Assembly: GCA_021767705.1 (NCBI GenBank)
Contig: JAASSU010000002.1
Coordinates: 1 to 63,107, forward strand
Origin: Bacteroidota bacterium
GTDB lineage: Bacteria; Bacteroidota; Bacteroidia; Bacteroidales; JAIPAH01
Reading direction: 5' to 3'
Length of the DNA stretch: 63,107 nucleotides
Shown here: piece after piece, positions 1-63,107 of the stretch
How the letters are laid out: every line of letters starts with the position of its first letter
How positions within the stretch are numbered: the stretch's first letter is position 1
Position numbers and translations under genes: made by a program
The notes under the pieces: model-generated
The model's database searches: none
Seen by the model: only the letters and a program-made list of their open reading frames with translations
What the model was told of the DNA's origin: nothing

Positions 1-37
1 CGTACGATTTTAATTTGATTCTTATCCTCTGACTCAC
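1..37 (-). CDS. rpsJ: 30S ribosomal protein S10, 5' end only (the gene runs off the window start)
   Basis: The reverse complement of 1-37 reads GTG AGT CAG AGG ATA AGA ATC AAA TTA AAA TCG TAC, i.e. (M)SQRIRIKLKSY, the conserved S10 N-terminus. It lies 24 nt downstream of the fusA stop, matching the usual str/S10 gene order. The GTG start is inferred. It is absent from the ORF track because it is truncated. Confidence 0.55.
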   Translation of the reverse strand, partial: MSQRIRIKLKSY

Positions 38-61
38 TGTATTATCATTTTGTGTTTAAAA

Positions 62-2182
62 TCAATTTAATTCATATCCGGCGTTCTCAACTACAGCTTT
101 CTTCACACTCTCGGGTGCTTGCTTAAACGAGTCGAACTCCATTGTAGATGTTGCCCTGCCTGAAGTAACCGTACGTAACGCTGTTACATATCCGAACATT
201 TCAGACAATGGCACTTTTGCTTTTATTGTTTGTACTCCACCCGGGCGCGACCCTACATCTTCGATAAGCGCTCTGCGTTTATTGAGGTCACCTGTAACGT
301 CACCGAGGTATTCTTCCGGAGTAACTACTTCTACTTTCATGATAGGCTCAAGCAGTTCTTTCTTCATTTTCTTGCTGGCTTCTCTGAAAGCCAGCTTAGC
401 TACCAGTTCAAAAGAAAGCTGATCGGAGTCTACATCGTGGTAAGAACCATCTTTAAGAACAACTTTAAGATTCTTCACCTCGTATCCTGCCAGCGGGCCA
501 TTTACCATGGCATTCTTAAAGCCTTGTTCCACAGAAGGAATAAATTCCTTAGGGATATTACCACCTTTGATTTCATTAACGAATTGAAGCCCTTCAAAAT
601 CCGGATCGTCAGCAGGGCCTATTTCAATCTGGATATCAGCAAATTTACCACGTCCACCAGTCTGCTTCTTATACACTTCACGGTGTTCGATAGTAGAATT
701 CACTGCTTCGCGATAATTCACCTGCGGAGCTCCCTGGTTGCATTCCACTTTAAACTCACGCTTCAGGCGATCGATAAGCACATCGAGGTGCAATTCGCCC
801 ATTCCTCTGATAATGGTTTGCCCGGAGTGTTCGTCGGTATGTACTTTGAAAGTCGGGTCTTCTTCGGCGAGTCTTACAAGGGCGTTAGACAGCTTATCCA
901 CATCTGCTTTAGTTTTTGGCTCCACAGCCACACTAATTACCGGCTCGGGGAACGACATTGATTCGAGCAATACGTTGTTGTCGAGATCGCAAAGTGTATC
1001 CCCGGTGTGAATTGTTTTAAAGCCAACTACGGCACCAATATCTCCTGCTTCAAGCCGATCAAGAGGCTTACGCTTGTTGGCATGCATCTGCATGATGCGG
1101 CTGATACGTTCCTTCTTACCGGTACTGGCATTGTAAATATAAGAGCCTGCTTCCACTTTTCCGGAATAAACTCTTACAAAGGCCAATCTTCCAACATATG
1201 GGTCGGTGGCAATTTTAAATGCCAATGCGGTAAACTTACCTGATGGGTCAGCTTCATAATGAACAGGCTCTTCTGTTTTAGCATCGATCCCTTCGATAGC
1301 TTCCACATCCAATGGGCTGGGAAGATAGCGAACCACAGAGTCGAGTAACATCTGAACACCTTTGTTTTTGAATGCAGAACCACACATCATAGGTGTAATT
1401 CTTTGCTCCAAAGTAGCTTTTCTGATAGCTTCATACATTTCCTCTTCAGAAATAGAATCCGGATCATCCATAAACTTCTCGAAAAGGTCTTCGCTTTCTT
1501 CAGCTACTCCTTCAACGAGTTCGTTACGGTATTCCTCTACCATTTCCTTCATATCCTCAGGGATGGGGATCTCAATGATCTTCATTCCCTGTGTAGATTC
1601 ATCCCACTCAAAAGCTTTGTTTTTGATCAGGTCTACAATGCCCCTGAAGTCCTCTTCTGCTCCGATAGGAAGCTGAATGGGTACCGGGTTGGCATGAAGC
1701 TTATCTTTTATTTGTTCCAGGACACCGAAAAAGTCGGCCCCGGTTCTATCCATTTTATTTACAAATCCAAGACGTGGCACTTTGTACTTGTCGGCCTGGC
1801 GCCATACTGTTTCTGATTGCGGCTCAACGCCTCCAACAGCACAGAAAACGGCAACAGAACCATCGAGCACCCTCAGCGAACGTTCTACCTCTACGGTAAA
1901 ATCGACGTGGCCCGGAGTATCAATAATGTTAATCTTATACTCCTGCCCTTTGTGGTTGAGGTCCATTAAACTCCAAAAGACTGTGGTGGCAGCCGAAGTA
2001 ATGGTGATACCCCGTTCTTGTTCTTGTTCCATCCAGTCCATAGTTGCGCCTCCATCGTGTACTTCCCCGATACGGTGATTGATTCCCGTATAATAGAGGA
2101 TACGCTCGGTAGTGGTGGTTTTACCGGCGTCGATGTGAGCCATTATCCCTATGTTTCTGGTATTTCTTAACTTTTTAGACAT
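62..2182 (-). CDS. fusA: Translation elongation factor G
   Basis: 706-aa ORF with GTPase motifs [17 protein letters not shown] and NKMDR. EF-G domains II-V are collinear throughout, and the gene follows rpsL-rpsG. Confidence 0.97.
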
Positions 2183-2202
2183 TCCTGCTATTCTCCTTTC
2201 GA

Positions 2203-2670
2203 TTAAAATCTAAAGTGTGAAAATGCTTTGTTTGCGTCGGCCATACGGTGTGTTTCTTCCTTACGCTTAAAGGCATTGCCTTCTTCTTTGTATGCTGCAA
2301 CGATTTCACCAGCCAGGCGCTCAGCCATCGTCTTTTCATGACGCTTGCGTGCAAACTTAATCATGTTCTTCATGGCTATTGACTGCTTGCGCGCAGGACG
2401 AATCTCTGAAGGAATCTGGAATGTGGCACCACCAATTCTTCTGCTTCGAACCTCAACATTTGGTGTAATGTTAGCCAATGCTTTTTTCCAAACCTCAACA
2501 CCGTCTTCGCCGGTTTTTTCAGCCGCACGTTCGATAGCCTCATAGAAAATCTTCAGAGACTTTTCTTTCTTTCCCTGAAGCATCAGATTATTCACGAACT
2601 TGGTGATCATCGCATCATTAAAATGCGGATCGGGCTGAATTATTCTCTTTTTTGGTCTTCCTTTTCTCAT
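2203..2670 (-). CDS. rpsG: 30S ribosomal protein S7
   Basis: 155-aa ORF with a typical S7 sequence (PDPHFND..., [11 protein letters not shown]), located between rpsL and fusA. Confidence 0.97.
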
Positions 2671-2699
2671 GTCAATTAAATTCCTTTAATCCGAATCAA

Positions 2700-3074
2700 T
2701 TATTTCTTAGGCCTTTTGGTTCCATACTTAGAGCGTCGCTGCTTTCTGTCGTCCACACCTGAGGTATCGAGGGCCCCACGTACGATGTGATAACGAACAC
2801 CTGGCAAGTCTTTTACCCTACCACCGCGTATAAGCACGATAGAGTGCTCCTGAAGGTTGTGCCCTTCGCCCGGGATGTAAGCGTTGACTTCTTTACCATT
2901 GGTCAGGCGCACCCTGGCTACCTTACGCATGGCAGAATTTGGTTTCTTTGGAGTGGTAGTGTAAACCCTTACACAAACACCACGACGCTGTGGACAAGAG
3001 TCTAATGCTTTTGACTTGCTTGTTTCCTCCAGCTTCTTGCGTCCTTTTCTAACTAACTGTTGTATCGTTGGCAT
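2700..3074 (-). CDS. rpsL: 30S ribosomal protein S12
   Basis: 124-aa [15 protein letters not shown]...[16 protein letters not shown]...[10 protein letters not shown], the canonical S12 sequence. Confidence 0.97.
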
Positions 3075-3116
3075 ATATAAATTGTTAATTTAAACTTGCC
3101 CCTTCTTTTGGGCTCG

Positions 3117-3124
3117 CAAAACTA
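3117..3124 (-). promoter_or_regulatory. Candidate Bacteroidota -7 promoter box for the rpsL-rpsG-fusA operon
   Basis: The plus strand reads CAAAACTA, so the minus strand reads TAGTTTTG (TAnnTTTG). It lies about 43 nt upstream of the rpsL ATG. A second match at 3324-3331 makes the assignment ambiguous. Confidence 0.3.
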
Positions 3125-3372
3125 AAACTTGTTTCTTTTGAAAAGCGTATAGAGAATATACCTGCGGCGGGAAGACGTTTGCCTTAGTGTTTAGGATGAC
3201 TTTAAAGTCAGAGCCTGAAACAATTAAGGTTGAAACCTATATCCGTCTTACCTTGTCAGGTTTCTCAATACTACTTTTGAACTGCTAATCAAGCAGTTTT
3301 ACTATGTTTTTCAATAGCGGCTGCAAAAATAAGACTTATTTTCTTAATTCCAATAACTTTCTTAAACTTTTT

Positions 3373-3380
3373 TATTTTTG
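3373..3380 (+). promoter_or_regulatory. Candidate -7 promoter box (TAttTTTG) for the helicase gene
   Basis: TATTTTTG lies 22 nt upstream of the GTG start at 3403. No clear -33 TTTG is present. Confidence 0.3.
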
Positions 3381-3402
3381 CAGCTCATAAAAGCCAAATC
3401 AC

Positions 3403-5706
3403 GTGACAAAAATCCTCGAACAGTTAAATGAAGCACAGCGTCAGGCAGTAACGGCCACCGATGGACCGGTAATGGTAGTTGCAGGAGCAGGTTCAGGTAA
3501 AACAAGGGTGCTAACCTACCGCATCGCTTATTTACTTGAGCAAGGAGTGGATCCTTTTAACATTCTTGCCCTGACATTTACTAATAAAGCTGCCCGCGAA
3601 ATGAAAGAGCGTATCGCTAACCTGGTGGGCCCCGAAGCCCGCAACGTTTGGATGGGAACGTTCCACTCCATTTTTGCGCGTATGCTGCGCTCTGACGGGC
3701 ACCTGCTGGGATACCCTTCAAACTTCACCATATACGATACGGATGACGCCAAAAGCTTGCTGAGATCCATCATCAAAGAACTTAATCTGGATAAAAAGGT
3801 ATACCCGGCAAATGTAGTTTTAGGGAGGATTTCTTCGAGCAAAAACAATTTACTTAACGCCCAGGCTTACATTAATAACGACGAAATTACCACTGCAGAC
3901 AAAGCAGCAGGAAGGCCACTAATAGGAGAAATCTACAGGATTTATGAAAAGCGGCTGTTCCAATCGAAAGCTATGGACTTTGATGATCTGTTGTTTAAAA
4001 CAAACATTCTGCTCAGGGATTTTCCGGAGGTGCTGCATAAATACCAGCATAAGTTTCGCTACATCCTTGTAGATGAATACCAGGACACTAACTACTCGCA
4101 GTACCTTATCGTAAAAAAACTTTCGGCCAACGATGAGAATATTTGTGTGGTGGGCGACGACGCGCAGAGTATCTACGCTTTCAGGGGTGCCAATATTGCC
4201 AACATCCTGAATTTCCGGAAGGATTATCCCGAAGTGAAAGTCTTTAAGCTGGAACAAAACTATCGCTCCACCCAAACCATCGTGAATGCCGCCAATGGTG
4301 TGATTGCTCACAACAAAGACCAGATTCAAAAGGTGGTCTGGACAGAAAATGTATCGGGAGACAGAATTTCACTTTTCAGGGCCGCTACCGATTCAGAAGA
4401 GGGCCGCAAGGTAGCCGGAAGTATCTTCGAGACTAAAATGAACGAGCATTGCTCTAACCAGGACTTTGCCATCCTCTACCGTACCAATGCACAGTCGCGC
4501 TCATTAGAAGAGGCGCTGAGAAAACAAAACATTCCCTACAAAATATACGGTGGGCTCTCATTTTATCAACGGAAAGAAATAAAAGATCTACTTGCGTATT
4601 TCAGGCTTGCTATCAATCATGAAGATGAAGAGGCCTTGCTCAGGGTCATTAATTATCCCACCCGTGGAATCGGAGCCACAAGCCAGCAAAAGCTCACCAT
4701 AAAAGCACAGGAGAATGATGTGTCGCTCTGGGAAATTCTTGACAAGCCCGGAACTTATGGCGTGGAAATAGGTGCCAGCGTGGGCAACAGGCTTCATCAG
4801 TTTAAAACCATGATTGAAAGTTTTTCGGCCAGGATTAAGAAAGACAATGCTTATGAGGTGGCCAGGCATATTGCTTCCACAACAGGTATTATTAAAACCT
4901 TAAACGAAGATAAAACCCCTGAGGGTATCAGCCGCTTCGAAAACCTCGAGGAACTCCTTAACGCTATCAACGAATTTGCGGAAAAGGAACCTGAAAGCGA
5001 GGACGAAGAAGAGGCCCCAAAAACTCTCGATGTGTTTATGCAGGATGTGGCATTGCTGACCGATCAGGATAACGACGACAAAAATGACAGCGACCGGGTT
5101 TCGCTGATGACCATACATGCTGCCAAGGGCCTCGAATTTCCATATGTATATATTGTAGGTCTTGAAGAGAACTTATTTCCAAGCATGCAATCACTCAACA
5201 CCCGTGCCGATCTGGAAGAGGAGCGGCGTTTGTTTTATGTGGCCCTGACAAGAGCGGAGAAAAAATCCACTATCTCCTATGCAGAAACACGCTATAAATG
5301 GGGGAACCTTATCATGAGTGAGCCCAGCAGGTTTATCGAAGAGATAGATCCGCAATACCTGGATATCCCCCCAAGCCATTATCATCGCGAAAGCAGTACC
5401 GCTCAAACGCGCCAACGCGCCCCGTTTAAAGACAAACCGGCTTATAAGAAACTGAAAGCCGGGCAGCCCTCGGCAAATATGACAAAGGCCTCCTCTGCCA
5501 GGCCCAAACCATCCGGAGATTTTCCGGCTTGCAATCCTGATGAAATATTTCCCGGGATTGAAGTCGCCCATCAAAAATTTGGCAACGGAAAAGTATTAAA
5601 TGTGGAAGGCAAAGGCGCCAACAAGAAGGCAACAATATACTTTAAGAATGTGGGGCAAAAGAATTTGTTACTTAAATTTGCACGTCTGAAAATCATAAAA
5701 TCATAA
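3403..5706 (+). CDS. UvrD/PcrA/Rep-family (SF1) ATP-dependent DNA helicase
   Basis: 767-aa ORF with a GTG start. Motifs: Walker A AGAGSGKTRV, motif II VDEYQDTN, LEQNYRST, and C-terminal TIHAAKGLEF and VALTRA. Confidence 0.92.
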   Translation: MTKILEQLNEAQRQAVTATDGPVMVVAGAGSGKTRVLTYRIAYLLEQGVDPFNILALTFTNKAAREMKERIANLVGPEARNVWMGTFHSIFARMLRSDGHLLGYPSNFTIYDTDDAKSLLRSIIKELNLDKKVYPANVVLGRISSSKNNLLNAQAYINNDEITTADKAAGRPLIGEIYRIYEKRLFQSKAMDFDDLLFKTNILLRDFPEVLHKYQHKFRYILVDEYQDTNYSQYLIVKKLSANDENICVVGDDAQSIYAFRGANIANILNFRKDYPEVKVFKLEQNYRSTQTIVNAANGVIAHNKDQIQKVVWTENVSGDRISLFRAATDSEEGRKVAGSIFETKMNEHCSNQDFAILYRTNAQSRSLEEALRKQNIPYKIYGGLSFYQRKEIKDLLAYFRLAINHEDEEALLRVINYPTRGIGATSQQKLTIKAQENDVSLWEILDKPGTYGVEIGASVGNRLHQFKTMIESFSARIKKDNAYEVARHIASTTGIIKTLNEDKTPEGISRFENLEELLNAINEFAEKEPESEDEEEAPKTLDVFMQDVALLTDQDNDDKNDSDRVSLMTIHAAKGLEFPYVYIVGLEENLFPSMQSLNTRADLEEERRLFYVALTRAEKKSTISYAETRYKWGNLIMSEPSRFIEEIDPQYLDIPPSHYHRESSTAQTRQRAPFKDKPAYKKLKAGQPSANMTKASSARPKPSGDFPACNPDEIFPGIEVAHQKFGNGKVLNVEGKGANKKATIYFKNVGQKNLLLKFARLKIIKS

Positions 5707-5858
5707 TAATTAGTATATTTGCAGTTGAATCATGTATCGCCTGGCTTTCAGCAGGAAATTGTTCAGAACACCGCAATCGGGTTGATTAGCCAACATCAGG
5801 ACATAAAACTTACTGTTCAGGTCATACAAATCGAAACTTACAAAAGAGGAAAAAAGAA

Positions 5859-6518
5859 ATGGTTACAGAAAATCTTGAATACAATACGGCGCGCGATCAA
5901 ATGGTGATCAGGGAATATGGCAGGAATGTCCAGAAGCTCATCAACTTTGCCAAAACCATCGAAGATCGTAACGAACGCACCCGCTTTTGCCATTTTATCG
6001 TACAGGTAATGGAGCAAATGCACCCGCATCGCGAAGGTGGCGATGTAAAAAGGAAGCTATGGGATCACCTGCATCTTATCGCCAACCTCGAGCTCGACGT
6101 TGACTCGCCATACCCACTGCCGGAGCCGGAAGCCATCTTTGCGAAACCAGAACCACTCGACTACAACAGCCGTCCGGTTCAGTTTAAGCAGTACGGGAAA
6201 AACATTGAGCGCATCATCGAAAAAACGGTAGAGCTGGAGGATGAAGAAATCAAAAAACTAATGATAAAGATTTTGGGGAATCACCTCAAGAAACTTTATC
6301 TTAACTGGAACCGCGAGTCTGTTTCTGACGAGCTCATCAACGAGCACATGAAACAACTTTCAAACGGAAAGCTGGAAATCACCGAAGACATCGAGCTCAA
6401 TTCCACCAGCGACATCCTGGCAAAGATGCGTCGCAAAAAGCCCATGACCAAGCAGGAATACAAAAACCGGAAAAACCAGCAAAACAAAGGGCATAAGCAT
6501 CATTATCAAAAAAGATAA
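5859..6518 (+). CDS. DUF4290-family protein (conserved Bacteroidota protein upstream of murA)
   Basis: 219-aa ORF. The N-terminus NLEYNTARDQMVIREYGRNVQKLI matches my recollection of DUF4290. It has a basic C-terminal tail. The function is unknown. Confidence 0.7.
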   Translation: MVTENLEYNTARDQMVIREYGRNVQKLINFAKTIEDRNERTRFCHFIVQVMEQMHPHREGGDVKRKLWDHLHLIANLELDVDSPYPLPEPEAIFAKPEPLDYNSRPVQFKQYGKNIERIIEKTVELEDEEIKKLMIKILGNHLKKLYLNWNRESVSDELINEHMKQLSNGKLEITEDIELNSTSDILAKMRRKKPMTKQEYKNRKNQQNKGHKHHYQKR

Positions 6519-6523
6519 ACACT

Positions 6524-6552
6524 AAAGACAGCTATTCACGCTGTCTTTTTTT
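6524..6552 (+). terminator. Rho-independent terminator after the DUF4290 gene
   Basis: AAAGACAGC (6524-6532) pairs with GCTGTCTTT (6540-6548) around a 7-nt loop, followed by a T-run. Confidence 0.6.
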
Positions 6553-6566
6553 ACTTACTGAAAGCT

Positions 6567-7880
6567 ATGAGTTCATTTGAAATTACAGGTGGCTATGAAT
6601 TGAGCGGGGAAATTATCCCCCAGGGTGCAAAAAATGAAGCACTGCAAATTCTCTGTGCTGTTCTTTTAACTGAAGAAGAGGTCACCATTCATAAGATCCC
6701 GGATATTCGTGATGTGAATTTCCTGATTGAGATTCTGAAAGACCTGGGTGTAAAAACAGAAAAAATTGGTGACGAGTCCTACCGCTTTTGTGCGCGCGAT
6801 ATTGACCTTGATTACTTGCTGACGCCCGAATTCAGGGCTAAAGGCAGCCGCCTCAGGGGTTCTGTTATGATTCTCGGCCCCCTGCTTTCACGTTTCGGTT
6901 TTGCCTACCTCCCCAAACCCGGAGGCGACAAGATCGGGCGCCGGCGCCTTGACACGCACCTCGAAGGGTTCCTTTCACTTGGGGCAGACTTTCAGTTTAT
7001 CGAGGAGGAAGGTGTTTATAAAATTACCGCCAAAAACCATAAGCTTCACGGAAAATACATGCTCCTGGATGAAGCTTCGGTCACGGGTACAGCGAACATT
7101 ATTATGGCTGCCACCCTCGCCGAAGGGACGACTACCATTTTCAATGCAGCCTGCGAGCCTTACATCACACAATTGTGTAAGATGCTTATGCGGATGGGCG
7201 CAAAAATTGAAGGCACAGGCTCCAACCTGCTAACTATACATGGCGTGGAGTCGCTGAGAGGCACCACACACACCATGCTCCCCGACATGATTGAAATAGG
7301 AAGTTTCATGGGAATGGCGGCGATGACACAATCGGAAATCACACTTAAAGGAGTGGATATCCATCAGCTTGGCAATATCCCACAGGTATTCAGCAAGCTG
7401 GGAGTGAAAAGCCGGCAAGTGGGCAACGATTTGCTCATTCCGAAGCAGGAAAGTTATGAGGTAGCCTCCTTTTTTGACGGCTCGATAATGACCATTGCCG
7501 ATGCCCCCTGGCCAGGGTTTACCCCTGACCTGATAAGCATTGCCCTGGTGGTGGCCACCCAAACGAAAGGCGCTGTACTTATCCACCAAAAAATGTTTGA
7601 AAGCAGGTTGTTTTTCGTTGATAAACTCATTGACATGGGAGCACAAATTATATTATGCGACCCTCACCGTGCCACCGTTATCGGGCACAATCATCAAACC
7701 CATCTTAAAGGAATTGAGATGACGTCGCCGGATATCAGGGCCGGAGTGGCTTTGCTTATTGCAGCACTATCTGCTAAAGGAAAAAGCACTATCCATAACA
7801 TCGAGCAAATCGACCGGGGATACCAAAAAATCGATGAGCGCCTGAGAAATCTTGGCGCACAAATCAAACGCATATCTTAA
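6567..7880 (+). CDS. murA: UDP-N-acetylglucosamine 1-carboxyvinyltransferase
   Basis: 437-aa ORF, collinear with E. coli MurA (GAKNEALQIL..., PGGDKIGRRRLDTH, C-terminal IDRGYQKIDERLRNLGAQI). The active-site position carries Asp121 instead of Cys. Confidence 0.95.
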   Translation: MSSFEITGGYELSGEIIPQGAKNEALQILCAVLLTEEEVTIHKIPDIRDVNFLIEILKDLGVKTEKIGDESYRFCARDIDLDYLLTPEFRAKGSRLRGSVMILGPLLSRFGFAYLPKPGGDKIGRRRLDTHLEGFLSLGADFQFIEEEGVYKITAKNHKLHGKYMLLDEASVTGTANIIMAATLAEGTTTIFNAACEPYITQLCKMLMRMGAKIEGTGSNLLTIHGVESLRGTTHTMLPDMIEIGSFMGMAAMTQSEITLKGVDIHQLGNIPQVFSKLGVKSRQVGNDLLIPKQESYEVASFFDGSIMTIADAPWPGFTPDLISIALVVATQTKGAVLIHQKMFESRLFFVDKLIDMGAQIILCDPHRATVIGHNHQTHLKGIEMTSPDIRAGVALLIAALSAKGKSTIHNIEQIDRGYQKIDERLRNLGAQIKRIS

Positions 7881-7962
7881 TACACTGACAATTTGTCTAT
7901 GAACTCTGATTGGCAGGTTATTTGTTAACAACCTGACCGATTGAACTGAAAATAATACCGTT

Positions 7963-8610
7963 ATGAATAAATCATCTGAAGAAAAAAACACTTTAGATCA
8001 GGAGCAGAAGAAGACTCAGGAAGAGCAGGATAACAAGACTAAAAAGACTGAACCTGCTGAGAAGAAAGAAGAGCAGAACGACAAAAACAAGGAAGAAAAA
8101 AAACAAACGAAGTCAAAAAAAGACAGCTCGTCATCTAAAAAGACAAAAAAGCAGGATGCTGAAAAGATCAAAGAGCTGGAAGCAAAACTTGATGAACAGA
8201 AAGATAAATTTCTGAGGCTTTATGCCGAGTTTGAAAACTACAGGCGTCGCACCAGTAAAGAAAAGCTGGCATTAAGCCAAACCGCCTCAGAAAACCTGAT
8301 CTCCAAGTTGCTACCGGTGATGGATGATTACGAGCGTGCTCAAAAGGCCTACAATGATAAAGAGGATCTTCAGGCATTTAAAGAAGGTATCGAGCTTATC
8401 GCCGATAAGTACTGGAAAATCCTTGCGCAGGAAGGTCTTGAAGTAATTGACTCGAACAACAAAGAATTTAATACCGACGAGCACGAAGCGATTACAAAAA
8501 TCCCGGCCCCTTCAGAAGATCTGAAAGGGAAAGTGGTGGATACCACTGAAAAAGGATACAAGCTTAAAGACAAAGTTATTCGCTACGCAAAAGTGGTAGT
8601 TGGAAATTAA
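7963..8610 (+). CDS. grpE: Nucleotide exchange factor GrpE
   Basis: 215-aa ORF. A K/E/Q-rich N-terminal extension is followed by the GrpE core (LRLYAEFENYRRR), directly upstream of dnaJ. Confidence 0.93.
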   Translation: MNKSSEEKNTLDQEQKKTQEEQDNKTKKTEPAEKKEEQNDKNKEEKKQTKSKKDSSSSKKTKKQDAEKIKELEAKLDEQKDKFLRLYAEFENYRRRTSKEKLALSQTASENLISKLLPVMDDYERAQKAYNDKEDLQAFKEGIELIADKYWKILAQEGLEVIDSNNKEFNTDEHEAITKIPAPSEDLKGKVVDTTEKGYKLKDKVIRYAKVVVGN

Positions 8611-8628
8611 AAAAGAAAAGCACAGGTA

Positions 8629-9792
8629 ATGGCACAAAGAGATTACTACGAAATATTAGGCGTGTCCAAAAATGCCAGTCAGGATGAGATCAAGAAAGCC
8701 TACCGCAAGATGGCTTTAAAGTATCACCCTGACCGGAATCCGGATGATAAAGATGCCGAAGCAAAGTTTAAGGAAGCTGCAGAAGCTTACGAGGTGTTGA
8801 GCAACCAGGAAAAGCGCCAGAAGTACGACCGCTTTGGCCATGAAGGCATGAAGAGCGGCTTTGGTGGCGGTGGCTTCGGTGGCGGCATGAGTATGGATGA
8901 TATTTTCGAGCACTTCGGCGATATTTTTGGCGGTGGCTTCGGAAGTGCTTTCGGCGGAGGTTTTGGCGGAGGACAATCACGCCGGCGCCGAAGGGTAAAC
9001 AGGGGCTCTGACCTGCGCATCAAAGTGAAGCTCACCCTCGAAGAAATAGCTAAAGGGGTTGAAAAGCGCATCAAGGTCAACAAGTATGTTTCGTGCAAAA
9101 CCTGCAGCGGAACAGGCGCTAAAGATGGCTCCTCGTTCAGCACATGTCATACCTGCAATGGTAGCGGACAGGTGACCCGGGTTTCAAACACTTTCCTCGG
9201 GCAAATGCAAACCACTTCCACCTGCCCTACATGCGGCGGTGAAGGGCAAACCATCCACAACAAGTGTAACGTTTGTCATGGCAATGGCATTGTTAAAGAC
9301 AACGAAGTAATTAGCATCGATATTCCGGCAGGCGTGGCGCAGGGCATGCAACTCTCGGTCAGTGGCAAAGGTAATGCAGCCGCCCGTGGTGGTGTCCCCG
9401 GCGATTTGATTGTATTGATTGAAGAAGAAAGCCATCCCCAGTTGCAACGCGACGGAAACAACCTCTTGTACGACCTGTATATCAGTATTCCTGAAGCAGC
9501 CTTGGGCACAAAAGCCGACATCCCAACCATTGAAAGCACGGCACGTATCAAAATAGACCCCGGAACACAAGGGGGAAAGGTGCTGCGGCTCAAAGGAAAA
9601 GGGCTGCCCGAAGTGAACGGCTACGCCCGTGGCGACTTGATGGTCAATGTAAATATCTGGACACCGAAGACCTTATCGGATGAAGAAAAGAAAATGTTAG
9701 AGAAGCTGGCTGAGTCAGATAATTTCAAACCCAATCCAACATCAAGGGACAAAAGTTTCTTTAACAGGATGAAGGAGTATTTCAGAAATTAA
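8629..9792 (+). CDS. dnaJ: Molecular chaperone DnaJ
   Basis: J domain with the HPD motif (KYHPDRNP), a G/F-rich linker, and four CxxCxGxG zinc-finger repeats ([32 protein letters not shown]). Confidence 0.97.
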
Positions 9793-9984
9793 CAATCAGA
9801 AAGCAACTATTTTATAAGAAAGGGTGTAATAAATGTGTAAACCACGATACTAAGTTTACAGATTTTACATCCTTTTTTTTATGTGCCTGAAAAAGGCCAT
9901 GCCTGAAATTTTCCCTGCAATTCCTTTTAACGTTGGGATTAGGGATAAACTAAATGAAAGAATATTTACAGATAAATAAAACAG

Positions 9985-10911
9985 ATGAAAAACATGGATT
10001 TTCTTGTTGCCCAAAACATCCACAAGGAGTTTATCAACCACAAAGCACTGGATGACGTAAGCATCAGCGTTCCTGAGCAAAGCATCTTCGGGCTGCTTGG
10101 CCCGAATGGTGCCGGAAAAACTACGCTCATCCGCATCATTAACCAGATTACAGCACCCGATAGTGGTAAGGTTTTTTTAAATGGTGAGCCGCTCAGCCCG
10201 CATCATATCTCTCAGATAGGCTACCTTCCTGAAGAAAGGGGCTTGTATCGAAAAATGAAGGTGGGCGAGCAAGCCCTTTACCTTGCTCAGCTAAAGAATG
10301 TTCCCAGGCGTGAAGCACAGGACCGTTTGAAAAAATGGTTTAAAAAATTTGACATTGATGCATGGTGGGATAAAAAAGTAGAAGAGCTTTCGAAAGGGAT
10401 GCAGCAGAAAATCCAGTTTATCACCACCATCCTGCACCGCCCGAAGCTTCTGATATTCGACGAGCCTTTCAGCGGGTTCGACCCGATCAATGCCAATATC
10501 CTGAAAGAAGAGATCTTAAATCTTCGGGAGGAAGGCGCAACAGTCATCTTTTCTACGCACAATATGGAGTCGGTGGAGGTGCTCTGCGACCATATCGCGC
10601 TTATCAACAAATCACATAAAATCCTCGACGGAAAAGTAAAACAGATCAAACAGGAATACAGCACCAATACCTTTACTACCCGCCTTACCAACCTGAAAGG
10701 GTCGCTGAGGGTGGAACTGCACTCTGATTTCAAAGTAGAGCACATGGAGGAAAAGGATAATTTCCTTACGGCTAAAATCACCATCACCAACAATGCCAGC
10801 CCGAATGATTTGGTTAAAAACCTGATGCAAATCGGAGAGGTACATGCTTTCAACGAGGTGATCCCATCCATGAATGAAATATTTATCAGAAAAGTACAGG
10901 AAAACAATTAA
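9985..10911 (+). CDS. ABC transporter ATP-binding protein (ABC-2 / NatA-like exporter)
   Basis: Walker A GPNGAGKTT, signature LSKGMQQK, Walker B LLIFDEP. An alternative ATG lies at 9994. Confidence 0.9.
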   Translation: MKNMDFLVAQNIHKEFINHKALDDVSISVPEQSIFGLLGPNGAGKTTLIRIINQITAPDSGKVFLNGEPLSPHHISQIGYLPEERGLYRKMKVGEQALYLAQLKNVPRREAQDRLKKWFKKFDIDAWWDKKVEELSKGMQQKIQFITTILHRPKLLIFDEPFSGFDPINANILKEEILNLREEGATVIFSTHNMESVEVLCDHIALINKSHKILDGKVKQIKQEYSTNTFTTRLTNLKGSLRVELHSDFKVEHMEEKDNFLTAKITITNNASPNDLVKNLMQIGEVHAFNEVIPSMNEIFIRKVQENN

Positions 10912-10922
10912 CAGCAACAACC

Positions 10923-12266
10923 ATGAATAAGATATTATTAATCATACAGCGCGAATACCTTATCAGGGTAAAAAAGAGATCGTTTATCATCATGACTATC
11001 CTGGGCCCGATTTTGATGGCCTCACTGATGATTGTGCCGGTTTACCTGGCTCAGATGCAAAGTGGCGACACCAAGGATATCGCAATTATTGATGAATCGG
11101 GAATTTATGATAACACGTTTAGGGACAGCGAAAACTATAAATATTCCCAGCTTGATTTACCAATCGATGAAGCGAAGGATAAGCTCCCGGAGCTGGACTA
11201 TTATGCCCTGCTCTATATTCCTGAAACCAAAGTTATCCTTCCTGAAAATGCCGTGGTATACTCTAACAATCAAATTACGCTGGAGGTAAAAAGCCACCTG
11301 AAGGGCTTGATGGAAAAACGCATTGAAGACCTCAAGCTCAAAGCCAGCGGCATCGACAAGGAAACCCTCATATCGACCCAGGCAAACATCAATTTGTCCA
11401 CCATCAAACTCGACGAGAGCGGCGACGAGGAGAAGAGCTTTGCTGAGGTGGCCATGGCCGTAGGGTTCTTTAGTGCACTGGTCATCTACTTCTTCATCTT
11501 CATTTTTGGTGCGCAGGTGATGCGTGGTGTTATCGAAGAGAAAACCAACCGCATTGTCGAAGTCATCGTTTCTTCTGTAAAGCCTTTCCAGTTGATGATG
11601 GGGAAAATCCTCGGCATTGCCATGGTGGGTTTAACACAAATTCTGCTTTGGGTGATACTTACTTTTGGAATCTACACCGTATTTACTACCATCTACGCCG
11701 ATACGCTGAACGTGAAAAACACGCAAGAATTGATGATGCAGCAGCAGGGCATATCGAGCGCAATGGGTGCCAGCCAGGAGCAGATTACCGAACAGGTATC
11801 AAACCCGCAGGTGGCCAAAGTCTTTGAAATCATCGGCTCCATCAATTTCGCACTTATCATCGGAAGTTTCCTTTTCTTCTTCCTTTTCGGATACCTGATG
11901 TACTCGGCACTCTTTGCTGCCATTGGATCGGCGGTGGATAATGAAACAGACACCCAGCAGTTTATGCTGCCGGTGACAGCACCTCTGATTCTGGCCATCA
12001 TTGTGGCGCAGTTTGTGGTGCAAAACCCCGAAGGGCCATTGGCTTTCTGGTTCAGCATCATTCCGTTCACCTCCCCCATTGTGATGATGATAAGGATTCC
12101 GTTTGGCGTGCCGGTACTCGATATGGCTCTGGCAATGTTCTTGTTGGTGGCCGGATTCATATTCACTACATGGCTGGCCGGAAAGATCTACCGCACAGGC
12201 ATTTTAATGTACGGAAAGAAAATCGATTACAAGGAACTGTGGAAATGGATACGCCACGGAAGCTGA
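10923..12266 (+). CDS. ABC-2 type transporter permease (NatB-like)
   Basis: 447-aa ORF with an N-terminal TM helix, a large extracytoplasmic loop and about five C-terminal TM helices. It starts 11 nt after the ATPase gene. Confidence 0.85.
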   Translation: MNKILLIIQREYLIRVKKRSFIIMTILGPILMASLMIVPVYLAQMQSGDTKDIAIIDESGIYDNTFRDSENYKYSQLDLPIDEAKDKLPELDYYALLYIPETKVILPENAVVYSNNQITLEVKSHLKGLMEKRIEDLKLKASGIDKETLISTQANINLSTIKLDESGDEEKSFAEVAMAVGFFSALVIYFFIFIFGAQVMRGVIEEKTNRIVEVIVSSVKPFQLMMGKILGIAMVGLTQILLWVILTFGIYTVFTTIYADTLNVKNTQELMMQQQGISSAMGASQEQITEQVSNPQVAKVFEIIGSINFALIIGSFLFFFLFGYLMYSALFAAIGSAVDNETDTQQFMLPVTAPLILAIIVAQFVVQNPEGPLAFWFSIIPFTSPIVMMIRIPFGVPVLDMALAMFLLVAGFIFTTWLAGKIYRTGILMYGKKIDYKELWKWIRHGS

Positions 12267-12315
12267 TTCAAAGGAAAACAGATAAATTTGCACCAAGACA
12301 AGAAGGTCAAACGCT

Positions 12316-13470
12316 ATGAAAATATTAATCGTTGACGACGAACGAAGTATAAGGAACTCCTTAAGGGAAATCCTTGAATTTGAGAAGTACAAGGTGGAAG
12401 AGGCCGTAGACGGTGAAGAAGCCCTGGAGAAGATCAAAAACACCCTTTACGATCTAATCCTCTGCGACATCAAGATGCCTAAAAAGGATGGGATTGAGGT
12501 ATTGGAGCAGGGACTGATGGTTACCGAAGCTCCCTTTATTATGATTTCCGGACACGGAAATATTGAAACCGCCGTGGACGCCCTCAAGAAAGGGGCTTAT
12601 GACTACATCGAGAAACCACTCGACCTCAACCGCTTGCTGGTGACCGTGCGCAATGCCATGGAGAAAAAGGATTTGGTTAATGAGACGAAAATTCTGAAAA
12701 AGCGGGTCAGCAACAAGTACCAGATGGTGGGCGAGTCGGAGATGATTAACCAGGTGAGGGATATGATTAACAAGGTGGCTCCCACCGACGCCCGCGTCCT
12801 GATTACCGGCCCCAACGGTACGGGAAAAGAGCTGGTGGCGCGGCAGCTTCATGAAAAAAGCTCCCGCTCAAAGAGCCCGTTTATTGAAGTAAACTGCGCG
12901 GCTATTCCCGGAGAGCTGATCGAAAGTGAGCTTTTTGGTCATGAGAAAGGCTCGTTTACCAGTGCTATCAAGCAGCGCAAGGGCGATTTTGAGCAGGCCG
13001 ACGGTGGCACCCTGTTCCTCGATGAAATTGGGGACATGAGCCTTTCGGCGCAAGCCAAAGTGTTAAGGGCGCTCGAAGAGAGCAAAATCACGAGGATTGG
13101 TGGCGACAAGGAAATTAAGGTGGATGTGCGTGTTATTGCGGCCACCAACAAAGACCTCAGGCAGGAAATTGAAAAGGGCAACTTCCGCGAAGACCTTTAC
13201 CACCGGTTGTCGGTCATCCTGATAAAGGTTCCTGCACTGAAAAAACGTGCCGATGACATTCCTTTGCTGGCCAGCCATTTTATTACCGACATCAGTGCGG
13301 GAATGGGCAAGAAAACCCCGGAGTTTACCGAAGAAGCCCTTTCTGAGCTGAAGAACCTGCCCTGGACCGGAAACATCAGGGAGCTGCGAAATGTAGTGGA
13401 ACGCCTGACCATCCTTTGTGATGAAAAAATTACAGGGAAAGACGTGAAGCAACTGGCGCAACCGCTTTAA
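12316..13470 (+). CDS. Sigma-54-dependent response regulator (REC + AAA+ domains) lacking a C-terminal HTH
   Basis: REC domain (ILIVDDE..., LILCDIKMP), Walker A GPNGTGKE, Walker B TLFLDEIG, sigma-54 contact loop GSFTSA, and GNIRELRNVVER. The protein ends about 30 aa later with no Fis-type HTH. Confidence 0.9.
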   Translation: MKILIVDDERSIRNSLREILEFEKYKVEEAVDGEEALEKIKNTLYDLILCDIKMPKKDGIEVLEQGLMVTEAPFIMISGHGNIETAVDALKKGAYDYIEKPLDLNRLLVTVRNAMEKKDLVNETKILKKRVSNKYQMVGESEMINQVRDMINKVAPTDARVLITGPNGTGKELVARQLHEKSSRSKSPFIEVNCAAIPGELIESELFGHEKGSFTSAIKQRKGDFEQADGGTLFLDEIGDMSLSAQAKVLRALEESKITRIGGDKEIKVDVRVIAATNKDLRQEIEKGNFREDLYHRLSVILIKVPALKKRADDIPLLASHFITDISAGMGKKTPEFTEEALSELKNLPWTGNIRELRNVVERLTILCDEKITGKDVKQLAQPL

Positions 13471-13517
13471 ACTGCAACGAAAAAAAATAGAGGTGTAAAG
13501 TTGATTACTTATAGATT

Positions 13518-13553
13518 CCCGCCCGAACGACAAAAGTCATTCAGTCGGGCGGG
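13518..13553 (+). terminator. GC-rich hairpin downstream of the sigma-54 regulator gene (possible terminator)
   Basis: CCCGCCCGA (13518-13526) pairs with TCGGGCGGG (13545-13553), a 9-bp stem with an 18-nt loop. There is no clean U-tract. Confidence 0.4.
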
Positions 13554-13647
13554 TCTCCTTCAGGCACTTTTTCCAGGCTTTAGTTTTAAATCATAACGGT
13601 GTGGGTAAGTGCCTTCAGTCGAAAAGACGCTTGTATGGGAAAAATCA

Positions 13648-13707
13648 GCAAAAGGGATGCGCTGACGCCATTGATTACAAATTACTGTGTCAGCGCATCC
13701 CTTTTGC
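13648..13707. repeat. Perfect 19-bp inverted repeat (hairpin) in a long intergenic gap
   Basis: GCAAAAGGGATGCGCTGAC (13648-13666) is the exact reverse complement of GTCAGCGCATCCCTTTTGC (13689-13707), with a 22-nt loop. Confidence 0.85.
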
Positions 13708-13993
13708 TTCGTCTGACATATAAATCCCGTCATTTCGTACCGAGGCCTCCATTTGCTTTATGAGAAATTCTTCCTTTTGAGCTAAAAGAGAGGAATTAAG
13801 ATGTTATTGAGCGTAATAGGCCGAGGGAGAAATCTATTGACTTTGGCTTATCATTCATATTTCTGAATAACCGGGCTAAAAACCACAAAATAATCTGTGA
13901 AAATCAGTTCAATCTGTATTATCAGTGTTCTGATATTTTAATTTTGGAATAGCGGCTTGTCCGGTTTAGGGATTCTCTATCTTTGTGATTCAT

Positions 13994-15454
13994 ATGAACA
14001 CTGGCACACTTGCAGAAAGACTGGCGAAATATTTTGTTTCGGAATTGCCTCATCATCCAACCGATGATCAACGGGAGCTGATAGAGAAGCTCTCGTATTT
14101 TACCACAAGCACCAACAACGAGGAATTGTTCCTGCTCAAAGGCTATGCAGGCACAGGCAAAACCACACTGGTGAGCACCCTGATTAACATCCTGCCAAAG
14201 ATCAGGAAAAAGTCTGTGTTGCTGGCACCCACAGGCCGGGCAGCCAAAGTACTGTCGGGATATTCGGGGAAAAGTGCTTTTACTATCCACAAAAAAATCT
14301 ACCACCTCTATGCCCGTAAAGACGGGAGCATGAAGGTTACGCTTCAGAAGAACCTTCATAAAAACACCTTGTTTTTTGTTGATGAATCTTCGATGATTCC
14401 CGATGTCAATCGCGGCGAAAGCCGTTTTGGGCAGCGCAGCCTCCTCGACGACCTTCTCGAATATATCTACAGCAGTCCGGGATGCAAGGCGGTTTTGATT
14501 GGCGACACCGCCCAGCTTCCGCCGGTAGGGCTGGATATCAGTCCGGCCCTCGACCAGGAATTTTTGCGCACTTCCTACAGCCTCGACATTATTTCCGGGG
14601 AACTTACCCAGGTGGTACGCCAGGAAAAAGATTCCGGGATACTCAGCAATGCCACGCAGTTGCGCAACAAGCTCGAAGAGGAAGATTATGATTTTCCTTT
14701 CTTTAAAACGTCCTCTTTACCACAGATTTTCCGCATCGACGGCACACAGCTCGAAGAATCTCTGATGGATGCCTTTAATGGCCGGCCGGCCAACGAGTCG
14801 GTGGTCGTCACCCGCTCCAACAAAAGGGCCAACATCTATAACCAGGAAATCCGCAAGCGCATCCTGATGCGCCATGAGGAGCTGGAAGCCGGCGACTCGA
14901 TGATGGTGGTGAAAAACAACTATTTCTGGTTGCCCGAAGAATCGAAAGCCGGGTTTATTGCCAATGGCGACATCCTCGAAATCCTCCGCATCAGGGGATT
15001 TGAGGAGATGTATGGTTTTCACTTTGCGGATGCGACGGTGCAACTCATCGACTATCCCGACGAAAAGGAGCTGGATGTAAAGCTGCTGCTCGACACGGTC
15101 ACCTCCGAAAGCCCTTCGCTGACATACGACGAAAATCAGACACTTTTCCAGAATGTGATGGAAGATTATAAAGACATCAGCCAAAAGAAAAAGCGGATGG
15201 AGTTGCTGAAAGCAAACCCCTATTTCAACGCCTTGCAGGTGAAGTTTGCCTATGCCCTCACCTGCCATAAAACGCAGGGCGGACAGTGGGACCATGTTTT
15301 TGTGGAGCAAGGGTTCTTTAAAGATGACATGCTGAACAAAGATTTTCTCAGGTGGCTCTACACCGCAGTTACCCGCGCCAGCCATGAACTTTATCTTGTA
15401 AATTTCAAGAGAGAGTTTTATGAAGATGACGACAGTGTCATTTTCTATGATTAG
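13994..15454 (+). CDS. RecD-like SF1 DNA helicase (AAA_30 / UvrD_C_2 type)
   Basis: Walker A GYAGTGKTT, Walker B FFVDESSM, C-terminal ALTCHKTQGGQWDHVF and YTAVTRA. I prefer the ATG at 13994 to the track's GTG at 13985, which overlaps a TAtcTTTG box (13978-13985). Confidence 0.85.
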   Translation: MNTGTLAERLAKYFVSELPHHPTDDQRELIEKLSYFTTSTNNEELFLLKGYAGTGKTTLVSTLINILPKIRKKSVLLAPTGRAAKVLSGYSGKSAFTIHKKIYHLYARKDGSMKVTLQKNLHKNTLFFVDESSMIPDVNRGESRFGQRSLLDDLLEYIYSSPGCKAVLIGDTAQLPPVGLDISPALDQEFLRTSYSLDIISGELTQVVRQEKDSGILSNATQLRNKLEEEDYDFPFFKTSSLPQIFRIDGTQLEESLMDAFNGRPANESVVVTRSNKRANIYNQEIRKRILMRHEELEAGDSMMVVKNNYFWLPEESKAGFIANGDILEILRIRGFEEMYGFHFADATVQLIDYPDEKELDVKLLLDTVTSESPSLTYDENQTLFQNVMEDYKDISQKKKRMELLKANPYFNALQVKFAYALTCHKTQGGQWDHVFVEQGFFKDDMLNKDFLRWLYTAVTRASHELYLVNFKREFYEDDDSVIFYD

Positions 15455-15489
15455 TTTTATATCTTTATCAGGATAAAAATTACTTAGTT

Positions 15490-16974
15490 ATGAGCTCAAA
15501 TAAATCTAAAATAACCTTAATCACCTTTGTATCGATCACTCTTATTGTTGTGCTCATCGGATTTTCCGGTGTGCAATACGGCATCAGCAACATCAGAAAA
15601 AAGTATATTGAACAACACTTGGATTTAAACCAGCGCACGGCCCGCACCGTATCCAACCTACTGTCAGAGCAGATTGAAAAAGGGGCTGATATGGAAGCAG
15701 TGCTGGATATGTTTCAGAAGGCCATTGCCGGAAGCCACATTAACGAAGGTTATTTATGCATGTTTGATCAGAAAACGGCCAAACTGCTTTGCCACCCTAA
15801 CACAGAAATGATTGGGGTGAAAGTGGATCAACCATCCTATCAATTTGAGAACCTTCTGGAAAATCAGCAGCAAATCCTGGGTGAAGTGGTACAGTCGAAC
15901 AAAAATGAAGGGGGTATTCTCACACTTAAAGGTGAAAACCGTTCTGAAATCACTTATATGGTTCCGGTTAAAGGTACATCCTGGAAAGTGTCGGTACATG
16001 AAAACACCGCTAAGCTTGAAGCCAACCTCAGCAAGCTTCAAAACAGGGCACATATCGGCTTTATCATTCTGGCACTGATAACTTCGATACTTGCCACCAT
16101 TGTTGCCCGCCGGGTGAGCGCTTCTTATGAAAGAAAGATTGAATCGCAGAATGAAGAGCTGGAGGAACAAAACGAAAAAATACAAGATCAAAAAGAAACG
16201 ATAGAGGAGTATGCTTCAACGCTCGAAGACAAAGTAAAAGAAAGGACTGTTGAGTTGCAAAAAGCCAATGCTAAACTCAGGCACCTTGAAAAAGCCAAAT
16301 CGGATTTCCTGGGAATTATCAGTCATGAATTAAGAACACCTCTCAATGGTATCATCGGCTTTACCGATATTCTGGAACATGAACTTCAAGGAACGGATCA
16401 TTTCGAATCGGTACAAAACATCAAAATATCCGGGCAACGCTTAATGAATTTTTCGGAAACAGCACTCCTGATTACCGAGCTAACCTCACAAAACACAAAG
16501 CTTGATTTTGAAGAAAAATACATCCGCGATATTTTCAGGCAAACAAAAAAATCTTTTGACAAGCAACTCAAAGATAAAAACATTACGCTGCATCAAAATC
16601 ATCCCGAACAAGCTGTTTTGCTATTAGTTGTGCCCGAACTGATACAACAATGCTTTCATAACATCCTGAAGAATGCTTTAAAATATACTCCTGAAGAGGG
16701 AGAAATTTTTGTTGACTGCTACAAAAAAAATAAAGACTTTATTTGTGATATCAGGGATACGGGCCCCGGCTTTTCGGATGAAGCGTTAAGTAAGCTTTTT
16801 GATTATTTCGGCGCAGATAAAGTCATGAACCACTCAGAAGGTTTTGGCCTTGGACTTGCCGCCGCCAATCTTATCATGGAAGCACATTCAGGTAAGATTG
16901 AGGTTAAAAATTGCGAAGACGAAAAAGGAGGTGCTGAAGTGAAGCTCATTTTTGATAATATTATAGAAAAATGA
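15490..16974 (+). CDS. Sensor histidine kinase (TM, extracytoplasmic sensor domain, coiled coil, HisKA, HATPase_c)
   Basis: H-box SHELRTPLNGI, N-box NILKNALKYT, G-boxes DTGPGF and GFGLGLA. Two TM segments flank a sensor domain of about 150 aa. Confidence 0.9.
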   Translation: MSSNKSKITLITFVSITLIVVLIGFSGVQYGISNIRKKYIEQHLDLNQRTARTVSNLLSEQIEKGADMEAVLDMFQKAIAGSHINEGYLCMFDQKTAKLLCHPNTEMIGVKVDQPSYQFENLLENQQQILGEVVQSNKNEGGILTLKGENRSEITYMVPVKGTSWKVSVHENTAKLEANLSKLQNRAHIGFIILALITSILATIVARRVSASYERKIESQNEELEEQNEKIQDQKETIEEYASTLEDKVKERTVELQKANAKLRHLEKAKSDFLGIISHELRTPLNGIIGFTDILEHELQGTDHFESVQNIKISGQRLMNFSETALLITELTSQNTKLDFEEKYIRDIFRQTKKSFDKQLKDKNITLHQNHPEQAVLLLVVPELIQQCFHNILKNALKYTPEEGEIFVDCYKKNKDFICDIRDTGPGFSDEALSKLFDYFGADKVMNHSEGFGLGLAAANLIMEAHSGKIEVKNCEDEKGGAEVKLIFDNIIEK

Positions 16975-18218
16975 GTCGCCCGTATAGTTTTACTAAAGAC
17001 CTGCAATACTATCGGTTTTGCTTGTATGGATTCCTGAAAAACCTGCGCTTTTTCGAACCTTTCCTGCTGCTTTTCTTTCTCGAAAATGACCTCTCCTATC
17101 TTGAAATCGGGATTCTGTACAGCACCCTCGAAATTGTAAGAAACCTCTCTGAAATCCCGGCAGGCTTTGTTTCCGACCTGCTTGGCCGCAGAAGAACGAT
17201 GGTAGCTTCGTTTGGGCTTTACATCGTGTCGTTTATCCTTTTCTACTTCTCACATTCTTTTGCCATGTTTTTTCCGGTCATCATAGTTTTTGCCCTGGGA
17301 GATGCCTTCCGCACCGGCACGCACAAAGCCATGATTTTCTCTTACCTGAAAATAAAGGGCTGGCAAAACGAGAAAACCACGTACTATGGATTCACCCGCT
17401 CATGGTCGCAGGTAGGCTCGGCGGTGTCATCACTCTTTGCCGGAGCCATCATTTTTATGGATGGCAATTACCGGACGATATTTCTTTTCACCATTATTCC
17501 CTACATTCTGGATATGGTCAACATTGCCACCTACCCCTCAATGCTGGAAGGCGTATCGGGTAAACACAAAAACATCAAAGAATCGTTCAGATATGTGTGG
17601 CAAGGGTTCAGGCAATCGTTCAAAAGCCTGCTGATTGTAAAAACCCTGGCCAACACCTCATCGCACAGCGGATATTACAAGGCCGTCAAGGATTACCTTC
17701 AGCCACTGGTTAAAACCCTGACACTTTCTGTTCCGTTTCTTGCTGCTTACGACAAAGAACAGCGCGCAGCTATTTTTATCGGGGTCATTTACTTTGTGGT
17801 TTACATGATCACATCACAGGCTTCGAGGAATGCCGGACGGCTGAAAAACAAATTCAGCCATATCAGTCTGCCCCTGAACGTAACTATGATAGTTGGATTT
17901 GCCCTGGGAGCCGCCGGTGGTATCTTTTATGAGAGTGGAATTGTTTGGGCAGCGGTGTTGCTGTTTCTGGGAATCTTTATCATGGAAAACCTGCGCAAGC
18001 CTATTGGGATGGACTACGTTTCGGAGAAACTCGACGAAGACTCGATGGCCACTGCCCTTTCGGTCGAATCGCAAAGCAAATCGCTAATCGCTGCATTGCT
18101 CGCGCCTGCCCTGGGATATTTTGCCGACAGCTTCGGAATTGGCTATGGATTGGCCGCCACTTCCGGCATCCTGCTCCTGCTTGCTCCCTTTATCCTTGCC
18201 GGGAAAAAAGAGAATTGA
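16971..18218 (+). CDS. MFS-type transporter
   Basis: 415-aa polytopic membrane protein with about 12 predicted helices and an MFS-like loop motif (GFVSDLLGRRR). Its start overlaps the kinase stop by 4 nt (ATGA). Confidence 0.75.
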   Translation: MSRPYSFTKDLQYYRFCLYGFLKNLRFFEPFLLLFFLENDLSYLEIGILYSTLEIVRNLSEIPAGFVSDLLGRRRTMVASFGLYIVSFILFYFSHSFAMFFPVIIVFALGDAFRTGTHKAMIFSYLKIKGWQNEKTTYYGFTRSWSQVGSAVSSLFAGAIIFMDGNYRTIFLFTIIPYILDMVNIATYPSMLEGVSGKHKNIKESFRYVWQGFRQSFKSLLIVKTLANTSSHSGYYKAVKDYLQPLVKTLTLSVPFLAAYDKEQRAAIFIGVIYFVVYMITSQASRNAGRLKNKFSHISLPLNVTMIVGFALGAAGGIFYESGIVWAAVLLFLGIFIMENLRKPIGMDYVSEKLDEDSMATALSVESQSKSLIAALLAPALGYFADSFGIGYGLAATSGILLLLAPFILAGKKEN

Positions 18219-18346
18219 GTTGTAAAAAATAGTTTTGTTAATAATTTCTTTACGAAAGTATAAATAATTGTGAAATAGGGTATTAAGCCAAACATGGCAA
18301 TAGATCTTCCGTTAAATTAGGGAGTGAAATTAATTAAGGAGGATTT

Positions 18347-19405
18347 ATGAATGCTAAAGCGATTATATTAACGACAATTACCGCAATTCTGAGTTTACTG
18401 GCAACGGCCCAGAACGGTTTGGTGGCGCATTGGAGTTTTGACAACATGAGTGGGGATACCATTTTTGATTTTTCGGGGAATGATTACCACGGCAACAACT
18501 ACGGAGCTGTAATCATTGATGGAAAAGTGGGGGAGGCACTGGCATTTGATGGATTAAATGATTATGCCCGCATCACTGAGAATGGGTCGGCACCACCTGA
18601 AGTTCTGAGAAGTTTGGGTAAAGGTTCTATTTCACTCTGGTTTAAGGTGGATGTTATTCCAACGGATTATGGCATTGCACCGATGTTCTTTTATGGTGCA
18701 GAAGAAATGTGTGATTTTTTTGATGCAGCAAACCAGGGAATGATCATAGAACTCGGTCACAGCCCGATATTTCCGGGTTCAGAAGAGTTGTTCTTTACGA
18801 TGTGGAAGAACGGTTGCACTTATCCTTCATTCTGTTTCGATTCTAATTTCCCGATTCCCGAAGGAGAATGGGTTCACTTTGTAGCCGTAGTGGGCGAAGA
18901 TTTTAATACCGGATACCTGAATGGCTATGAAATGACCAACCGGTTTTACAACTTTGGTAATTCTGAGGAATCTCAGTTTTTTGAAGATGCTGTGGTTCAC
19001 GAGGCACTGTGGTTTGGGAAAGGGCACTGGGACGAAACCGTACAATATTTTGACGGGGCTATCGACGAGGTAAGGATTTACGATCGGCCTCTTACCAGCC
19101 AGGAAGTGGAAGAGCTCTACAGTGATACGGCTATGATTACATCAGTGAATTCTTTGCCAAAGCCTTCCAGTATCAAAGTCCACCCAAATCCGGCAAGCAA
19201 TACTATTTATTTTGATGTATCCGGTTCGCAAGAGCAGCCCGAATCAATTGAATTAATAGGCCCGGGTGGGCAAATGGTATTGAAACAGCAAGTTTCGGGG
19301 AGTTCAGGGAAAATTTCATTGGCCGGAATGACCAATGGACTCTATATTCTCAAAATCTACTTCGACAAGGGCGTTATACGTAAAAAAGTATTGATAAACA
19401 ATTAG
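18347..19405 (+). CDS. Secreted LamG-domain protein with a T9SS type-A C-terminal sorting domain
   Basis: Signal peptide; concanavalin/LamG signature (LVAHWSFDN..., IDEVRIYDRPLT); C-terminal KVHPNPASNTIYFD...GLYILKIYFDKG, typical of Por secretion tails. Confidence 0.8.
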   Translation: MNAKAIILTTITAILSLLATAQNGLVAHWSFDNMSGDTIFDFSGNDYHGNNYGAVIIDGKVGEALAFDGLNDYARITENGSAPPEVLRSLGKGSISLWFKVDVIPTDYGIAPMFFYGAEEMCDFFDAANQGMIIELGHSPIFPGSEELFFTMWKNGCTYPSFCFDSNFPIPEGEWVHFVAVVGEDFNTGYLNGYEMTNRFYNFGNSEESQFFEDAVVHEALWFGKGHWDETVQYFDGAIDEVRIYDRPLTSQEVEELYSDTAMITSVNSLPKPSSIKVHPNPASNTIYFDVSGSQEQPESIELIGPGGQMVLKQQVSGSSGKISLAGMTNGLYILKIYFDKGVIRKKVLINN

Positions 19406-19520
19406 TGACGTACTGAAAAGTCCGCTTTTCTTAACCATTTACCAGTTTTGAGTTTGTCATATTGTGAATTGAGATTTATTGTTTAGATTGTGCTTGTCCA
19501 CGTTAGGTATTAACCTATGA

Positions 19521-20672
19521 TTATTCTGTTTGATAGCGTGGTATTCTTGAAGGCAGCCTGGTCAGCAGTTCGTAGTTCATACTGTTGTTCATATCGCTGA
19601 ACGAACTGACTGTGATGGTCTTTTCTCCCTGTTCGCCTATTAATACCACTTCATCGTGTACTTTCACTTCCGGTAAATCTGTTACATCTACAACCATCAT
19701 GTTCATGTTAACGGCCCCTACCACCGGAACACGTTTTCCGTTGATGAGCACATGCCCCATATTGCTCAGGTTTCTGCTAAACCCATAACCGTAACCAACG
19801 GGAACAGTGGCTATTTTGCTGTCGCGGTTGGTAATATAACTGGCACCATAGCTAACATACTCATTTTCTTTTACCCGGTTAACGCTCATTACTTTGCTTT
19901 TCCACGATAAGACCCTTTTTAGTGGATCTTTTAGTGACTTCCCGTTTTCAAGGTGCAGCATCTTTGTTTCGTTATCGGGCCAAAATCCATAATTCGATAT
20001 GCCCACACGTACCAGATCCATCGAGGACTCAGGAAAGTTTAGCACCCCTGCAGAGCATGCAAGATGGCGGTATCCCGGTTTCAAACCTGATTGCATAAAG
20101 TTACCGCATAGTTTTTTGAATGTGCTGATTTGTTGCCTGATACGGGGAAAGTTGCCCAGGTTTTCTGCTCCTGCAAGGTGCGAGCACAAGCCTTCCAAAA
20201 CAAGGTTTTCAGAATTGGACTTTAGTGTTTCCATTACCCAGGGCAACTGGTCGTTACAAAAACCAGTGCGGTGCATCCCGGTTTCCAGCTCCACATGTAT
20301 CCTTGCAGGCTTGGAGGTCTTTTTGCTTATCTCAACCACCTTTTCAAGCCTTTCGGGGGTGAAAACAAAAAACGAAATGTCGTTCTCAATAGCCCATTCA
20401 AGATAATCATCATCAACAAAACCCATGATCATGATGTGGCACGTTTCCTCTTTGACTTTGATGGCCCGCCGGGCTTCTTCCACACTGAAGACGGAAAAAT
20501 GATCCACGCCGCATTCTTCGATCATTGGCAACAGGTCTTCAATACCATGGCCGTAGGCATTAGCCTTGATGACCATAGAGAATTTAGCTCCCGGGCCAGC
20601 CTTTTCTTTCATAAACCTGATGTTGTTGTTTAACGCACTTTTGTTTAATTCGATGTAGGATGTAAAAAGCAT
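19521..20672 (-). CDS. alr: Alanine racemase
   Basis: PLP-lysine motif VIKANAYGHG, collinear with Alr throughout. I chose the start at MLFTSYIELN (20672). The track's longer ORF (to 20747) adds 25 non-conserved residues. Confidence 0.88.
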   Translation of the reverse strand: MLFTSYIELNKSALNNNIRFMKEKAGPGAKFSMVIKANAYGHGIEDLLPMIEECGVDHFSVFSVEEARRAIKVKEETCHIMIMGFVDDDYLEWAIENDISFFVFTPERLEKVVEISKKTSKPARIHVELETGMHRTGFCNDQLPWVMETLKSNSENLVLEGLCSHLAGAENLGNFPRIRQQISTFKKLCGNFMQSGLKPGYRHLACSAGVLNFPESSMDLVRVGISNYGFWPDNETKMLHLENGKSLKDPLKRVLSWKSKVMSVNRVKENEYVSYGASYITNRDSKIATVPVGYGYGFSRNLSNMGHVLINGKRVPVVGAVNMNMMVVDVTDLPEVKVHDEVVLIGEQGEKTITVSSFSDMNNSMNYELLTRLPSRIPRYQTE

Positions 20673-20791
20673 TTTCTGTAAAAGTTTTATAATGTTAAAG
20701 TTCTCATGACTCTTTCGGAAAAAACCATGCTTCAAAAGTGGCAGCACACTTTTTTCAGGCTCTGCTCAATCCTGTTAAAGAAAAAGGCAGC

Positions 20792-22732
20792 TCAAACCAG
20801 CGCCACATCGGTATGGATTTCGAGCAAGGCTGTTCCGTTATGCGACAGTACTTTTCTCATAGCTTCGCTCAGCTCTTTCTTATCGGTGACTTTAACACCC
20901 AGGGCCCCGCAACTGTTGGCGTATCCTGAAAAATCAGGATTGCCCAGGCCGGTGGCAAACACATCCAGCTCACCTGAACGCTGCTCTTTCGATATCTTGC
21001 CAAGCTCATTGTTGTTGAGCAGGATGAGCTTGATGTTCATCCCGTATTTTACGGAGGTGGTAAGCTCGGCCATATACTGGGCAAAGCCCCCGTCGCCGGC
21101 CACTGCCACTATCTGCTTGTTCCCTTTGGTTGCGGCCCAGGCGCCCATGGCCGCCGGAAAAGCAAAGCCAATAGAGCCCAGGTAACCCGACATCAAAAAC
21201 TGCTGGTCTTTACTCTCGAAATAACGCCCCAACGAATAGGCATTATTCCCCACATCCACGCATACAACCGCATTAGCATCAATCAGATCCGACAAATGGC
21301 TAAATACCGTCACGGAATTGATGCCTTTACCGCGGTCTTCGGCCAGCCTCTTATCTTTTTCTTGATGCCAGATTTCCCAGCGCTGTTTTATTTCAGGCCG
21401 CTGGTCTGTAGTGGTCACCTGATCCTTGAGTGCTTCTCTGAAAAGTTTCATGGTGGCAGACAACTCCCCCCACACCGGGGCATCAATTTTATGAAACTTA
21501 CTCAATGCCAAGGGATCCATATCGACCTGGATAGTGGGCTTTTTGGGTGTGATGCCGGTATGGTTGCTGAAAGACGCCCCCAACACAATGAGCAGGTCGC
21601 TTTCGTTCATAAACCACGAAGCGATAGGCGTGCCGCTGCGCCCGAGGACCCCACCGGCCAGCGGATGGTGATCGGAGATAAGGCCTTTGCCTTTGAAAGT
21701 GGTAAGCACCGGAGCGTTCAGTGTTTCAGCAAAAGCGATAATATCTTTCATATGGAATCGTGCCCCGTGGCCTACGATCACCACCGGCCTTTTTGCTTCT
21801 TTGATTAGCCCCAGCGCTTTGTTAAAGCTTCCTTCGGATGGGGAAATGGCATGAGCGCCCAGCCTGCCTTCAGGGGTCTGGGCTTGCTCATTGCCGGCAG
21901 GCAGCTCCTGTATCTCGTCAGGGAAAGTCAGGTGTGAAACATCGCGGTTAATAAGGGCATGTTTAATGGCGAGGGTCGCAAGTTCGGCATGCTGGCTGTC
22001 GCGCTGGATACGGTGATTGAATCCGGCTACCGTATTAAAAGCCCTCACCAGGTCCACTTCCTGGAAATTTCCTGTGCCCACGACCTGTGTAGCCACTTGT
22101 CCGGTCAGAGCCAGCAAGGGAGCCCGGTCGACTTTCGCATCCCACATGCCGGTAAACATGTTGGTAGCCCCGGGGCCGGCAATGGAAAAACAGGCTGCCG
22201 GTTTACCCGTAAGTTTCCCATAAGCGCTGGCGGCAAAAGCACCCGCGCCCTCATGACGGATGCCGATATACTTCAGCTTATCTTCTTTCTGTGCCCTCCT
22301 GAGGGCATCGGCCATTCCGAGGTTCGAGTGTCCCACCATTCCGAAAACAGTATCCACACCCCAATTAGCCATCGTTTTCACCATGACATCTGAAAGTGTT
22401 GTCTCATGTGGTTTCTCTTCTTCTATCCCAATGTAAACGCCATCTTCTCTTTCTTCCACAGGGTAAGTATCCACACCATCATCAAAACCCGGTGCTTTCC
22501 CGGTACAGGGGTGGTAATCCCAGCCGTGCCACGGGCAGCGCAGGATGCCGTTCTCAATGCTTCCCTCGCCAAGCGGGCCTCCCTGGTGCGGGCAATGGTT
22601 GTCGAGGGCGCATATCTTCCCTTCGTAATGTGACAGGGCTATTTGCTTTTTGCCGGCTGTTACGGTCATTACACGGCCGGCGGCCAATTCAGATTTGTTT
22701 TCGAGTACTTTTATCCAGTTCATAGGCTTCAT
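20792..22732 (-). CDS. Rieske [2Fe-2S] domain fused to a thiamine-diphosphate enzyme (PoxB/ALS/Xsc superfamily)
   Basis: Residues 47-69 read CPH-x16-CPWH (Rieske ligands). The TPP N-terminal domain follows (GVDTVFGMVGHSN..., GPGATNM), then the central domain, then the C-terminal ThDP-binding motif GDGGFAQY...LNNN. Confidence 0.85.
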   Translation of the reverse strand: MKPMNWIKVLENKSELAAGRVMTVTAGKKQIALSHYEGKICALDNHCPHQGGPLGEGSIENGILRCPWHGWDYHPCTGKAPGFDDGVDTYPVEEREDGVYIGIEEEKPHETTLSDVMVKTMANWGVDTVFGMVGHSNLGMADALRRAQKEDKLKYIGIRHEGAGAFAASAYGKLTGKPAACFSIAGPGATNMFTGMWDAKVDRAPLLALTGQVATQVVGTGNFQEVDLVRAFNTVAGFNHRIQRDSQHAELATLAIKHALINRDVSHLTFPDEIQELPAGNEQAQTPEGRLGAHAISPSEGSFNKALGLIKEAKRPVVIVGHGARFHMKDIIAFAETLNAPVLTTFKGKGLISDHHPLAGGVLGRSGTPIASWFMNESDLLIVLGASFSNHTGITPKKPTIQVDMDPLALSKFHKIDAPVWGELSATMKLFREALKDQVTTTDQRPEIKQRWEIWHQEKDKRLAEDRGKGINSVTVFSHLSDLIDANAVVCVDVGNNAYSLGRYFESKDQQFLMSGYLGSIGFAFPAAMGAWAATKGNKQIVAVAGDGGFAQYMAELTTSVKYGMNIKLILLNNNELGKISKEQRSGELDVFATGLGNPDFSGYANSCGALGVKVTDKKELSEAMRKVLSHNGTALLEIHTDVALV

Positions 22733-22755
22733 ATTACAAATATTTTGAAAATTAA

Positions 22756-23616
22756 TTAAATAGCCAGTGTGTAAAGCATAAACAGACCCAAAATGGCGAA
22801 CAGCACCGAAATGCTGACCTTCATTTTGTCTTCGGGCACCTTGCTTTGCAGTTTAGCACCAATCTGACCGCCAATGATCACGCCGGGCCCTGTAAAAATA
22901 ATAAGGTTCAATACTTGCTCAAATGTTTCGGGCCCCTGATTGAGGAAAGCTACAAAATGTCCGGCAGATGCTATAAACACGGTAATGACCACTACAAAAA
23001 TGGAAGTCCCCACTGCTACCGGTGGCGGCACTTTACAACGGGCCACCAGGTGGTATTCCTGCAACTCGGCCAGCCCTACTGATATCATGCCCAAAAAGCC
23101 TCCTCCGATGGCTGCAAACGATCGGCCCATATTTTTGTTGCACACCGTGTAGTGGTACACATTGCCCTTGCCATCGGTAAGCTCGCTTTCGTAGGTTTTA
23201 TAAAATTCATGCTGCCTTTCTTTTTCCTTTTTCTCGCGTTCTTCCTTGCGCCATGAATTGTAAAGCTGAAAGCCGATAAAAACCAATCCCACCGCAAAAA
23301 CAGCTTTAAGGATAACCGGAGGGACTGCTTCGCTGTAGACAGCCCCCAGTATGGCAAAGGGAACGGAAAAAATCAACAGGTTGATGGCCAGCTTATAATC
23401 GACCAGCCGGGATCGCATGTAGGCGATGGCCCCTGATGTAAACCCAAAAAATTCGGTGGCCAGGGCCGTTCCTATTGCAACCGTGGGGTCGAGCCGCAAA
23501 GCCAGGATAAACAGTGGCGAAAAAAATACCGCCCCGCCCACACCGCTCGACATGGCGATTGTGGCTATCAGAATCGACAAGGGAAACAAGTACCAGAATT
23601 CAAGCGCGAGTTCCAT
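22756..23616 (-). CDS. TauE/SafE-family anion (sulfite/organosulfonate) exporter
   Basis: 286-aa protein with 4+4 TM helices, glycine-rich helices (SSGVGGAVFFSP, GGGFLGMISVG) and a charged central loop of about 45 aa. Confidence 0.8.
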   Translation of the reverse strand: MELALEFWYLFPLSILIATIAMSSGVGGAVFFSPLFILALRLDPTVAIGTALATEFFGFTSGAIAYMRSRLVDYKLAINLLIFSVPFAILGAVYSEAVPPVILKAVFAVGLVFIGFQLYNSWRKEEREKKEKERQHEFYKTYESELTDGKGNVYHYTVCNKNMGRSFAAIGGGFLGMISVGLAELQEYHLVARCKVPPPVAVGTSIFVVVITVFIASAGHFVAFLNQGPETFEQVLNLIIFTGPGVIIGGQIGAKLQSKVPEDKMKVSISVLFAILGLFMLYTLAI

Positions 23617-23619
23617 AAC

Positions 23620-24426
23620 CTATAATTTTTGATGTAGATATCCGTTAGCGGCTTCCTGGATAAAACTTTGAATCATTTGATTGTCAGTTTTCAGATTTTG
23701 CCCAGTGAGGCGGTTGAGGGTTAAAACAGATCCTTTCCATGCCCCGTTGGTTATCCACTGTCCATCAGAAAGCCCTGCTAATTTTTTATAGTCTATCTCT
23801 GTTCCGGAAGCATATCCGGCAAGGTAGAAATAGGATTGTCCAGCCATGCTGTCTTCCATAGCCAGGCCAAAACCAATACCGAAGCCAGGGCTTACCTGCG
23901 CATACACTCCCGTGTCGAAGTGGTGGGGCCAGATACGTATCTCACTTTCAGCCTGTAAAAACCCCAGGAAATGGAGGCAGGCTTCATTGGCAAGCTGACG
24001 GAAATAGCTCCATTTTTGGATACCACTCTCATTGATGTCGTTTGAAGCTATGCGCCCTATTTTGTAATCGGGGATTTCAAAATGCAGTTCCCGGAATATT
24101 TTTTCCGCCGGAAGCCCTACCGACTGTGGATAAACTGAAACGTCCTGTTCGATTTCCTGCATGGTTTTGTTGAAAACCGAAATAGTGTCCTTTATGCCGA
24201 GATGCTGATCCATCCATTCAAAATGCATGGCTCTGACATTCAACGCAAGAAAGATTTTTTGCTGCTTGTGTTCCACCCAGCGGCCCGTAAGTTTGCCCGA
24301 TACCGGATCGAAATAAAGATTGGTGTGGCTGTCGTCTTCTTTTTCGGGCAGAAAAGCCCTGTTGGTCTTGGCAAGCACCTGGCTGAGCCAGTGTACCTGC
24401 CGGTCTGTCTTATTGTATTCCTGCAT
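23620..24426 (-). CDS. Hypothetical protein (no family recognised), embedded in the operon
   Basis: 268-aa ORF, soluble-looking. Its start overlaps the upstream gene's 3' end by 17 nt, and its stop lies 3 nt before the tauE-like start. Confidence 0.65.
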   Translation of the reverse strand: MQEYNKTDRQVHWLSQVLAKTNRAFLPEKEDDSHTNLYFDPVSGKLTGRWVEHKQQKIFLALNVRAMHFEWMDQHLGIKDTISVFNKTMQEIEQDVSVYPQSVGLPAEKIFRELHFEIPDYKIGRIASNDINESGIQKWSYFRQLANEACLHFLGFLQAESEIRIWPHHFDTGVYAQVSPGFGIGFGLAMEDSMAGQSYFYLAGYASGTEIDYKKLAGLSDGQWITNGAWKGSVLTLNRLTGQNLKTDNQMIQSFIQEAANGYLHQKL

Positions 24427-26017
24427 AGTTAATTCCTGTTAATTGGTGTATTGAATAATCGATAGTTGAAAGATCGTCTGCGTTAAACTGCGTAACGGAT
24501 GAATAACCACAGGCTCTTGCAATGACCTTCATAAGCTCGTTGCTGGCATCAAAAAAGTTGTGCAGTTGCTTTGCCGAATTTTGTACGATGATGCGGTTCC
24601 TGAGGTTTTCTTTTTGTGTGGCAATCCCCACCGGGCAATTGTTGGTGTGGCAGGCCCTCATGCCGAGGCAGCCGATAGCCTGCAGGGCCGCGTTAGATAC
24701 TGCGATGGCATCGGCCCCCAACATCAGTGCTTTAGCAAAGTCATCAGCCACACGGAGGCCACCGGTAACAATGAGTGTGACATCACCGGCCTCTTTCTTA
24801 TCGAGATGTTTCCGTGCCCTGGCAAGTGCCGGGATCGTGGGCACGTTGATGTTGTTACGCAGGATGGAGGGCGCGGCTCCTGTTCCGCCGCCACGGCCAT
24901 CGAGTATAATGTAATCGGCAGAAGCTTCGAGGGCAAAATCAATATCGGCTTCTAGGTGGCTTGCCGCGATTTTAAACCCCACGGGAATCCCTCCGGTTTC
25001 TTCCCTGACCCGGTCGGCCAGCTCTTTGAAATCGGCAGGGGTATTCAAGTCGGGGAAAGCAGCCGGCGAAATGGCGGCCTGTCCTTCTTCCAATCCCCTG
25101 ACAGAAGCTATCTCGCCGGTGACCTTGTGCCCGGGAAGGTGCCCGCCGGTGCCGGTTTTTGCTCCCTGACCTCCCTTGAAGTGGAAGGCCTGTACTTTTC
25201 TGACCTTGTCCCACGAAAAACCAAACTTCCCGGACGCCAACTCATAAAAGTAACGTGAATTGCTTTGCTGTTCTTCAGGCAACATACCCCCTTCGCCACT
25301 GGCAATGCCGGTACCGGCCATTTCAGCGCCTTTAGCAAGGGCTATCTTGGCTTCGCGCGATAAGGCCCCGAAGCTCATGTCCGACACAAAAACAGGCATG
25401 TCGAGCACTAAAGGTTTTTGGGCGCGAGGGCCGATCACCACCTTAGTATCCACCTTGTCGTTGTCCATCAAAGGTTTCCGCGACAGTTGCGCCGGCAGAA
25501 ACTGAATCTGCTCCCACTTCGGAAGGGTGTTTCTGTCCACTCCCATTGCCTCGGTAGAGCCGTGGTGGCCGACATTCTTCAGCCCGTTACGGGCCAACTC
25601 CTGGATATATCCGGTAAAAGGCTCGGTATCCTCGGGGTGCGTATCGGCATACTGACCCATATACGCATCGCGATCGAAGGGCTGCGGGTGCTCCTCGGCA
25701 AATGCCTCCACTTCATCGGCATCTACCAGCACCTGGTCGTTCTCCACTTTAGCATAAAACTTTTGCAGGGCCTCCTCGTTGTTGTATTCCGAAACGCCGC
25801 TATCATAGCGGTAATCCCAGAAATGCACCCCGCAGATGAGGTTATCACCTTCGATGTGGCCATCGGCAAGCAGGGCGCCGCGGTGCAGGCAACGGCCATA
25901 CAGCACCGAAATGTTCTCATCGTAGCGTATCACCACTAAATCAACATCTTTGCAGATAGCATGGGCCGGGGCACGGTCTTGCAGTTCCGAAAACTTTAGA
26001 ATGGGTATTAAATTCAT
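24410..26017 (-). CDS. Rieske [2Fe-2S] domain fused to a glutamate-synthase-type FMN domain (GltB domain 2-like)
   Basis: Residues 43-65 read CLH-x16-CGVH. The GltS FMN-domain motifs follow: DMSFGALSREAKIALAKGA, SGEGG, and KGGQGAKTGTGGHLPGHKV. Confidence 0.85.
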   Translation of the reverse strand: MNLIPILKFSELQDRAPAHAICKDVDLVVIRYDENISVLYGRCLHRGALLADGHIEGDNLICGVHFWDYRYDSGVSEYNNEEALQKFYAKVENDQVLVDADEVEAFAEEHPQPFDRDAYMGQYADTHPEDTEPFTGYIQELARNGLKNVGHHGSTEAMGVDRNTLPKWEQIQFLPAQLSRKPLMDNDKVDTKVVIGPRAQKPLVLDMPVFVSDMSFGALSREAKIALAKGAEMAGTGIASGEGGMLPEEQQSNSRYFYELASGKFGFSWDKVRKVQAFHFKGGQGAKTGTGGHLPGHKVTGEIASVRGLEEGQAAISPAAFPDLNTPADFKELADRVREETGGIPVGFKIAASHLEADIDFALEASADYIILDGRGGGTGAAPSILRNNINVPTIPALARARKHLDKKEAGDVTLIVTGGLRVADDFAKALMLGADAIAVSNAALQAIGCLGMRACHTNNCPVGIATQKENLRNRIIVQNSAKQLHNFFDASNELMKVIARACGYSSVTQFNADDLSTIDYSIHQLTGINYAGIQ

Positions 26018-27237
26018 GGTTCCAATTTTAGATTTGTTTTTATTTCAATTTCGGACAAAAGGGTTTTGTGCACCGGGCATTTGTTCGCTATTTCGAGCAG
26101 TTTTTGGCGTTGTTTGTCATCCAACTCCCCAATCAACTCTATTTCCCTTGAAAACTGATCGATACGGCTGCTTTCGTCGTTTTCGCATTTAGCGCAATCT
26201 TCTCCATGCACTTTGTTATGGTCGATGTGCACATTGACCTCATCAAGTTTCCATTTCTTACGGTCGGCATAAATCCTGATGGTCATGGCTGTGCAGGTAG
26301 CCAGGCCTGATGAGACGAGATCGTAAGGGGTTGGGCCAAAATTGTTTCCTCCGTATTTTTCGGGTTCATCCCCGGTCAAAAAATGATCGCCGGCCTTAAT
26401 GGCGGTGGTAAACTTGTTTTCTTCAGTGAGGCTGGCCACCACCTGCCTCTTAGTCTGCGGCCTGGCAGGCTCCTTAAAGTCGATATACCTTTTGGCCCAG
26501 TGGGCAATCACATTACCAATGTAGCGCGAATCACCGCCATCAGAAAGCAGGTGGTCGGCCCCATCAAGAGAAACAAAGCTTTTGGGGTGGCGCGCCGCCT
26601 GGAATATTTTTGCAGCATTCTCTATTTCCACCACCCTGTCTTGTGGCGAGTGGGACACAAGAATGGCTTTGCGGAGGTTTTTCAGCACATCATCCATGTT
26701 GACCGCTTTCAGGTCATCAAGAAATTGTTTTTTGATTTTGAAAGGCCTTCCACCGATGTTTACTTCTGCCATGCCCTTTTCTTCAATATCTTCAAGGCTT
26801 GAAGAAAGTAGTTTGGAAACATGCATCGGGTCGGAGGGGGCACCGATAGTGGCTACGGCATCTACCGTTTTCATGGAGTGGGCCGCATATAAAACCGCAG
26901 CACCGCCCAGCGAATGGCCGATAAGTAGTGAGGGTGCCATGAAATTTTCTTCGAGAAAGCTGGCTGCGGATTTCAGGTCATCGATATTGCTTGAAAAATT
27001 GGTGTCGGAAAAGTCCCCTTCACTGTCGCCCAAGCCCGTAAAATCAAAGCGCATGATACCAAACCCTGCTCCGGTAATGGCCCTGCTTATATTACGTACC
27101 GCCGAAAGGTTTTTTGTGCAGGTAAAGCAGTGTGCAAACAGTGCAAAACCGCCCGGTTTTCGGTCGGCAGGCAGCTCTATCCGGGCATTCAGTTCAATGC
27201 CTTCTTTGTTGGTAAATGTAACTTTCTGACTTTTCAT
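26014..27237 (-). CDS. Bifunctional alpha/beta-hydrolase / OsmC-family protein
   Basis: Nucleophile elbow GHSLGG in the N-terminal half. The C-terminal OsmC-like region includes GLATCTAMTIRIYA and ANKCPVHKTL. I chose the start at MKSQKVTF (27237); the track ORF extends to 27288. Confidence 0.85.
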   Translation of the reverse strand: MKSQKVTFTNKEGIELNARIELPADRKPGGFALFAHCFTCTKNLSAVRNISRAITGAGFGIMRFDFTGLGDSEGDFSDTNFSSNIDDLKSAASFLEENFMAPSLLIGHSLGGAAVLYAAHSMKTVDAVATIGAPSDPMHVSKLLSSSLEDIEEKGMAEVNIGGRPFKIKKQFLDDLKAVNMDDVLKNLRKAILVSHSPQDRVVEIENAAKIFQAARHPKSFVSLDGADHLLSDGGDSRYIGNVIAHWAKRYIDFKEPARPQTKRQVVASLTEENKFTTAIKAGDHFLTGDEPEKYGGNNFGPTPYDLVSSGLATCTAMTIRIYADRKKWKLDEVNVHIDHNKVHGEDCAKCENDESSRIDQFSREIELIGELDDKQRQKLLEIANKCPVHKTLLSEIEIKTNLKLEP

Positions 27238-27291
27238 TGGGTTCTTATTTTTGATAATTCCACATCGTGTTAAACTTATTTTCAGCACATT

Positions 27292-28653
27292 TCAGGCATG
27301 AACCGGCAAACGTCCTTCGGCTACCTGCGAAAAATACCTTTCAATATTTTGTATTCCCTGGTTAATGAGTGGACAGTAAGCCTTGAAAAAAGCCGTTTGT
27401 TCCTGTTCTGAGGATGGGTTTTCACGTTTCCAGTTTTCAAGAACTGCATCGCCGTCATAATCAACAAAACTGAACCTTACCGAAAAATCATCCTCAGGCA
27501 AGAGTAAACTGTTGCCCGGTAACAGGGCCGTATGTTCAACCTCTATCAAATGTTCGCATAAATTAGCGCAGTTGGTTAAACCTATTGTTTTCAGTTCCTC
27601 AGCATACTCGTTAAAATCAACATAAAGATAAAAACCCCCATAAGGCACTGTGGCTTTCACACCGTGTATATTGTTTAATAAACCAGCAGCAATTCGTCCG
27701 ATTGTTGCATGAATGCGTGCCGTATCCGTCATATATTTTTCAACCGCCTCAATCCTGCTGAATCCTGCCAAAGCTGCATATTGAATGGGGGCGGCCACAC
27801 ATGAGTAGGTAGAGCCAGCCACAATCAACACATCCTTGATCAGCTTCTCATTATCCGGGAAAACACCTATCCCGAGCCGATACCCCCCGGCAGAGCGGTC
27901 TTTCGACAGCCCCCCGGTTACGATAGTGCCTTCGGGAAAGATTTTTCCCATGCTGATGAATTTGCTGAAATCGAAAGAAGTCCGCGCATAGATTTCATCG
28001 GCTATTACTATGATGTTGTGTTTCCGGCAAATGGTGGCCAGGGCTTTTAGCTCATCTTCTGTGTAAACGGCACCTGTGGGATTGTTGGGGTTGTTCAGGA
28101 TGAGAATATGCTGATCGTGGCTCGAATTGTTTGCTGCTTTTTCGAGAAGGGCCGGGGTCAGTTTAAAATGGCTGTCTTCGTGCAACCTGATGGGCTGTAC
28201 CTGCTTTTTCAGGATAAGAGCCTGTGGAAGATAGCTGACCCACGATGGGGTGGGTATCAATACGTCCCCTTCCGTAACACTCAAAATAATACTGATTATT
28301 TCTTTGCTTCCCGGGCTGATGATTACCTGGCGGGCCTGGCTCTGCAGCTTGAAAACATCATTGTAGTAATCTGAAACAGCCTTCCTTAATTCGGCAATGC
28401 CCGCCGTGGGCAGGTAGCTGTGCTTATTCGCATTATCTCTGAGCGCATTGATGATTTCAGCAGGAGGCGAAAATGGCGACTGTCCGAAAGCAAAATGATG
28501 ATAAGGTCGGTGGCAGCCTATCTTCGAGCATTTTTCACGATATTTTTTTATCTGGTCGTTGATACGCAGGTTGGCCGGAATGGCGATGCTATCGAGATGA
28601 TGCTCGAGTTTTATTTCCATTTTTTTTCTCTTGTTGAATAAATTAAAAATCAT
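27292..28653 (-). CDS. PLP-dependent aminotransferase, class I/II fold (a C-S lyase cannot be excluded)
   Basis: Motifs NNPNNPTG, ADEIY and the PLP-lysine motif LSKDRSAGGYRLG. The ATG at 28653 overlaps the upstream stop (ATGA). An alternative ATG lies at 28620. Confidence 0.85.
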   Translation of the reverse strand: MIFNLFNKRKKMEIKLEHHLDSIAIPANLRINDQIKKYREKCSKIGCHRPYHHFAFGQSPFSPPAEIINALRDNANKHSYLPTAGIAELRKAVSDYYNDVFKLQSQARQVIISPGSKEIISIILSVTEGDVLIPTPSWVSYLPQALILKKQVQPIRLHEDSHFKLTPALLEKAANNSSHDQHILILNNPNNPTGAVYTEDELKALATICRKHNIIVIADEIYARTSFDFSKFISMGKIFPEGTIVTGGLSKDRSAGGYRLGIGVFPDNEKLIKDVLIVAGSTYSCVAAPIQYAALAGFSRIEAVEKYMTDTARIHATIGRIAAGLLNNIHGVKATVPYGGFYLYVDFNEYAEELKTIGLTNCANLCEHLIEVEHTALLPGNSLLLPEDDFSVRFSFVDYDGDAVLENWKRENPSSEQEQTAFFKAYCPLINQGIQNIERYFSQVAEGRLPVHA

Positions 28654-29606
28654 AAGCCCCAGAGTGAATTAACAAACCATTTACGGTGGTCGTAATAATT
28701 TTTGATTATCCTGAAACCTGCTTCAGTTGCATGTTCCGATATCATCTGTTCATCATATTTCTGTGAAATTTCCACGAAAATGGTTTCATTTTCGGCAAAC
28801 GAAATAGACATATCGAGTTTTTCTAAACGAACAGCCTGTTCTTTTTTACTTACTAAAAAACTTTTTGCGGCCCCGCTGTTTTGGTCATATTTTTCTTTGT
28901 GAACGAAATTGGCAGTGTTAAAATCAGCCTCCAATTCTTCATTGATGCGTGTAAGCAGGTTGAGGTTAAAGGCTGCAGTAAGGCCCTGAGGGTCGTTGTA
29001 GGCTTTTAGTATTATTTCCGGATCTTTTTTTAAATCAAAGCCAATGAGTAGTTTATCCCCTTCATTTAATACTTTACGCACTTGTTGTAAAAAGTTTACG
29101 GACTGCCCATAAGTAAAATTCCCAATGTTTGATCCGAGGAAAAGGGCAATCTTAGGTTTTGATCCGTTTAACCCTGATATTAAGTGAAAATAATCGCCCG
29201 TAAGCCCCTCAATCTTTAATTGTGGCAACTCCGATGCCAGTTGCTGTTGAAGTTGCATAATTGCCTGATGCGAAATATCAATGGGGATGTACCTGAAATC
29301 CATTCCCTGGTGAAGCAATGCTTTTAATAGTATTTTTGTTTTCAAACCATCACCGGCCCCCAGTTCAATGATTTCAAATTCACCGGCATCCGAAATGAAA
29401 TCCCGGCAGATAGTATTTTTTTGTTCAGAAAATATTTCAAGCTCACAGTCGGTGAGGTAATATTCATCCATTCGCATGATCGCCTCAAAAATTTCGCTGC
29501 CTTTTTGATCATACAGGTACTTTGACTGAAGATATTTTGGGGAAGACGAAAGCCCCCTCCGGACCTCTTCAGCAAATTCTGTTGTGGTTAATGTAGCATT
29601 TTCCAT
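28650..29606 (-). CDS. EgtD-like SAM-dependent amino-acid N(alpha)-methyltransferase (Methyltransf_33 family)
   Basis: 318 aa. Motifs PKYLQSKYLYDQKGSEIFEAI...EYYLTDCELEI and ELGAGDGLKT...YIPIDIS are collinear with histidine N-alpha-methyltransferase EgtD. The substrate is not inferable. Confidence 0.82.
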   Translation of the reverse strand: MENATLTTTEFAEEVRRGLSSSPKYLQSKYLYDQKGSEIFEAIMRMDEYYLTDCELEIFSEQKNTICRDFISDAGEFEIIELGAGDGLKTKILLKALLHQGMDFRYIPIDISHQAIMQLQQQLASELPQLKIEGLTGDYFHLISGLNGSKPKIALFLGSNIGNFTYGQSVNFLQQVRKVLNEGDKLLIGFDLKKDPEIILKAYNDPQGLTAAFNLNLLTRINEELEADFNTANFVHKEKYDQNSGAAKSFLVSKKEQAVRLEKLDMSISFAENETIFVEISQKYDEQMISEHATEAGFRIIKNYYDHRKWFVNSLWGL

Positions 29607-29763
29607 TTGTATTGAGTTCGTTTTTGAACCGCTGTTTTTATTGAGAAAAAGTGTTCTATTTATGAATAGTTTATAAAACTAATTAATTTTTTCTGTTTAA
29701 CACATTCTACCCGGATAATTCATGAAGTATCGCTGTCTTCTCCTGTTAAGCTTAACCCAAAGG

Positions 29764-31101
29764 CTAACTATCTGCAAGTTCTTTTTTGACTTCCGGTAAC
29801 TTGCTTTCATTTGACAAATGTTTTGGCTTTAGCAGGATGCGCAAGGATTGGTCGTAGGTAAAATAATTCCAAGTCCAGTTCAGGAAAATGAGCATCCGGT
29901 TTTTCACGCCCATGATGGTGAATAAATGAACCAGCGACCACAGCACCCAAGCTGCAAAGCCTTTGATTTTTCCTACAGGCAAATCAGCCACGGCGAGGTT
30001 ACGGCCTATGGTAGCCAGCGAACCCTTATCCCTATATTCAAAGTCTTCCTCTTTTTCGCCACTATTGGCTTTTACCAGGTTTTTTGCCAATTGCTTCGCT
30101 TGCTGTAATGCCGCTTGAGCAACCTGCGGGTGGCCATTGGGATATTTGGGGGTTTCCATCAGGCTGATATCGCCGATAGCAAAAATGTTCGTGTGGCTTC
30201 TGATCCTGTTTTGTCGATCCACCAGGATGCGTCCGCCCCGGCCATATGCTTCCTGTGGCAGGCCCAGCACTGCATTTGCTGTAACGCCCGCCGACCAGAT
30301 CAGGGTTTTTGACGAAACTGAGCTGCCATCAGACAACCTCACACAAGAACCATCGTGGTGTTCTACCCGGGTTTTCAGGTGAACTTCAACGCCCAATTTC
30401 TGGAGGTACTTCAGTGCGCTTGCCGATGCTCGTTCCGATAAGGCTGCCAGCACCCTTGGAGCAGCTTCATAAATGGCAATGCGCATTTTCGAAAGATCCA
30501 GTTCCGGGTATTCTTTCGGGAAGATGTATTTGCGCATTTCAGCCAAAGCCCCGGCGAGCTCCACACCCGTTGGGCCTCCACCAACAATGGCAATGTTCAT
30601 GTATTGTTCTGCTTTTTTCGGATCTGTTTCCAGCAGAGCCTGCTCGAAATGTTCGAGAATGCTGTTGCGGATAAGGATGGCATCGGAAGCGGACTTCATC
30701 GACAAGGCATTGTTTTCCATTTCTTTCTGGCCGAAAAAGTTGGTTTTTGCGCCCATAGCCAGCACAAAGTAATCATATTTCAGCCGCCCTATGCTGGTAA
30801 CAACCTCATTGGCCCCTGCATCCACACGCTCTATTTCTGCAATGCGGAAATGTACATCGCCGGCATTTTGCAGCACTTTCCTTAACGGGAAGGAGATAGC
30901 ACTGGGCTCAAGCCCGGCAGTGGCCACCTGGTAGAGCAGTGGCTGAAACTGGTGAAAGTTGTTCTTGTCCAGTAAAATAATCTGAAACCCTTTCCCCAGT
31001 AATTTCCGGGTCAGTTTCAACCCGGCAAAACCTGCGCCGGCAATTACTACCCTTTTCTTATTTGTGCCTGGTATATTTGGTATTGCATTCATATTCTCCA
31101 T
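29764..31101 (-). CDS. Type II NADH dehydrogenase (NDH-2)
   Basis: Two dinucleotide folds (VVIAGAGFAGL and IAIVGGGPTGVELAG), FAIGD, and a C-terminal membrane-anchor region. Confidence 0.88.
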   Translation of the reverse strand: MENMNAIPNIPGTNKKRVVIAGAGFAGLKLTRKLLGKGFQIILLDKNNFHQFQPLLYQVATAGLEPSAISFPLRKVLQNAGDVHFRIAEIERVDAGANEVVTSIGRLKYDYFVLAMGAKTNFFGQKEMENNALSMKSASDAILIRNSILEHFEQALLETDPKKAEQYMNIAIVGGGPTGVELAGALAEMRKYIFPKEYPELDLSKMRIAIYEAAPRVLAALSERASASALKYLQKLGVEVHLKTRVEHHDGSCVRLSDGSSVSSKTLIWSAGVTANAVLGLPQEAYGRGGRILVDRQNRIRSHTNIFAIGDISLMETPKYPNGHPQVAQAALQQAKQLAKNLVKANSGEKEEDFEYRDKGSLATIGRNLAVADLPVGKIKGFAAWVLWSLVHLFTIMGVKNRMLIFLNWTWNYFTYDQSLRILLKPKHLSNESKLPEVKKELADS

Positions 31102-31205
31102 AAAACATTCTGATTGTTATTACGAATCAATTTTTTTATTTGAGGAATTTCTTCCTGTAACCCATTTGGATTGTATAAACTCTTCCCGCATAAACAAGAC
31201 TATGT

Positions 31206-31850
31206 TTAGTCTTCACTTTCTAATGCTTCCAGGATATCCGCCACATTCGACCGCTTTTTGTAATCGGGGTTAAACTGACGCCAGGTAATGGTCCCGCTTT
31301 GGTCTATCACATAAGTGGCCGGTATGGGCAGTCGCTGGCTCTCATCAGAATGTGTTTTTTTCAGTTTTGCCCCCAAGAGGGTGTTGTAAGTTATTAAGGT
31401 AGCTTTAGAGGGCTTAAAAGTGACATCATAGGCGTCTGAAATTTTGTAGCCTTCATCGTACAGCAAGGTAAATTCCGCGCCCGTTTTCTTCTCCATCTTG
31501 CCCAGGTATTCCGGCTTTTCGGGGGATATTGCAATGACTTTGGCCCCTTTTTCCTCTATAAGCTTCAGGCTGTCTTGTATTTTGCTCAGGTGCTTGTTAC
31601 AAACCGGGCACCAAAACCCGCGGTAAAAAATTAATACCACCGGCCCTTGTTTTAGGGCTGCTTCAAGTGAAAATGTATTGTTGTTGGCATCGAGGGCGCT
31701 AAAAACAGGGGCTCTTGTGCCCACGGAAAGGCCCTCGGCTTCTTTGGCCGAACGGTAGTCTTGTGCTTTCATATCTGATATATTTAAGGTGAAAATAATG
31801 GCAAGGATGAGCCCTTGGATGGCTTTGCTTTTTCTGCTGTTTCTATTCAT
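31206..31850 (-). CDS. Secreted thioredoxin-fold peroxiredoxin/redoxin (AhpC/TSA family)
   Basis: Signal peptide, then FYRGFWCPVCNKHL (CxxC). I chose the start at MNRNSRK (31850); the track ORF extends to 31883. Confidence 0.82.
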   Translation of the reverse strand: MNRNSRKSKAIQGLILAIIFTLNISDMKAQDYRSAKEAEGLSVGTRAPVFSALDANNNTFSLEAALKQGPVVLIFYRGFWCPVCNKHLSKIQDSLKLIEEKGAKVIAISPEKPEYLGKMEKKTGAEFTLLYDEGYKISDAYDVTFKPSKATLITYNTLLGAKLKKTHSDESQRLPIPATYVIDQSGTITWRQFNPDYKKRSNVADILEALESED

Positions 31851-32042
31851 GCTTGTTGTTTTTTGTCGTTTCAAAATGACCAATCACCCTATTAGTGTTT
31901 GTTTTTCGAAAACCTGACAAAACGAACAGCATTTTTTTGGGACAGGCTGTTTAATGGGGCGTATGGGGGCACATATTTTGAGATCTAAACCACAAACCCA
32001 AAGGCAGGATCAAAAACATAATCATCACAAATCATTATTTAT

Positions 32043-32085
32043 TGGAATAATATGGACTTTAATTCCAAATTATTCCATATTTTTG
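32043..32085 (+). promoter_or_regulatory. Inverted repeat plus -7 box immediately upstream of the DUF4143 ATPase gene
   Basis: TGGAATAAT (32043-32051) is the reverse complement of ATTATTCCA (32069-32077). TATTTTTG (32078-32085) ends 4 nt before the ATG, which implies a very short leader or none. Confidence 0.35.
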
Positions 32086-32089
32086 AGCT

Positions 32090-33256
32090 ATGATTACAAG
32101 AAAAGCATCAGCATTACTTAAACAACTGGCAGGCTATTTCAAAGTTGTGGCCGTTATAGGGCCCCGTCAATCCGGGAAAACAACGTTGGTAAAGGCAGTC
32201 TTTGGTGATAAAGCTTATGTTAACCTGGAGACAGCCACCAATCTCAGTTTTGCATTTGATGATCCGATAGGGTTTCTGGAGCAATATCCGTCAGGGGCGG
32301 TAATTGATGAAGCACAAAAAGCACCTCATTTGTTTTCATATTTACAGGAAATTGTTGATCGGCCAGTAAAACCAGGCATGTTCATACTCACGGGATCGAA
32401 TAATTTCCCGCTCAACAAGAACATATCACAATCCTTGGCCGGACGGGTAGGCTATCTGAATTTATTGCCATTCAGTTACAACGAAATTGAAATACACCAC
32501 AAAGATTTTGACGAAACTGATTTTATGGTGAATGGGTTTTATCCGCCTATTTACGACCAAAAAATCCCTTTTCATTTGTGGTACCCAAATTATATCAAAA
32601 GTTATATTGAACGGGATGTCAGGCAGATTAAAAACATCAGCAACCTCATTTTTTTTGAAAAATTTATGCAATTGCTGGCCGGACGGACAGCACAGGAAGT
32701 CAATTACAACTCCCTTTCTGTTGAACTCGGAGTGGATGTGAAAACAGTCCAATCCTGGGTAGCCGTGCTGGAGCAGAGTTTTGTTGTTTTCTTGTTAAAG
32801 CCTTACCACAAAAATTTTAAGAAAACAATAGTAAAACGGCCTAAACTGTATTTCTATGATCCCGGAGTGGTATGCTCCTTACTTGGAATCACTTCAAAGG
32901 AAACCCTGAACATGCACCCCCTTAAAGGTGCCGTTTTTGAAACGATGGTAGTTTCGGAGTTTATTAAATTACAGCAACAAAAAATCAGTTCCCCTAAATT
33001 CTATTTTTGGCGTGATAAAACCGGAAGGGAGATTGATTTAATCATAGAAAAACAGCGATCTACATACCCCTGTGAAATAAAATCCGGTAAAACAATCCAA
33101 AAAGATTTTTTCAAGAACCTACAGTATTGGAATAAGTTAAGCGGTTCGGAAAAAGCTGTGATTATTTATCCGGGTGCCCAGGAGCAAAAAAGGAGCAACG
33201 GTATCGAAATTCTCAACTGGCAGCATATTGACAGGCTGTTTGCTGATGTGGATTAA
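32090..33256 (+). CDS. AAA-family ATPase with a DUF4143 C-terminal domain
   Basis: Walker A GPRQSGKTT, Walker B-like AVIDEAQK, and the DUF4143-type C-terminal half. It is the only plus-strand gene within a 25-kb minus-strand block and is visibly AT-rich. Confidence 0.82.
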   Translation: MITRKASALLKQLAGYFKVVAVIGPRQSGKTTLVKAVFGDKAYVNLETATNLSFAFDDPIGFLEQYPSGAVIDEAQKAPHLFSYLQEIVDRPVKPGMFILTGSNNFPLNKNISQSLAGRVGYLNLLPFSYNEIEIHHKDFDETDFMVNGFYPPIYDQKIPFHLWYPNYIKSYIERDVRQIKNISNLIFFEKFMQLLAGRTAQEVNYNSLSVELGVDVKTVQSWVAVLEQSFVVFLLKPYHKNFKKTIVKRPKLYFYDPGVVCSLLGITSKETLNMHPLKGAVFETMVVSEFIKLQQQKISSPKFYFWRDKTGREIDLIIEKQRSTYPCEIKSGKTIQKDFFKNLQYWNKLSGSEKAVIIYPGAQEQKRSNGIEILNWQHIDRLFADVD

Positions 33257-33425
33257 AAGCATAGACGAGTAAATCATTCGTCCACCACTCCAGCCCACCG
33301 GACATAGCTATACAAAATGAGATTATAATTTGTTTTTAACATGATATCTGTAGAGTTTAAAAAAGCTTTCAAACCACTGATTTTACATAGTCTATTCAGC
33401 GGGCAATTGATAAATACCAGCAAAT

Positions 33426-34103
33426 TCAGCGCAAGCGAAGCAAAGGACTGATACTGAACGGAGGTTGTTCTATCGCGAATTCCTTGTAAACGGCCACTGG
33501 AATTCCAAGGTCGGCGAGATAGACCTGAATGTTGTGGGGCAACTTTAGCAATTCGGTTTTCATGGCCGCCAATGTCATCACAATATCCGGATTGAAGATG
33601 GATGAGCCAGTGTTTTTGTCAAACCCCACCGGAATATCGAGGGAAATTTTGGTGCAATTCAAGTTGTTTGCTTTCTTTACGGAGTCAAGTAAATTATCGG
33701 CGAGGGGCAGTCTTTGCGAAAACCCCAGGTACGCATCGACAAAAATATCGGGTTGTTCGTTAGTGAATTCCTTTGCCCCAAAAGTTTCAGCCCTTTCCTT
33801 TTGTAACCCAGGTAATGGTTTCAGGTTATTATCGGGGATGTCTAAGAACAGCTTGTAGCCCCACGCAGCCAAACGGCGTGCGGCTACCAGTCCTCCGCCG
33901 CCATTGTTGCCTTTGCCAACTCCAATCACCACATTACAGGGCTTTGGTTTTATATGTGTTACGAGGACAGCCAACTGTAAACCGGCATTCTCCATCATCA
34001 GCTCAATCGGGAGCTGGTAGTTTGAAACCGCGAGGTAATCCATTTCCTGAAAACGCTGAATAGAAAGGTGGTTTTTGCCGGTTTTATAATCTGGGATAAT
34101 CAT
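33426..34103 (-). CDS. NAD(P)H-hydrate epimerase (YjeF N-terminal domain only)
   Basis: GKGNNGGGGLVAARRL and DAYLGF motifs of the YjeF_N family. 225 aa, with no fused dehydratase domain. Confidence 0.8.
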   Translation of the reverse strand: MIIPDYKTGKNHLSIQRFQEMDYLAVSNYQLPIELMMENAGLQLAVLVTHIKPKPCNVVIGVGKGNNGGGGLVAARRLAAWGYKLFLDIPDNNLKPLPGLQKERAETFGAKEFTNEQPDIFVDAYLGFSQRLPLADNLLDSVKKANNLNCTKISLDIPVGFDKNTGSSIFNPDIVMTLAAMKTELLKLPHNIQVYLADLGIPVAVYKEFAIEQPPFSISPLLRLR

Positions 34104-34106
34104 AAA

Positions 34107-34403
34107 TCAATATTTATATCCTGACACTTCCTCTTCATCCGCCTGCACATCCAGGGCCAACACCATGCGGTTGACGAAATTGAAATAGGCCACCACCAGG
34201 GTAGCATCAAGAATGGCTTTATCGCTGAGGCCAATATTTTTAAGACGGTTTGTTTCATGCGCTTCCTTAAAATCACCGGGTTTGTCAGTCAGCATTTGGG
34301 CAAAGCGGCAAAGGGCTTTTTGCCTTTTATCGATAAGCTCATTGTAAATTTCCAGCAGCCTGCCGTCAGCTTCGTTATGTTCTATAACCTGAATACGTGC
34401 CAT
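34107..34403 (-). CDS. Short CMD/AhpD-like (peroxidase-related) protein, probably an internally deleted remnant
   Basis: The N-terminus MARIQVIEHNEADGRLLEIYNELIDKR and the C-terminus ...LSDKAILDATLVVAYFNFVNRMVLALDV...SGYKY resemble the two ends of the roughly 180-aa family. The central region, which normally carries the Cys/His active site, is missing. Confidence 0.5.
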   Translation of the reverse strand: MARIQVIEHNEADGRLLEIYNELIDKRQKALCRFAQMLTDKPGDFKEAHETNRLKNIGLSDKAILDATLVVAYFNFVNRMVLALDVQADEEEVSGYKY

Positions 34404-34430
34404 ATAAATGTGGTTTGATCTGAAAGCCAA

Positions 34431-34700
34431 TTAGTTTTGCTCCAGGTTTTTAATTTTTGCTAAGGTTTCTTTTTTAAGTTCAGATAAGTCTGCAGAACTT
34501 TCATTCGGTTTATTGGAATGTCTTAATGCCTGGTCCATGAACCTGGATTGTTTTTCATAGTTAGAACACGCACTGCACATAGCCTTGTGTGCCTTCAACT
34601 GTATTTTTTGCTTCAATGTAAGCCTGAAATAAATTTTCTTCTCTATCAGCTCAGTGGCTTTCAGGCATGAAAGAAATAATAGATGCATTAATTTTTTCAT
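34431..34700 (-). CDS. Small soluble ZAS-type anti-sigma factor (HxxxCxxC)
   Basis: 89-aa ORF 6 nt downstream of the ECF sigma gene. It contains HKAMCSAC (H-x3-C-x2-C) and has no TM helix after the motif. Confidence 0.6.
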   Translation of the reverse strand: MKKLMHLLFLSCLKATELIEKKIYFRLTLKQKIQLKAHKAMCSACSNYEKQSRFMDQALRHSNKPNESSADLSELKKETLAKIKNLEQN

Positions 34701-34706
34701 CGCAAC

Positions 34707-35264
34707 TTAGTTTTGGAACCAGTTTTTTTCAAGACAATCCCTCAGGTTTAACTTTGCCCTGTGCATAATCTGCCAAAAGTTAGTAGGGCTGATATCCAAT
34801 TCCTGACAAATTTCCTCTCCTTTTTTGTTCATCAGGTATTTAAATTTTACGCACGAGGACCATTTCACGGGCAGCGCATCCAAACATTTTTTAAGGACAT
34901 TTTGAAAACCGGCATCATCCAGCAAATTTGGATCTTCATTGCCCCAGGGCATGGGCTTTTGATTTTGGAGCCAACTATTACTGCCATCAAAAAAATCAGC
35001 TAATGTTGAAGTGTCGGCAGGTAGGGGTGTTTTGGCTTTTTTCCGGTAAACCTCAATGATTTTATATTTAAGTATGGAAAATAGCCATGTTTTAGGAGTG
35101 CTCTCGCCCCTGAAAGCCTGTATTTTTTCGGCTGCTGTAACAAAGGTATCCTGAACGATATCCCTGGCAAGTTCCTCATCAGAAAGTCTGTGGAAAGCAA
35201 ACCTGAACATGTCAGAAGTGTAGCTTTCAACCCATTCAGAAATATTGTGTTTTTGTTTACCCAT
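34707..35264 (-). CDS. ECF-type RNA polymerase sigma-70 family factor
   Basis: 185 aa. Region 2 (DIVQDTFVTAAEKI) and region 4 (EICQELDISPTNFWQIMHRAKLNLR). Confidence 0.9.
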   Translation of the reverse strand: MGKQKHNISEWVESYTSDMFRFAFHRLSDEELARDIVQDTFVTAAEKIQAFRGESTPKTWLFSILKYKIIEVYRKKAKTPLPADTSTLADFFDGSNSWLQNQKPMPWGNEDPNLLDDAGFQNVLKKCLDALPVKWSSCVKFKYLMNKKGEEICQELDISPTNFWQIMHRAKLNLRDCLEKNWFQN

Positions 35265-35432
35265 AAAAGTTTGACAAGGTTTTAGATTCCGGCAGATTGT
35301 GAGTCCAAAATTAAAATTATTTCAGAACAAGTTAAAAAGTTGCTGAGCACAAACATCTTTGGTTTTTCTGACATTCTTTTCAGAGAGGTGAAGCAGAAGA
35401 ATACGGCTTTATAAACAAACAAAAAAAGAGGG

Positions 35433-35915
35433 TTAATCCTTTTTCCTGATAAGCACCACGGCGTAAGCCGAAACGCCTTCACCACGACCTTCGAAGCCCA
35501 TCTTTTCGGTGGTGGTGGCTTTTATGGATATCTGCGAAGCCTCGCACATCATTTTCCCTGCCAGCACATTCTGCATTTTCCTGATATGCGGAGCAATCTT
35601 TGGTTGCTGAATAGCCAGGGTCGCATCCACATTTCCAATCTCCCACTTTTCTTCCTGCAGCATCCTGATAACGCGCGTTAATAAACGCGTGCTGTCAATG
35701 CCTTTAAAAAGCGGATCTGAATCCGGGAAATGCTTGCCAATATCCCCCATATTAGCAGCTCCCAACAAGGCATCGCAAATGGCATGAATCAAGACATCTG
35801 CATCTGAGTGCCCCTGGCATCCTTTCTCAAAATCAATTTCTACACCTCCTAATATGAGGGGGCGGCCTTCTGCTAAAGCATGCACATCGTAGCCCATTCC
35901 AACTCTGAAATCCAT
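35433..35915 (-). CDS. ispF: 2-C-methyl-D-erythritol 2,4-cyclodiphosphate synthase
   Basis: GMGYDVHAL and GHSDADVLIHAICDALLGA motifs; 160 aa. Confidence 0.95.
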   Translation of the reverse strand: MDFRVGMGYDVHALAEGRPLILGGVEIDFEKGCQGHSDADVLIHAICDALLGAANMGDIGKHFPDSDPLFKGIDSTRLLTRVIRMLQEEKWEIGNVDATLAIQQPKIAPHIRKMQNVLAGKMMCEASQISIKATTTEKMGFEGRGEGVSAYAVVLIRKKD

Positions 35916-35930
35916 AGTTTTTTATTTTGG

Positions 35931-35977
35931 ATAAAAATACAAAAACCACGAAAAGGCACTTCAACCCTTTCGTGGTT
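35931..35977 (-). terminator. Rho-independent terminator after porV
   Basis: AACCACGAAA (35944-35953) pairs with TTTCGTGGTT (35968-35977), a 10-bp stem. On the minus strand it is followed by TTTGTATTTTTAT. Confidence 0.65.
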
Positions 35978-36002
35978 CATAAAATTTTAGAGAATATCGT
36001 TC

Positions 36003-37172
36003 CTACATTCCTGTAAAAGCATCAAAATCGAAATACAGGCTAAACCTCAAAGTGTTGTCTAACGGGCTCTGAACTCCTGTTGGGATAAGATAGGAGAAAT
36101 CAAGGGCAAAAACATTGTACTTCAGCCCGGCACCCATGGTTACGTAGTTTCTGTTTCCTTTGGTTTCATCTTCATAGAAATATCCGGCGCGCAGCGCAAA
36201 GGTTTCATCATACCAGTATTCCGTACCGAAAGCAAAGTTAATCTCCCTGAGCTCCTCGTTAAATCCACCCGGAGCGTCGTAAAACGACTGGAAAATCCCA
36301 GTGATAACAGAAACATCGTTGTCCATACCACTTTGTATTTCGCCCGGGTTATCCGGGTCCATGATTGGTGGTGTTGGTACCAGCAGCTTGTTCACATCGA
36401 GTGCAAAGGTAATTTCGTTATAGCCGTCCAGTTCCATTTTCAAAGCCGGGCCCAAACGAAGGTTGGTTGGTATAAAATCCTGCTGCACATCGGTGGTATA
36501 AGATATTTTAGCACCGATATTTGAAATATTTGCTCCGAAAGAGAAAACACCATCGGTAGACCCTAAATCAACTTCATTCTGGTAATACATTCCGATATCG
36601 GCGGCGATCGATGTTCCCGCACGAGTTTCCGCACCACCAGCGTTTTGCCCCAGTGTAAGGTTAGAGTAGATAAACCTTCCGGCTACAGCCAAAGAAAGAT
36701 TGTCAGAAAGTTTTCTGGAATAGGTCGCATCCAAAGCAAACTCATTAGGCTGATATTCTCCAAGAGAGTTTCCGCTTTGGTCGGTAAATTCTATATTACC
36801 CAGCGAGAAATATCTTAAAGAAGCTGCGATGGTTTGGATATCATCCAGTTTCCTGTAAAACACAGCGTTTGAAAGTCCGATGTCGTCGACCAGCTCACGC
36901 AGCCATGGACTATAACCGATAGATACACCCATCTCATCATCAATAAAAGCGTACTTTGCAGGATTCCAGAACATAGAGTTCGCATCAGGAGATGTGGCCA
37001 CGCCAACGTCGCCCATCGCCCCTCCCCTGGCATCAGGAGAAATCATAAGAAACGGCACTCCGGTTGTAATGGTATTGATATCATTGTTGTTGTCTTGTGC
37101 AAAACCCTGCATTGCACCTAAGGATAAGATGCTCAGAAATAAAGCTTTTACGACTTCTTTTGTCTTCCTCAT
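36003..37172 (-). CDS. porV: T9SS outer-membrane channel/shuttle protein PorV (LptO)
   Basis: Signal peptide, then TGVPFLMISPDARGGAMGDVGVATSPDANSMFWNPAK, a beta-barrel pattern, and a position next to porU. Confidence 0.9.
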   Translation of the reverse strand: MRKTKEVVKALFLSILSLGAMQGFAQDNNNDINTITTGVPFLMISPDARGGAMGDVGVATSPDANSMFWNPAKYAFIDDEMGVSIGYSPWLRELVDDIGLSNAVFYRKLDDIQTIAASLRYFSLGNIEFTDQSGNSLGEYQPNEFALDATYSRKLSDNLSLAVAGRFIYSNLTLGQNAGGAETRAGTSIAADIGMYYQNEVDLGSTDGVFSFGANISNIGAKISYTTDVQQDFIPTNLRLGPALKMELDGYNEITFALDVNKLLVPTPPIMDPDNPGEIQSGMDNDVSVITGIFQSFYDAPGGFNEELREINFAFGTEYWYDETFALRAGYFYEDETKGNRNYVTMGAGLKYNVFALDFSYLIPTGVQSPLDNTLRFSLYFDFDAFTGM

Positions 37173-37305
37173 TGATATTTTCTTTTGTGATTGTTTTAAA
37201 ACTCGCGCAAAACTAATGATTTGTTACGATAGAAAAACTAACGCAACTGTTTTTCTATTATTGTTTGTCTCTTCTGATTGTTGAAATTTTATTACGCCAC
37301 AGCAT

Positions 37306-40300
37306 CTAATCGAGCTTAATCAACTTGCCTCCGGTGCGGTTAACCAGGTCGTTTTTCCCTATTATCAGGATGTTGTAGATGTACACTCCTTTATCTGCCC
37401 GGTTTCCTGAATTGTCATTTCCATCCCAGTAAATGGGTGGCAGCAGGTACCCATCCGACTGTAAGTCGAAAGGCCCTAAGCGCCGGATAAGCCTTCCACT
37501 GATATCATGAATCTGGATACTGACCGTCACCCGTTCATTAAACAGGTTGTGCTCCAGATAAATCTCTGTGGATTCGGAAAACGGATTAGGCACACCTCTC
37601 ATGCTTGTAATTGCAGGCGTGATATCATCCGACACATAGAATTCGATGGATTTCTGAGAGCTGTTGTTGTGCACATCCCAGGCTGTGACCGTGAGCTTGT
37701 GTAAACCGACTTCCAGGTTATTGAACGGGTAGTTGACCGTACCGCTCTTGTAACTGTCGAGGCCGGCAGAATAAAAATCGTTCAGCACAAAAAGCTTGTT
37801 GATGTCATCGTCGATCATCGCCAGCAAGTCGTGGCCAATCCCGTTTCCAACGGTATTTAATCCGCTTTCATCATATAAATCGGCGATCAGCATCGGCGAT
37901 TGGTTAACCACATCCCCGTTCTCAAACTCCCTATCGTTCATAAACAAGGTGATTTCCGGCCCCGCCTCATCATTACCTGTGCTTTCAGAAGTTCCGCCAA
38001 CAATTACTTCATTGTAGTAGCCAGTAGCATCTGTCGATTCTGAAGCGGCATAATAAGAAAGCTTTCCGTTCGCATAATCATAATCGATATCCTTCGGGAC
38101 AACGAAGGTAAAACTGAATTCCCCATTAGAGACGGTAGCCTTCCCTTTGTACAGAATATTGTTTTGGAGTTCGAAGGAGGTCTCATACGAGCCCGGATCA
38201 TTACCAAGGGTTTGGGCAGTGTATTCCTTATCGTAAACCACCGGGAAAATTTCTCCGTTAAACTGACTCAGCTTCGCTCCGCTGGTGCTTTGAATCTGCC
38301 CCTCGATAGTAACTTGCTTCAGTGCTTTTAAAGTATCGACGTTACTACTATTGATATCTACCCCATTAATCGTATTGGTCACCACCTTGTTTCCAGGATA
38401 AGCCAGCTTGAGGGCCGGGTCGCCAAGGAGGACGAACTGATATAGTTTCCCGTTGTTAGGCGTTTTGGAGGCAATCACTAAATCGCCAAGTCGCGGATAA
38501 TCTCCGTTTTCATCCCTTTCGAAAGCCTTTTTAAAAACCCTGACATTCAGAATGCTGTTGGTATGCGAAAATGCCAGTCTTGTAGTGGTAAGCATCGCGA
38601 TGCTGCCCCCACCGGGGTTTCGTAGCACTTTCTCTCCGGCTGAAACGATATGCGGATTATCGAAACGGCTAAACTCACAGGTGGCTGTAATAAACAAAGG
38701 CAAGGCATCGTAATTCGACCATCCCTCAATATCGGAGACACCAATAATCCGTTCATGAGCCAGCGACACCTCCCCGCCATGACCAGTGTAATTCATGATG
38801 AAAACCCCATTTTCCATCCGTGCCTTTATCGCATCGTTAACCGCCGGGTAGCGTTGCCCGCCGGGAGTGGACTCCTGGCGGTAGGCATCCAGAAAAATCT
38901 TATGAAGATTGTACTGATGATATCCGGTATCGACGATAGCGGCCAGCCGCTCAGCCTGCTGGAGATGCACGTTGTTGTCTTCATCATCAGCAATAATACA
39001 TATTTCGTTACGCCATGAGCCAAACGACTCGGGGTTGGAAGCGTAGTGAATAATTTTGTCTACGAGGTTTTCAGCCTGCTGAAGGTTCTCAACAGGGAAG
39101 CGCCCCACACCGATATCGAGAAACCCGATAAGGTTATCCCCTTCAGGCGACTGGAGCCCTTCAGCCTCATCCATTAAAGCAAAATAATCGTCGGTAACAT
39201 ACGTATTGGAGATATTCAATGACTCGTAAGATGGGAATGAGGGCACAAAGTTGGTGTTATTCTCCACCCGGTCGTGAAAATCATAGGAGCTGTTCCCGAA
39301 CATCAACAGGTATTTCGGACGCTTCCCCTCATCGGAAGTGTGATATACATTTCGCACAAAGTCACGTATCCCTGTGATATCCTGACCTCCTGAAGAAAAT
39401 TCATTGTAGATAAGCTCCGGATAAGCGATATAATATGACATGTTATCCTGTTGCTGGTGAAACTCAGCAATCCGTTGTGCCTGCTCAGTAAAATCAGGAT
39501 GGGCAATAATCAGGTAATCAACATTCTTCACGGCGTGCAGGTTCTGGTTTTCAACCTTTGAAACAAATTCAGGCTGCTTCAGGTCGCTGCGATCAAAAGC
39601 GATATACTGATAAATCTGATCGGCCGGTCTCACAAATTCAGCGGCACTGCCCTGAACGGAATAATCCACCACTGCCGGAGCTATCGGATTGCTCACATCC
39701 CAAATCTGCATATCCTGGTTATGACCCTCAATACGATACTTTACGATTTTATCTGCTCCCCTGGATTCAGCATCGCGAAAAGCCAATTGATTTCCGTTGA
39801 AAACAAGGTTGCACCTGGCCGATAACTCCACGTAGTTTAACCAGGCAAGTGAAGAACTGGAGGGAACATCATATTCCAACCTGATTTCGTAATCGTTGCC
39901 CTGTTCATCAAACTTATCGCGATGGTTATTTTGAAAAGCATACTGGTAATCTTCAGGATCCAGCCCAAGCACCCGGTGGTGATAGACTTTCTCACCATTG
40001 ACATAAACATTAACATCAGAGGTGATGGTGGATTTTAAGGCAATGTCTGTTTGCAGATATAGCCTGGAGCCTTCAACAATACTCTCGAAGGTAAATTCCG
40101 GAACAGTAAACGAAGGCCGACCCAAATCGAGCCGCTCGCCAAACCATTCGCGTCCCGACTCTATGAGGCTGTGTTTGTTATTTTCGTAGAGCTGGTAGTT
40201 ATCATAAGTGGTTACTACCTCATCTGGCTGCTGCGATGACTGCTGCAAGGTACCGGGCTCCAGTGCTGTCCCCTGGTCGGGAGTAAAGAAATAGTAAGAG

Positions 40301-41121
40301 TAATCGGAAAAATAATTGTATTTGTGATTAAACTTAAACTGCAAAGAGCTATACTCCCACTCCACTGTTCCTTTTCCGTAAAACAGAATGTAATCGCCGT
40401 TATCGAAACTGCCATCGTCGTTATCGTAAATAATAACCGGGTTTTCGGTCAGATCGCGCGGCCTTTCAGTGCTGTTCATCTCAGGAAGGAGAAGCCCGGT
40501 ATTTCCAAAAACACCCACTTTGTTTAAATCAAGGTTATCGACATCCACACCCCAGTTTTTGAGCCTGGAGTAGGTGAGTTTATACATCCCATCCTCATTG
40601 AGTTTGAATTTATACCAATTGCCCTGGCGCAAAACGCTGTTTTCCTTAAAGGGAGCCTCTTCTGCACTCTTCCCGGAAACAGCATACTCAAAATTGAGGC
40701 TAAAAGAGGTAAGCTTTTGCAGGCCGGATGCTGATTTCTGCAAAGGCTTGAAGCGCAAAACCAATTTTTTGTTTCCGCGCTGTGTAACATGATGATAAGA
40801 AAAATCCACCTTGGCGGGAATGTCGAGCGGATCGAGTAAGGTTTTAGCCTCAGTTTCCAGTGGTTTGAAAGTTTGATTCTCAAGGATGACCTGGCTGACC
40901 TCAAGGTTATCAGGAATATCAATCACCTTCTCATAGTAAGGAACAACTGCAAAGGCTTCATGATAAACGGCATCATCAAAACTCAGCCTTTCGAAACTGA
41001 CGGAATCTCCGATATTGACTGTTTCAACAGGATTCCATTGTATTTCGTGATGAACCTGTTGGGCTTTTACCGCAGAAAATATCCAAACTAAAGCTATTAC
41101 TAATCCTAATCTTTTTATCAT
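37306..41121 (-). CDS. porU: T9SS C-terminal signal peptidase/sortase PorU (peptidase C25 family)
   Basis: 1271 aa with a signal peptide. C25 catalytic motifs NYTGHGGE (His) and ITATCEFSRFD (Cys). C-terminal beta-sandwich tail. Confidence 0.9.
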   Translation of the reverse strand: MIKRLGLVIALVWIFSAVKAQQVHHEIQWNPVETVNIGDSVSFERLSFDDAVYHEAFAVVPYYEKVIDIPDNLEVSQVILENQTFKPLETEAKTLLDPLDIPAKVDFSYHHVTQRGNKKLVLRFKPLQKSASGLQKLTSFSLNFEYAVSGKSAEEAPFKENSVLRQGNWYKFKLNEDGMYKLTYSRLKNWGVDVDNLDLNKVGVFGNTGLLLPEMNSTERPRDLTENPVIIYDNDDGSFDNGDYILFYGKGTVEWEYSSLQFKFNHKYNYFSDYSYYFFTPDQGTALEPGTLQQSSQQPDEVVTTYDNYQLYENNKHSLIESGREWFGERLDLGRPSFTVPEFTFESIVEGSRLYLQTDIALKSTITSDVNVYVNGEKVYHHRVLGLDPEDYQYAFQNNHRDKFDEQGNDYEIRLEYDVPSSSSLAWLNYVELSARCNLVFNGNQLAFRDAESRGADKIVKYRIEGHNQDMQIWDVSNPIAPAVVDYSVQGSAAEFVRPADQIYQYIAFDRSDLKQPEFVSKVENQNLHAVKNVDYLIIAHPDFTEQAQRIAEFHQQQDNMSYYIAYPELIYNEFSSGGQDITGIRDFVRNVYHTSDEGKRPKYLLMFGNSSYDFHDRVENNTNFVPSFPSYESLNISNTYVTDDYFALMDEAEGLQSPEGDNLIGFLDIGVGRFPVENLQQAENLVDKIIHYASNPESFGSWRNEICIIADDEDNNVHLQQAERLAAIVDTGYHQYNLHKIFLDAYRQESTPGGQRYPAVNDAIKARMENGVFIMNYTGHGGEVSLAHERIIGVSDIEGWSNYDALPLFITATCEFSRFDNPHIVSAGEKVLRNPGGGSIAMLTTTRLAFSHTNSILNVRVFKKAFERDENGDYPRLGDLVIASKTPNNGKLYQFVLLGDPALKLAYPGNKVVTNTINGVDINSSNVDTLKALKQVTIEGQIQSTSGAKLSQFNGEIFPVVYDKEYTAQTLGNDPGSYETSFELQNNILYKGKATVSNGEFSFTFVVPKDIDYDYANGKLSYYAASESTDATGYYNEVIVGGTSESTGNDEAGPEITLFMNDREFENGDVVNQSPMLIADLYDESGLNTVGNGIGHDLLAMIDDDINKLFVLNDFYSAGLDSYKSGTVNYPFNNLEVGLHKLTVTAWDVHNNSSQKSIEFYVSDDITPAITSMRGVPNPFSESTEIYLEHNLFNERVTVSIQIHDISGRLIRRLGPFDLQSDGYLLPPIYWDGNDNSGNRADKGVYIYNILIIGKNDLVNRTGGKLIKLD

Positions 41122-41173
41122 CTCAATTCTCTTCCCTGTGTTAATACTTCTCTAAGCAATCATCTGTTTTTTA

Positions 41174-44100
41174 CTAACGAATCAGAAGCAGTTTCCGTGT
41201 ATCTTCAGCAACTAAACCTTCGGGAGTGCTCACTTTAATGGTATAAATGTAAACACCCTTTTTCAGGAAGGTTCCTGTTGAAGTGCTGCCATCCCAGTAA
41301 ATGGGGTCGATCTTATTGGCATTTCCCGAATACTGCTGATGTGCTTCATAGTGCACCCGCTGTCCGTAAACATCAAACAACTCGAGCTCGACGGTGAGAT
41401 CGGTGTTTTTCTGATTGTGCTCAAATGTAAAATAAGTCCCTTCCACCACCGGATTTGGATGGTTGCCGGCTCGTTGAATTTCAAGTTTATCTTTGGAAAC
41501 CACCTTGAAATCAAGCTCTGCTGTGGCACTGTTGTTGTATACGTCCCACGCCTTGATGTAAAGGGTATGGTCACCCTCTTCCACATTAAAAAAAGGAAAC
41601 TGCACGGTTCCGCTTTTATAGGTGTTCAGATCTGCCTCATAATAATCGTTCAGTACTTTTACGTCCTCGGTATTATCGATATAAGCTACCAGGTCGTGCC
41701 CGATTCCATTTCCAACGGTGTTCACTCCGCTCTCATCGGTTATCCTGGCAAAGAGCACCGGGTTAGGGCCCGTCAGGCCTCCTTCCCTGAAATCAGGGGC
41801 ATTGATAAAAAGTTCGATCTCCGGACCATTATCATCTGAGGCTACCGCCTCATCAAAGCCCCCCACCATCACCTGGTTGTTGAGTCCGTGGGCATCGGTG
41901 CCGTCACCGGCAGCATAAAGCGACACTTTTCCGCGGCCAAAATGGTAATCAATATCTTTGGGCACCACAAAACTGAACTCAAAGGCACCGTTTATCACAT
42001 CAGCTTTCCCTTTGTATAAAATACTGTTGAGCACCTCAAAGTCGGTTGGGTATGACGACGGATCGTTTCCGAGGGTCGTCACCACTTCCTTTTTATCGTA
42101 AATAGTAGGATATACAATTCCGTTAAAATCGGGGAGGATATTTCCTGCTGCGTCGCTAACTACTCCCTTCATGGTCACTTCCGAGAGTGCCTTCAGCGTA
42201 TCGGAATGGTCAGCAACCAGCTCCCCGTTAATGTGCGTGATGCTTGCATTTTTCTCGGGGTAAGCCATCTGCAGGGCCGGGTCGCCGAGCAGAATAAATT
42301 TTCTTCCGTTGTCTCCTCCGCCGTTGTCTCTCTTTGCCAGGCGAATCAAGTCGCCCATTCTTGGTGTTTTACCGTCTACCTGACGTAGCGCATAGTTGTA
42401 AAAGCTCCTGTTCAGGTTATAATTTGGGTTTCCGTAGGTTGCCCTGGTTGTTGTAAACAGTGCAATACCACCACCGTTCGGGTGAGTAAATACCCGCTCG
42501 CCTGCCGACACACGCTCAGGATCGTCGAAGCGCGAAAACTCGCAGGTGGCCGTAACAAATACCGGCAGCCGGTCGTAGTTCGACCAGTTTTCGATGTCTG
42601 CAATGCCCAGCACGCGTTCAAGCGCCCAGCCCACCTCGCCACCGTGACCCGTGTAGTTCACAATCAACGCTCCTTCCTGAACCCGGGTGTTGATGCTTTC
42701 GTTGACTGACGGATATCGTTGACCTCCCGGGGTACTTTCCTGCTGATAGGCATCAAACATGATTTTCACGAGGTTGTATTCCGGGTGATTCCTGTTGACG
42801 TATTCCGACAGGTTCAGCGCATCATTCAGGTGAGCATTCCCGTCTTCATCATCACCAATAAAAGTGATAATATTCCTCCAGGGGCCAAGAACGACATCGG
42901 AATTGCTTCCGTAATGGATTATTTTTTCCACAGCATTTGTAGCTTGTTCAGGAGTAGATACCGGCAAACGGCCCAGACCAATATCGACCATATCGTTCAC
43001 AAAATTACCTTCACCATCATCGAGGTAACCAAAAAAATCATCAGTAGCATAAGACGTTACAGGATGGAGGGAGTTGGGCGTTTCATAGGTCGGGATAATA
43101 TTTGAATTTTTATTGATGATATCCTTGTAATCAAAAGAACCATCACCAAAAAACAGCGCATACTGAAGTCCGTTTTCGGGCTCCGAGCGGTCGTAAAGCA
43201 TTTTCAGAAAATCCCTTATTGCTGATATGTCCTGCATTCCGGATGAAAACTCGTTATATATTTCTTGCTGATTAACCACCTTCACTTTCAAGCTGCTGTT
43301 TTCGCGGTGGAAGTCTGCCAACCTGTGCGCCTGTTCAAGAAACATTTCTGGTGTAATAATCACATAATTGATATCGCTGTCAAGCCCGTGCAAATCCTGA
43401 TTGTTTACTCTGCCAACAGGAATGGGTTCTAAAAACGATGATCCATCGAAGGCTGCAAATGTCTTAAGCTCTTGCCCTTCGGCTTTGAAAGCTTTGTATC
43501 CATTATCCGTGGTGACGGGGTACTGCCGGATATTGAAAATATCGCTCACATCCCATACCGTAAGGTTTCCCTGATGTTGCACCCTGTATTCCACAATATT
43601 ATCGTCCAGTGATTGCTTACTCCTGAAAATCGCCTGTCCGTTCAGCAGTTTCAGCCGTCGTTTAAGATTGAGCGTAAAATAATCGAGCCACCCAATGGAT
43701 GAGGAATTCACCTGGTTGTAGGCAAAATTCACAGAAAAAGAAGATCCATTAAGCCCGAATGTAAAATCTTTATACTGTTCTTGTGCGTACTTGCTGTTGG
43801 TAGAGGTACTTATGCTTGGAACAGTTACGGTTTCAAAATGCGAACCGATGTTGACCGAAAATGTAGAGGTCTGCGTAGATCGCGCCACCACGCGACTATA
43901 CATAAACCCCTCACTACCGGCAATCAAATCCGGAATATCATATTCAAATGAATGCTCTGCTTCTAAATCGAACTTCTCTCCCACGAACCTTCTTCCTGAG
44001 TTGATAATGCTGTGCAAATCATTTTCATGATGTATCAGATAGTCGTAACTTTCGATTACCTGTGTGGCATTCCCGGCTGGCGGCTGTAATGTTTCAATCC

Positions 44101-44950
44101 GTTTTCCTGCCTGGCTGCCTGTGGTGATAAAGTAGTAATTGGTGTCGGCATAGGTGTGCACTGTGTGGTAATATTGTCCCGTACCATCTTCATAGTGCCA
44201 TTCATCAGGTGATTCAGCATAAAAAAGAATGTAATCATCATTATTTATTGTTCCATCGCCACTATCAAAAACTTTAACAGGAATTTCAGGAAGATCACCG
44301 GGGCGTGGGGTATCCACAGGCTCAGGCAGCATGCCGCTTCCATAGCCATGCACTCTTATTTTTTGTGCATCGATATTCCCGGTAAGGCCCAAATTACGCA
44401 AGTCGTTAAAAGTCATTATAAACACTCCTGTGGTGTCCACCCCAATTTTATACCAGGCTCCATTGGCAAGCTGTGAAGAACTTACGTAAGATTTTTTTGT
44501 GTGTCCCGATTCAAGGCCTTGTGCTTCCAGAACATTAACCCGGTAATCAGATAACCTGAAGAAAGCCTCACCGTCATCACTTTTTCTGAAAGGAAGGAAC
44601 GCGAAATACCCCACAGGCTTTTTGCGCTGAAACATCACGCCATAATCAAAATGGTATTTGTATTCAAGGTCGTACTTTCTGAGTTGTGCACTAACCTCTT
44701 CTGAGCATCTTTTTTCTTTAAGAACATCAAGAGTGGCAATCAGATCGGTATTACCAACCTGCATATCAAAATTTTGGCGGACTTCAGAGAGGCCCTGATA
44801 GTTGTCGGACGGAACTCCTTCCGCGAAAGCGGGTATTTCTTCATCCGAAAAGACCCAATCCACAGATCCTCTGTATTCCTTCTGGGCAAAAACAGAGGAC
44901 ACCACAAAGGCCAGGGAAATCACAATGAAAAGTAAATGACGTTTGATCAT
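41174..44950 (-). CDS. Second full-length PorU-like C25 peptidase (tandem paralog)
   Basis: Collinear with the adjacent PorU: NYTGHGGEVGWALER and VTATCEFSRFDDP, GDPALQMAYP versus GDPALKLAYP, NGIGHDLVAYID versus NGIGHDLLAMID. I chose the start at MIKRHLLF (44950), parallel to MIKRLGLV of PorU. The track ORF extends to 45013. Confidence 0.85.
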   Translation of the reverse strand: MIKRHLLFIVISLAFVVSSVFAQKEYRGSVDWVFSDEEIPAFAEGVPSDNYQGLSEVRQNFDMQVGNTDLIATLDVLKEKRCSEEVSAQLRKYDLEYKYHFDYGVMFQRKKPVGYFAFLPFRKSDDGEAFFRLSDYRVNVLEAQGLESGHTKKSYVSSSQLANGAWYKIGVDTTGVFIMTFNDLRNLGLTGNIDAQKIRVHGYGSGMLPEPVDTPRPGDLPEIPVKVFDSGDGTINNDDYILFYAESPDEWHYEDGTGQYYHTVHTYADTNYYFITTGSQAGKRIETLQPPAGNATQVIESYDYLIHHENDLHSIINSGRRFVGEKFDLEAEHSFEYDIPDLIAGSEGFMYSRVVARSTQTSTFSVNIGSHFETVTVPSISTSTNSKYAQEQYKDFTFGLNGSSFSVNFAYNQVNSSSIGWLDYFTLNLKRRLKLLNGQAIFRSKQSLDDNIVEYRVQHQGNLTVWDVSDIFNIRQYPVTTDNGYKAFKAEGQELKTFAAFDGSSFLEPIPVGRVNNQDLHGLDSDINYVIITPEMFLEQAHRLADFHRENSSLKVKVVNQQEIYNEFSSGMQDISAIRDFLKMLYDRSEPENGLQYALFFGDGSFDYKDIINKNSNIIPTYETPNSLHPVTSYATDDFFGYLDDGEGNFVNDMVDIGLGRLPVSTPEQATNAVEKIIHYGSNSDVVLGPWRNIITFIGDDEDGNAHLNDALNLSEYVNRNHPEYNLVKIMFDAYQQESTPGGQRYPSVNESINTRVQEGALIVNYTGHGGEVGWALERVLGIADIENWSNYDRLPVFVTATCEFSRFDDPERVSAGERVFTHPNGGGIALFTTTRATYGNPNYNLNRSFYNYALRQVDGKTPRMGDLIRLAKRDNGGGDNGRKFILLGDPALQMAYPEKNASITHINGELVADHSDTLKALSEVTMKGVVSDAAGNILPDFNGIVYPTIYDKKEVVTTLGNDPSSYPTDFEVLNSILYKGKADVINGAFEFSFVVPKDIDYHFGRGKVSLYAAGDGTDAHGLNNQVMVGGFDEAVASDDNGPEIELFINAPDFREGGLTGPNPVLFARITDESGVNTVGNGIGHDLVAYIDNTEDVKVLNDYYEADLNTYKSGTVQFPFFNVEEGDHTLYIKAWDVYNNSATAELDFKVVSKDKLEIQRAGNHPNPVVEGTYFTFEHNQKNTDLTVELELFDVYGQRVHYEAHQQYSGNANKIDPIYWDGSTSTGTFLKKGVYIYTIKVSTPEGLVAEDTRKLLLIR

Positions 44951-45244
44951 AACAAGAAACCTTTGTTTCATAACAAACCGCAGCAAAAAACGTTTGTGAT
45001 ATAAACACAGCACGTTAGCTGACGATGAGAAAATAACGCAAATCCTCGGCTCTTATTGTTGAAACCAACCTGAGGCCGGACATAATAATTTGTTAATTTG
45101 CGCGTATTACACCCGGGAAACAAATGTAGTGAATCATCCAAGGGGAAGCATCCGTCAGTGTAAAAATATGTAATAAGCTTGACGGCTTCTGGTTTACTAA
45201 GAAGTGTTTTTATTGAAGGAGGACATTGTATAAATTAGTTATCA

Positions 45245-46231
45245 ATGAAAAATTTTAAACCAGGGATTTTTATTCTGAGTATCATTATGCCCTTCTTGTC
45301 AGTCGGACAAGATCATACTTTCTCTCAGTTTTACTCGAGCCCAATGTTTTTAAACCCTTCCCTTGCCGGTAATACTGAATGCGCGCGCCTTTCGCTGAAC
45401 TACAGGAACGAATGGCCATCTATTCCTGCGGCCTTTAACACTTACCAGGTTGTTTATGACCAGTCGTTACCCTCGATATCAAGCGGCTATGGAGTGATGG
45501 TCTTTAGGGACGCGCAGTCTGACAATGCTTTTAACCGCACGCATGTGGCAGCAGCATACTCTTATCAGGTCAAAGTATCCGAAAACTTTATTATGAATTG
45601 GGGATTGCAAGCCTCCTATATCGAAAACAGTATTAAGTGGAACCGTTTGATATTTCCTGATCAAATCAATACCGACGGAAGTATCAGCCCTACCACCAAC
45701 GAAATACCTCCCGAAAATAACCAGGTGCGTATGGCTGATTTCAGCTATGGCTTTTCGTTCGACTGGAAACAAAAGTATTATGGCGGCATGGCTGTTCACC
45801 ACATGAACGAACCCATGAATTCTTTTTACGAAAATGAGCTCAGTTTACTCAAAAGGAAATATACGTTTCATGCCGGGGCTGTTTTTCAAAACGACCCTGC
45901 GATATATGCGAAAAAATCGATTTTCATTTCGCCCAATTTAATGTATCAGCAGCAAGGAAACTTCAGGCAATTAAATGCCGGTGTGTACGTTACTTTGAAA
46001 CCCATTGTAGCCGGGGCATGGTTCAGGCACAATTTTGATAATCCGGATGCTGCGATAATTTTATTAGGTTTGCAGCACGAGAATTTTAAGGTAGGATACA
46101 GCTATGATTATTCACTGTCGGGGCTTGCCGGAACACTTGGCGCAGCACACGAGGTGACTTTATCCTACAATTTTTGTATTTATGTAGAAAAAAGAAGGAA
46201 AGTTCGTGCAATAAAATGCCCGGAGTTTTAG
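45245..46231 (+). CDS. PorP/SprF-family T9SS membrane protein
   Basis: Signal peptide, then QDHTFSQFYSSPMFLNPSLAGN, typical of PorP/SprF, and a beta-barrel-like remainder. It lies upstream of gldJ. Confidence 0.85.
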   Translation: MKNFKPGIFILSIIMPFLSVGQDHTFSQFYSSPMFLNPSLAGNTECARLSLNYRNEWPSIPAAFNTYQVVYDQSLPSISSGYGVMVFRDAQSDNAFNRTHVAAAYSYQVKVSENFIMNWGLQASYIENSIKWNRLIFPDQINTDGSISPTTNEIPPENNQVRMADFSYGFSFDWKQKYYGGMAVHHMNEPMNSFYENELSLLKRKYTFHAGAVFQNDPAIYAKKSIFISPNLMYQQQGNFRQLNAGVYVTLKPIVAGAWFRHNFDNPDAAIILLGLQHENFKVGYSYDYSLSGLAGTLGAAHEVTLSYNFCIYVEKRRKVRAIKCPEF

Positions 46232-46266
46232 TTATTAGTTAAATTTGAAAAAAAATTTGGAACCAG

Positions 46267-47769
46267 ATGCGAGCATATAGAAGTTTATTTTTGATTGCTG
46301 TACTTGCACTCCTTTTCGCTTCATGTAACAACAAAGACGTTTCCCGCACCACAGGGTGGGAATACAACAGTGCCGAAAACGGAGGATTTACTAAAGTTGA
46401 TTACAAGGAGCAGACCACAGGGCCCGGCCTTGTGCTGATTCAGGGAGGTACTTTTGTTATGGGTGCCACCTTGCCCGACCCCCTCAGGAGTTATGACAAC
46501 GAGCCAAGAAGGGTGACCGTACAGACTTTCTACATGGACCAGACCGAGGTTAGAAACATCGATTACGTGGAATACCTTTACTGGTTAAGCCGTGTGTTTG
46601 GCACCGATGATCCTCTTTATCAAGAAGCTCTCCCAGACACCATGGTTTGGCGCGACCGCCTTGCATATAACGAGCCGCTCTCTGACCTTTATCTTCGCCA
46701 CCCTGCATTCCAAAACTATCCTGTTGTGGGGGTTTCTTGGGTTCAGGCCAACGACTACTGCGTGTGGAGAAGCGACCGCGTAAATGAAGGGATATTGGTG
46801 GAAAAGGGATTACTGGAATGGAACCTTGAAGAGGCCGCTCCCGACCAGGGCAAGTATCCTTTCTCAACAGAAGCATATCTTTCAGGAGCATACAAAGACA
46901 TGGTAAACTCAGGCTTGCCTAACCTTAATCCGAATGCCGGTGAAGGGGAGCAAACAAGAAATGTAAGGATGGAAGACGGTATTCTTCTTCCTAACTACCG
47001 CCTGCCCACCGAAGCCGAATGGGAATACGCCGCGTTAGCTCAAATCGGAAATACGGTTGAGGAGCGCGTTTATCAACGGAAGTTTTATCCATGGAATGGA
47101 AATTTTGTAAGAAACGATGACAAAAGATATTATGGTGCGATGATGGCAAACTTCAAGCGTTCAAGAGGTGACTACGCCGGTGTGGCTAACAACCTTAACG
47201 ATGGTGCCGTCATCACTGAAGAAGTTGGATCGTACTGGCCAAATGACTTCGGATTGTACAACATGGCAGGAAACGTAGCCGAGTGGGTGCGCGATGTTTA
47301 TCGCCCGCTTTCCCACCAGGACGTGTCAGACCTGCAGCCTTTCAGGGGTAATGTATTCACTGAAACAGTCATTGATCCAAACACTAACAAGCCTGAGCTC
47401 GACAGAATGGGGCACTACAAAGAAGAGCCCATCGAGAACGTTCAGCGCAGCAATTATCAGCAAGCTGACAACATCAACTACAAAGATGGTGATGCAGGCT
47501 CGCTGAGCAGTTTCTCTTTTATCGACGAACAAGGACAACCTCAAAATGGTAAAGGTCAAGGGAACACATCTTCAACTGAGGTAATGTATAAGGATAACCG
47601 TTCGCTGATTTCTGATAAAACCAGGGTTTATAAGGGTGGATCATGGAAAGACCCCGCTTTCTACCTGAACCCCAGCGTCAGAAGATACCACAAGGAATCA
47701 ATGGCAACCGACTACATTGGTTTCCGCTGCGCTATGACGCGCGTTGGCGGTGCCGTTCCGCGTAAATAA
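46267..47769 (+). CDS. gldJ: Gliding motility lipoprotein GldJ (FGE-sulfatase/SUMF1 fold)
   Basis: Lipobox LLFASC. TGWEYNSAENGGF...GPGLVLIQGGTFVMG...ALPDTMVWRDRLAYNEP...YLRHPAFQNYPVVGVSW is collinear with F. johnsoniae GldJ. Confidence 0.9.
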   Translation: MRAYRSLFLIAVLALLFASCNNKDVSRTTGWEYNSAENGGFTKVDYKEQTTGPGLVLIQGGTFVMGATLPDPLRSYDNEPRRVTVQTFYMDQTEVRNIDYVEYLYWLSRVFGTDDPLYQEALPDTMVWRDRLAYNEPLSDLYLRHPAFQNYPVVGVSWVQANDYCVWRSDRVNEGILVEKGLLEWNLEEAAPDQGKYPFSTEAYLSGAYKDMVNSGLPNLNPNAGEGEQTRNVRMEDGILLPNYRLPTEAEWEYAALAQIGNTVEERVYQRKFYPWNGNFVRNDDKRYYGAMMANFKRSRGDYAGVANNLNDGAVITEEVGSYWPNDFGLYNMAGNVAEWVRDVYRPLSHQDVSDLQPFRGNVFTETVIDPNTNKPELDRMGHYKEEPIENVQRSNYQQADNINYKDGDAGSLSSFSFIDEQGQPQNGKGQGNTSSTEVMYKDNRSLISDKTRVYKGGSWKDPAFYLNPSVRRYHKESMATDYIGFRCAMTRVGGAVPRK

Positions 47770-47787
47770 ACCTATGAAGACATATAC

Positions 47788-47825
47788 AAAACTGCATTCC
47801 GTTTGCCGGTTTGCAGTTTTTTTTA
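47788..47825 (+). terminator. Rho-independent terminator after gldJ
   Basis: AAAACTGCA (47788-47796) pairs with TGCAGTTTT (47812-47820), followed by a T-run. Confidence 0.7.
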
Positions 47826-47929
47826 TTTTTACTAACTATTTTTCCGATAAAATAACAGGCAATACCGGCCGATGAGTTACTTCATCCGCACTGTTTTTAA
47901 TCCGGGTATTGTCAAAAATCCTGAAACCA

Positions 47930-49231
47930 ATGAAAGTTGAAGAACTGTATCAACTTTTCCTGAAGCACAGAAAAATCACCACAGACTCCCGGCATGTAGA
48001 AAAGGATTCGCTTTTCTTTGCTCTCTCGGGTGAAAACTTCGACGGAAATGCATTTGCGGATGATGCTCTGAGCAAAGGGGCTGCATACGCAGTAATTGAT
48101 AATTCAGATTACAAAAAGGATGAGCGATACATCGTGGTCAGCAACAGTCTGAAATCGCTACAGGCTTTGGCGAAATATCACCGCGAACAACTCGACATCC
48201 CGGTATTAGGTATTACGGGCAGCAACGGAAAAACCACTACCAAAGAACTTGTGATGGCTGTGCTTAAATCGAAGTACAGGATTTATGGTACGCAAGGGAA
48301 TCTGAATAACCACATCGGCGTGCCGCTTACTTTACTCAACATCTCTGACAAGGATGAAATTGCTGTGGTGGAAATGGGTGCCAATCACTTGGGTGAGATT
48401 GGTTTTCTCTGCGAAATAGCCCAACCCGGATATGGTATCATCACCAATGTAGGGAAAGCTCACCTCGAAGGGTTTGGCTCTTACGAAGGCGTGAAAAAGA
48501 CAAAGAAGCAGCTTTACGACTTTGTGGCTAAAGTAGAAGGGAAAATCATACTCAACGGCGAAGATGTAAACCTGGTGATGATGGCCGGGGATATCAGCCG
48601 CATTACCTATGGTTTTCTAAACCCAAAAGTTCATATCCAGGTGAAGGATATCAAACTGAACCCCTTTTTGCAATTGATTTGGTCTCCTGTCAATAGCGAA
48701 AAAGAATACCAGGTGAATACACACCTTCCCGGAAAATTTCACTGGTCTAATGTGATGAATGCTGTATCAGCAGGACTTCTTTTTGGAGTGGAGCCCAAAC
48801 TCATCAACCAGGCTGTAGCGTCTTACATCCCCTCAAATAACAGATCGCAATTTGTTGAAACCAGCGACAACCTTTTATTTTTGGATGCTTACAATGCCAA
48901 CCCCAGCAGCATGCAGGCAGCTATGGAATATTTTTTTGAAATAGATAAACCCAATAAAATAATGATTGTTGGCGAGATGCTTGAGCTGGGAGAATCATCC
49001 CGCGAAGAGCACCAAAGATTATTATCCTTACTCAAAGAAAACCAAAACCTGCTGGATGATGTCTTGCTGGTGGGGATGTCATTCGAGGGACTGGATCACC
49101 CGCAATTCAAGCATTTTTCAACGACGGAAAAACTTATGGAATACATCAGGCAAAACAAACCAAAAAACAAAACCATATTTTTAAAAGGCTCGCGCGGTAA
49201 TCGGCTAGAATCGTTGACAAAGTATCTTTAA
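47930..49231 (+). CDS. murF: UDP-N-acetylmuramoyl-tripeptide--D-alanyl-D-alanine ligase
   Basis: TDSRHVEKDSLFFAL, GITGSNGKTTTKE and DAYNANPSSM motifs. I prefer the ATG at 47930 to the TTG at 47909. Confidence 0.9.
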   Translation: MKVEELYQLFLKHRKITTDSRHVEKDSLFFALSGENFDGNAFADDALSKGAAYAVIDNSDYKKDERYIVVSNSLKSLQALAKYHREQLDIPVLGITGSNGKTTTKELVMAVLKSKYRIYGTQGNLNNHIGVPLTLLNISDKDEIAVVEMGANHLGEIGFLCEIAQPGYGIITNVGKAHLEGFGSYEGVKKTKKQLYDFVAKVEGKIILNGEDVNLVMMAGDISRITYGFLNPKVHIQVKDIKLNPFLQLIWSPVNSEKEYQVNTHLPGKFHWSNVMNAVSAGLLFGVEPKLINQAVASYIPSNNRSQFVETSDNLLFLDAYNANPSSMQAAMEYFFEIDKPNKIMIVGEMLELGESSREEHQRLLSLLKENQNLLDDVLLVGMSFEGLDHPQFKHFSTTEKLMEYIRQNKPKNKTIFLKGSRGNRLESLTKYL

Positions 49232-50295
49232 TGATGAAAAAGTATCGTGTCATCGGGCTGATGTCAGGAACTTCGCTTGACGGTTTGGATATTGCCTTTT
49301 GCGAATTCTCTGAAAAGAAAGGCCAATGGAAGTACAGGATTCTGCATGCTACCACTTTCAATTATCCCGCCGAATGGAAGCAAAGGTTATCCGACGCCAT
49401 GAAAGCAGATGCGCTTACCCTGGCCGAGCTCGACAAAGACCTCGGGTTATTGATCGGGGAAGTGCTTAAAATATTCATTAAAAAAATCAACCAAAGCCCT
49501 GATTTTATTGCTTCGCACGGACATACGATATTCCACAACCCCGCATCATTTTACACCACCCAAATCGGGAATGGCGAATGTATTGCTGCAAGGCTTGGCA
49601 TCCCTGTAATCAACGATTTCAGAAGTATCGACGTGGCCAAAGGCGGACAAGGGGCTCCCTTGGTGCCTATTGGCGATAAGCTGCTGTTTTCCGGTTTTGA
49701 TTTCTGCCTGAACCTCGGGGGTATCGCAAATATTTCCTTCGACACCGCTGAGTTTAGGAGAGTGGCTTTTGATATTGCCCCATGTAACATGGCGTTGAAC
49801 TATCTTGCTGCAAAGCAGGAACTGGAATTTGATGAGGAGGGAGAAATTGCGGCCTCCGGAGAAATCAACCTCGAGCTACTCGAAAAGCTTAACGGACTGG
49901 AATATTACTGGCAAACAGGAAACAAAAGCCTGGGGCGTGAGTGGTTCGAAAAACACTTTTTGCCACTCATCGAGGGCGCCGCAATCAGCAACCGCGACAA
50001 AATGGCTACAGTAACAGAGCACATCGCTCTTCAAATAGCAAAAGTTACAGCCAAAAACCCGAGGAAAAATATCCTCATAACAGGAGGTGGAGCGTATAAC
50101 ACCTACCTGATTGAACGCATCAGGGAGTCTGTTTATGAAGAGGTGATCATTCCCGGAAAACAGCTTATAGACTTCAAGGAAGCCCTCATCTTTGCTTTTC
50201 TGGGAGTATTGAGAACCCGCGGGGAAACAAACATACTTTCTTCGGTAACCGGAGCAAAATCAGACAGTTGTGCCGGAAAAATTATTCTACCTTGA
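49231..50295 (+). CDS. anmK: Anhydro-N-acetylmuramic acid kinase
   Basis: GLMSGTSLDGLDIA N-terminal motif; 354 aa. Its start overlaps the murF stop (TAATG). Confidence 0.9.
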   Translation: MMKKYRVIGLMSGTSLDGLDIAFCEFSEKKGQWKYRILHATTFNYPAEWKQRLSDAMKADALTLAELDKDLGLLIGEVLKIFIKKINQSPDFIASHGHTIFHNPASFYTTQIGNGECIAARLGIPVINDFRSIDVAKGGQGAPLVPIGDKLLFSGFDFCLNLGGIANISFDTAEFRRVAFDIAPCNMALNYLAAKQELEFDEEGEIAASGEINLELLEKLNGLEYYWQTGNKSLGREWFEKHFLPLIEGAAISNRDKMATVTEHIALQIAKVTAKNPRKNILITGGGAYNTYLIERIRESVYEEVIIPGKQLIDFKEALIFAFLGVLRTRGETNILSSVTGAKSDSCAGKIILP

Positions 50296-50453
50296 TAAAG
50301 ATGATGAATTTTCGATATTTATCGATTTTATTCCTTCATTATTATATCTTTTAGATTATTCAGGTTATTTTCGCACGTGAAATTGATTGCGTAAAATATT
50401 CAACTCATTTTTGAGTTATAGAAGGTGAAAAGAAATACATAAAAGGCTTTTAA

Positions 50454-51155
50454 ATGATAAATACAATATTGTTACAGGCCGGTCAGGCCGCCACAGATGC
50501 AGCAGCCCAAGCCGCTGAAAGTCAACAGGAAATCAGTCTATCAATATGGGAGCTAACCCTCAAAGGGGGATGGATTATGGTGCCTTTGGCACTTTTGTCA
50601 GTGATAGCAATTTACATATTTGTGGAGCGTTTTCTGATTATCACCCGGGCAACAAAAACGGAAGCCAATTTCATGAATAACATCCGTGATTTTATTCATG
50701 AAGGGAAAATCGACTCTGCTGTGGCACTGTGCAAGAGCACCCAGGGGCCGCTGGCGCGGATGATTGAGAAAGGCGTTTCGCGCATCGGCAAACCACTCAA
50801 CGATATTAATGCGGCTATTGAAAACGTTGGAAAGCTGGAGGTGTCGAAGCTCGAAAAAAATATCGCTACCCTCGCCACTGTAGCCGGAGCAGCTCCTATG
50901 ATTGGTTTCTTAGGTACTGTGATGGGGATGGTGAAAGCCTTCTACGACATGGCTATGGCCGGAAATAATATTGATATCGCACTGCTCTCCACAGGTATCT
51001 ACCAGGCGATGATAACAACCATTGCCGGGTTGATTGTGGGTATCATTGCGTACATTTGTTATAACATTCTGGTTGCGCGTATCGAAAAAGTCATCTTCCT
51101 GCTCGAAGCCCGTGCAACAGAATTTATGGATGTGTTGAACGAACCGGCAAAATAA
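50454..51155 (+). CDS. exbB: MotA/TolQ/ExbB proton-channel protein
   Basis: 233 aa with three TM helices and a conserved C-terminal region (APMIGFLGTVMGM..., TTIAGLIVGI). Confidence 0.88.
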   Translation: MINTILLQAGQAATDAAAQAAESQQEISLSIWELTLKGGWIMVPLALLSVIAIYIFVERFLIITRATKTEANFMNNIRDFIHEGKIDSAVALCKSTQGPLARMIEKGVSRIGKPLNDINAAIENVGKLEVSKLEKNIATLATVAGAAPMIGFLGTVMGMVKAFYDMAMAGNNIDIALLSTGIYQAMITTIAGLIVGIIAYICYNILVARIEKVIFLLEARATEFMDVLNEPAK

Positions 51156-51161
51156 AGCAGT

Positions 51162-51575
51162 ATGGCGATTAAAATCAGAAACCGAATAAAAGCCGACTTT
51201 AATACCTCGTCGATGTCTGACCTGGTATTTTTGCTGTTGATTTTTTTCATGCTGACCTCAACATTGGTCAGCCCGAATGCCATCAAGCTTCTTCTGCCCA
51301 GCAGCGACAGCAAAACAATGGCTAAGCAAACCGTAACAGTGTATATCGACGACCGCAATAACTTTTTCATTGGTGAAAAACAGGTGAGCGGGAGCAGCCT
51401 CGAAGAACAGCTCAGCGACAAACTGGCTATGCAAACCCAGGGGGTGGTTGTGTTAAGGTCCGATAAAAGTGTTGCAGTACAATATGTGGTAGATGTTATT
51501 GATGCCGTAAATACCATCAATGATAAAAACAAGACCAAGCACAAGGTTATTTTGGCCACCAAACCAAAAAAATAA
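51162..51575 (+). CDS. exbD: Biopolymer transporter ExbD/TolR
   Basis: 137 aa with the N-terminal motif MSDLVFLLLIFFM and a periplasmic domain. It starts 6 nt after exbB. Confidence 0.88.
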   Translation: MAIKIRNRIKADFNTSSMSDLVFLLLIFFMLTSTLVSPNAIKLLLPSSDSKTMAKQTVTVYIDDRNNFFIGEKQVSGSSLEEQLSDKLAMQTQGVVVLRSDKSVAVQYVVDVIDAVNTINDKNKTKHKVILATKPKK

Positions 51576-51580
51576 AGGAT

Positions 51581-52429
51581 TTGAAACTGGATAAAGACAG
51601 AATATCAGCACTTACCGGCACGCTCATTTTTCATGGAGTGCTTATCCTGCTGTTGTTCATCCTGGCACTGCGAACACCGCTGCCTTTGCCGGGAGAGGAA
51701 GGTGTTGTGGTTAATATAGGTTATGCCGATCAGGGCCAGGGTGAAGTTCAGAAAGAACAACCTGTTCAGAAAGAAGAAGCGGCACCGCCACCCACACAGC
51801 CTGAGCAGTCGCAGCCTCAGGCCGAGGAAGAAATGCTGACGCAGGATACGGATGAAGCACCGGCTCTCGAAGATGTGGACGAAGAAAAGTCAGAAGAAAA
51901 AAAAGAGGAGAAAGACAAGAAAGAGCCGGAACCGGATAAGCCTGAAGAAACCAAAGAAACAGAAAAGAAACCTGAAGAAACCGAACCTGACAAGCCAGAG
52001 AAGCCAAAGGTCAATCCGAAAGCCCTTTACAAGGGTAAAAAAGAATCGAAGGAAAGCCAGGATGAAGGCACAACCGGAGAACCCGGCGACGAAGGTTCGA
52101 TTTTCGGAGATCAGGAGAGCGACAACCATGAAGGAGAAGGGGGTGCGGGCAACGGCATCTCTTTCAGCCTGTCGGGAAGAAAATCAAAACACCTCCCCAA
52201 GCCTGCCTACGACTCTAAAGACCAGGGGAAAGTAGTGGTAACCATTTACGTGGACAGGATTGGTAATGTAATCAGGGCTGTTGCAGGAGCAAAAGGAACC
52301 ACGGTTACCGACAGCCGTCTTCACGAAAGGGCCAAAAATGCTGCCGAAAGAGCCAAGTTCAGTAAAAATATGGACGCTCCCGAAGTGCAAAAAGGAACCA
52401 TTACTTACAACTTTATCAGGATGAATTAA
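51581..52429 (+). CDS. tonB: TonB-family energy transducer
   Basis: TTG start, one TM helix, a long P/E/K-rich linker, and a C-terminal TonB fold (GKVVVTIYVDRIGNV...GTITYNF). Confidence 0.8.
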   Translation: MKLDKDRISALTGTLIFHGVLILLLFILALRTPLPLPGEEGVVVNIGYADQGQGEVQKEQPVQKEEAAPPPTQPEQSQPQAEEEMLTQDTDEAPALEDVDEEKSEEKKEEKDKKEPEPDKPEETKETEKKPEETEPDKPEKPKVNPKALYKGKKESKESQDEGTTGEPGDEGSIFGDQESDNHEGEGGAGNGISFSLSGRKSKHLPKPAYDSKDQGKVVVTIYVDRIGNVIRAVAGAKGTTVTDSRLHERAKNAAERAKFSKNMDAPEVQKGTITYNFIRMN

Positions 52430-52680
52430 GTTCTTGTTTTAAACCCTGATTAGTGAGGCTCCTTTCTGAACACATAAAAAACTTTCCAAAACACACATTT
52501 ACGGACTTTTACGTATGTCTGCTGATAAGTAAAGTCCTATCTTGCCAACGTTTAGATGCCTGGATGACAGATTTGCCGGAAGTATGATTCCATGTATCTC
52601 ATAATCATGCTTTTATGATAGAATCGGGGCACGCATTTATGAAAGAATGAAAAAATCAATTATTGTTAAAAAATAAACAG

Positions 52681-54696
52681 ATGAAAAACAAATTTACTCT
52701 AATCGCATTATTATTAGCTATGACAACATCATTGTATGCGCAAAATAAAGCGATCGATCCTGTAAACCTGGATCAAAAAGTCGATCCCGGAAAAAACTTC
52801 TATTTATATGCCAACGGTGGTTGGCTCGAAAACAATCCAATTCCGGATGACAAAAGCCGCTTCGGAAGTTTTGATTTGCTGGCCGACTCGGCCCGCAAAC
52901 AGGTGAGGGAACTCATCAAAAAAACAGCCGGAAAAGACCACAAGCAAGGCACGGTGGCTCAAAAAATTGGCGATTTCTATTCCAGCGGAATGGATATTGA
53001 AGCACGCAACAAAAATGGATTAAAACCACTGAAAGATGAGCTAAAAGCTATTGAAAAAGCCGGCGATAACCAGGAAATCATGAAGGTGATTACTGACATG
53101 CAGAAAAATGGCCTGTACCCGCTTTTCACACTCTATGGCACAGCCGATGCCAAAAACAGCGAGATGGTCCGCACTCACCTTTTCCAGGGAGGACTGGGGC
53201 TTCCTAACCGCGATTACTACACAGACACCGACGAAAGAACAAAAGAAATTCGCAAAAAATATGTGGAGCACATCTCTAAAATGTTCCGGCTAACCGGCGA
53301 AAAGGAGGCTGATGCCGATAAAATTGCTCAGAAGATCCTTGGGTTGGAAACCCGTTTGGCCAAAGCCTCTATGACACCGCTGGAGTTAAGGGATCCGCAT
53401 AAGCGCTATAACAAAATGGATCTGGCAAAACTCCGGGAAACTTCTCCTGAAATTGACTGGAAAGCTTATTTCGAAACCCTCGGTCTTGGAGATCCGGAGG
53501 TTATCATCGTAGGTCAGCCGGATTTCTTTGCAGAAATCAGCACAATGATGAAGGAAGTACCTGCTTCAGAATGGAAAAACTACCTGAAATGGGATTTGCT
53601 TAACAGTTGCGCCTCCTACCTTAGCGAAGATTTTGAAGAGCAAAACTTTGCTTTTTACGGCAAGACCCTTACTGGAAAGCAGAAAAACCAGCCATTATGG
53701 AAGCGTGTGCAGGGCACTACCAGCGGAGCTATGAGCGAAGCCCTCGGCAAACTTTACGTCCAGGAATATTTCCCAAAAGAAGCTAAAGAGCGCATGCTTG
53801 AGCTGGTGAACAACCTGAAAGTAGCCCTCGGCGAACGCATTGATAATGCTGATTGGATGAGTGATGAGACCAAGAAGAAAGCACACGAGAAGCTGAGCAC
53901 CATGAACGTAAAAATTGGTTATCCCGATAAATGGCGTGATTACAGCAACCTCGAAATCAAAAAACAAGCTTATGTTGAAAACGTCATGTCGGCCAGAGCA
54001 TTTAACCGCCAGTTCAACCTGCAAAAAATCAATAAACCTGTAGACAAGGCCGAATGGCACATGCCGCCGCAAATGGTGAACGCCTACTACAGCCCCAGCA
54101 TGAACGAAATCGTCTTCCCTGCGGCTATCCTGCAGCCTCCGTTTTTCTTTATGGATGCAGATGACGCCGTAAACTACGGTGCCATTGGTGTGGTGATTGG
54201 TCATGAAATGACGCATGGCTTCGACGATAAAGGCCGTCAGTATGATAAAGATGGAAACCTCCAGGACTGGTGGACGAAGGAAGATGCAGAGAAATTCGAC
54301 ACACGTGCCCAGGTGCTGGTTAAGCAGTTTAACGAGTTTATTGTGTTAGACACGATGCATGCCGATGGACAGCTCAGCCTGGGTGAAAACATCGCCGACC
54401 TTGGTGGATTGAACATTGCCCTCACTGCTTTCAATAAAACTGAGCAATCGAAAAGCAATGAAGAGATAGCCGGGTTCACTCCATTGCAGCGCTTCTTCCT
54501 GGCTTATGCCCACATCTGGGCGCAGAATATCCGCGACAAAGAGATTGTAAAACGTACACGCGAAGACGTTCACTCCTTAGGGAAATTCCGCGTAATCGGG
54601 CCTTTAAGAAATATGCCTGAATTCCACGCCGCTTTCAATATCACAGAAGAAGATTACATGTATCTTCCTGAAGATAAGCGAGCCATGATTTGGTAA
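52681..54696 (+). CDS. M13-family zinc metallopeptidase (PepO / endothelin-converting-enzyme-like)
   Basis: Signal peptide; HEMTHGFD (HExxH) and ENIADLGG motifs; NAYY; C-terminal W. I chose the start at the ATG at 52681. Confidence 0.92.
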   Translation: MKNKFTLIALLLAMTTSLYAQNKAIDPVNLDQKVDPGKNFYLYANGGWLENNPIPDDKSRFGSFDLLADSARKQVRELIKKTAGKDHKQGTVAQKIGDFYSSGMDIEARNKNGLKPLKDELKAIEKAGDNQEIMKVITDMQKNGLYPLFTLYGTADAKNSEMVRTHLFQGGLGLPNRDYYTDTDERTKEIRKKYVEHISKMFRLTGEKEADADKIAQKILGLETRLAKASMTPLELRDPHKRYNKMDLAKLRETSPEIDWKAYFETLGLGDPEVIIVGQPDFFAEISTMMKEVPASEWKNYLKWDLLNSCASYLSEDFEEQNFAFYGKTLTGKQKNQPLWKRVQGTTSGAMSEALGKLYVQEYFPKEAKERMLELVNNLKVALGERIDNADWMSDETKKKAHEKLSTMNVKIGYPDKWRDYSNLEIKKQAYVENVMSARAFNRQFNLQKINKPVDKAEWHMPPQMVNAYYSPSMNEIVFPAAILQPPFFFMDADDAVNYGAIGVVIGHEMTHGFDDKGRQYDKDGNLQDWWTKEDAEKFDTRAQVLVKQFNEFIVLDTMHADGQLSLGENIADLGGLNIALTAFNKTEQSKSNEEIAGFTPLQRFFLAYAHIWAQNIRDKEIVKRTREDVHSLGKFRVIGPLRNMPEFHAAFNITEEDYMYLPEDKRAMIW

Positions 54697-54718
54697 TTCA
54701 CTTTATCCTAAAGAGATG

Positions 54719-54752
54719 CGGGCCTTGGTTTAAAAACCGGGGCCCGTTTTTT
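54719..54752 (+). terminator. Rho-independent terminator after the M13 peptidase gene
   Basis: CGGGCC (54719-54724) pairs with GGCCCG (54741-54746), with additional inner pairs, followed by TTTTTT. Confidence 0.65.
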
Positions 54753-54833
54753 ATTCATATTTTGCCTGATTTAAAAATAGTTCAGTTAAACCTTTTCCTT
54801 TAACTTTACCTTTGCTAAGCTACCTGAAAAGTG

Positions 54834-56309
54834 ATGAAAAAACTGAAGATTGTATCCGTATTCGAGAAGCAAAAAAAAGCGATTGCTTTTTCAATCGTGC
54901 TCCTCATGGCTGTTGCTTCGCTGTTTATTCATCAAAGAAATACACACGACTGGGGAGGTGACTTCGGAATGTATTTGCAACAGGCCGAAAACATCGCCAC
55001 AGGGCAGGATATCAGCACAAGCTATTATCTTTTTAATCCAGACTATGCCGTTTTAGGGCCACGCCACTACCCCGCCGGTTTTCCCGTGTTGCTCTCTCCG
55101 CTCTTCGTTTCAGAAAATCCCGATATAGAGCAGGTTCTTTTTCTGATGGCGATATTTATGGCCTTGTACGGCTTTGCCAGCTTTCTCTTTTTCAGGAAAA
55201 AAACCTCCGAAATTGTTGCTGTTGGATTGGCTTTTGTACTACTATTCAATCATTGGCTTTTGCAGATAAAAACTCAAATACTCGCTGATCTTCCCTTTGC
55301 ACTTTTCTTCGTACTCTCCATTTATTTTTTGCAACAGAAAAAGCGACTTCTCATTCCGGCAATCCTCACAATCTCTTTCGCCATCCTGATTAAAAGTGCC
55401 GGATGGATCATTCCGGTGGCTTTGCTGATTGAAACGGCTTTGAACTTCATCAGGAAAAGGGCATTCTCATGGAAAGATGAAAAAGGAAACCTCATCATAA
55501 TAGCTTCGGTAGCAGCACTCCTCCTGACTATCAACAAGCTTATTCTTCAAATTCCCGGCGGCACTTCTCTTTATGCCAATCATTTTTCGATAAGTAACCT
55601 TTGGGGCAACATCAACACCAGTGCCGAATACCTGTTGAAGGTGACTGCACAGTTCATGAATCCCTACAATGAGAATTTTACTGCTGTAACGTTTATCCTT
55701 AAAACACTTTTTATTGCTTTCATGCTTCTTGGTATGTTCCGCAGGATACCGAACCGGGTCAAGACTTTTGATATTATCACTTTCGCTTATCTGCTCCTCT
55801 TACTGATTTACCCCTATCATGCAGCGGGCATCCGTTTTTTGTTGCCGGTACTGCCTGTTTTACTCTACTATGCTGTAGAAGGAATAAGGATGCTTTCGCT
55901 GGAAACCAAAACGAAAAAAGCCATGGGAATCGGGGTTTTCTTAGTCATCGCTTTGCTTTACCTCGGGCCGGCAATCCGCATGGAGCAGCGCGAAAGTCAG
56001 GTGAAGGACGGGCCCTACACCAAAGAATCCAAGGACCTTTTTAATTTTATTGAAAGAAATACCCTTCCGGGGGATGTTTTTGCATTTGCCAAACCACGCG
56101 TCCTCGGATATTTCACCAAGCGGCATTCTTTCGCTCCCAACCCAAAAAGTAATCCTGAGAAAGTCAGTCTTCTGATAAATAAAAACTCTACGGACTACAT
56201 TCTCATTTACAAAACCCTACAACAACCGGCTCTTGAAACCTATGTGCATCAGCAACAGCTAAAACCGGTCTATAAGAAAAACGGATTTGAACTTTATCAA
56301 ATCGAGTAG
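54834..56309 (+). CDS. Polytopic membrane protein, possible GT-C-type (ArnT/PMT-like) glycosyltransferase
   Basis: About 490 aa with at least 10 hydrophobic helices and a soluble C-terminal domain of about 110 aa. The family call is by architecture only. Confidence 0.5.
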   Translation: MKKLKIVSVFEKQKKAIAFSIVLLMAVASLFIHQRNTHDWGGDFGMYLQQAENIATGQDISTSYYLFNPDYAVLGPRHYPAGFPVLLSPLFVSENPDIEQVLFLMAIFMALYGFASFLFFRKKTSEIVAVGLAFVLLFNHWLLQIKTQILADLPFALFFVLSIYFLQQKKRLLIPAILTISFAILIKSAGWIIPVALLIETALNFIRKRAFSWKDEKGNLIIIASVAALLLTINKLILQIPGGTSLYANHFSISNLWGNINTSAEYLLKVTAQFMNPYNENFTAVTFILKTLFIAFMLLGMFRRIPNRVKTFDIITFAYLLLLLIYPYHAAGIRFLLPVLPVLLYYAVEGIRMLSLETKTKKAMGIGVFLVIALLYLGPAIRMEQRESQVKDGPYTKESKDLFNFIERNTLPGDVFAFAKPRVLGYFTKRHSFAPNPKSNPEKVSLLINKNSTDYILIYKTLQQPALETYVHQQQLKPVYKKNGFELYQIE

Positions 56310-56414
56310 ACGTTTCATGGATATTCCTGTTTTCATTATTTTATGGATGCAAAATCACTTTTCTATTCCATTTTTAATTTCAGAATTAAGACCTTTGCCG
56401 GATATTTACAAGCT

Positions 56415-57701
56415 ATGAATTACCAGGAAACTCTCGACTACATGTACAGCCAGCTGCCTATGTTTCAGCGCATCGGCCGCCCGGCATTTAAGCCTGATTT
56501 GGGAAACAGCTACAAACTGATGGAGATGTTAGGCCATCCGGAAAAGAAATTCAAGAGCATCCATATTGCCGGAACCAACGGGAAAGGCTCTACCGCACAT
56601 CTGCTCACCTCTGTCTTTATGGAAAAAGGGTTAAAAACAGGATTGTACACCAGTCCGCACCTTAAAGATTTCAGGGAGCGCATCACCGTTTCAGGAGAGA
56701 AAGTCAGCGAAGGTTTTGTCGTGGAATTCATGGAAAAACACAAAGACAAGCTGGCGGAAATTGGCTGCTCCTTTTTCGAGATGACCGTAGGGATGGCCTT
56801 CGACTGGTTTGCCTGGCAGTCGGTAGACATCGCCATCATAGAAGTGGGAATGGGCGGACGGTTGGACTCCACAAACGTCATCACTCCTGAACTCTCAATC
56901 ATCACTAACATCGGGCTCGATCACACCTTTTTTCTTGGCGATTCATTGGATAAAATCGCCGGAGAGAAAGCCGGAATCATAAAACAAAGGGTTCCGGTCA
57001 TCATCGGGAAAACCCAAAAAGAAACAAGCCCGGTGTTTGATAAGTTTGCCAATGAAAATCAATCACCAATCCTTTATGCCGATCAGGCCCTTAAACTCGA
57101 AGGAGTAAAACAGAATATTGAATCTATCACCATTGAAAAAGCTACATTGGATGGCACCATGATTTTATCTGATATAGAAACACCGCTTGCAGGCTCGTAT
57201 CAAACCGACAATATCAGAACGGCCCTGCTCGCTGCCCTCTTCCTGAAAAAGGAATGGAAAATCACCCCCCAGCACATTCAAAATGGATTGAAAAAGGTTA
57301 TCCAAAACACAAAATTGCAGGGGCGCTGGCAAAAGCTGAGCGATCGTCCTCTTGCATACTGCGATACAGCCCATAACACCGAAGGAATAGAGCTGGTGCT
57401 GAAGCAGCTGAAAGAAATCCCGAAAGAAAAGCTTCACTTTGTGTTGGGAGTGGTCAACGATAAAAACCTCGATGCCGTGATGAAGATGCTTCCGAAAGAG
57501 GCCCATTACTACTTTTGCAAGGCCGATATCCCACGTGGCAGGGATGCATATGAGCTCATGGAAAGAGCCAGTGAACACCGCCTTCATGGGGAAGTGTATG
57601 CTTCGGTGAAAGAAGCCTATGAAAGTGCAGTAAAAAATGCTTCCGAACGTGATGTAGTATTTGTTGGCGGCAGTACATTTACGGTGGCGGAAGTGCTCTA
57701 A
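56415..57701 (+). CDS. folC: Bifunctional folylpolyglutamate synthase / dihydrofolate synthase
   Basis: IHIAGTNGKGST P-loop and a Mur-ligase fold. I chose the start at MNYQETLDYMY (56415). Confidence 0.9.
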   Translation: MNYQETLDYMYSQLPMFQRIGRPAFKPDLGNSYKLMEMLGHPEKKFKSIHIAGTNGKGSTAHLLTSVFMEKGLKTGLYTSPHLKDFRERITVSGEKVSEGFVVEFMEKHKDKLAEIGCSFFEMTVGMAFDWFAWQSVDIAIIEVGMGGRLDSTNVITPELSIITNIGLDHTFFLGDSLDKIAGEKAGIIKQRVPVIIGKTQKETSPVFDKFANENQSPILYADQALKLEGVKQNIESITIEKATLDGTMILSDIETPLAGSYQTDNIRTALLAALFLKKEWKITPQHIQNGLKKVIQNTKLQGRWQKLSDRPLAYCDTAHNTEGIELVLKQLKEIPKEKLHFVLGVVNDKNLDAVMKMLPKEAHYYFCKADIPRGRDAYELMERASEHRLHGEVYASVKEAYESAVKNASERDVVFVGGSTFTVAEVL

Positions 57702-57901
57702 GCCCCCTGCAGGAGCGGGAATACGGTTATTTCATCGCCGTCTTCCAGCTTTAACTTCAGGTATTGCAGCCGGTCAACAAATTCCTCGTTTCTGAACACC
57801 ACAAACAACTGTGTATTAGACTTCAGGCTGTCGATCACATCCTGTATAACCAGCTCCTCCTGTTTAAAATCTTGTGCCTTTCCATTTATGATTATCTTCA
57901 T
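57698..57901 (-). CDS. ThiS/MoaD-like beta-grasp protein with a non-canonical C-terminus (…LLQGA)
   Basis: 67 aa with ThiS-like length and pattern (MKIIINGK...EDGDEITVFPLLQGA). Its start overlaps the thiF-like stop (ATGA). It ends Gly-Ala rather than Gly-Gly. Confidence 0.6.
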   Translation of the reverse strand: MKIIINGKAQDFKQEELVIQDVIDSLKSNTQLFVVFRNEEFVDRLQYLKLKLEDGDEITVFPLLQGA

Positions 57902-58491
57902 GATGCGCCTCCTTTATCCAAGAGAATTTCCATGGCAGTATTGGCTTGCATGGCCGCCACCAGCGCAATACGGGGAGCAAAATGCGGCAGGTCCTCAGAA
58001 ACCTGTGTTTTCAAATCACCACAGATGTATAGGTTTCCTTTTCGATGAAGTTTTATTTCTTCAGACTTTCCGTACCCGGCCAGCCCCACCCCCGAAACCA
58101 CAGGCGTTTGGGGTAAATACTTCAGGGTCGACTCAATGATCGTCTGTTTGGTCTTCGGAGCGTCCACCGCTTCAATAATCACATCGCAGGTGCGAAAAAG
58201 CTCTGCCACATCTGAAGGGCAAAGCCTTACATCAAAAGTATATACTTTCGCATCCGGATTGGCATCCTCGATATTGTCTTTCAAAGCATTGATTTTAAGC
58301 CTTCCTTCCTGACTGGTGAAAAAGCATTGCCGGTTCATGGCTTTCCTTTGTACGATATCAAAATCCACCAGGAAAAATGTTCCTACTCCGGCACGGGCCA
58401 GCGACATGGCCGCGTGCGTTCCAAGACCACCACATCCGGCAATTCCTATAACTTTTTCAGACAGTCTCTTTTCTATCTCTTTTCTTTTCAT
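57898..58491 (-). CDS. thiF: ThiF-family (short, 'family 2') adenylyltransferase / E1-like enzyme
   Basis: 197 aa with the nucleotide-binding loop IAGCGGLGTHAAMSLARAGVG and DFD. It matches my recollection of the short ThiF clade of Bacteroides and Campylobacter. Confidence 0.75.
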   Translation of the reverse strand: MKRKEIEKRLSEKVIGIAGCGGLGTHAAMSLARAGVGTFFLVDFDIVQRKAMNRQCFFTSQEGRLKINALKDNIEDANPDAKVYTFDVRLCPSDVAELFRTCDVIIEAVDAPKTKQTIIESTLKYLPQTPVVSGVGLAGYGKSEEIKLHRKGNLYICGDLKTQVSEDLPHFAPRIALVAAMQANTAMEILLDKGGAS

Positions 58492-58579
58492 TCAATTGGT
58501 TAGCGTCTTAGAAAATCAAATATAGTAAAATATTTAGATGGGTATACATATTTTTATGATTATTATTCAACTAAACAAT

Positions 58580-58610
58580 TTTGATCTTTAGAAAGAATTT
58601 CATACCTTTG
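58580..58610 (+). promoter_or_regulatory. Bacteroidota-type promoter (-33 TTTG / -7 TAccTTTG) for the Abi gene
   Basis: TTTG at 58580-58583 and TACCTTTG at 58603-58610, separated by 19 nt, which is the consensus spacing as I recall it. Confidence 0.45.
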
Positions 58611-58619
58611 TAACAACAT

Positions 58620-58671
58620 GCTTATCCCGCTTCCCATGAGAACAGCGCGCTCAGGATAAGCTTTTTTATTT
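58620..58671 (+). terminator. Intrinsic-terminator-like hairpin plus T-tract inside the Abi leader (candidate attenuator)
   Basis: GCTTATCC (58620-58627) pairs with GGATAAGC (58654-58661), with an inner CGCT/AGCG pairing, followed by TTTTTTATTT. The hairpin-plus-T-tract element ends 17 nt before the ATG at 58689. Confidence 0.5.
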
Positions 58672-58688
58672 GGGCCCACTTATTTATC

Positions 58689-59588
58689 ATGAGAAAACAG
58701 TATCAAAAACCAGCTTTAAATTATAAACAGCAACTACAAAAACTGAAGCAACGCGGCTTAATCATTGAAAATGAAAGCAAAGCCAAACATTTACTTGAAA
58801 CCATTAGTTATTATCGGCTAAGTGGTTATTGGTACCCTCTTTTAAAAGATAAAGAAAATCATCATTTTAAAGAAAATGCTTCATTCGAGTCTGCCTTTCG
58901 GCTTTACAAGTTTGATAGAGAACTTCGTTTATTAATGCTTCGAGAACTGGAAAAAATCGAAATAGGAATCAGGGCGAAACTGATCTACATTCTCTCACAT
59001 AATAAAAATACATTCTGGTATACCGAGTCTAATCATTTTATTAACCCTGTATCTTTTGGAAAGACACTAACAAAAATGCATAATGAGTATAAAAAAAATG
59101 ATGATCAGTTTATTAATGCCTTTAAGAAAAAGTATTATGATACAATACCTCCAAGCTGGATCATGCTAGAGATAACTTCCTTTGGTTCTCTCAGTTACTT
59201 ATATCAAAACCTAAAACCATGTAAATCTAAAACAGACATAGCTAATTTTTTTGGTCTAAATGAGAAAGTCTTTTCTTCTTGGTTACATAGTTTGGTCTAT
59301 CTGAGAAATGTTTGTGCTCATCACAGCCGGCTTTGGAATCGTACCATGAGTATACAACCAATGTTTCCAAAGAAACCTAAAAACCAATGGTTAACTCATT
59401 CAAACATACTAAACAACAAGGTATATTTTTTCTTTTCAATGATTCTTTATCTCTTAAACACAATCAATCCGGGAAACTCTGCCGCAAAAAGAATAGTTGA
59501 TTTACTAGAAGAATTCCCTTCCATTGATCTGAAAGCAATGGGGTTTCCGGATAGCTGGCGCAGCGAAACCCTATGGATAAATAAATAA
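58689..59588 (+). CDS. Abi_2-family abortive-infection protein (AbiD/AbiF-like)
   Basis: 299 aa with YYRLSGYWYP and LRNVCAHHSRLWNR motifs characteristic of Abi_2. It is strongly AT-rich relative to its neighbours. Confidence 0.88.
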   Translation: MRKQYQKPALNYKQQLQKLKQRGLIIENESKAKHLLETISYYRLSGYWYPLLKDKENHHFKENASFESAFRLYKFDRELRLLMLRELEKIEIGIRAKLIYILSHNKNTFWYTESNHFINPVSFGKTLTKMHNEYKKNDDQFINAFKKKYYDTIPPSWIMLEITSFGSLSYLYQNLKPCKSKTDIANFFGLNEKVFSSWLHSLVYLRNVCAHHSRLWNRTMSIQPMFPKKPKNQWLTHSNILNNKVYFFFSMILYLLNTINPGNSAAKRIVDLLEEFPSIDLKAMGFPDSWRSETLWINK

Positions 59589-59594
59589 TCTATT

Positions 59595-59629
59595 AAAAAA
59601 GGGCTGCCTCTGTGAGACAGCCCTTTTTT
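59595..59629. terminator. Bidirectional rho-independent terminator between the Abi gene and the convergent ALDH gene
   Basis: AAAAAA-GGGCTGCCTC-TGT-GAGACAGCCC-TTTTTT: the stem has one mismatch and is flanked by an A-run and a T-run. Confidence 0.75.
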
Positions 59630-59649
59630 AATAAGTACTGATTGATTTA

Positions 59650-61212
59650 TTACAAATCAAATTCAATGCCCTGTGCGAGTGGCATAGTAGTACCATAGTT
59701 AACGGTGTTGGTCTGGCGGCGCATGTAGGTTTTCCATGCGTCGCTACCTGACTCACGTCCGCCACCGGTATCCTTCTCACCACCAAAGGCGCCACCAATT
59801 TCAGCACCTGAAGTACCGATGTTTACATTGGCAATACCGCAATCTGATCCAACAGCAGAAAGGAATTTCTCTGTTTCGTGGATGTTGGATGAGAAAATAG
59901 ATGACGACAATCCCTGAGGCACATCATTATGCATCTCAATGGCTTCATCAATATCGCTGTACTTGATGAGGTAAAGCAGCGGAGCAAATGTTTCTTCCTG
60001 AACGATGTTGTATTCGTTCTTCACCTCAGCAATAGCTGGGATAACATAAGTGCCAACGCCGTTGCTGTCTTCAACAACCTCGCCACCATAAATCACTTTA
60101 CCACCTTCTTTCTTCACTTCTTCTATTGCTTTAAGGTACTCTTCCACGCCATACTTATCAATCATAGGCCCAACAATGGTATCATCGTTTAGCGGATGTC
60201 CTACTTTTTCAGGAAGTTGCGCATAAGCCCTCAGAAGCTTTTCCTTGAACTCATCATACACCTTTTCATTCAGGATGATTCGACGTGTGGAAGTACAACG
60301 CTGTCCGGTAGTACCTACAGCTCCAAAAATGGTAGCTCTAACAGCCATATCCACATCGGCGTGCTCAGAAACAATTATTGCATTGTTTCCACCTAATTCG
60401 AGGATGGTTTTACCGAGCCGCTGACCTACTTTTACGGCCACGCGACGACCCAGAGGAGTAGAACCAGTGGCCGAGATTAACGGGATGCGCTTGTCTTCGA
60501 GCATGGTATCACCTATATCTCTTGAGCTTCCGGCTACAAGGTTAATGATACCTTCAGGCATGTTGTTGTCTTTCAACACTTTTTGCATCAGATTCATAAC
60601 TGCTATAGAGCAGAACATCACCTTGGATGAAGGTTTCCAAACTACCGTGTCGCCAGCAATAAGTGCCAGCATGGTATTCCATGCCCACACAGCTACCGGA
60701 AAGTTAAACGCAGTAATTACACCTACTACTCCCAGCGGATGATACTGCTCCGACAAGCGGTGGTTTTCACGCTCTGAATGCGTATTGTTTCCGTAAAGCA
60801 TTCTTGACTGACCTAAAGCAAAATCAGCGATATCAATCATCTCCTGAACCTCGCCCATACCTTCCTGGTAAATTTTTCCCATTTCGTACGAAACGATTGT
60901 AGCCAGTGCTTCTTTGTTTTGACGCAGGGCATCCCCCATCTGCCTGACAATTTCGCCACGCTTGGGGGCAGGAACTTTACGCCATTCTTTAAACGCTTTG
61001 TGGGCAGTGCTTACCACTTTTTCGTAATCTTCACCAATGGCCAGTTTTACTGATCCGATTTTCTTTCCGTCGGCAGGTGAATAAGAAGCTTGCTCTTTAC
61101 CACCTGTTTCGTGCCATTGCTGTCCGGTGCATGCACCATAAAAAACTTCCTTATCGAGCCCCAGTTTCTTTAGGTTCTTTTCTATCGGGAAATTTGTTTT
61201 GATCTCTTTCAT
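59650..61212 (-). CDS. ALDH7 (antiquitin)-type aldehyde dehydrogenase, probable alpha-aminoadipic/piperideine-6-carboxylate semialdehyde dehydrogenase
   Basis: Long collinear identity to ALDH7A1 as I recall it: EGMGEVQE..., ITAFNFPVAVW, ELGGNNA, GQRCTS, GAEIGGAFGGEK.TGGGRESGSDAWK.YMRR. Confidence 0.88.
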   Translation of the reverse strand: MKEIKTNFPIEKNLKKLGLDKEVFYGACTGQQWHETGGKEQASYSPADGKKIGSVKLAIGEDYEKVVSTAHKAFKEWRKVPAPKRGEIVRQMGDALRQNKEALATIVSYEMGKIYQEGMGEVQEMIDIADFALGQSRMLYGNNTHSERENHRLSEQYHPLGVVGVITAFNFPVAVWAWNTMLALIAGDTVVWKPSSKVMFCSIAVMNLMQKVLKDNNMPEGIINLVAGSSRDIGDTMLEDKRIPLISATGSTPLGRRVAVKVGQRLGKTILELGGNNAIIVSEHADVDMAVRATIFGAVGTTGQRCTSTRRIILNEKVYDEFKEKLLRAYAQLPEKVGHPLNDDTIVGPMIDKYGVEEYLKAIEEVKKEGGKVIYGGEVVEDSNGVGTYVIPAIAEVKNEYNIVQEETFAPLLYLIKYSDIDEAIEMHNDVPQGLSSSIFSSNIHETEKFLSAVGSDCGIANVNIGTSGAEIGGAFGGEKDTGGGRESGSDAWKTYMRRQTNTVNYGTTMPLAQGIEFDL

Positions 61213-61319
61213 TTGTATCGATTCTTTTTGTTGTTTTCACCATCTCAAAAAAAATGAGTGGCTTCAGTTTTCCAGGTTTAACCTGGTATTTAGTTTTTGA
61301 TTTAGATTTTTAAAACCAG

Positions 61320-61341
61320 GAATCCGGCCGCAGCCGGATTC
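61320..61341 (-). terminator. Hairpin after pruA (probable terminator)
   Basis: GAATCCGGC (61320-61328) pairs with GCCGGATTC (61333-61341) around a 4-nt loop. A U-rich stretch follows on the minus strand after 5 nt. Confidence 0.5.
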
Positions 61342-61354
61342 TCATTTTAGAGTA

Positions 61355-62980
61355 TTATCCCATGTATGGGTATTTGAAATCCACCGGAGGATTCAGGTTT
61401 TCTTTTATCGCACGTTGTGTAATCCAACGCGAGAGATTCAGCACACTACCGGCCTTGTCGTTGGTTCCTGAAGAGCGTGAGCCACCAAAGGGCTGCTGAC
61501 CCACAACAGCTCCGGTAGGCTTATCGTTGATGTAGAAGTTACCGGCAGCATGGTTGAGCTTTCTTTCAGCTTCAACAACAGCATAGCGGTCGCGAGAGAA
61601 AATCGCGCCGGTCAATCCGAAGATTGATGTTTCATCCAGCAGCTCAAGCGTCTCACTATACTTCTCATCTTCATAAACATAAACCGTCAGCACAGGACCA
61701 AACAGTTCTTCTTCCATCGTGATATATTTCGGATCTTTTGCCTCAATGACAGTAGGCTCAATAAAGAACCCTTTCGATTTGTCGGCAGCACCGCCAATGA
61801 CGATTTCCGCATCAGCATCCTTTTTCGCATTCTCGAGGAATCCGGCGATGTTGTCGAAAGAAGCTTCATCAATAACAGCACCCATAAATGTTGAGAAGTC
61901 GGCCACATCTCCCATTTTGATTTCTGCTATCATTTCCTTCATGCGCTTCAGCACGTCGCTCCACATCGATTTTGGGATGTAGGCCCTTGAAGCAGCAGAA
62001 CATTTTTGTCCCTGGTATTCAAAAGCACCACGAACAAGAGCTGTTGCCACCTCGTCCACTTGCGAAGAAGGGTGAACCATCACAAAATCTTTTCCGCCGG
62101 TTTCACCCACGATGCGTGGATACTGCTTGTAATTTTCGATGTTTTTACCAATCGACTTCCACAGGTAATCGAAGGTTCCTTTTGAACCAGTAAAGTGGAG
62201 ACCACCAAGGTGCTCGCTTGAGAGGCATTCGCCACCAATTACTGAACCTTTACCAGGAACGAAGTTGATAACTCCTGCAGGCAATCCGGCCTCTTCATAA
62301 ACCTTCATCAGGTAATAGTTCGACAGCAGGGAAGTTGTTGCAGGCTTCCAAACAGACACATTACCCATAAGTGCGGGAGCCATCGGAAGGTTTGAAGCAA
62401 TGGCTGTAAAGTTGAAAGGCGTTACAGCAAAAACAAACCCTTCGAGCGGACGATATTCTGTGCGGTTGATAATCCCGTCTACTGATAAAGGCTGCTCGGC
62501 ATAGATTTTTCCCATGTAGTGTGAGTTGAAACGGTGAAAATCTGCTGCTTCAGCAACCGCTTCAATCTCAGCCTGGTGAGGGGTTTTACTCTGCCCCAGC
62601 ATCGTAGAGGCGTTCATTAAGTAACGGTACTTAGTTGTGATAAGCTCAGCCACTTTCATGGCGATAGAAGCGCGATCGATCCAGGGAGTGTTTTCCCACT
62701 CTTCTTTTGCTTTCATAGCCGCATCGATAGCCATCTGCACTTCTTTTTTTCCTGCTTTATGATACTTTGCCAGCACATGGCTGTGATCGTGAGGCTTCAC
62801 AACGTCTCCAAGGTCACCGGTTTTTATTTCTTTTCCACCGATAATCAAAGGAATTTCGATTTGCTGATTTTCCTGTCGTTTAAGTTCTTTCTGTAGTTCT
62901 TCGCGTTCTTTAGTGCCGGGAGCGTAAGAGAGAGGTGCTTCGTTCTCCGGCCTTTCGAATCTAAAAAGTGATTTATCCAT
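61355..62980 (-). CDS. pruA: L-glutamate gamma-semialdehyde (1-pyrroline-5-carboxylate) dehydrogenase
   Basis: 541 aa. ALDH fold with ETGGKDF and GQKCSAASR, and the C-terminal GGSRSSGTNDKAGS typical of PruA/RocA. Confidence 0.88.
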   Translation of the reverse strand: MDKSLFRFERPENEAPLSYAPGTKEREELQKELKRQENQQIEIPLIIGGKEIKTGDLGDVVKPHDHSHVLAKYHKAGKKEVQMAIDAAMKAKEEWENTPWIDRASIAMKVAELITTKYRYLMNASTMLGQSKTPHQAEIEAVAEAADFHRFNSHYMGKIYAEQPLSVDGIINRTEYRPLEGFVFAVTPFNFTAIASNLPMAPALMGNVSVWKPATTSLLSNYYLMKVYEEAGLPAGVINFVPGKGSVIGGECLSSEHLGGLHFTGSKGTFDYLWKSIGKNIENYKQYPRIVGETGGKDFVMVHPSSQVDEVATALVRGAFEYQGQKCSAASRAYIPKSMWSDVLKRMKEMIAEIKMGDVADFSTFMGAVIDEASFDNIAGFLENAKKDADAEIVIGGAADKSKGFFIEPTVIEAKDPKYITMEEELFGPVLTVYVYEDEKYSETLELLDETSIFGLTGAIFSRDRYAVVEAERKLNHAAGNFYINDKPTGAVVGQQPFGGSRSSGTNDKAGSVLNLSRWITQRAIKENLNPPVDFKYPYMG

Positions 62981-63107
62981 TTTGGTGTCGTTTTTTAATA
63001 ATTTTTATTGCGGTCAAAGGTACAATATTTACAATATTTTCAAAAGGTTCACAGCTTTCTGTTGGTTGGTTTTATTGCATATAGCGTATATTTATGACTT
63101 GAGAAAG

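What the first reader, a model, noticed from the sequence alone, without database searches (positions are those of the whole stretch)
37306..44950. Two tandem, full-length, apparently catalytically competent PorU sortase paralogs upstream of porV
The models I know (P. gingivalis, F. johnsoniae) have a single porU next to porV. Here two ORFs of 1271 aa and about 1258 aa sit head-to-tail, 52 nt apart. Both have signal peptides. Both retain the C25 His and Cys motifs (NYTGHGGE; TATCEFSRFD). They share long collinear blocks in the core but have clearly diverged N-terminal regions, for example SVLRQGNWYKFKLNEDGMYKLTY versus SQLANGAWYKIGVDTTGVFIMTF. This points to an old duplication maintained by selection. 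One possibility is two sortases specialised for different cargo classes (type A versus type B C-terminal domains) or different attachment chemistries.
Basis: partly seen in the sequence, partly recalled or inferred. Interest (0 to 1): 0.7.

Follow-up and report, generated by a model that had tools for sequence, protein, structure and literature searches.

The report
Conserved tandem pair of PorU sortases
This Bacteroidales genome carries two intact, anciently diverged copies of the type IX secretion sortase PorU in front of porV; the same ordered pair turns up in dozens of uncultured relatives and I found no paper describing it, so these bacteria probably process secreted proteins with two different sortases rather than one.

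Summary
On the minus strand, porU-A (41174-44950, 1258 aa), a 52-nt gap, porU-B (37306-41121, 1271 aa) and porV (36003-37172) form one apparent operon that ends in a strong hairpin. Both proteins score three times the NCBIfam PorU cutoff, align end to end with P. gingivalis PorU (PDB 6ZA2), and keep the His/Cys dyad, a signal peptide and a type-A-like CTD. They are 39% identical.

The pair is not peculiar to this genome. At least 58 of 80 sampled GTDB species representatives, all uncultured Bacteroidales-type MAGs, have two or three tandem porU genes. Upstream copies (T1) and downstream copies (T2) form separate groups with mirrored subtrees, diagnostic residues and a fixed order. This points to one ancient in-situ duplication, although NJ bootstrap support is only 30-45%.

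Both copies are under strong purifying selection (dN/dS 0.05-0.07), and all 144 sequences examined keep the catalytic dyad. T1 is the conservative copy. T2 evolves faster, varies at catalytic-domain sites that are invariant elsewhere, was lost in about three lineages and re-duplicated in two.

Best reading: a core sortase (T1) plus a specialised accessory sortase (T2). The specialisation is inferred, not shown. I found no literature on this. It is a new variant of a known system, of moderate interest.

The parts
41174..44950 (-). porU-A: the upstream PorU paralog, type 'T1' (1258 aa plus stop). A GTG-extended ORF reaches 45013; the ATG at 44950 matches the orthologs.
   Evidence: NF033707 scores 1319 bits against a cutoff of 420. 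Peptidase_C25 E=4e-109. PDB 6ZA2 PorU E=5e-149 over residues 158-1257. Scores higher with a T1 HMM built from other lineages, +100 bits.
37306..41121 (-). porU-B: the downstream PorU paralog, type 'T2' (1271 aa plus stop).
   Evidence: NF033707 scores 1272 bits. The N-terminal 'long form' domain NF052318 scores 66-72 bits against a cutoff of 40. C25 E=8e-103. 6ZA2 E=4e-128. Scores higher with the T2 HMM, by 33 bits.
36003..37172 (-). porV, the outer-membrane shuttle/anchor barrel and last gene of the unit.
   Evidence: NF033710 scores 530 bits against a cutoff of 250. Pfam PorV E=1e-76.
41122..41173 (-). The 52-nt spacer between porU-A and porU-B, with no terminator-like or promoter-box motif.
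   Evidence: Co-transcription is inferred.
35943..35978 (-). Intrinsic-terminator-like hairpin (15-bp stem followed by a T-run) 25 nt after the porV stop. Probable end of the porU-A/porU-B/porV transcript.
45014..45244 (.). Divergent intergenic region between porU-A and porP/sprF. It contains a Bacteroidetes-type TAnnTTTG box at 45128-45121 on the minus strand. A second box lies at 37215-37208, upstream of porV.
   Evidence: This is weak evidence: 7 such boxes occur on this strand in 9.4 kb.
42542..42646 (-). Catalytic dyad codons of porU-A: His769 (42644-42646) and Cys803 (42542-42544).
   Evidence: The His and Cys columns are invariant in 144 of 144 sequences.
38677..38781 (-). Catalytic dyad codons of porU-B: His781 (38779-38781) and Cys815 (38677-38679).
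42299..42439 (-). Paralog-diagnostic codons in porU-A: Thr838 (42437-42439) and Lys884 (42299-42301). This is the T1 signature.
   Evidence: The (T,K) pair is found in 57 of 61 upstream copies, 0 of 61 downstream copies, and 6 single-copy genes nested within T1.
38572..38658 (-). Derived catalytic-domain positions in porU-B. Asn822 (38656-38658) replaces an Asp that is invariant in T1 and in outgroup PorUs, 7 residues after the catalytic Cys. Ala850 (38572-38574) is the T2 signature.
41177..41485 (-). C-terminal T9SS sorting domain (CTD) of porU-A. It ends in ...KLLLIR.
   Evidence: TIGR04183 type A CTD scores 27.5 bits against a cutoff of 23. CHU_C is sub-threshold at 23.5 against 27.
37309..37617 (-). 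C-terminal T9SS sorting domain (CTD) of porU-B. It ends in ...KLIKLD.
   Evidence: TIGR04183 scores 20 bits, which is below the cutoff of 23. FlgD_ig scores 27.0, equal to the Pfam cutoff. The stretch lies within the NF033707 match.
45245..47769 (+). Conserved divergent neighbours: a porP/sprF-family gene (45245-46231) and gldJ (46267-47769), followed by murF and anmK.
   Evidence: TIGR03519 scores 218 bits. TIGR03524 GldJ scores 456.7 against a cutoff of 458.2. The same synteny is seen in two-copy relatives and single-copy relatives.

Best explanation
The locus encodes two genuine, active PorU-family C25 cysteine peptidases/transpeptidases (T9SS sortases). They arose from one ancient tandem duplication of porU inside the conserved gldJ | porU-porV-ispF locus. 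They are co-transcribed with a single porV.

Each protein is exported by Sec, using a signal peptide with Gln at +1. Each is then translocated by the T9SS through its own type-A-like CTD and, by analogy with P. gingivalis PorU, held at the surface on PorV. There it removes the CTDs of cargo.

The upstream copy (T1) keeps the ancestral, general sortase role. The downstream copy (T2) is a non-redundant accessory sortase. Its catalytic domain has changed at positions that are otherwise invariant, so it probably handles a different subset of cargo, a different cleavage site or a different acceptor nucleophile (surface attachment versus release).

Shown here: identity as PorU, intact dyads, antiquity of the pair, purifying selection, fixed gene order and asymmetric evolution. 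Inferred: co-transcription, docking on PorV, and the nature of the specialisation.
For: Family identity and integrity:
- NF033707 scores 1272 and 1319 bits against a cutoff of 420.
- Both match the C25 domain.
- Both align full-length to PorU 6ZA2.
- His and Cys are invariant in 144 of 144 PorU genes from 84 loci.

Antiquity and conservation:
- The two copies are 39% identical, with no nucleotide tracts indicating gene conversion.
- The same porU-porU-porV-ispF arrangement, with divergent porP-gldJ-murF, occurs in relatives down to 52% identity.
- At least 58 of 80 GTDB species-representative loci carry two or three tandem copies.

Single origin with fixed order:
- The NJ tree separates downstream copies from upstream and single-copy genes, with mirrored subtrees.
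- The (T838,K884) signature is in 57 of 61 upstream and 0 of 61 downstream copies. (A,N) is in 47 of 61 downstream copies. Outgroup singles carry (V,N).
- In a leave-lineage-out HMM test, 56 of 56 upstream copies prefer the T1 model and 54 of 56 downstream copies prefer the T2 model.
- Single-copy relatives keep identical flanks.

Selection:
- dN/dS is 0.068 and 0.053 (window versus L001), and 0.071 and 0.061 (L003 versus L006). porV gives 0.027 and 0.057.

Asymmetry between the copies:
- T1 orthologs are more conserved than T2 orthologs in 97% of 1431 genome pairs. Outgroup identity is 43.0% to T1 and 39.8% to T2.
- T1 has 243 columns conserved at 90% or more; T2 has 172.
- T2 varies at D810 and N881, which are invariant in T1 and the outgroup. 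D810 lies 7 residues after the catalytic Cys.
- T2 is absent from three lineages nested inside T1 (L028/L067, L055/L060, L074) and is re-duplicated in L017 and L033.

Operon structure: no terminator lies between the genes, and a strong hairpin follows porV.
Against: - No functional data exist. Cargo specificity, acceptor choice and PorV docking are all inferred by analogy with P. gingivalis (reviewed in PMC10202324).
- Bootstrap support for the exact T1/T2 bipartitions is only 30-45%.
- A distance quartet test favours position-orthology in 935 of 1540 genome pairs but 'independent' pairing in 583. The deepest history is therefore not cleanly resolved.
- Mean T2-T2 identity (40.6%) barely exceeds T1-T2 identity (40.0%).
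- Within the window's own clade, copy A evolves slightly faster than copy B, the reverse of the global trend.
- The survey is a biased sample: the top 80 by similarity to copy A, taken from the first 600 pattern matches.
- The 3D position of the diagnostic residues relative to the active-site cleft was not determined.
Confidence: 0.6

Rival explanations
1. Obligate heteromer. T1 and T2 work as one heterodimeric sortase or regulatory pair. For example, each could block or activate the other's active site, as P. gingivalis PorU homodimers do through an intermolecular beta-hairpin. On this view they do not act independently on different cargo.
For: - PorU dimerisation with intermolecular latency is reported for P. 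gingivalis (review PMC10202324, citing Mizgalska 2021).
- The two genes keep a strict adjacency, a fixed order and a short gap of 52 nt.
- Their divergences are correlated, r=0.89.
- Both serve a single porV.
Against: - T1 occurs alone in lineages nested inside the two-copy clade (L028/L067, L055/L060, L074), so it functions without T2.
- At least one T2-like gene (L082) stands alone before porV.
- Three-copy loci exist (L017, L033).
- The correlated divergence is expected from shared vertical descent alone.
Confidence: 0.2
2. Several independent origins. The downstream copies arose through a number of separate tandem duplications, or through horizontal transfer, in different lineages. In that case 'T2' is not one orthologous family.
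For: - NJ bootstrap support is low, 30-45%.
- 583 of 1540 quartets pair the two copies of one genome.
- T2-T2 identity is about equal to T1-T2 identity.
- L021 shows that re-duplication or gene conversion does happen: its two copies are 60% identical and are sisters in the tree.
- In the first tree, A and B each have different nearest non-clade neighbours.
Against: - The best tree recovers T1, T2 and the outgroup as separate clans under every distance correction tried.
- The derived (T,K) state is never found in a downstream copy.
- 54 of 56 downstream copies score higher with a T2 HMM built only from other lineages.
- The gene order is never swapped: only 22 of 1540 quartets support a swap.
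- Within-genome identity is uniformly 37-49%.
Confidence: 0.1
3. One copy is a non-catalytic scaffold or adaptor. It might, for example, take over the PorZ-like role of presenting the LPS acceptor. Alternatively, the pair is simply redundant gene dosage.
For: T2 is less constrained overall, with 172 highly conserved columns against 243 in T1. It also varies at the otherwise invariant D810 and N881.
Against: - The catalytic His and Cys are kept in all 61 downstream and all 61 upstream copies.
- dN/dS is 0.05-0.07 for both copies.
- Retention at roughly 40% identity across many species-level lineages is not what neutral redundancy predicts.
- Neither protein matches a PorZ model, and both exceed the PorU equivalog cutoff.
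Confidence: 0.07

Closest known systems
PorU of Porphyromonas gingivalis (PDB 6ZA2) and the single porU-porV operons of the model organisms. The F. johnsoniae gldJ-porU-porV neighbourhood is cited from my own knowledge.
   Same: - Both window proteins align over about 1100 residues with 6ZA2 (E=5e-149 and 4e-128).
- They share the C25 catalytic domain and His/Cys dyad, the retained C-terminal CTD and the linkage to porV.
- The flanking porP-gldJ-murF | porU-porV-ispF synteny is also found in single-copy relatives.
   Different: - There are two paralogs, 39% identical, in a fixed order and serving one porV.
- Both are 'long form', with an extra N-terminal domain of about 150 aa (NF052318: B scores 72 bits, A only 15 bits). 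That domain lies N-terminal to the region that aligns with 6ZA2.
- At the two paralog-diagnostic sites P. gingivalis has V and S. This is neither the T1 state (T,K) nor the T2 state (A,N).
NCBIfam 'putative T9SS sortase PorU2' (NF052324) with 'PorV2' (NF052325)
   Same: It is also a second PorU-like C25 protein family linked to a PorV-like barrel. Both window proteins show distant similarity to it, at 144-151 bits.
   Different: Both window proteins fall far below the PorU2 cutoff of 450 bits and far above the PorU cutoff. The window's porV is canonical PorV (530 bits), not PorV2 (32 bits). The T1/T2 split described here lies inside canonical PorU.
Paralog expansion of other T9SS outer-membrane components: PorV/PorQ/PorP-SprF shuttle and anchor barrels, GldJ/GldK, GldN/GldO
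   Same: Duplication followed by specialisation of T9SS surface components for different cargo classes is established for the barrel proteins in F. johnsoniae (PMC12618676 and PMC9143113, abstracts; review). In some single-porU genomes sampled here, porV rather than porU is multiplied in tandem (L046, L080).
   Different: Here the enzyme is duplicated, not the shuttle. I found no paper describing that.
Multiple class-specific sortases of Gram-positive bacteria (SrtA housekeeping plus SrtB/C/D accessory). This is a functional analogy from established knowledge.
   Same: It works like the proposed model. A conserved housekeeping transpeptidase is accompanied by accessory enzymes that are faster-evolving, dispensable and sometimes multiplied, each with its own substrate set.
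   Different: The fold is unrelated (sortase beta-barrel versus clan CD C25), as are the sorting signals and the acceptor (peptidoglycan versus LPS). There is no homology.

Membership tests
PorU (T9SS C-terminal signal peptidase/sortase; NCBIfam NF033707) | Full-length match to the curated PorU equivalog model above its cutoff | tested here: met
   A scores 1319 bits and B 1272 bits against a cutoff of 420, covering model positions 1-1095.
PorU | Gingipain-type C25 catalytic domain with the His/Cys dyad | tested here: met
   Pfam PF01364 gives E=4e-109 and 8e-103. The dyad is H769/C803 in A and H781/C815 in B, invariant in 144 of 144 homologs.
PorU | Homology over all domains to the solved PorU structure | tested here: met
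   6ZA2 matches A residues 158-1257 at E=5e-149 and B residues 160-1253 at E=4e-128. This is sequence-level evidence only; no fold comparison was run.
PorU | Sec signal peptide, and a C-terminal T9SS CTD that makes PorU itself a T9SS substrate | tested here: met
   The N-termini are MIKRHLLFIVISLAFVVSSVFA|Q and MIKRLGLVIALVWIFSAVKA|Q, judged by inspection without a predictor. For the CTD, TIGR04183 scores 27.5 bits for A (cutoff 23) and 20 bits for B (sub-threshold). B also scores 27.0 on FlgD_ig. Both end in a K-L-hydrophobic strand.
PorU | Genomic linkage to porV | tested here: met
   porV lies 133 nt downstream of B. The same order is seen in 42 of the 58 multi-copy loci; the other 16 show no porV, because it is elsewhere or the contig ends.
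PorU | CTD cleavage of cargo and transpeptidation to LPS (enzymatic activity) | not testable with these tools
   This needs biochemistry or genetics. It is inferred only from the conserved dyad and from purifying selection.
PorU2 (NF052324, putative second T9SS sortase) | Score above the curated cutoff of 450 bits | tested here: not met
   A scores 151 bits and B 144 bits.
PorZ or another non-sortase attachment-complex protein | Best match to a non-C25 PorZ-type model instead of PorU | tested here: not met
   At E<=0.001 the full-length proteins hit only PorU-family models plus, for A, the CTD model. The dyad is intact.
Secreted gingipain-type protease cargo (C25) | Closer to gingipains than to PorU, with a cleavable cargo-type architecture | tested here: not met
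   Gingipain R chains match only B residues 668-820, at E about 2e-4, against 4e-128 for PorU.

The most novel reading that the evidence does not exclude
A large radiation of uncultured Bacteroidales runs a two-sortase T9SS attachment module. T1 is the ancestral CTD peptidase/LPS-transpeptidase. T2 is a neofunctionalised enzyme with altered residues next to the catalytic Cys. T2 either decides a different fate for cargo (release versus covalent anchoring, or a different acceptor glycolipid) or recognises a distinct CTD or cleavage-site class. This would be a natural genetic separation of the 'attach or release' decision that is unresolved for single-PorU model organisms.
Probability: 0.35. Interest if true: 0.7.

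Novelty: new variant of a known kind. Interest (0 to 1): 0.5.

Why it matters
All mechanistic work on T9SS cargo processing rests on organisms with one PorU. A 2023 review states that how PorU chooses between releasing effectors and attaching them 'remains to be unravelled' (PMC10202324).

A conserved, ordered pair of active PorU paralogs, one conservative and one fast-evolving with changes near the catalytic Cys, implies that many environmental Bacteroidales divide this step between two enzymes. That offers two things:
- A comparative handle on PorU specificity determinants, namely T1-specific versus T2-specific residues.
- A warning for annotation pipelines, which currently give both genes the same name.

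The practical value is limited for now, because every carrier found here is an uncultured MAG.

Tried and rejected
- **PorZ or PorU2 identity for one copy.** Rejected by NCBIfam scores.
- **Pseudo-enzyme idea.** Rejected: the dyad is invariant in 144 of 144 sequences.
- **Recent duplication or gene conversion in the window.** Rejected: the best shared nucleotide tracts are 44-47 nt at 72-77% identity.
- **Type-B (CHU_C) CTD on copy A as a hint of type-B specialisation.** This gave only a sub-threshold hit (23.5 bits against GA 27), while the type-A model passes (27.5 against 23). Both CTDs are type-A-like, so the idea was dropped.
- **'Long form versus short form' as the difference between the copies.** Rejected. 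Copy A also matches the long-form N-terminal model weakly, at 15 bits over model positions 4-128. Both types are mostly about 1270 aa, although 14 T2 copies and 3 T1 copies are short.
- **Scanning the full T1 and T2 alignments against NCBIfam.** I used N-terminal and C-terminal pieces of the window proteins instead.
- **Reading the PorU structure paper (PMC8501833).** Not held, so the latency hairpin and the domain borders could not be mapped.
- **Literature searches for two, duplicated or paralogous porU.** Nothing relevant turned up.
- **A third protein search, with the T2 profile, to find a cultured carrier.** It returned only MAG names.
- **Large-contig hits P0132, P0114 and P0207.** All turned out to be single-copy loci.
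- **Structure prediction.** Not run. The tool returns no coordinates, so it could not place the diagnostic residues relative to the active site.


Full report
**1. The observation**

The minus strand carries three consecutive ORFs:
- 41174-45013. The ATG at 44950 gives 1258 aa; I call this gene porU-A.
- 37306-41121, 1271 aa; I call this gene porU-B.
- 36003-37172, 389 aa.

The gap between the two large genes is exactly 52 nt. BLASTP of the two copies gives 39% identity, collinear over the full length.

**2. What the proteins are**

- Both proteins match the NCBIfam PorU equivalog NF033707 end to end, at 1319 and 1272 bits against a cutoff of 420.
- The third protein is PorV (NF033710, 530 bits, cutoff 250).
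- The 'PorU2' model reaches only 144-151 bits against a cutoff of 450, so neither copy belongs to that separate family.
- Pfam finds Peptidase_C25 in both.
- The only strong hit among solved structures is P. gingivalis PorU, 6ZA2, with E=5e-149 for A and 4e-128 for B over about 1100 residues.
- Both start with a typical signal peptide followed by Gln (VFA|Q and VKA|Q, by inspection).
- Both end in an Ig-like T9SS CTD of type A character. TIGR04183 scores 27.5 bits for A and 20 bits for B against a cutoff of 23. A weak CHU_C resemblance in A is below threshold.
- Both are 'long-form' PorUs. The extra N-terminal domain NF052318 is clear in B (72 bits) and only faint in A (15 bits, E=0.02).
- By region, A-B identity is 21% (residues 1-157), 30% (158-528), 49% (C25 domain), 51% (896-1155) and 32% (CTD).

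**3. Locus structure**

- No terminator-like hairpin lies in either intergenic gap.
- A 15-bp-stem hairpin with a T-run follows porV at 35978-35943.
- A Bacteroidetes-type TAnnTTTG box lies upstream of A (45128-45121) and another upstream of porV (37215-37208). There is none in the A-B gap. This is weak evidence, because the motif is short.
- Divergently upstream lie a porP/sprF-family gene, gldJ, murF and anmK. Downstream lie ispF and an ECF sigma factor.
- I infer one porU-A/porU-B/porV transcript, with a possible extra promoter for porV.

**4. How widespread the pair is**

- Close homologs of A (91-48% identity) and of B (95-49%) form two discrete sets that sit on the same contigs.
- Three of these contigs show the identical arrangement porP-gldJ-murF | porU-porU-porV-ispF.
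- A scan of GTDB species-representative genomes with an A-clade profile returned the 80 best of at least 595 PorU loci.
- tblastn with A, B and PorV against those loci shows two head-to-tail porU genes in 56 loci and three in 2 (L017, L033). That is at least 58 of 80.
- Among loci whose context is complete, 36 are multi-copy and 13 are single-copy.
- All 80 are MAGs, labelled Bacteroidales, Lentimicrobiaceae/Lentimicrobium, Prolixibacteraceae or Marinilabiliales. The single-copy loci include those labelled Flavobacteriales, Chitinophagales and Cytophagaceae.
- Single-copy relatives keep the same flanking genes, so the duplication happened in place.
It therefore shows that the pair is common, not how common.

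**5. One duplication or many**

An NJ tree of 144 full-length PorUs puts the downstream copies (T2) apart from the upstream copies (T1) and the single-copy genes, and the two halves have mirrored subtrees.

Evidence that leaves the question open:
- Bootstrap support for the exact bipartitions is modest, 30-45%, in the full set and in a reduced 34-taxon set under four distance corrections. The best tree always recovers T1, T2 and the outgroup as separate clans.
- A distance quartet test is noisy at this depth: 935 position-orthologous, 583 within-genome and 22 swapped, out of 1540.

Two independent lines that are clearer:
- *Diagnostic residues.* The pair (Thr838, Lys884 in A numbering) occurs in 57 of 61 upstream copies, in 6 single-copy genes nested within T1, and in 0 of 61 downstream copies. 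(Ala, Asn) occurs in 47 of 61 downstream copies. The outgroup singles have (Val, Asn). P. gingivalis has Val/Ser at these sites (alignment).
- *Leave-lineage-out HMMs.* With models trained only on other deep lineages, 56 of 56 upstream copies score higher on the T1 model. More tellingly, 54 of 56 downstream copies score higher on the T2 model. The exceptions are L021 and L037.

Within-genome identity is uniformly 37-49%. The exception is L021 at 60%, which looks like a recent re-duplication or gene conversion. I conclude that one ancient duplication with a preserved gene order is the best explanation. I leave about 10% for multiple origins.

**6. Selection and asymmetry**

- Every one of the 144 sequences keeps the catalytic His and Cys.
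- dN/dS is 0.068 (A), 0.053 (B) and 0.027 (porV) for the window versus L001. It is 0.071, 0.061 and 0.057 for L003 versus L006.
- There is no sign of recent gene conversion in the window.
- T1 is the conservative copy. T1 orthologs are more similar than T2 orthologs in 97% of 1431 genome pairs (45.3% against 40.5%, r=0.89).
- The outgroup is closer to T1 (43.0%) than to T2 (39.8%).
- T1 has 243 columns conserved at 90% or more; T2 has 172.
- T2 varies at Asp810 and Asn881, which are invariant in T1 and the outgroup. In the window, A reads TATCEFSRFDD and B reads TATCEFSRFDN, a change 7 residues after the catalytic Cys.
- T2 has been lost in three lineages nested in T1 (L028/L067, L055/L060, L074).
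- T2 has been duplicated again in L017 and L033.
- T2 has lost the N-terminal domain more often than T1: about 14 short T2 copies against 3 short T1 copies.

**7. Mechanism**

What is known for PorU, from the review PMC10202324:
- It is a Cys/His peptidase that removes cargo CTDs.
- It transfers the new C-terminus either to A-LPS, which anchors the protein, or to small amines, which releases it.
- It keeps its own CTD and stays bound to PorV.
- It is inhibited in a dimer by a beta-hairpin from the partner molecule.
- How it chooses between release and attachment is unknown.

Applied to this locus: both paralogs should be exported, mounted on PorV and catalytically active. That follows from their family membership, intact dyads and CTDs, and the purifying selection on both.

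The pattern across genomes is a conservative T1 alongside a T2 that is faster-evolving, dispensable, sometimes multiplied and altered near the active site. That is the pattern of a housekeeping enzyme plus a specialised accessory one. I therefore favour non-redundant sortases with different cargo, cleavage-site or acceptor preferences (confidence about 0.6 for the whole statement, with the identity and evolutionary parts near 0.9).

The rivals are:
- An obligate T1-T2 heteromer (0.2). It is weakened by the existence of T1-only and three-copy genomes.
- Multiple independent origins (0.1).
- A scaffold role for one copy, or simple redundancy (0.07). This is contradicted by the invariant dyads and the low dN/dS.

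**8. Comparison with what is known, and novelty**

Each protein is an unambiguous PorU family member. What is new is the T1/T2 paralogy within canonical PorU, with a fixed gene order in front of one porV, across many uncultured Bacteroidales lineages.

Six full-text searches and several targeted reads found no description of duplicated porU. Source annotations call both genes 'type IX secretion system sortase PorU'. The library covers open-access papers only, so an earlier mention elsewhere cannot be excluded.

I rate this a new variant of a known kind, with interest 0.5. It is a solid, previously unremarked evolutionary pattern that bears on an open question in T9SS biology. It has no functional evidence yet and no cultured carrier has been identified.

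Noticed in passing
window 20792-29606 (- strand): This gene cluster has a higher GC content than the rest of the window (0.50-0.52 against about 0.45) and contains unusual fusions. It encodes a Rieske+TPP-enzyme fusion (646 aa), a TauE/SafE exporter, an unknown 268-aa protein, a Rieske+glutamate-synthase-like FMN domain fusion (535 aa), an alpha/beta-hydrolase+OsmC fusion, an aminotransferase and an EgtD-like histidine-specific methyltransferase (PF10017). It may be a pathway for a histidine-derived small molecule.
   Followed up: no
L017:9980-20739 (complete chromosome OY820914.1) and L033:2962-14633: Each locus has three tandem porU genes before porV: one T1 and two T2. The two T2 copies are sisters in the tree, so T2 was duplicated again.
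   Followed up: partly
L021:9986-17772: The two tandem copies are 60% identical and are sisters in the tree, unlike every other pair (37-49%). This looks like a recent re-duplication or gene conversion that replaced T2.
   Followed up: partly
L046:13736-16378 and L080:13711-17527: In these single-porU, Flavobacteriales-type loci, porU is followed by two or three porV-like genes in a row. Here the barrel rather than the sortase is multiplied.
   Followed up: no
L011, L012, L014, L015, L019, L022, L030, L037, L039, L081 (downstream of the second porU): These loci have two porU copies, but no porV was detected in the roughly 6 kb downstream. porV must lie elsewhere in those lineages.
   Followed up: no
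L082:8101-11958; also L058:9650-13531 and L078:3856-7731: L082 has a single porU before porV that groups with T2 and carries the (A,N) signature, which may mean T1 was lost. L058's upstream copy and L078 carry (A,N) but cluster with the outgroup-type singles. These exceptions to the T1/T2 scheme are unresolved.
   Followed up: no
window 32090-33256 (+): An AAA_14 + DUF4143 ATPase gene sits alone on the opposite strand, between housekeeping genes. Such genes are often found in mobile or defence contexts. Its significance here is unknown.
   Followed up: no
window 46267-47769 (+): The GldJ homolog scores 456.7 bits, just under the curated cutoff of 458.2, and at 500 aa is shorter than the 559-position model. 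It is preceded by a PorP/SprF-family gene. This gene pair is conserved next to porU in both one-copy and two-copy genomes.
   Followed up: partly
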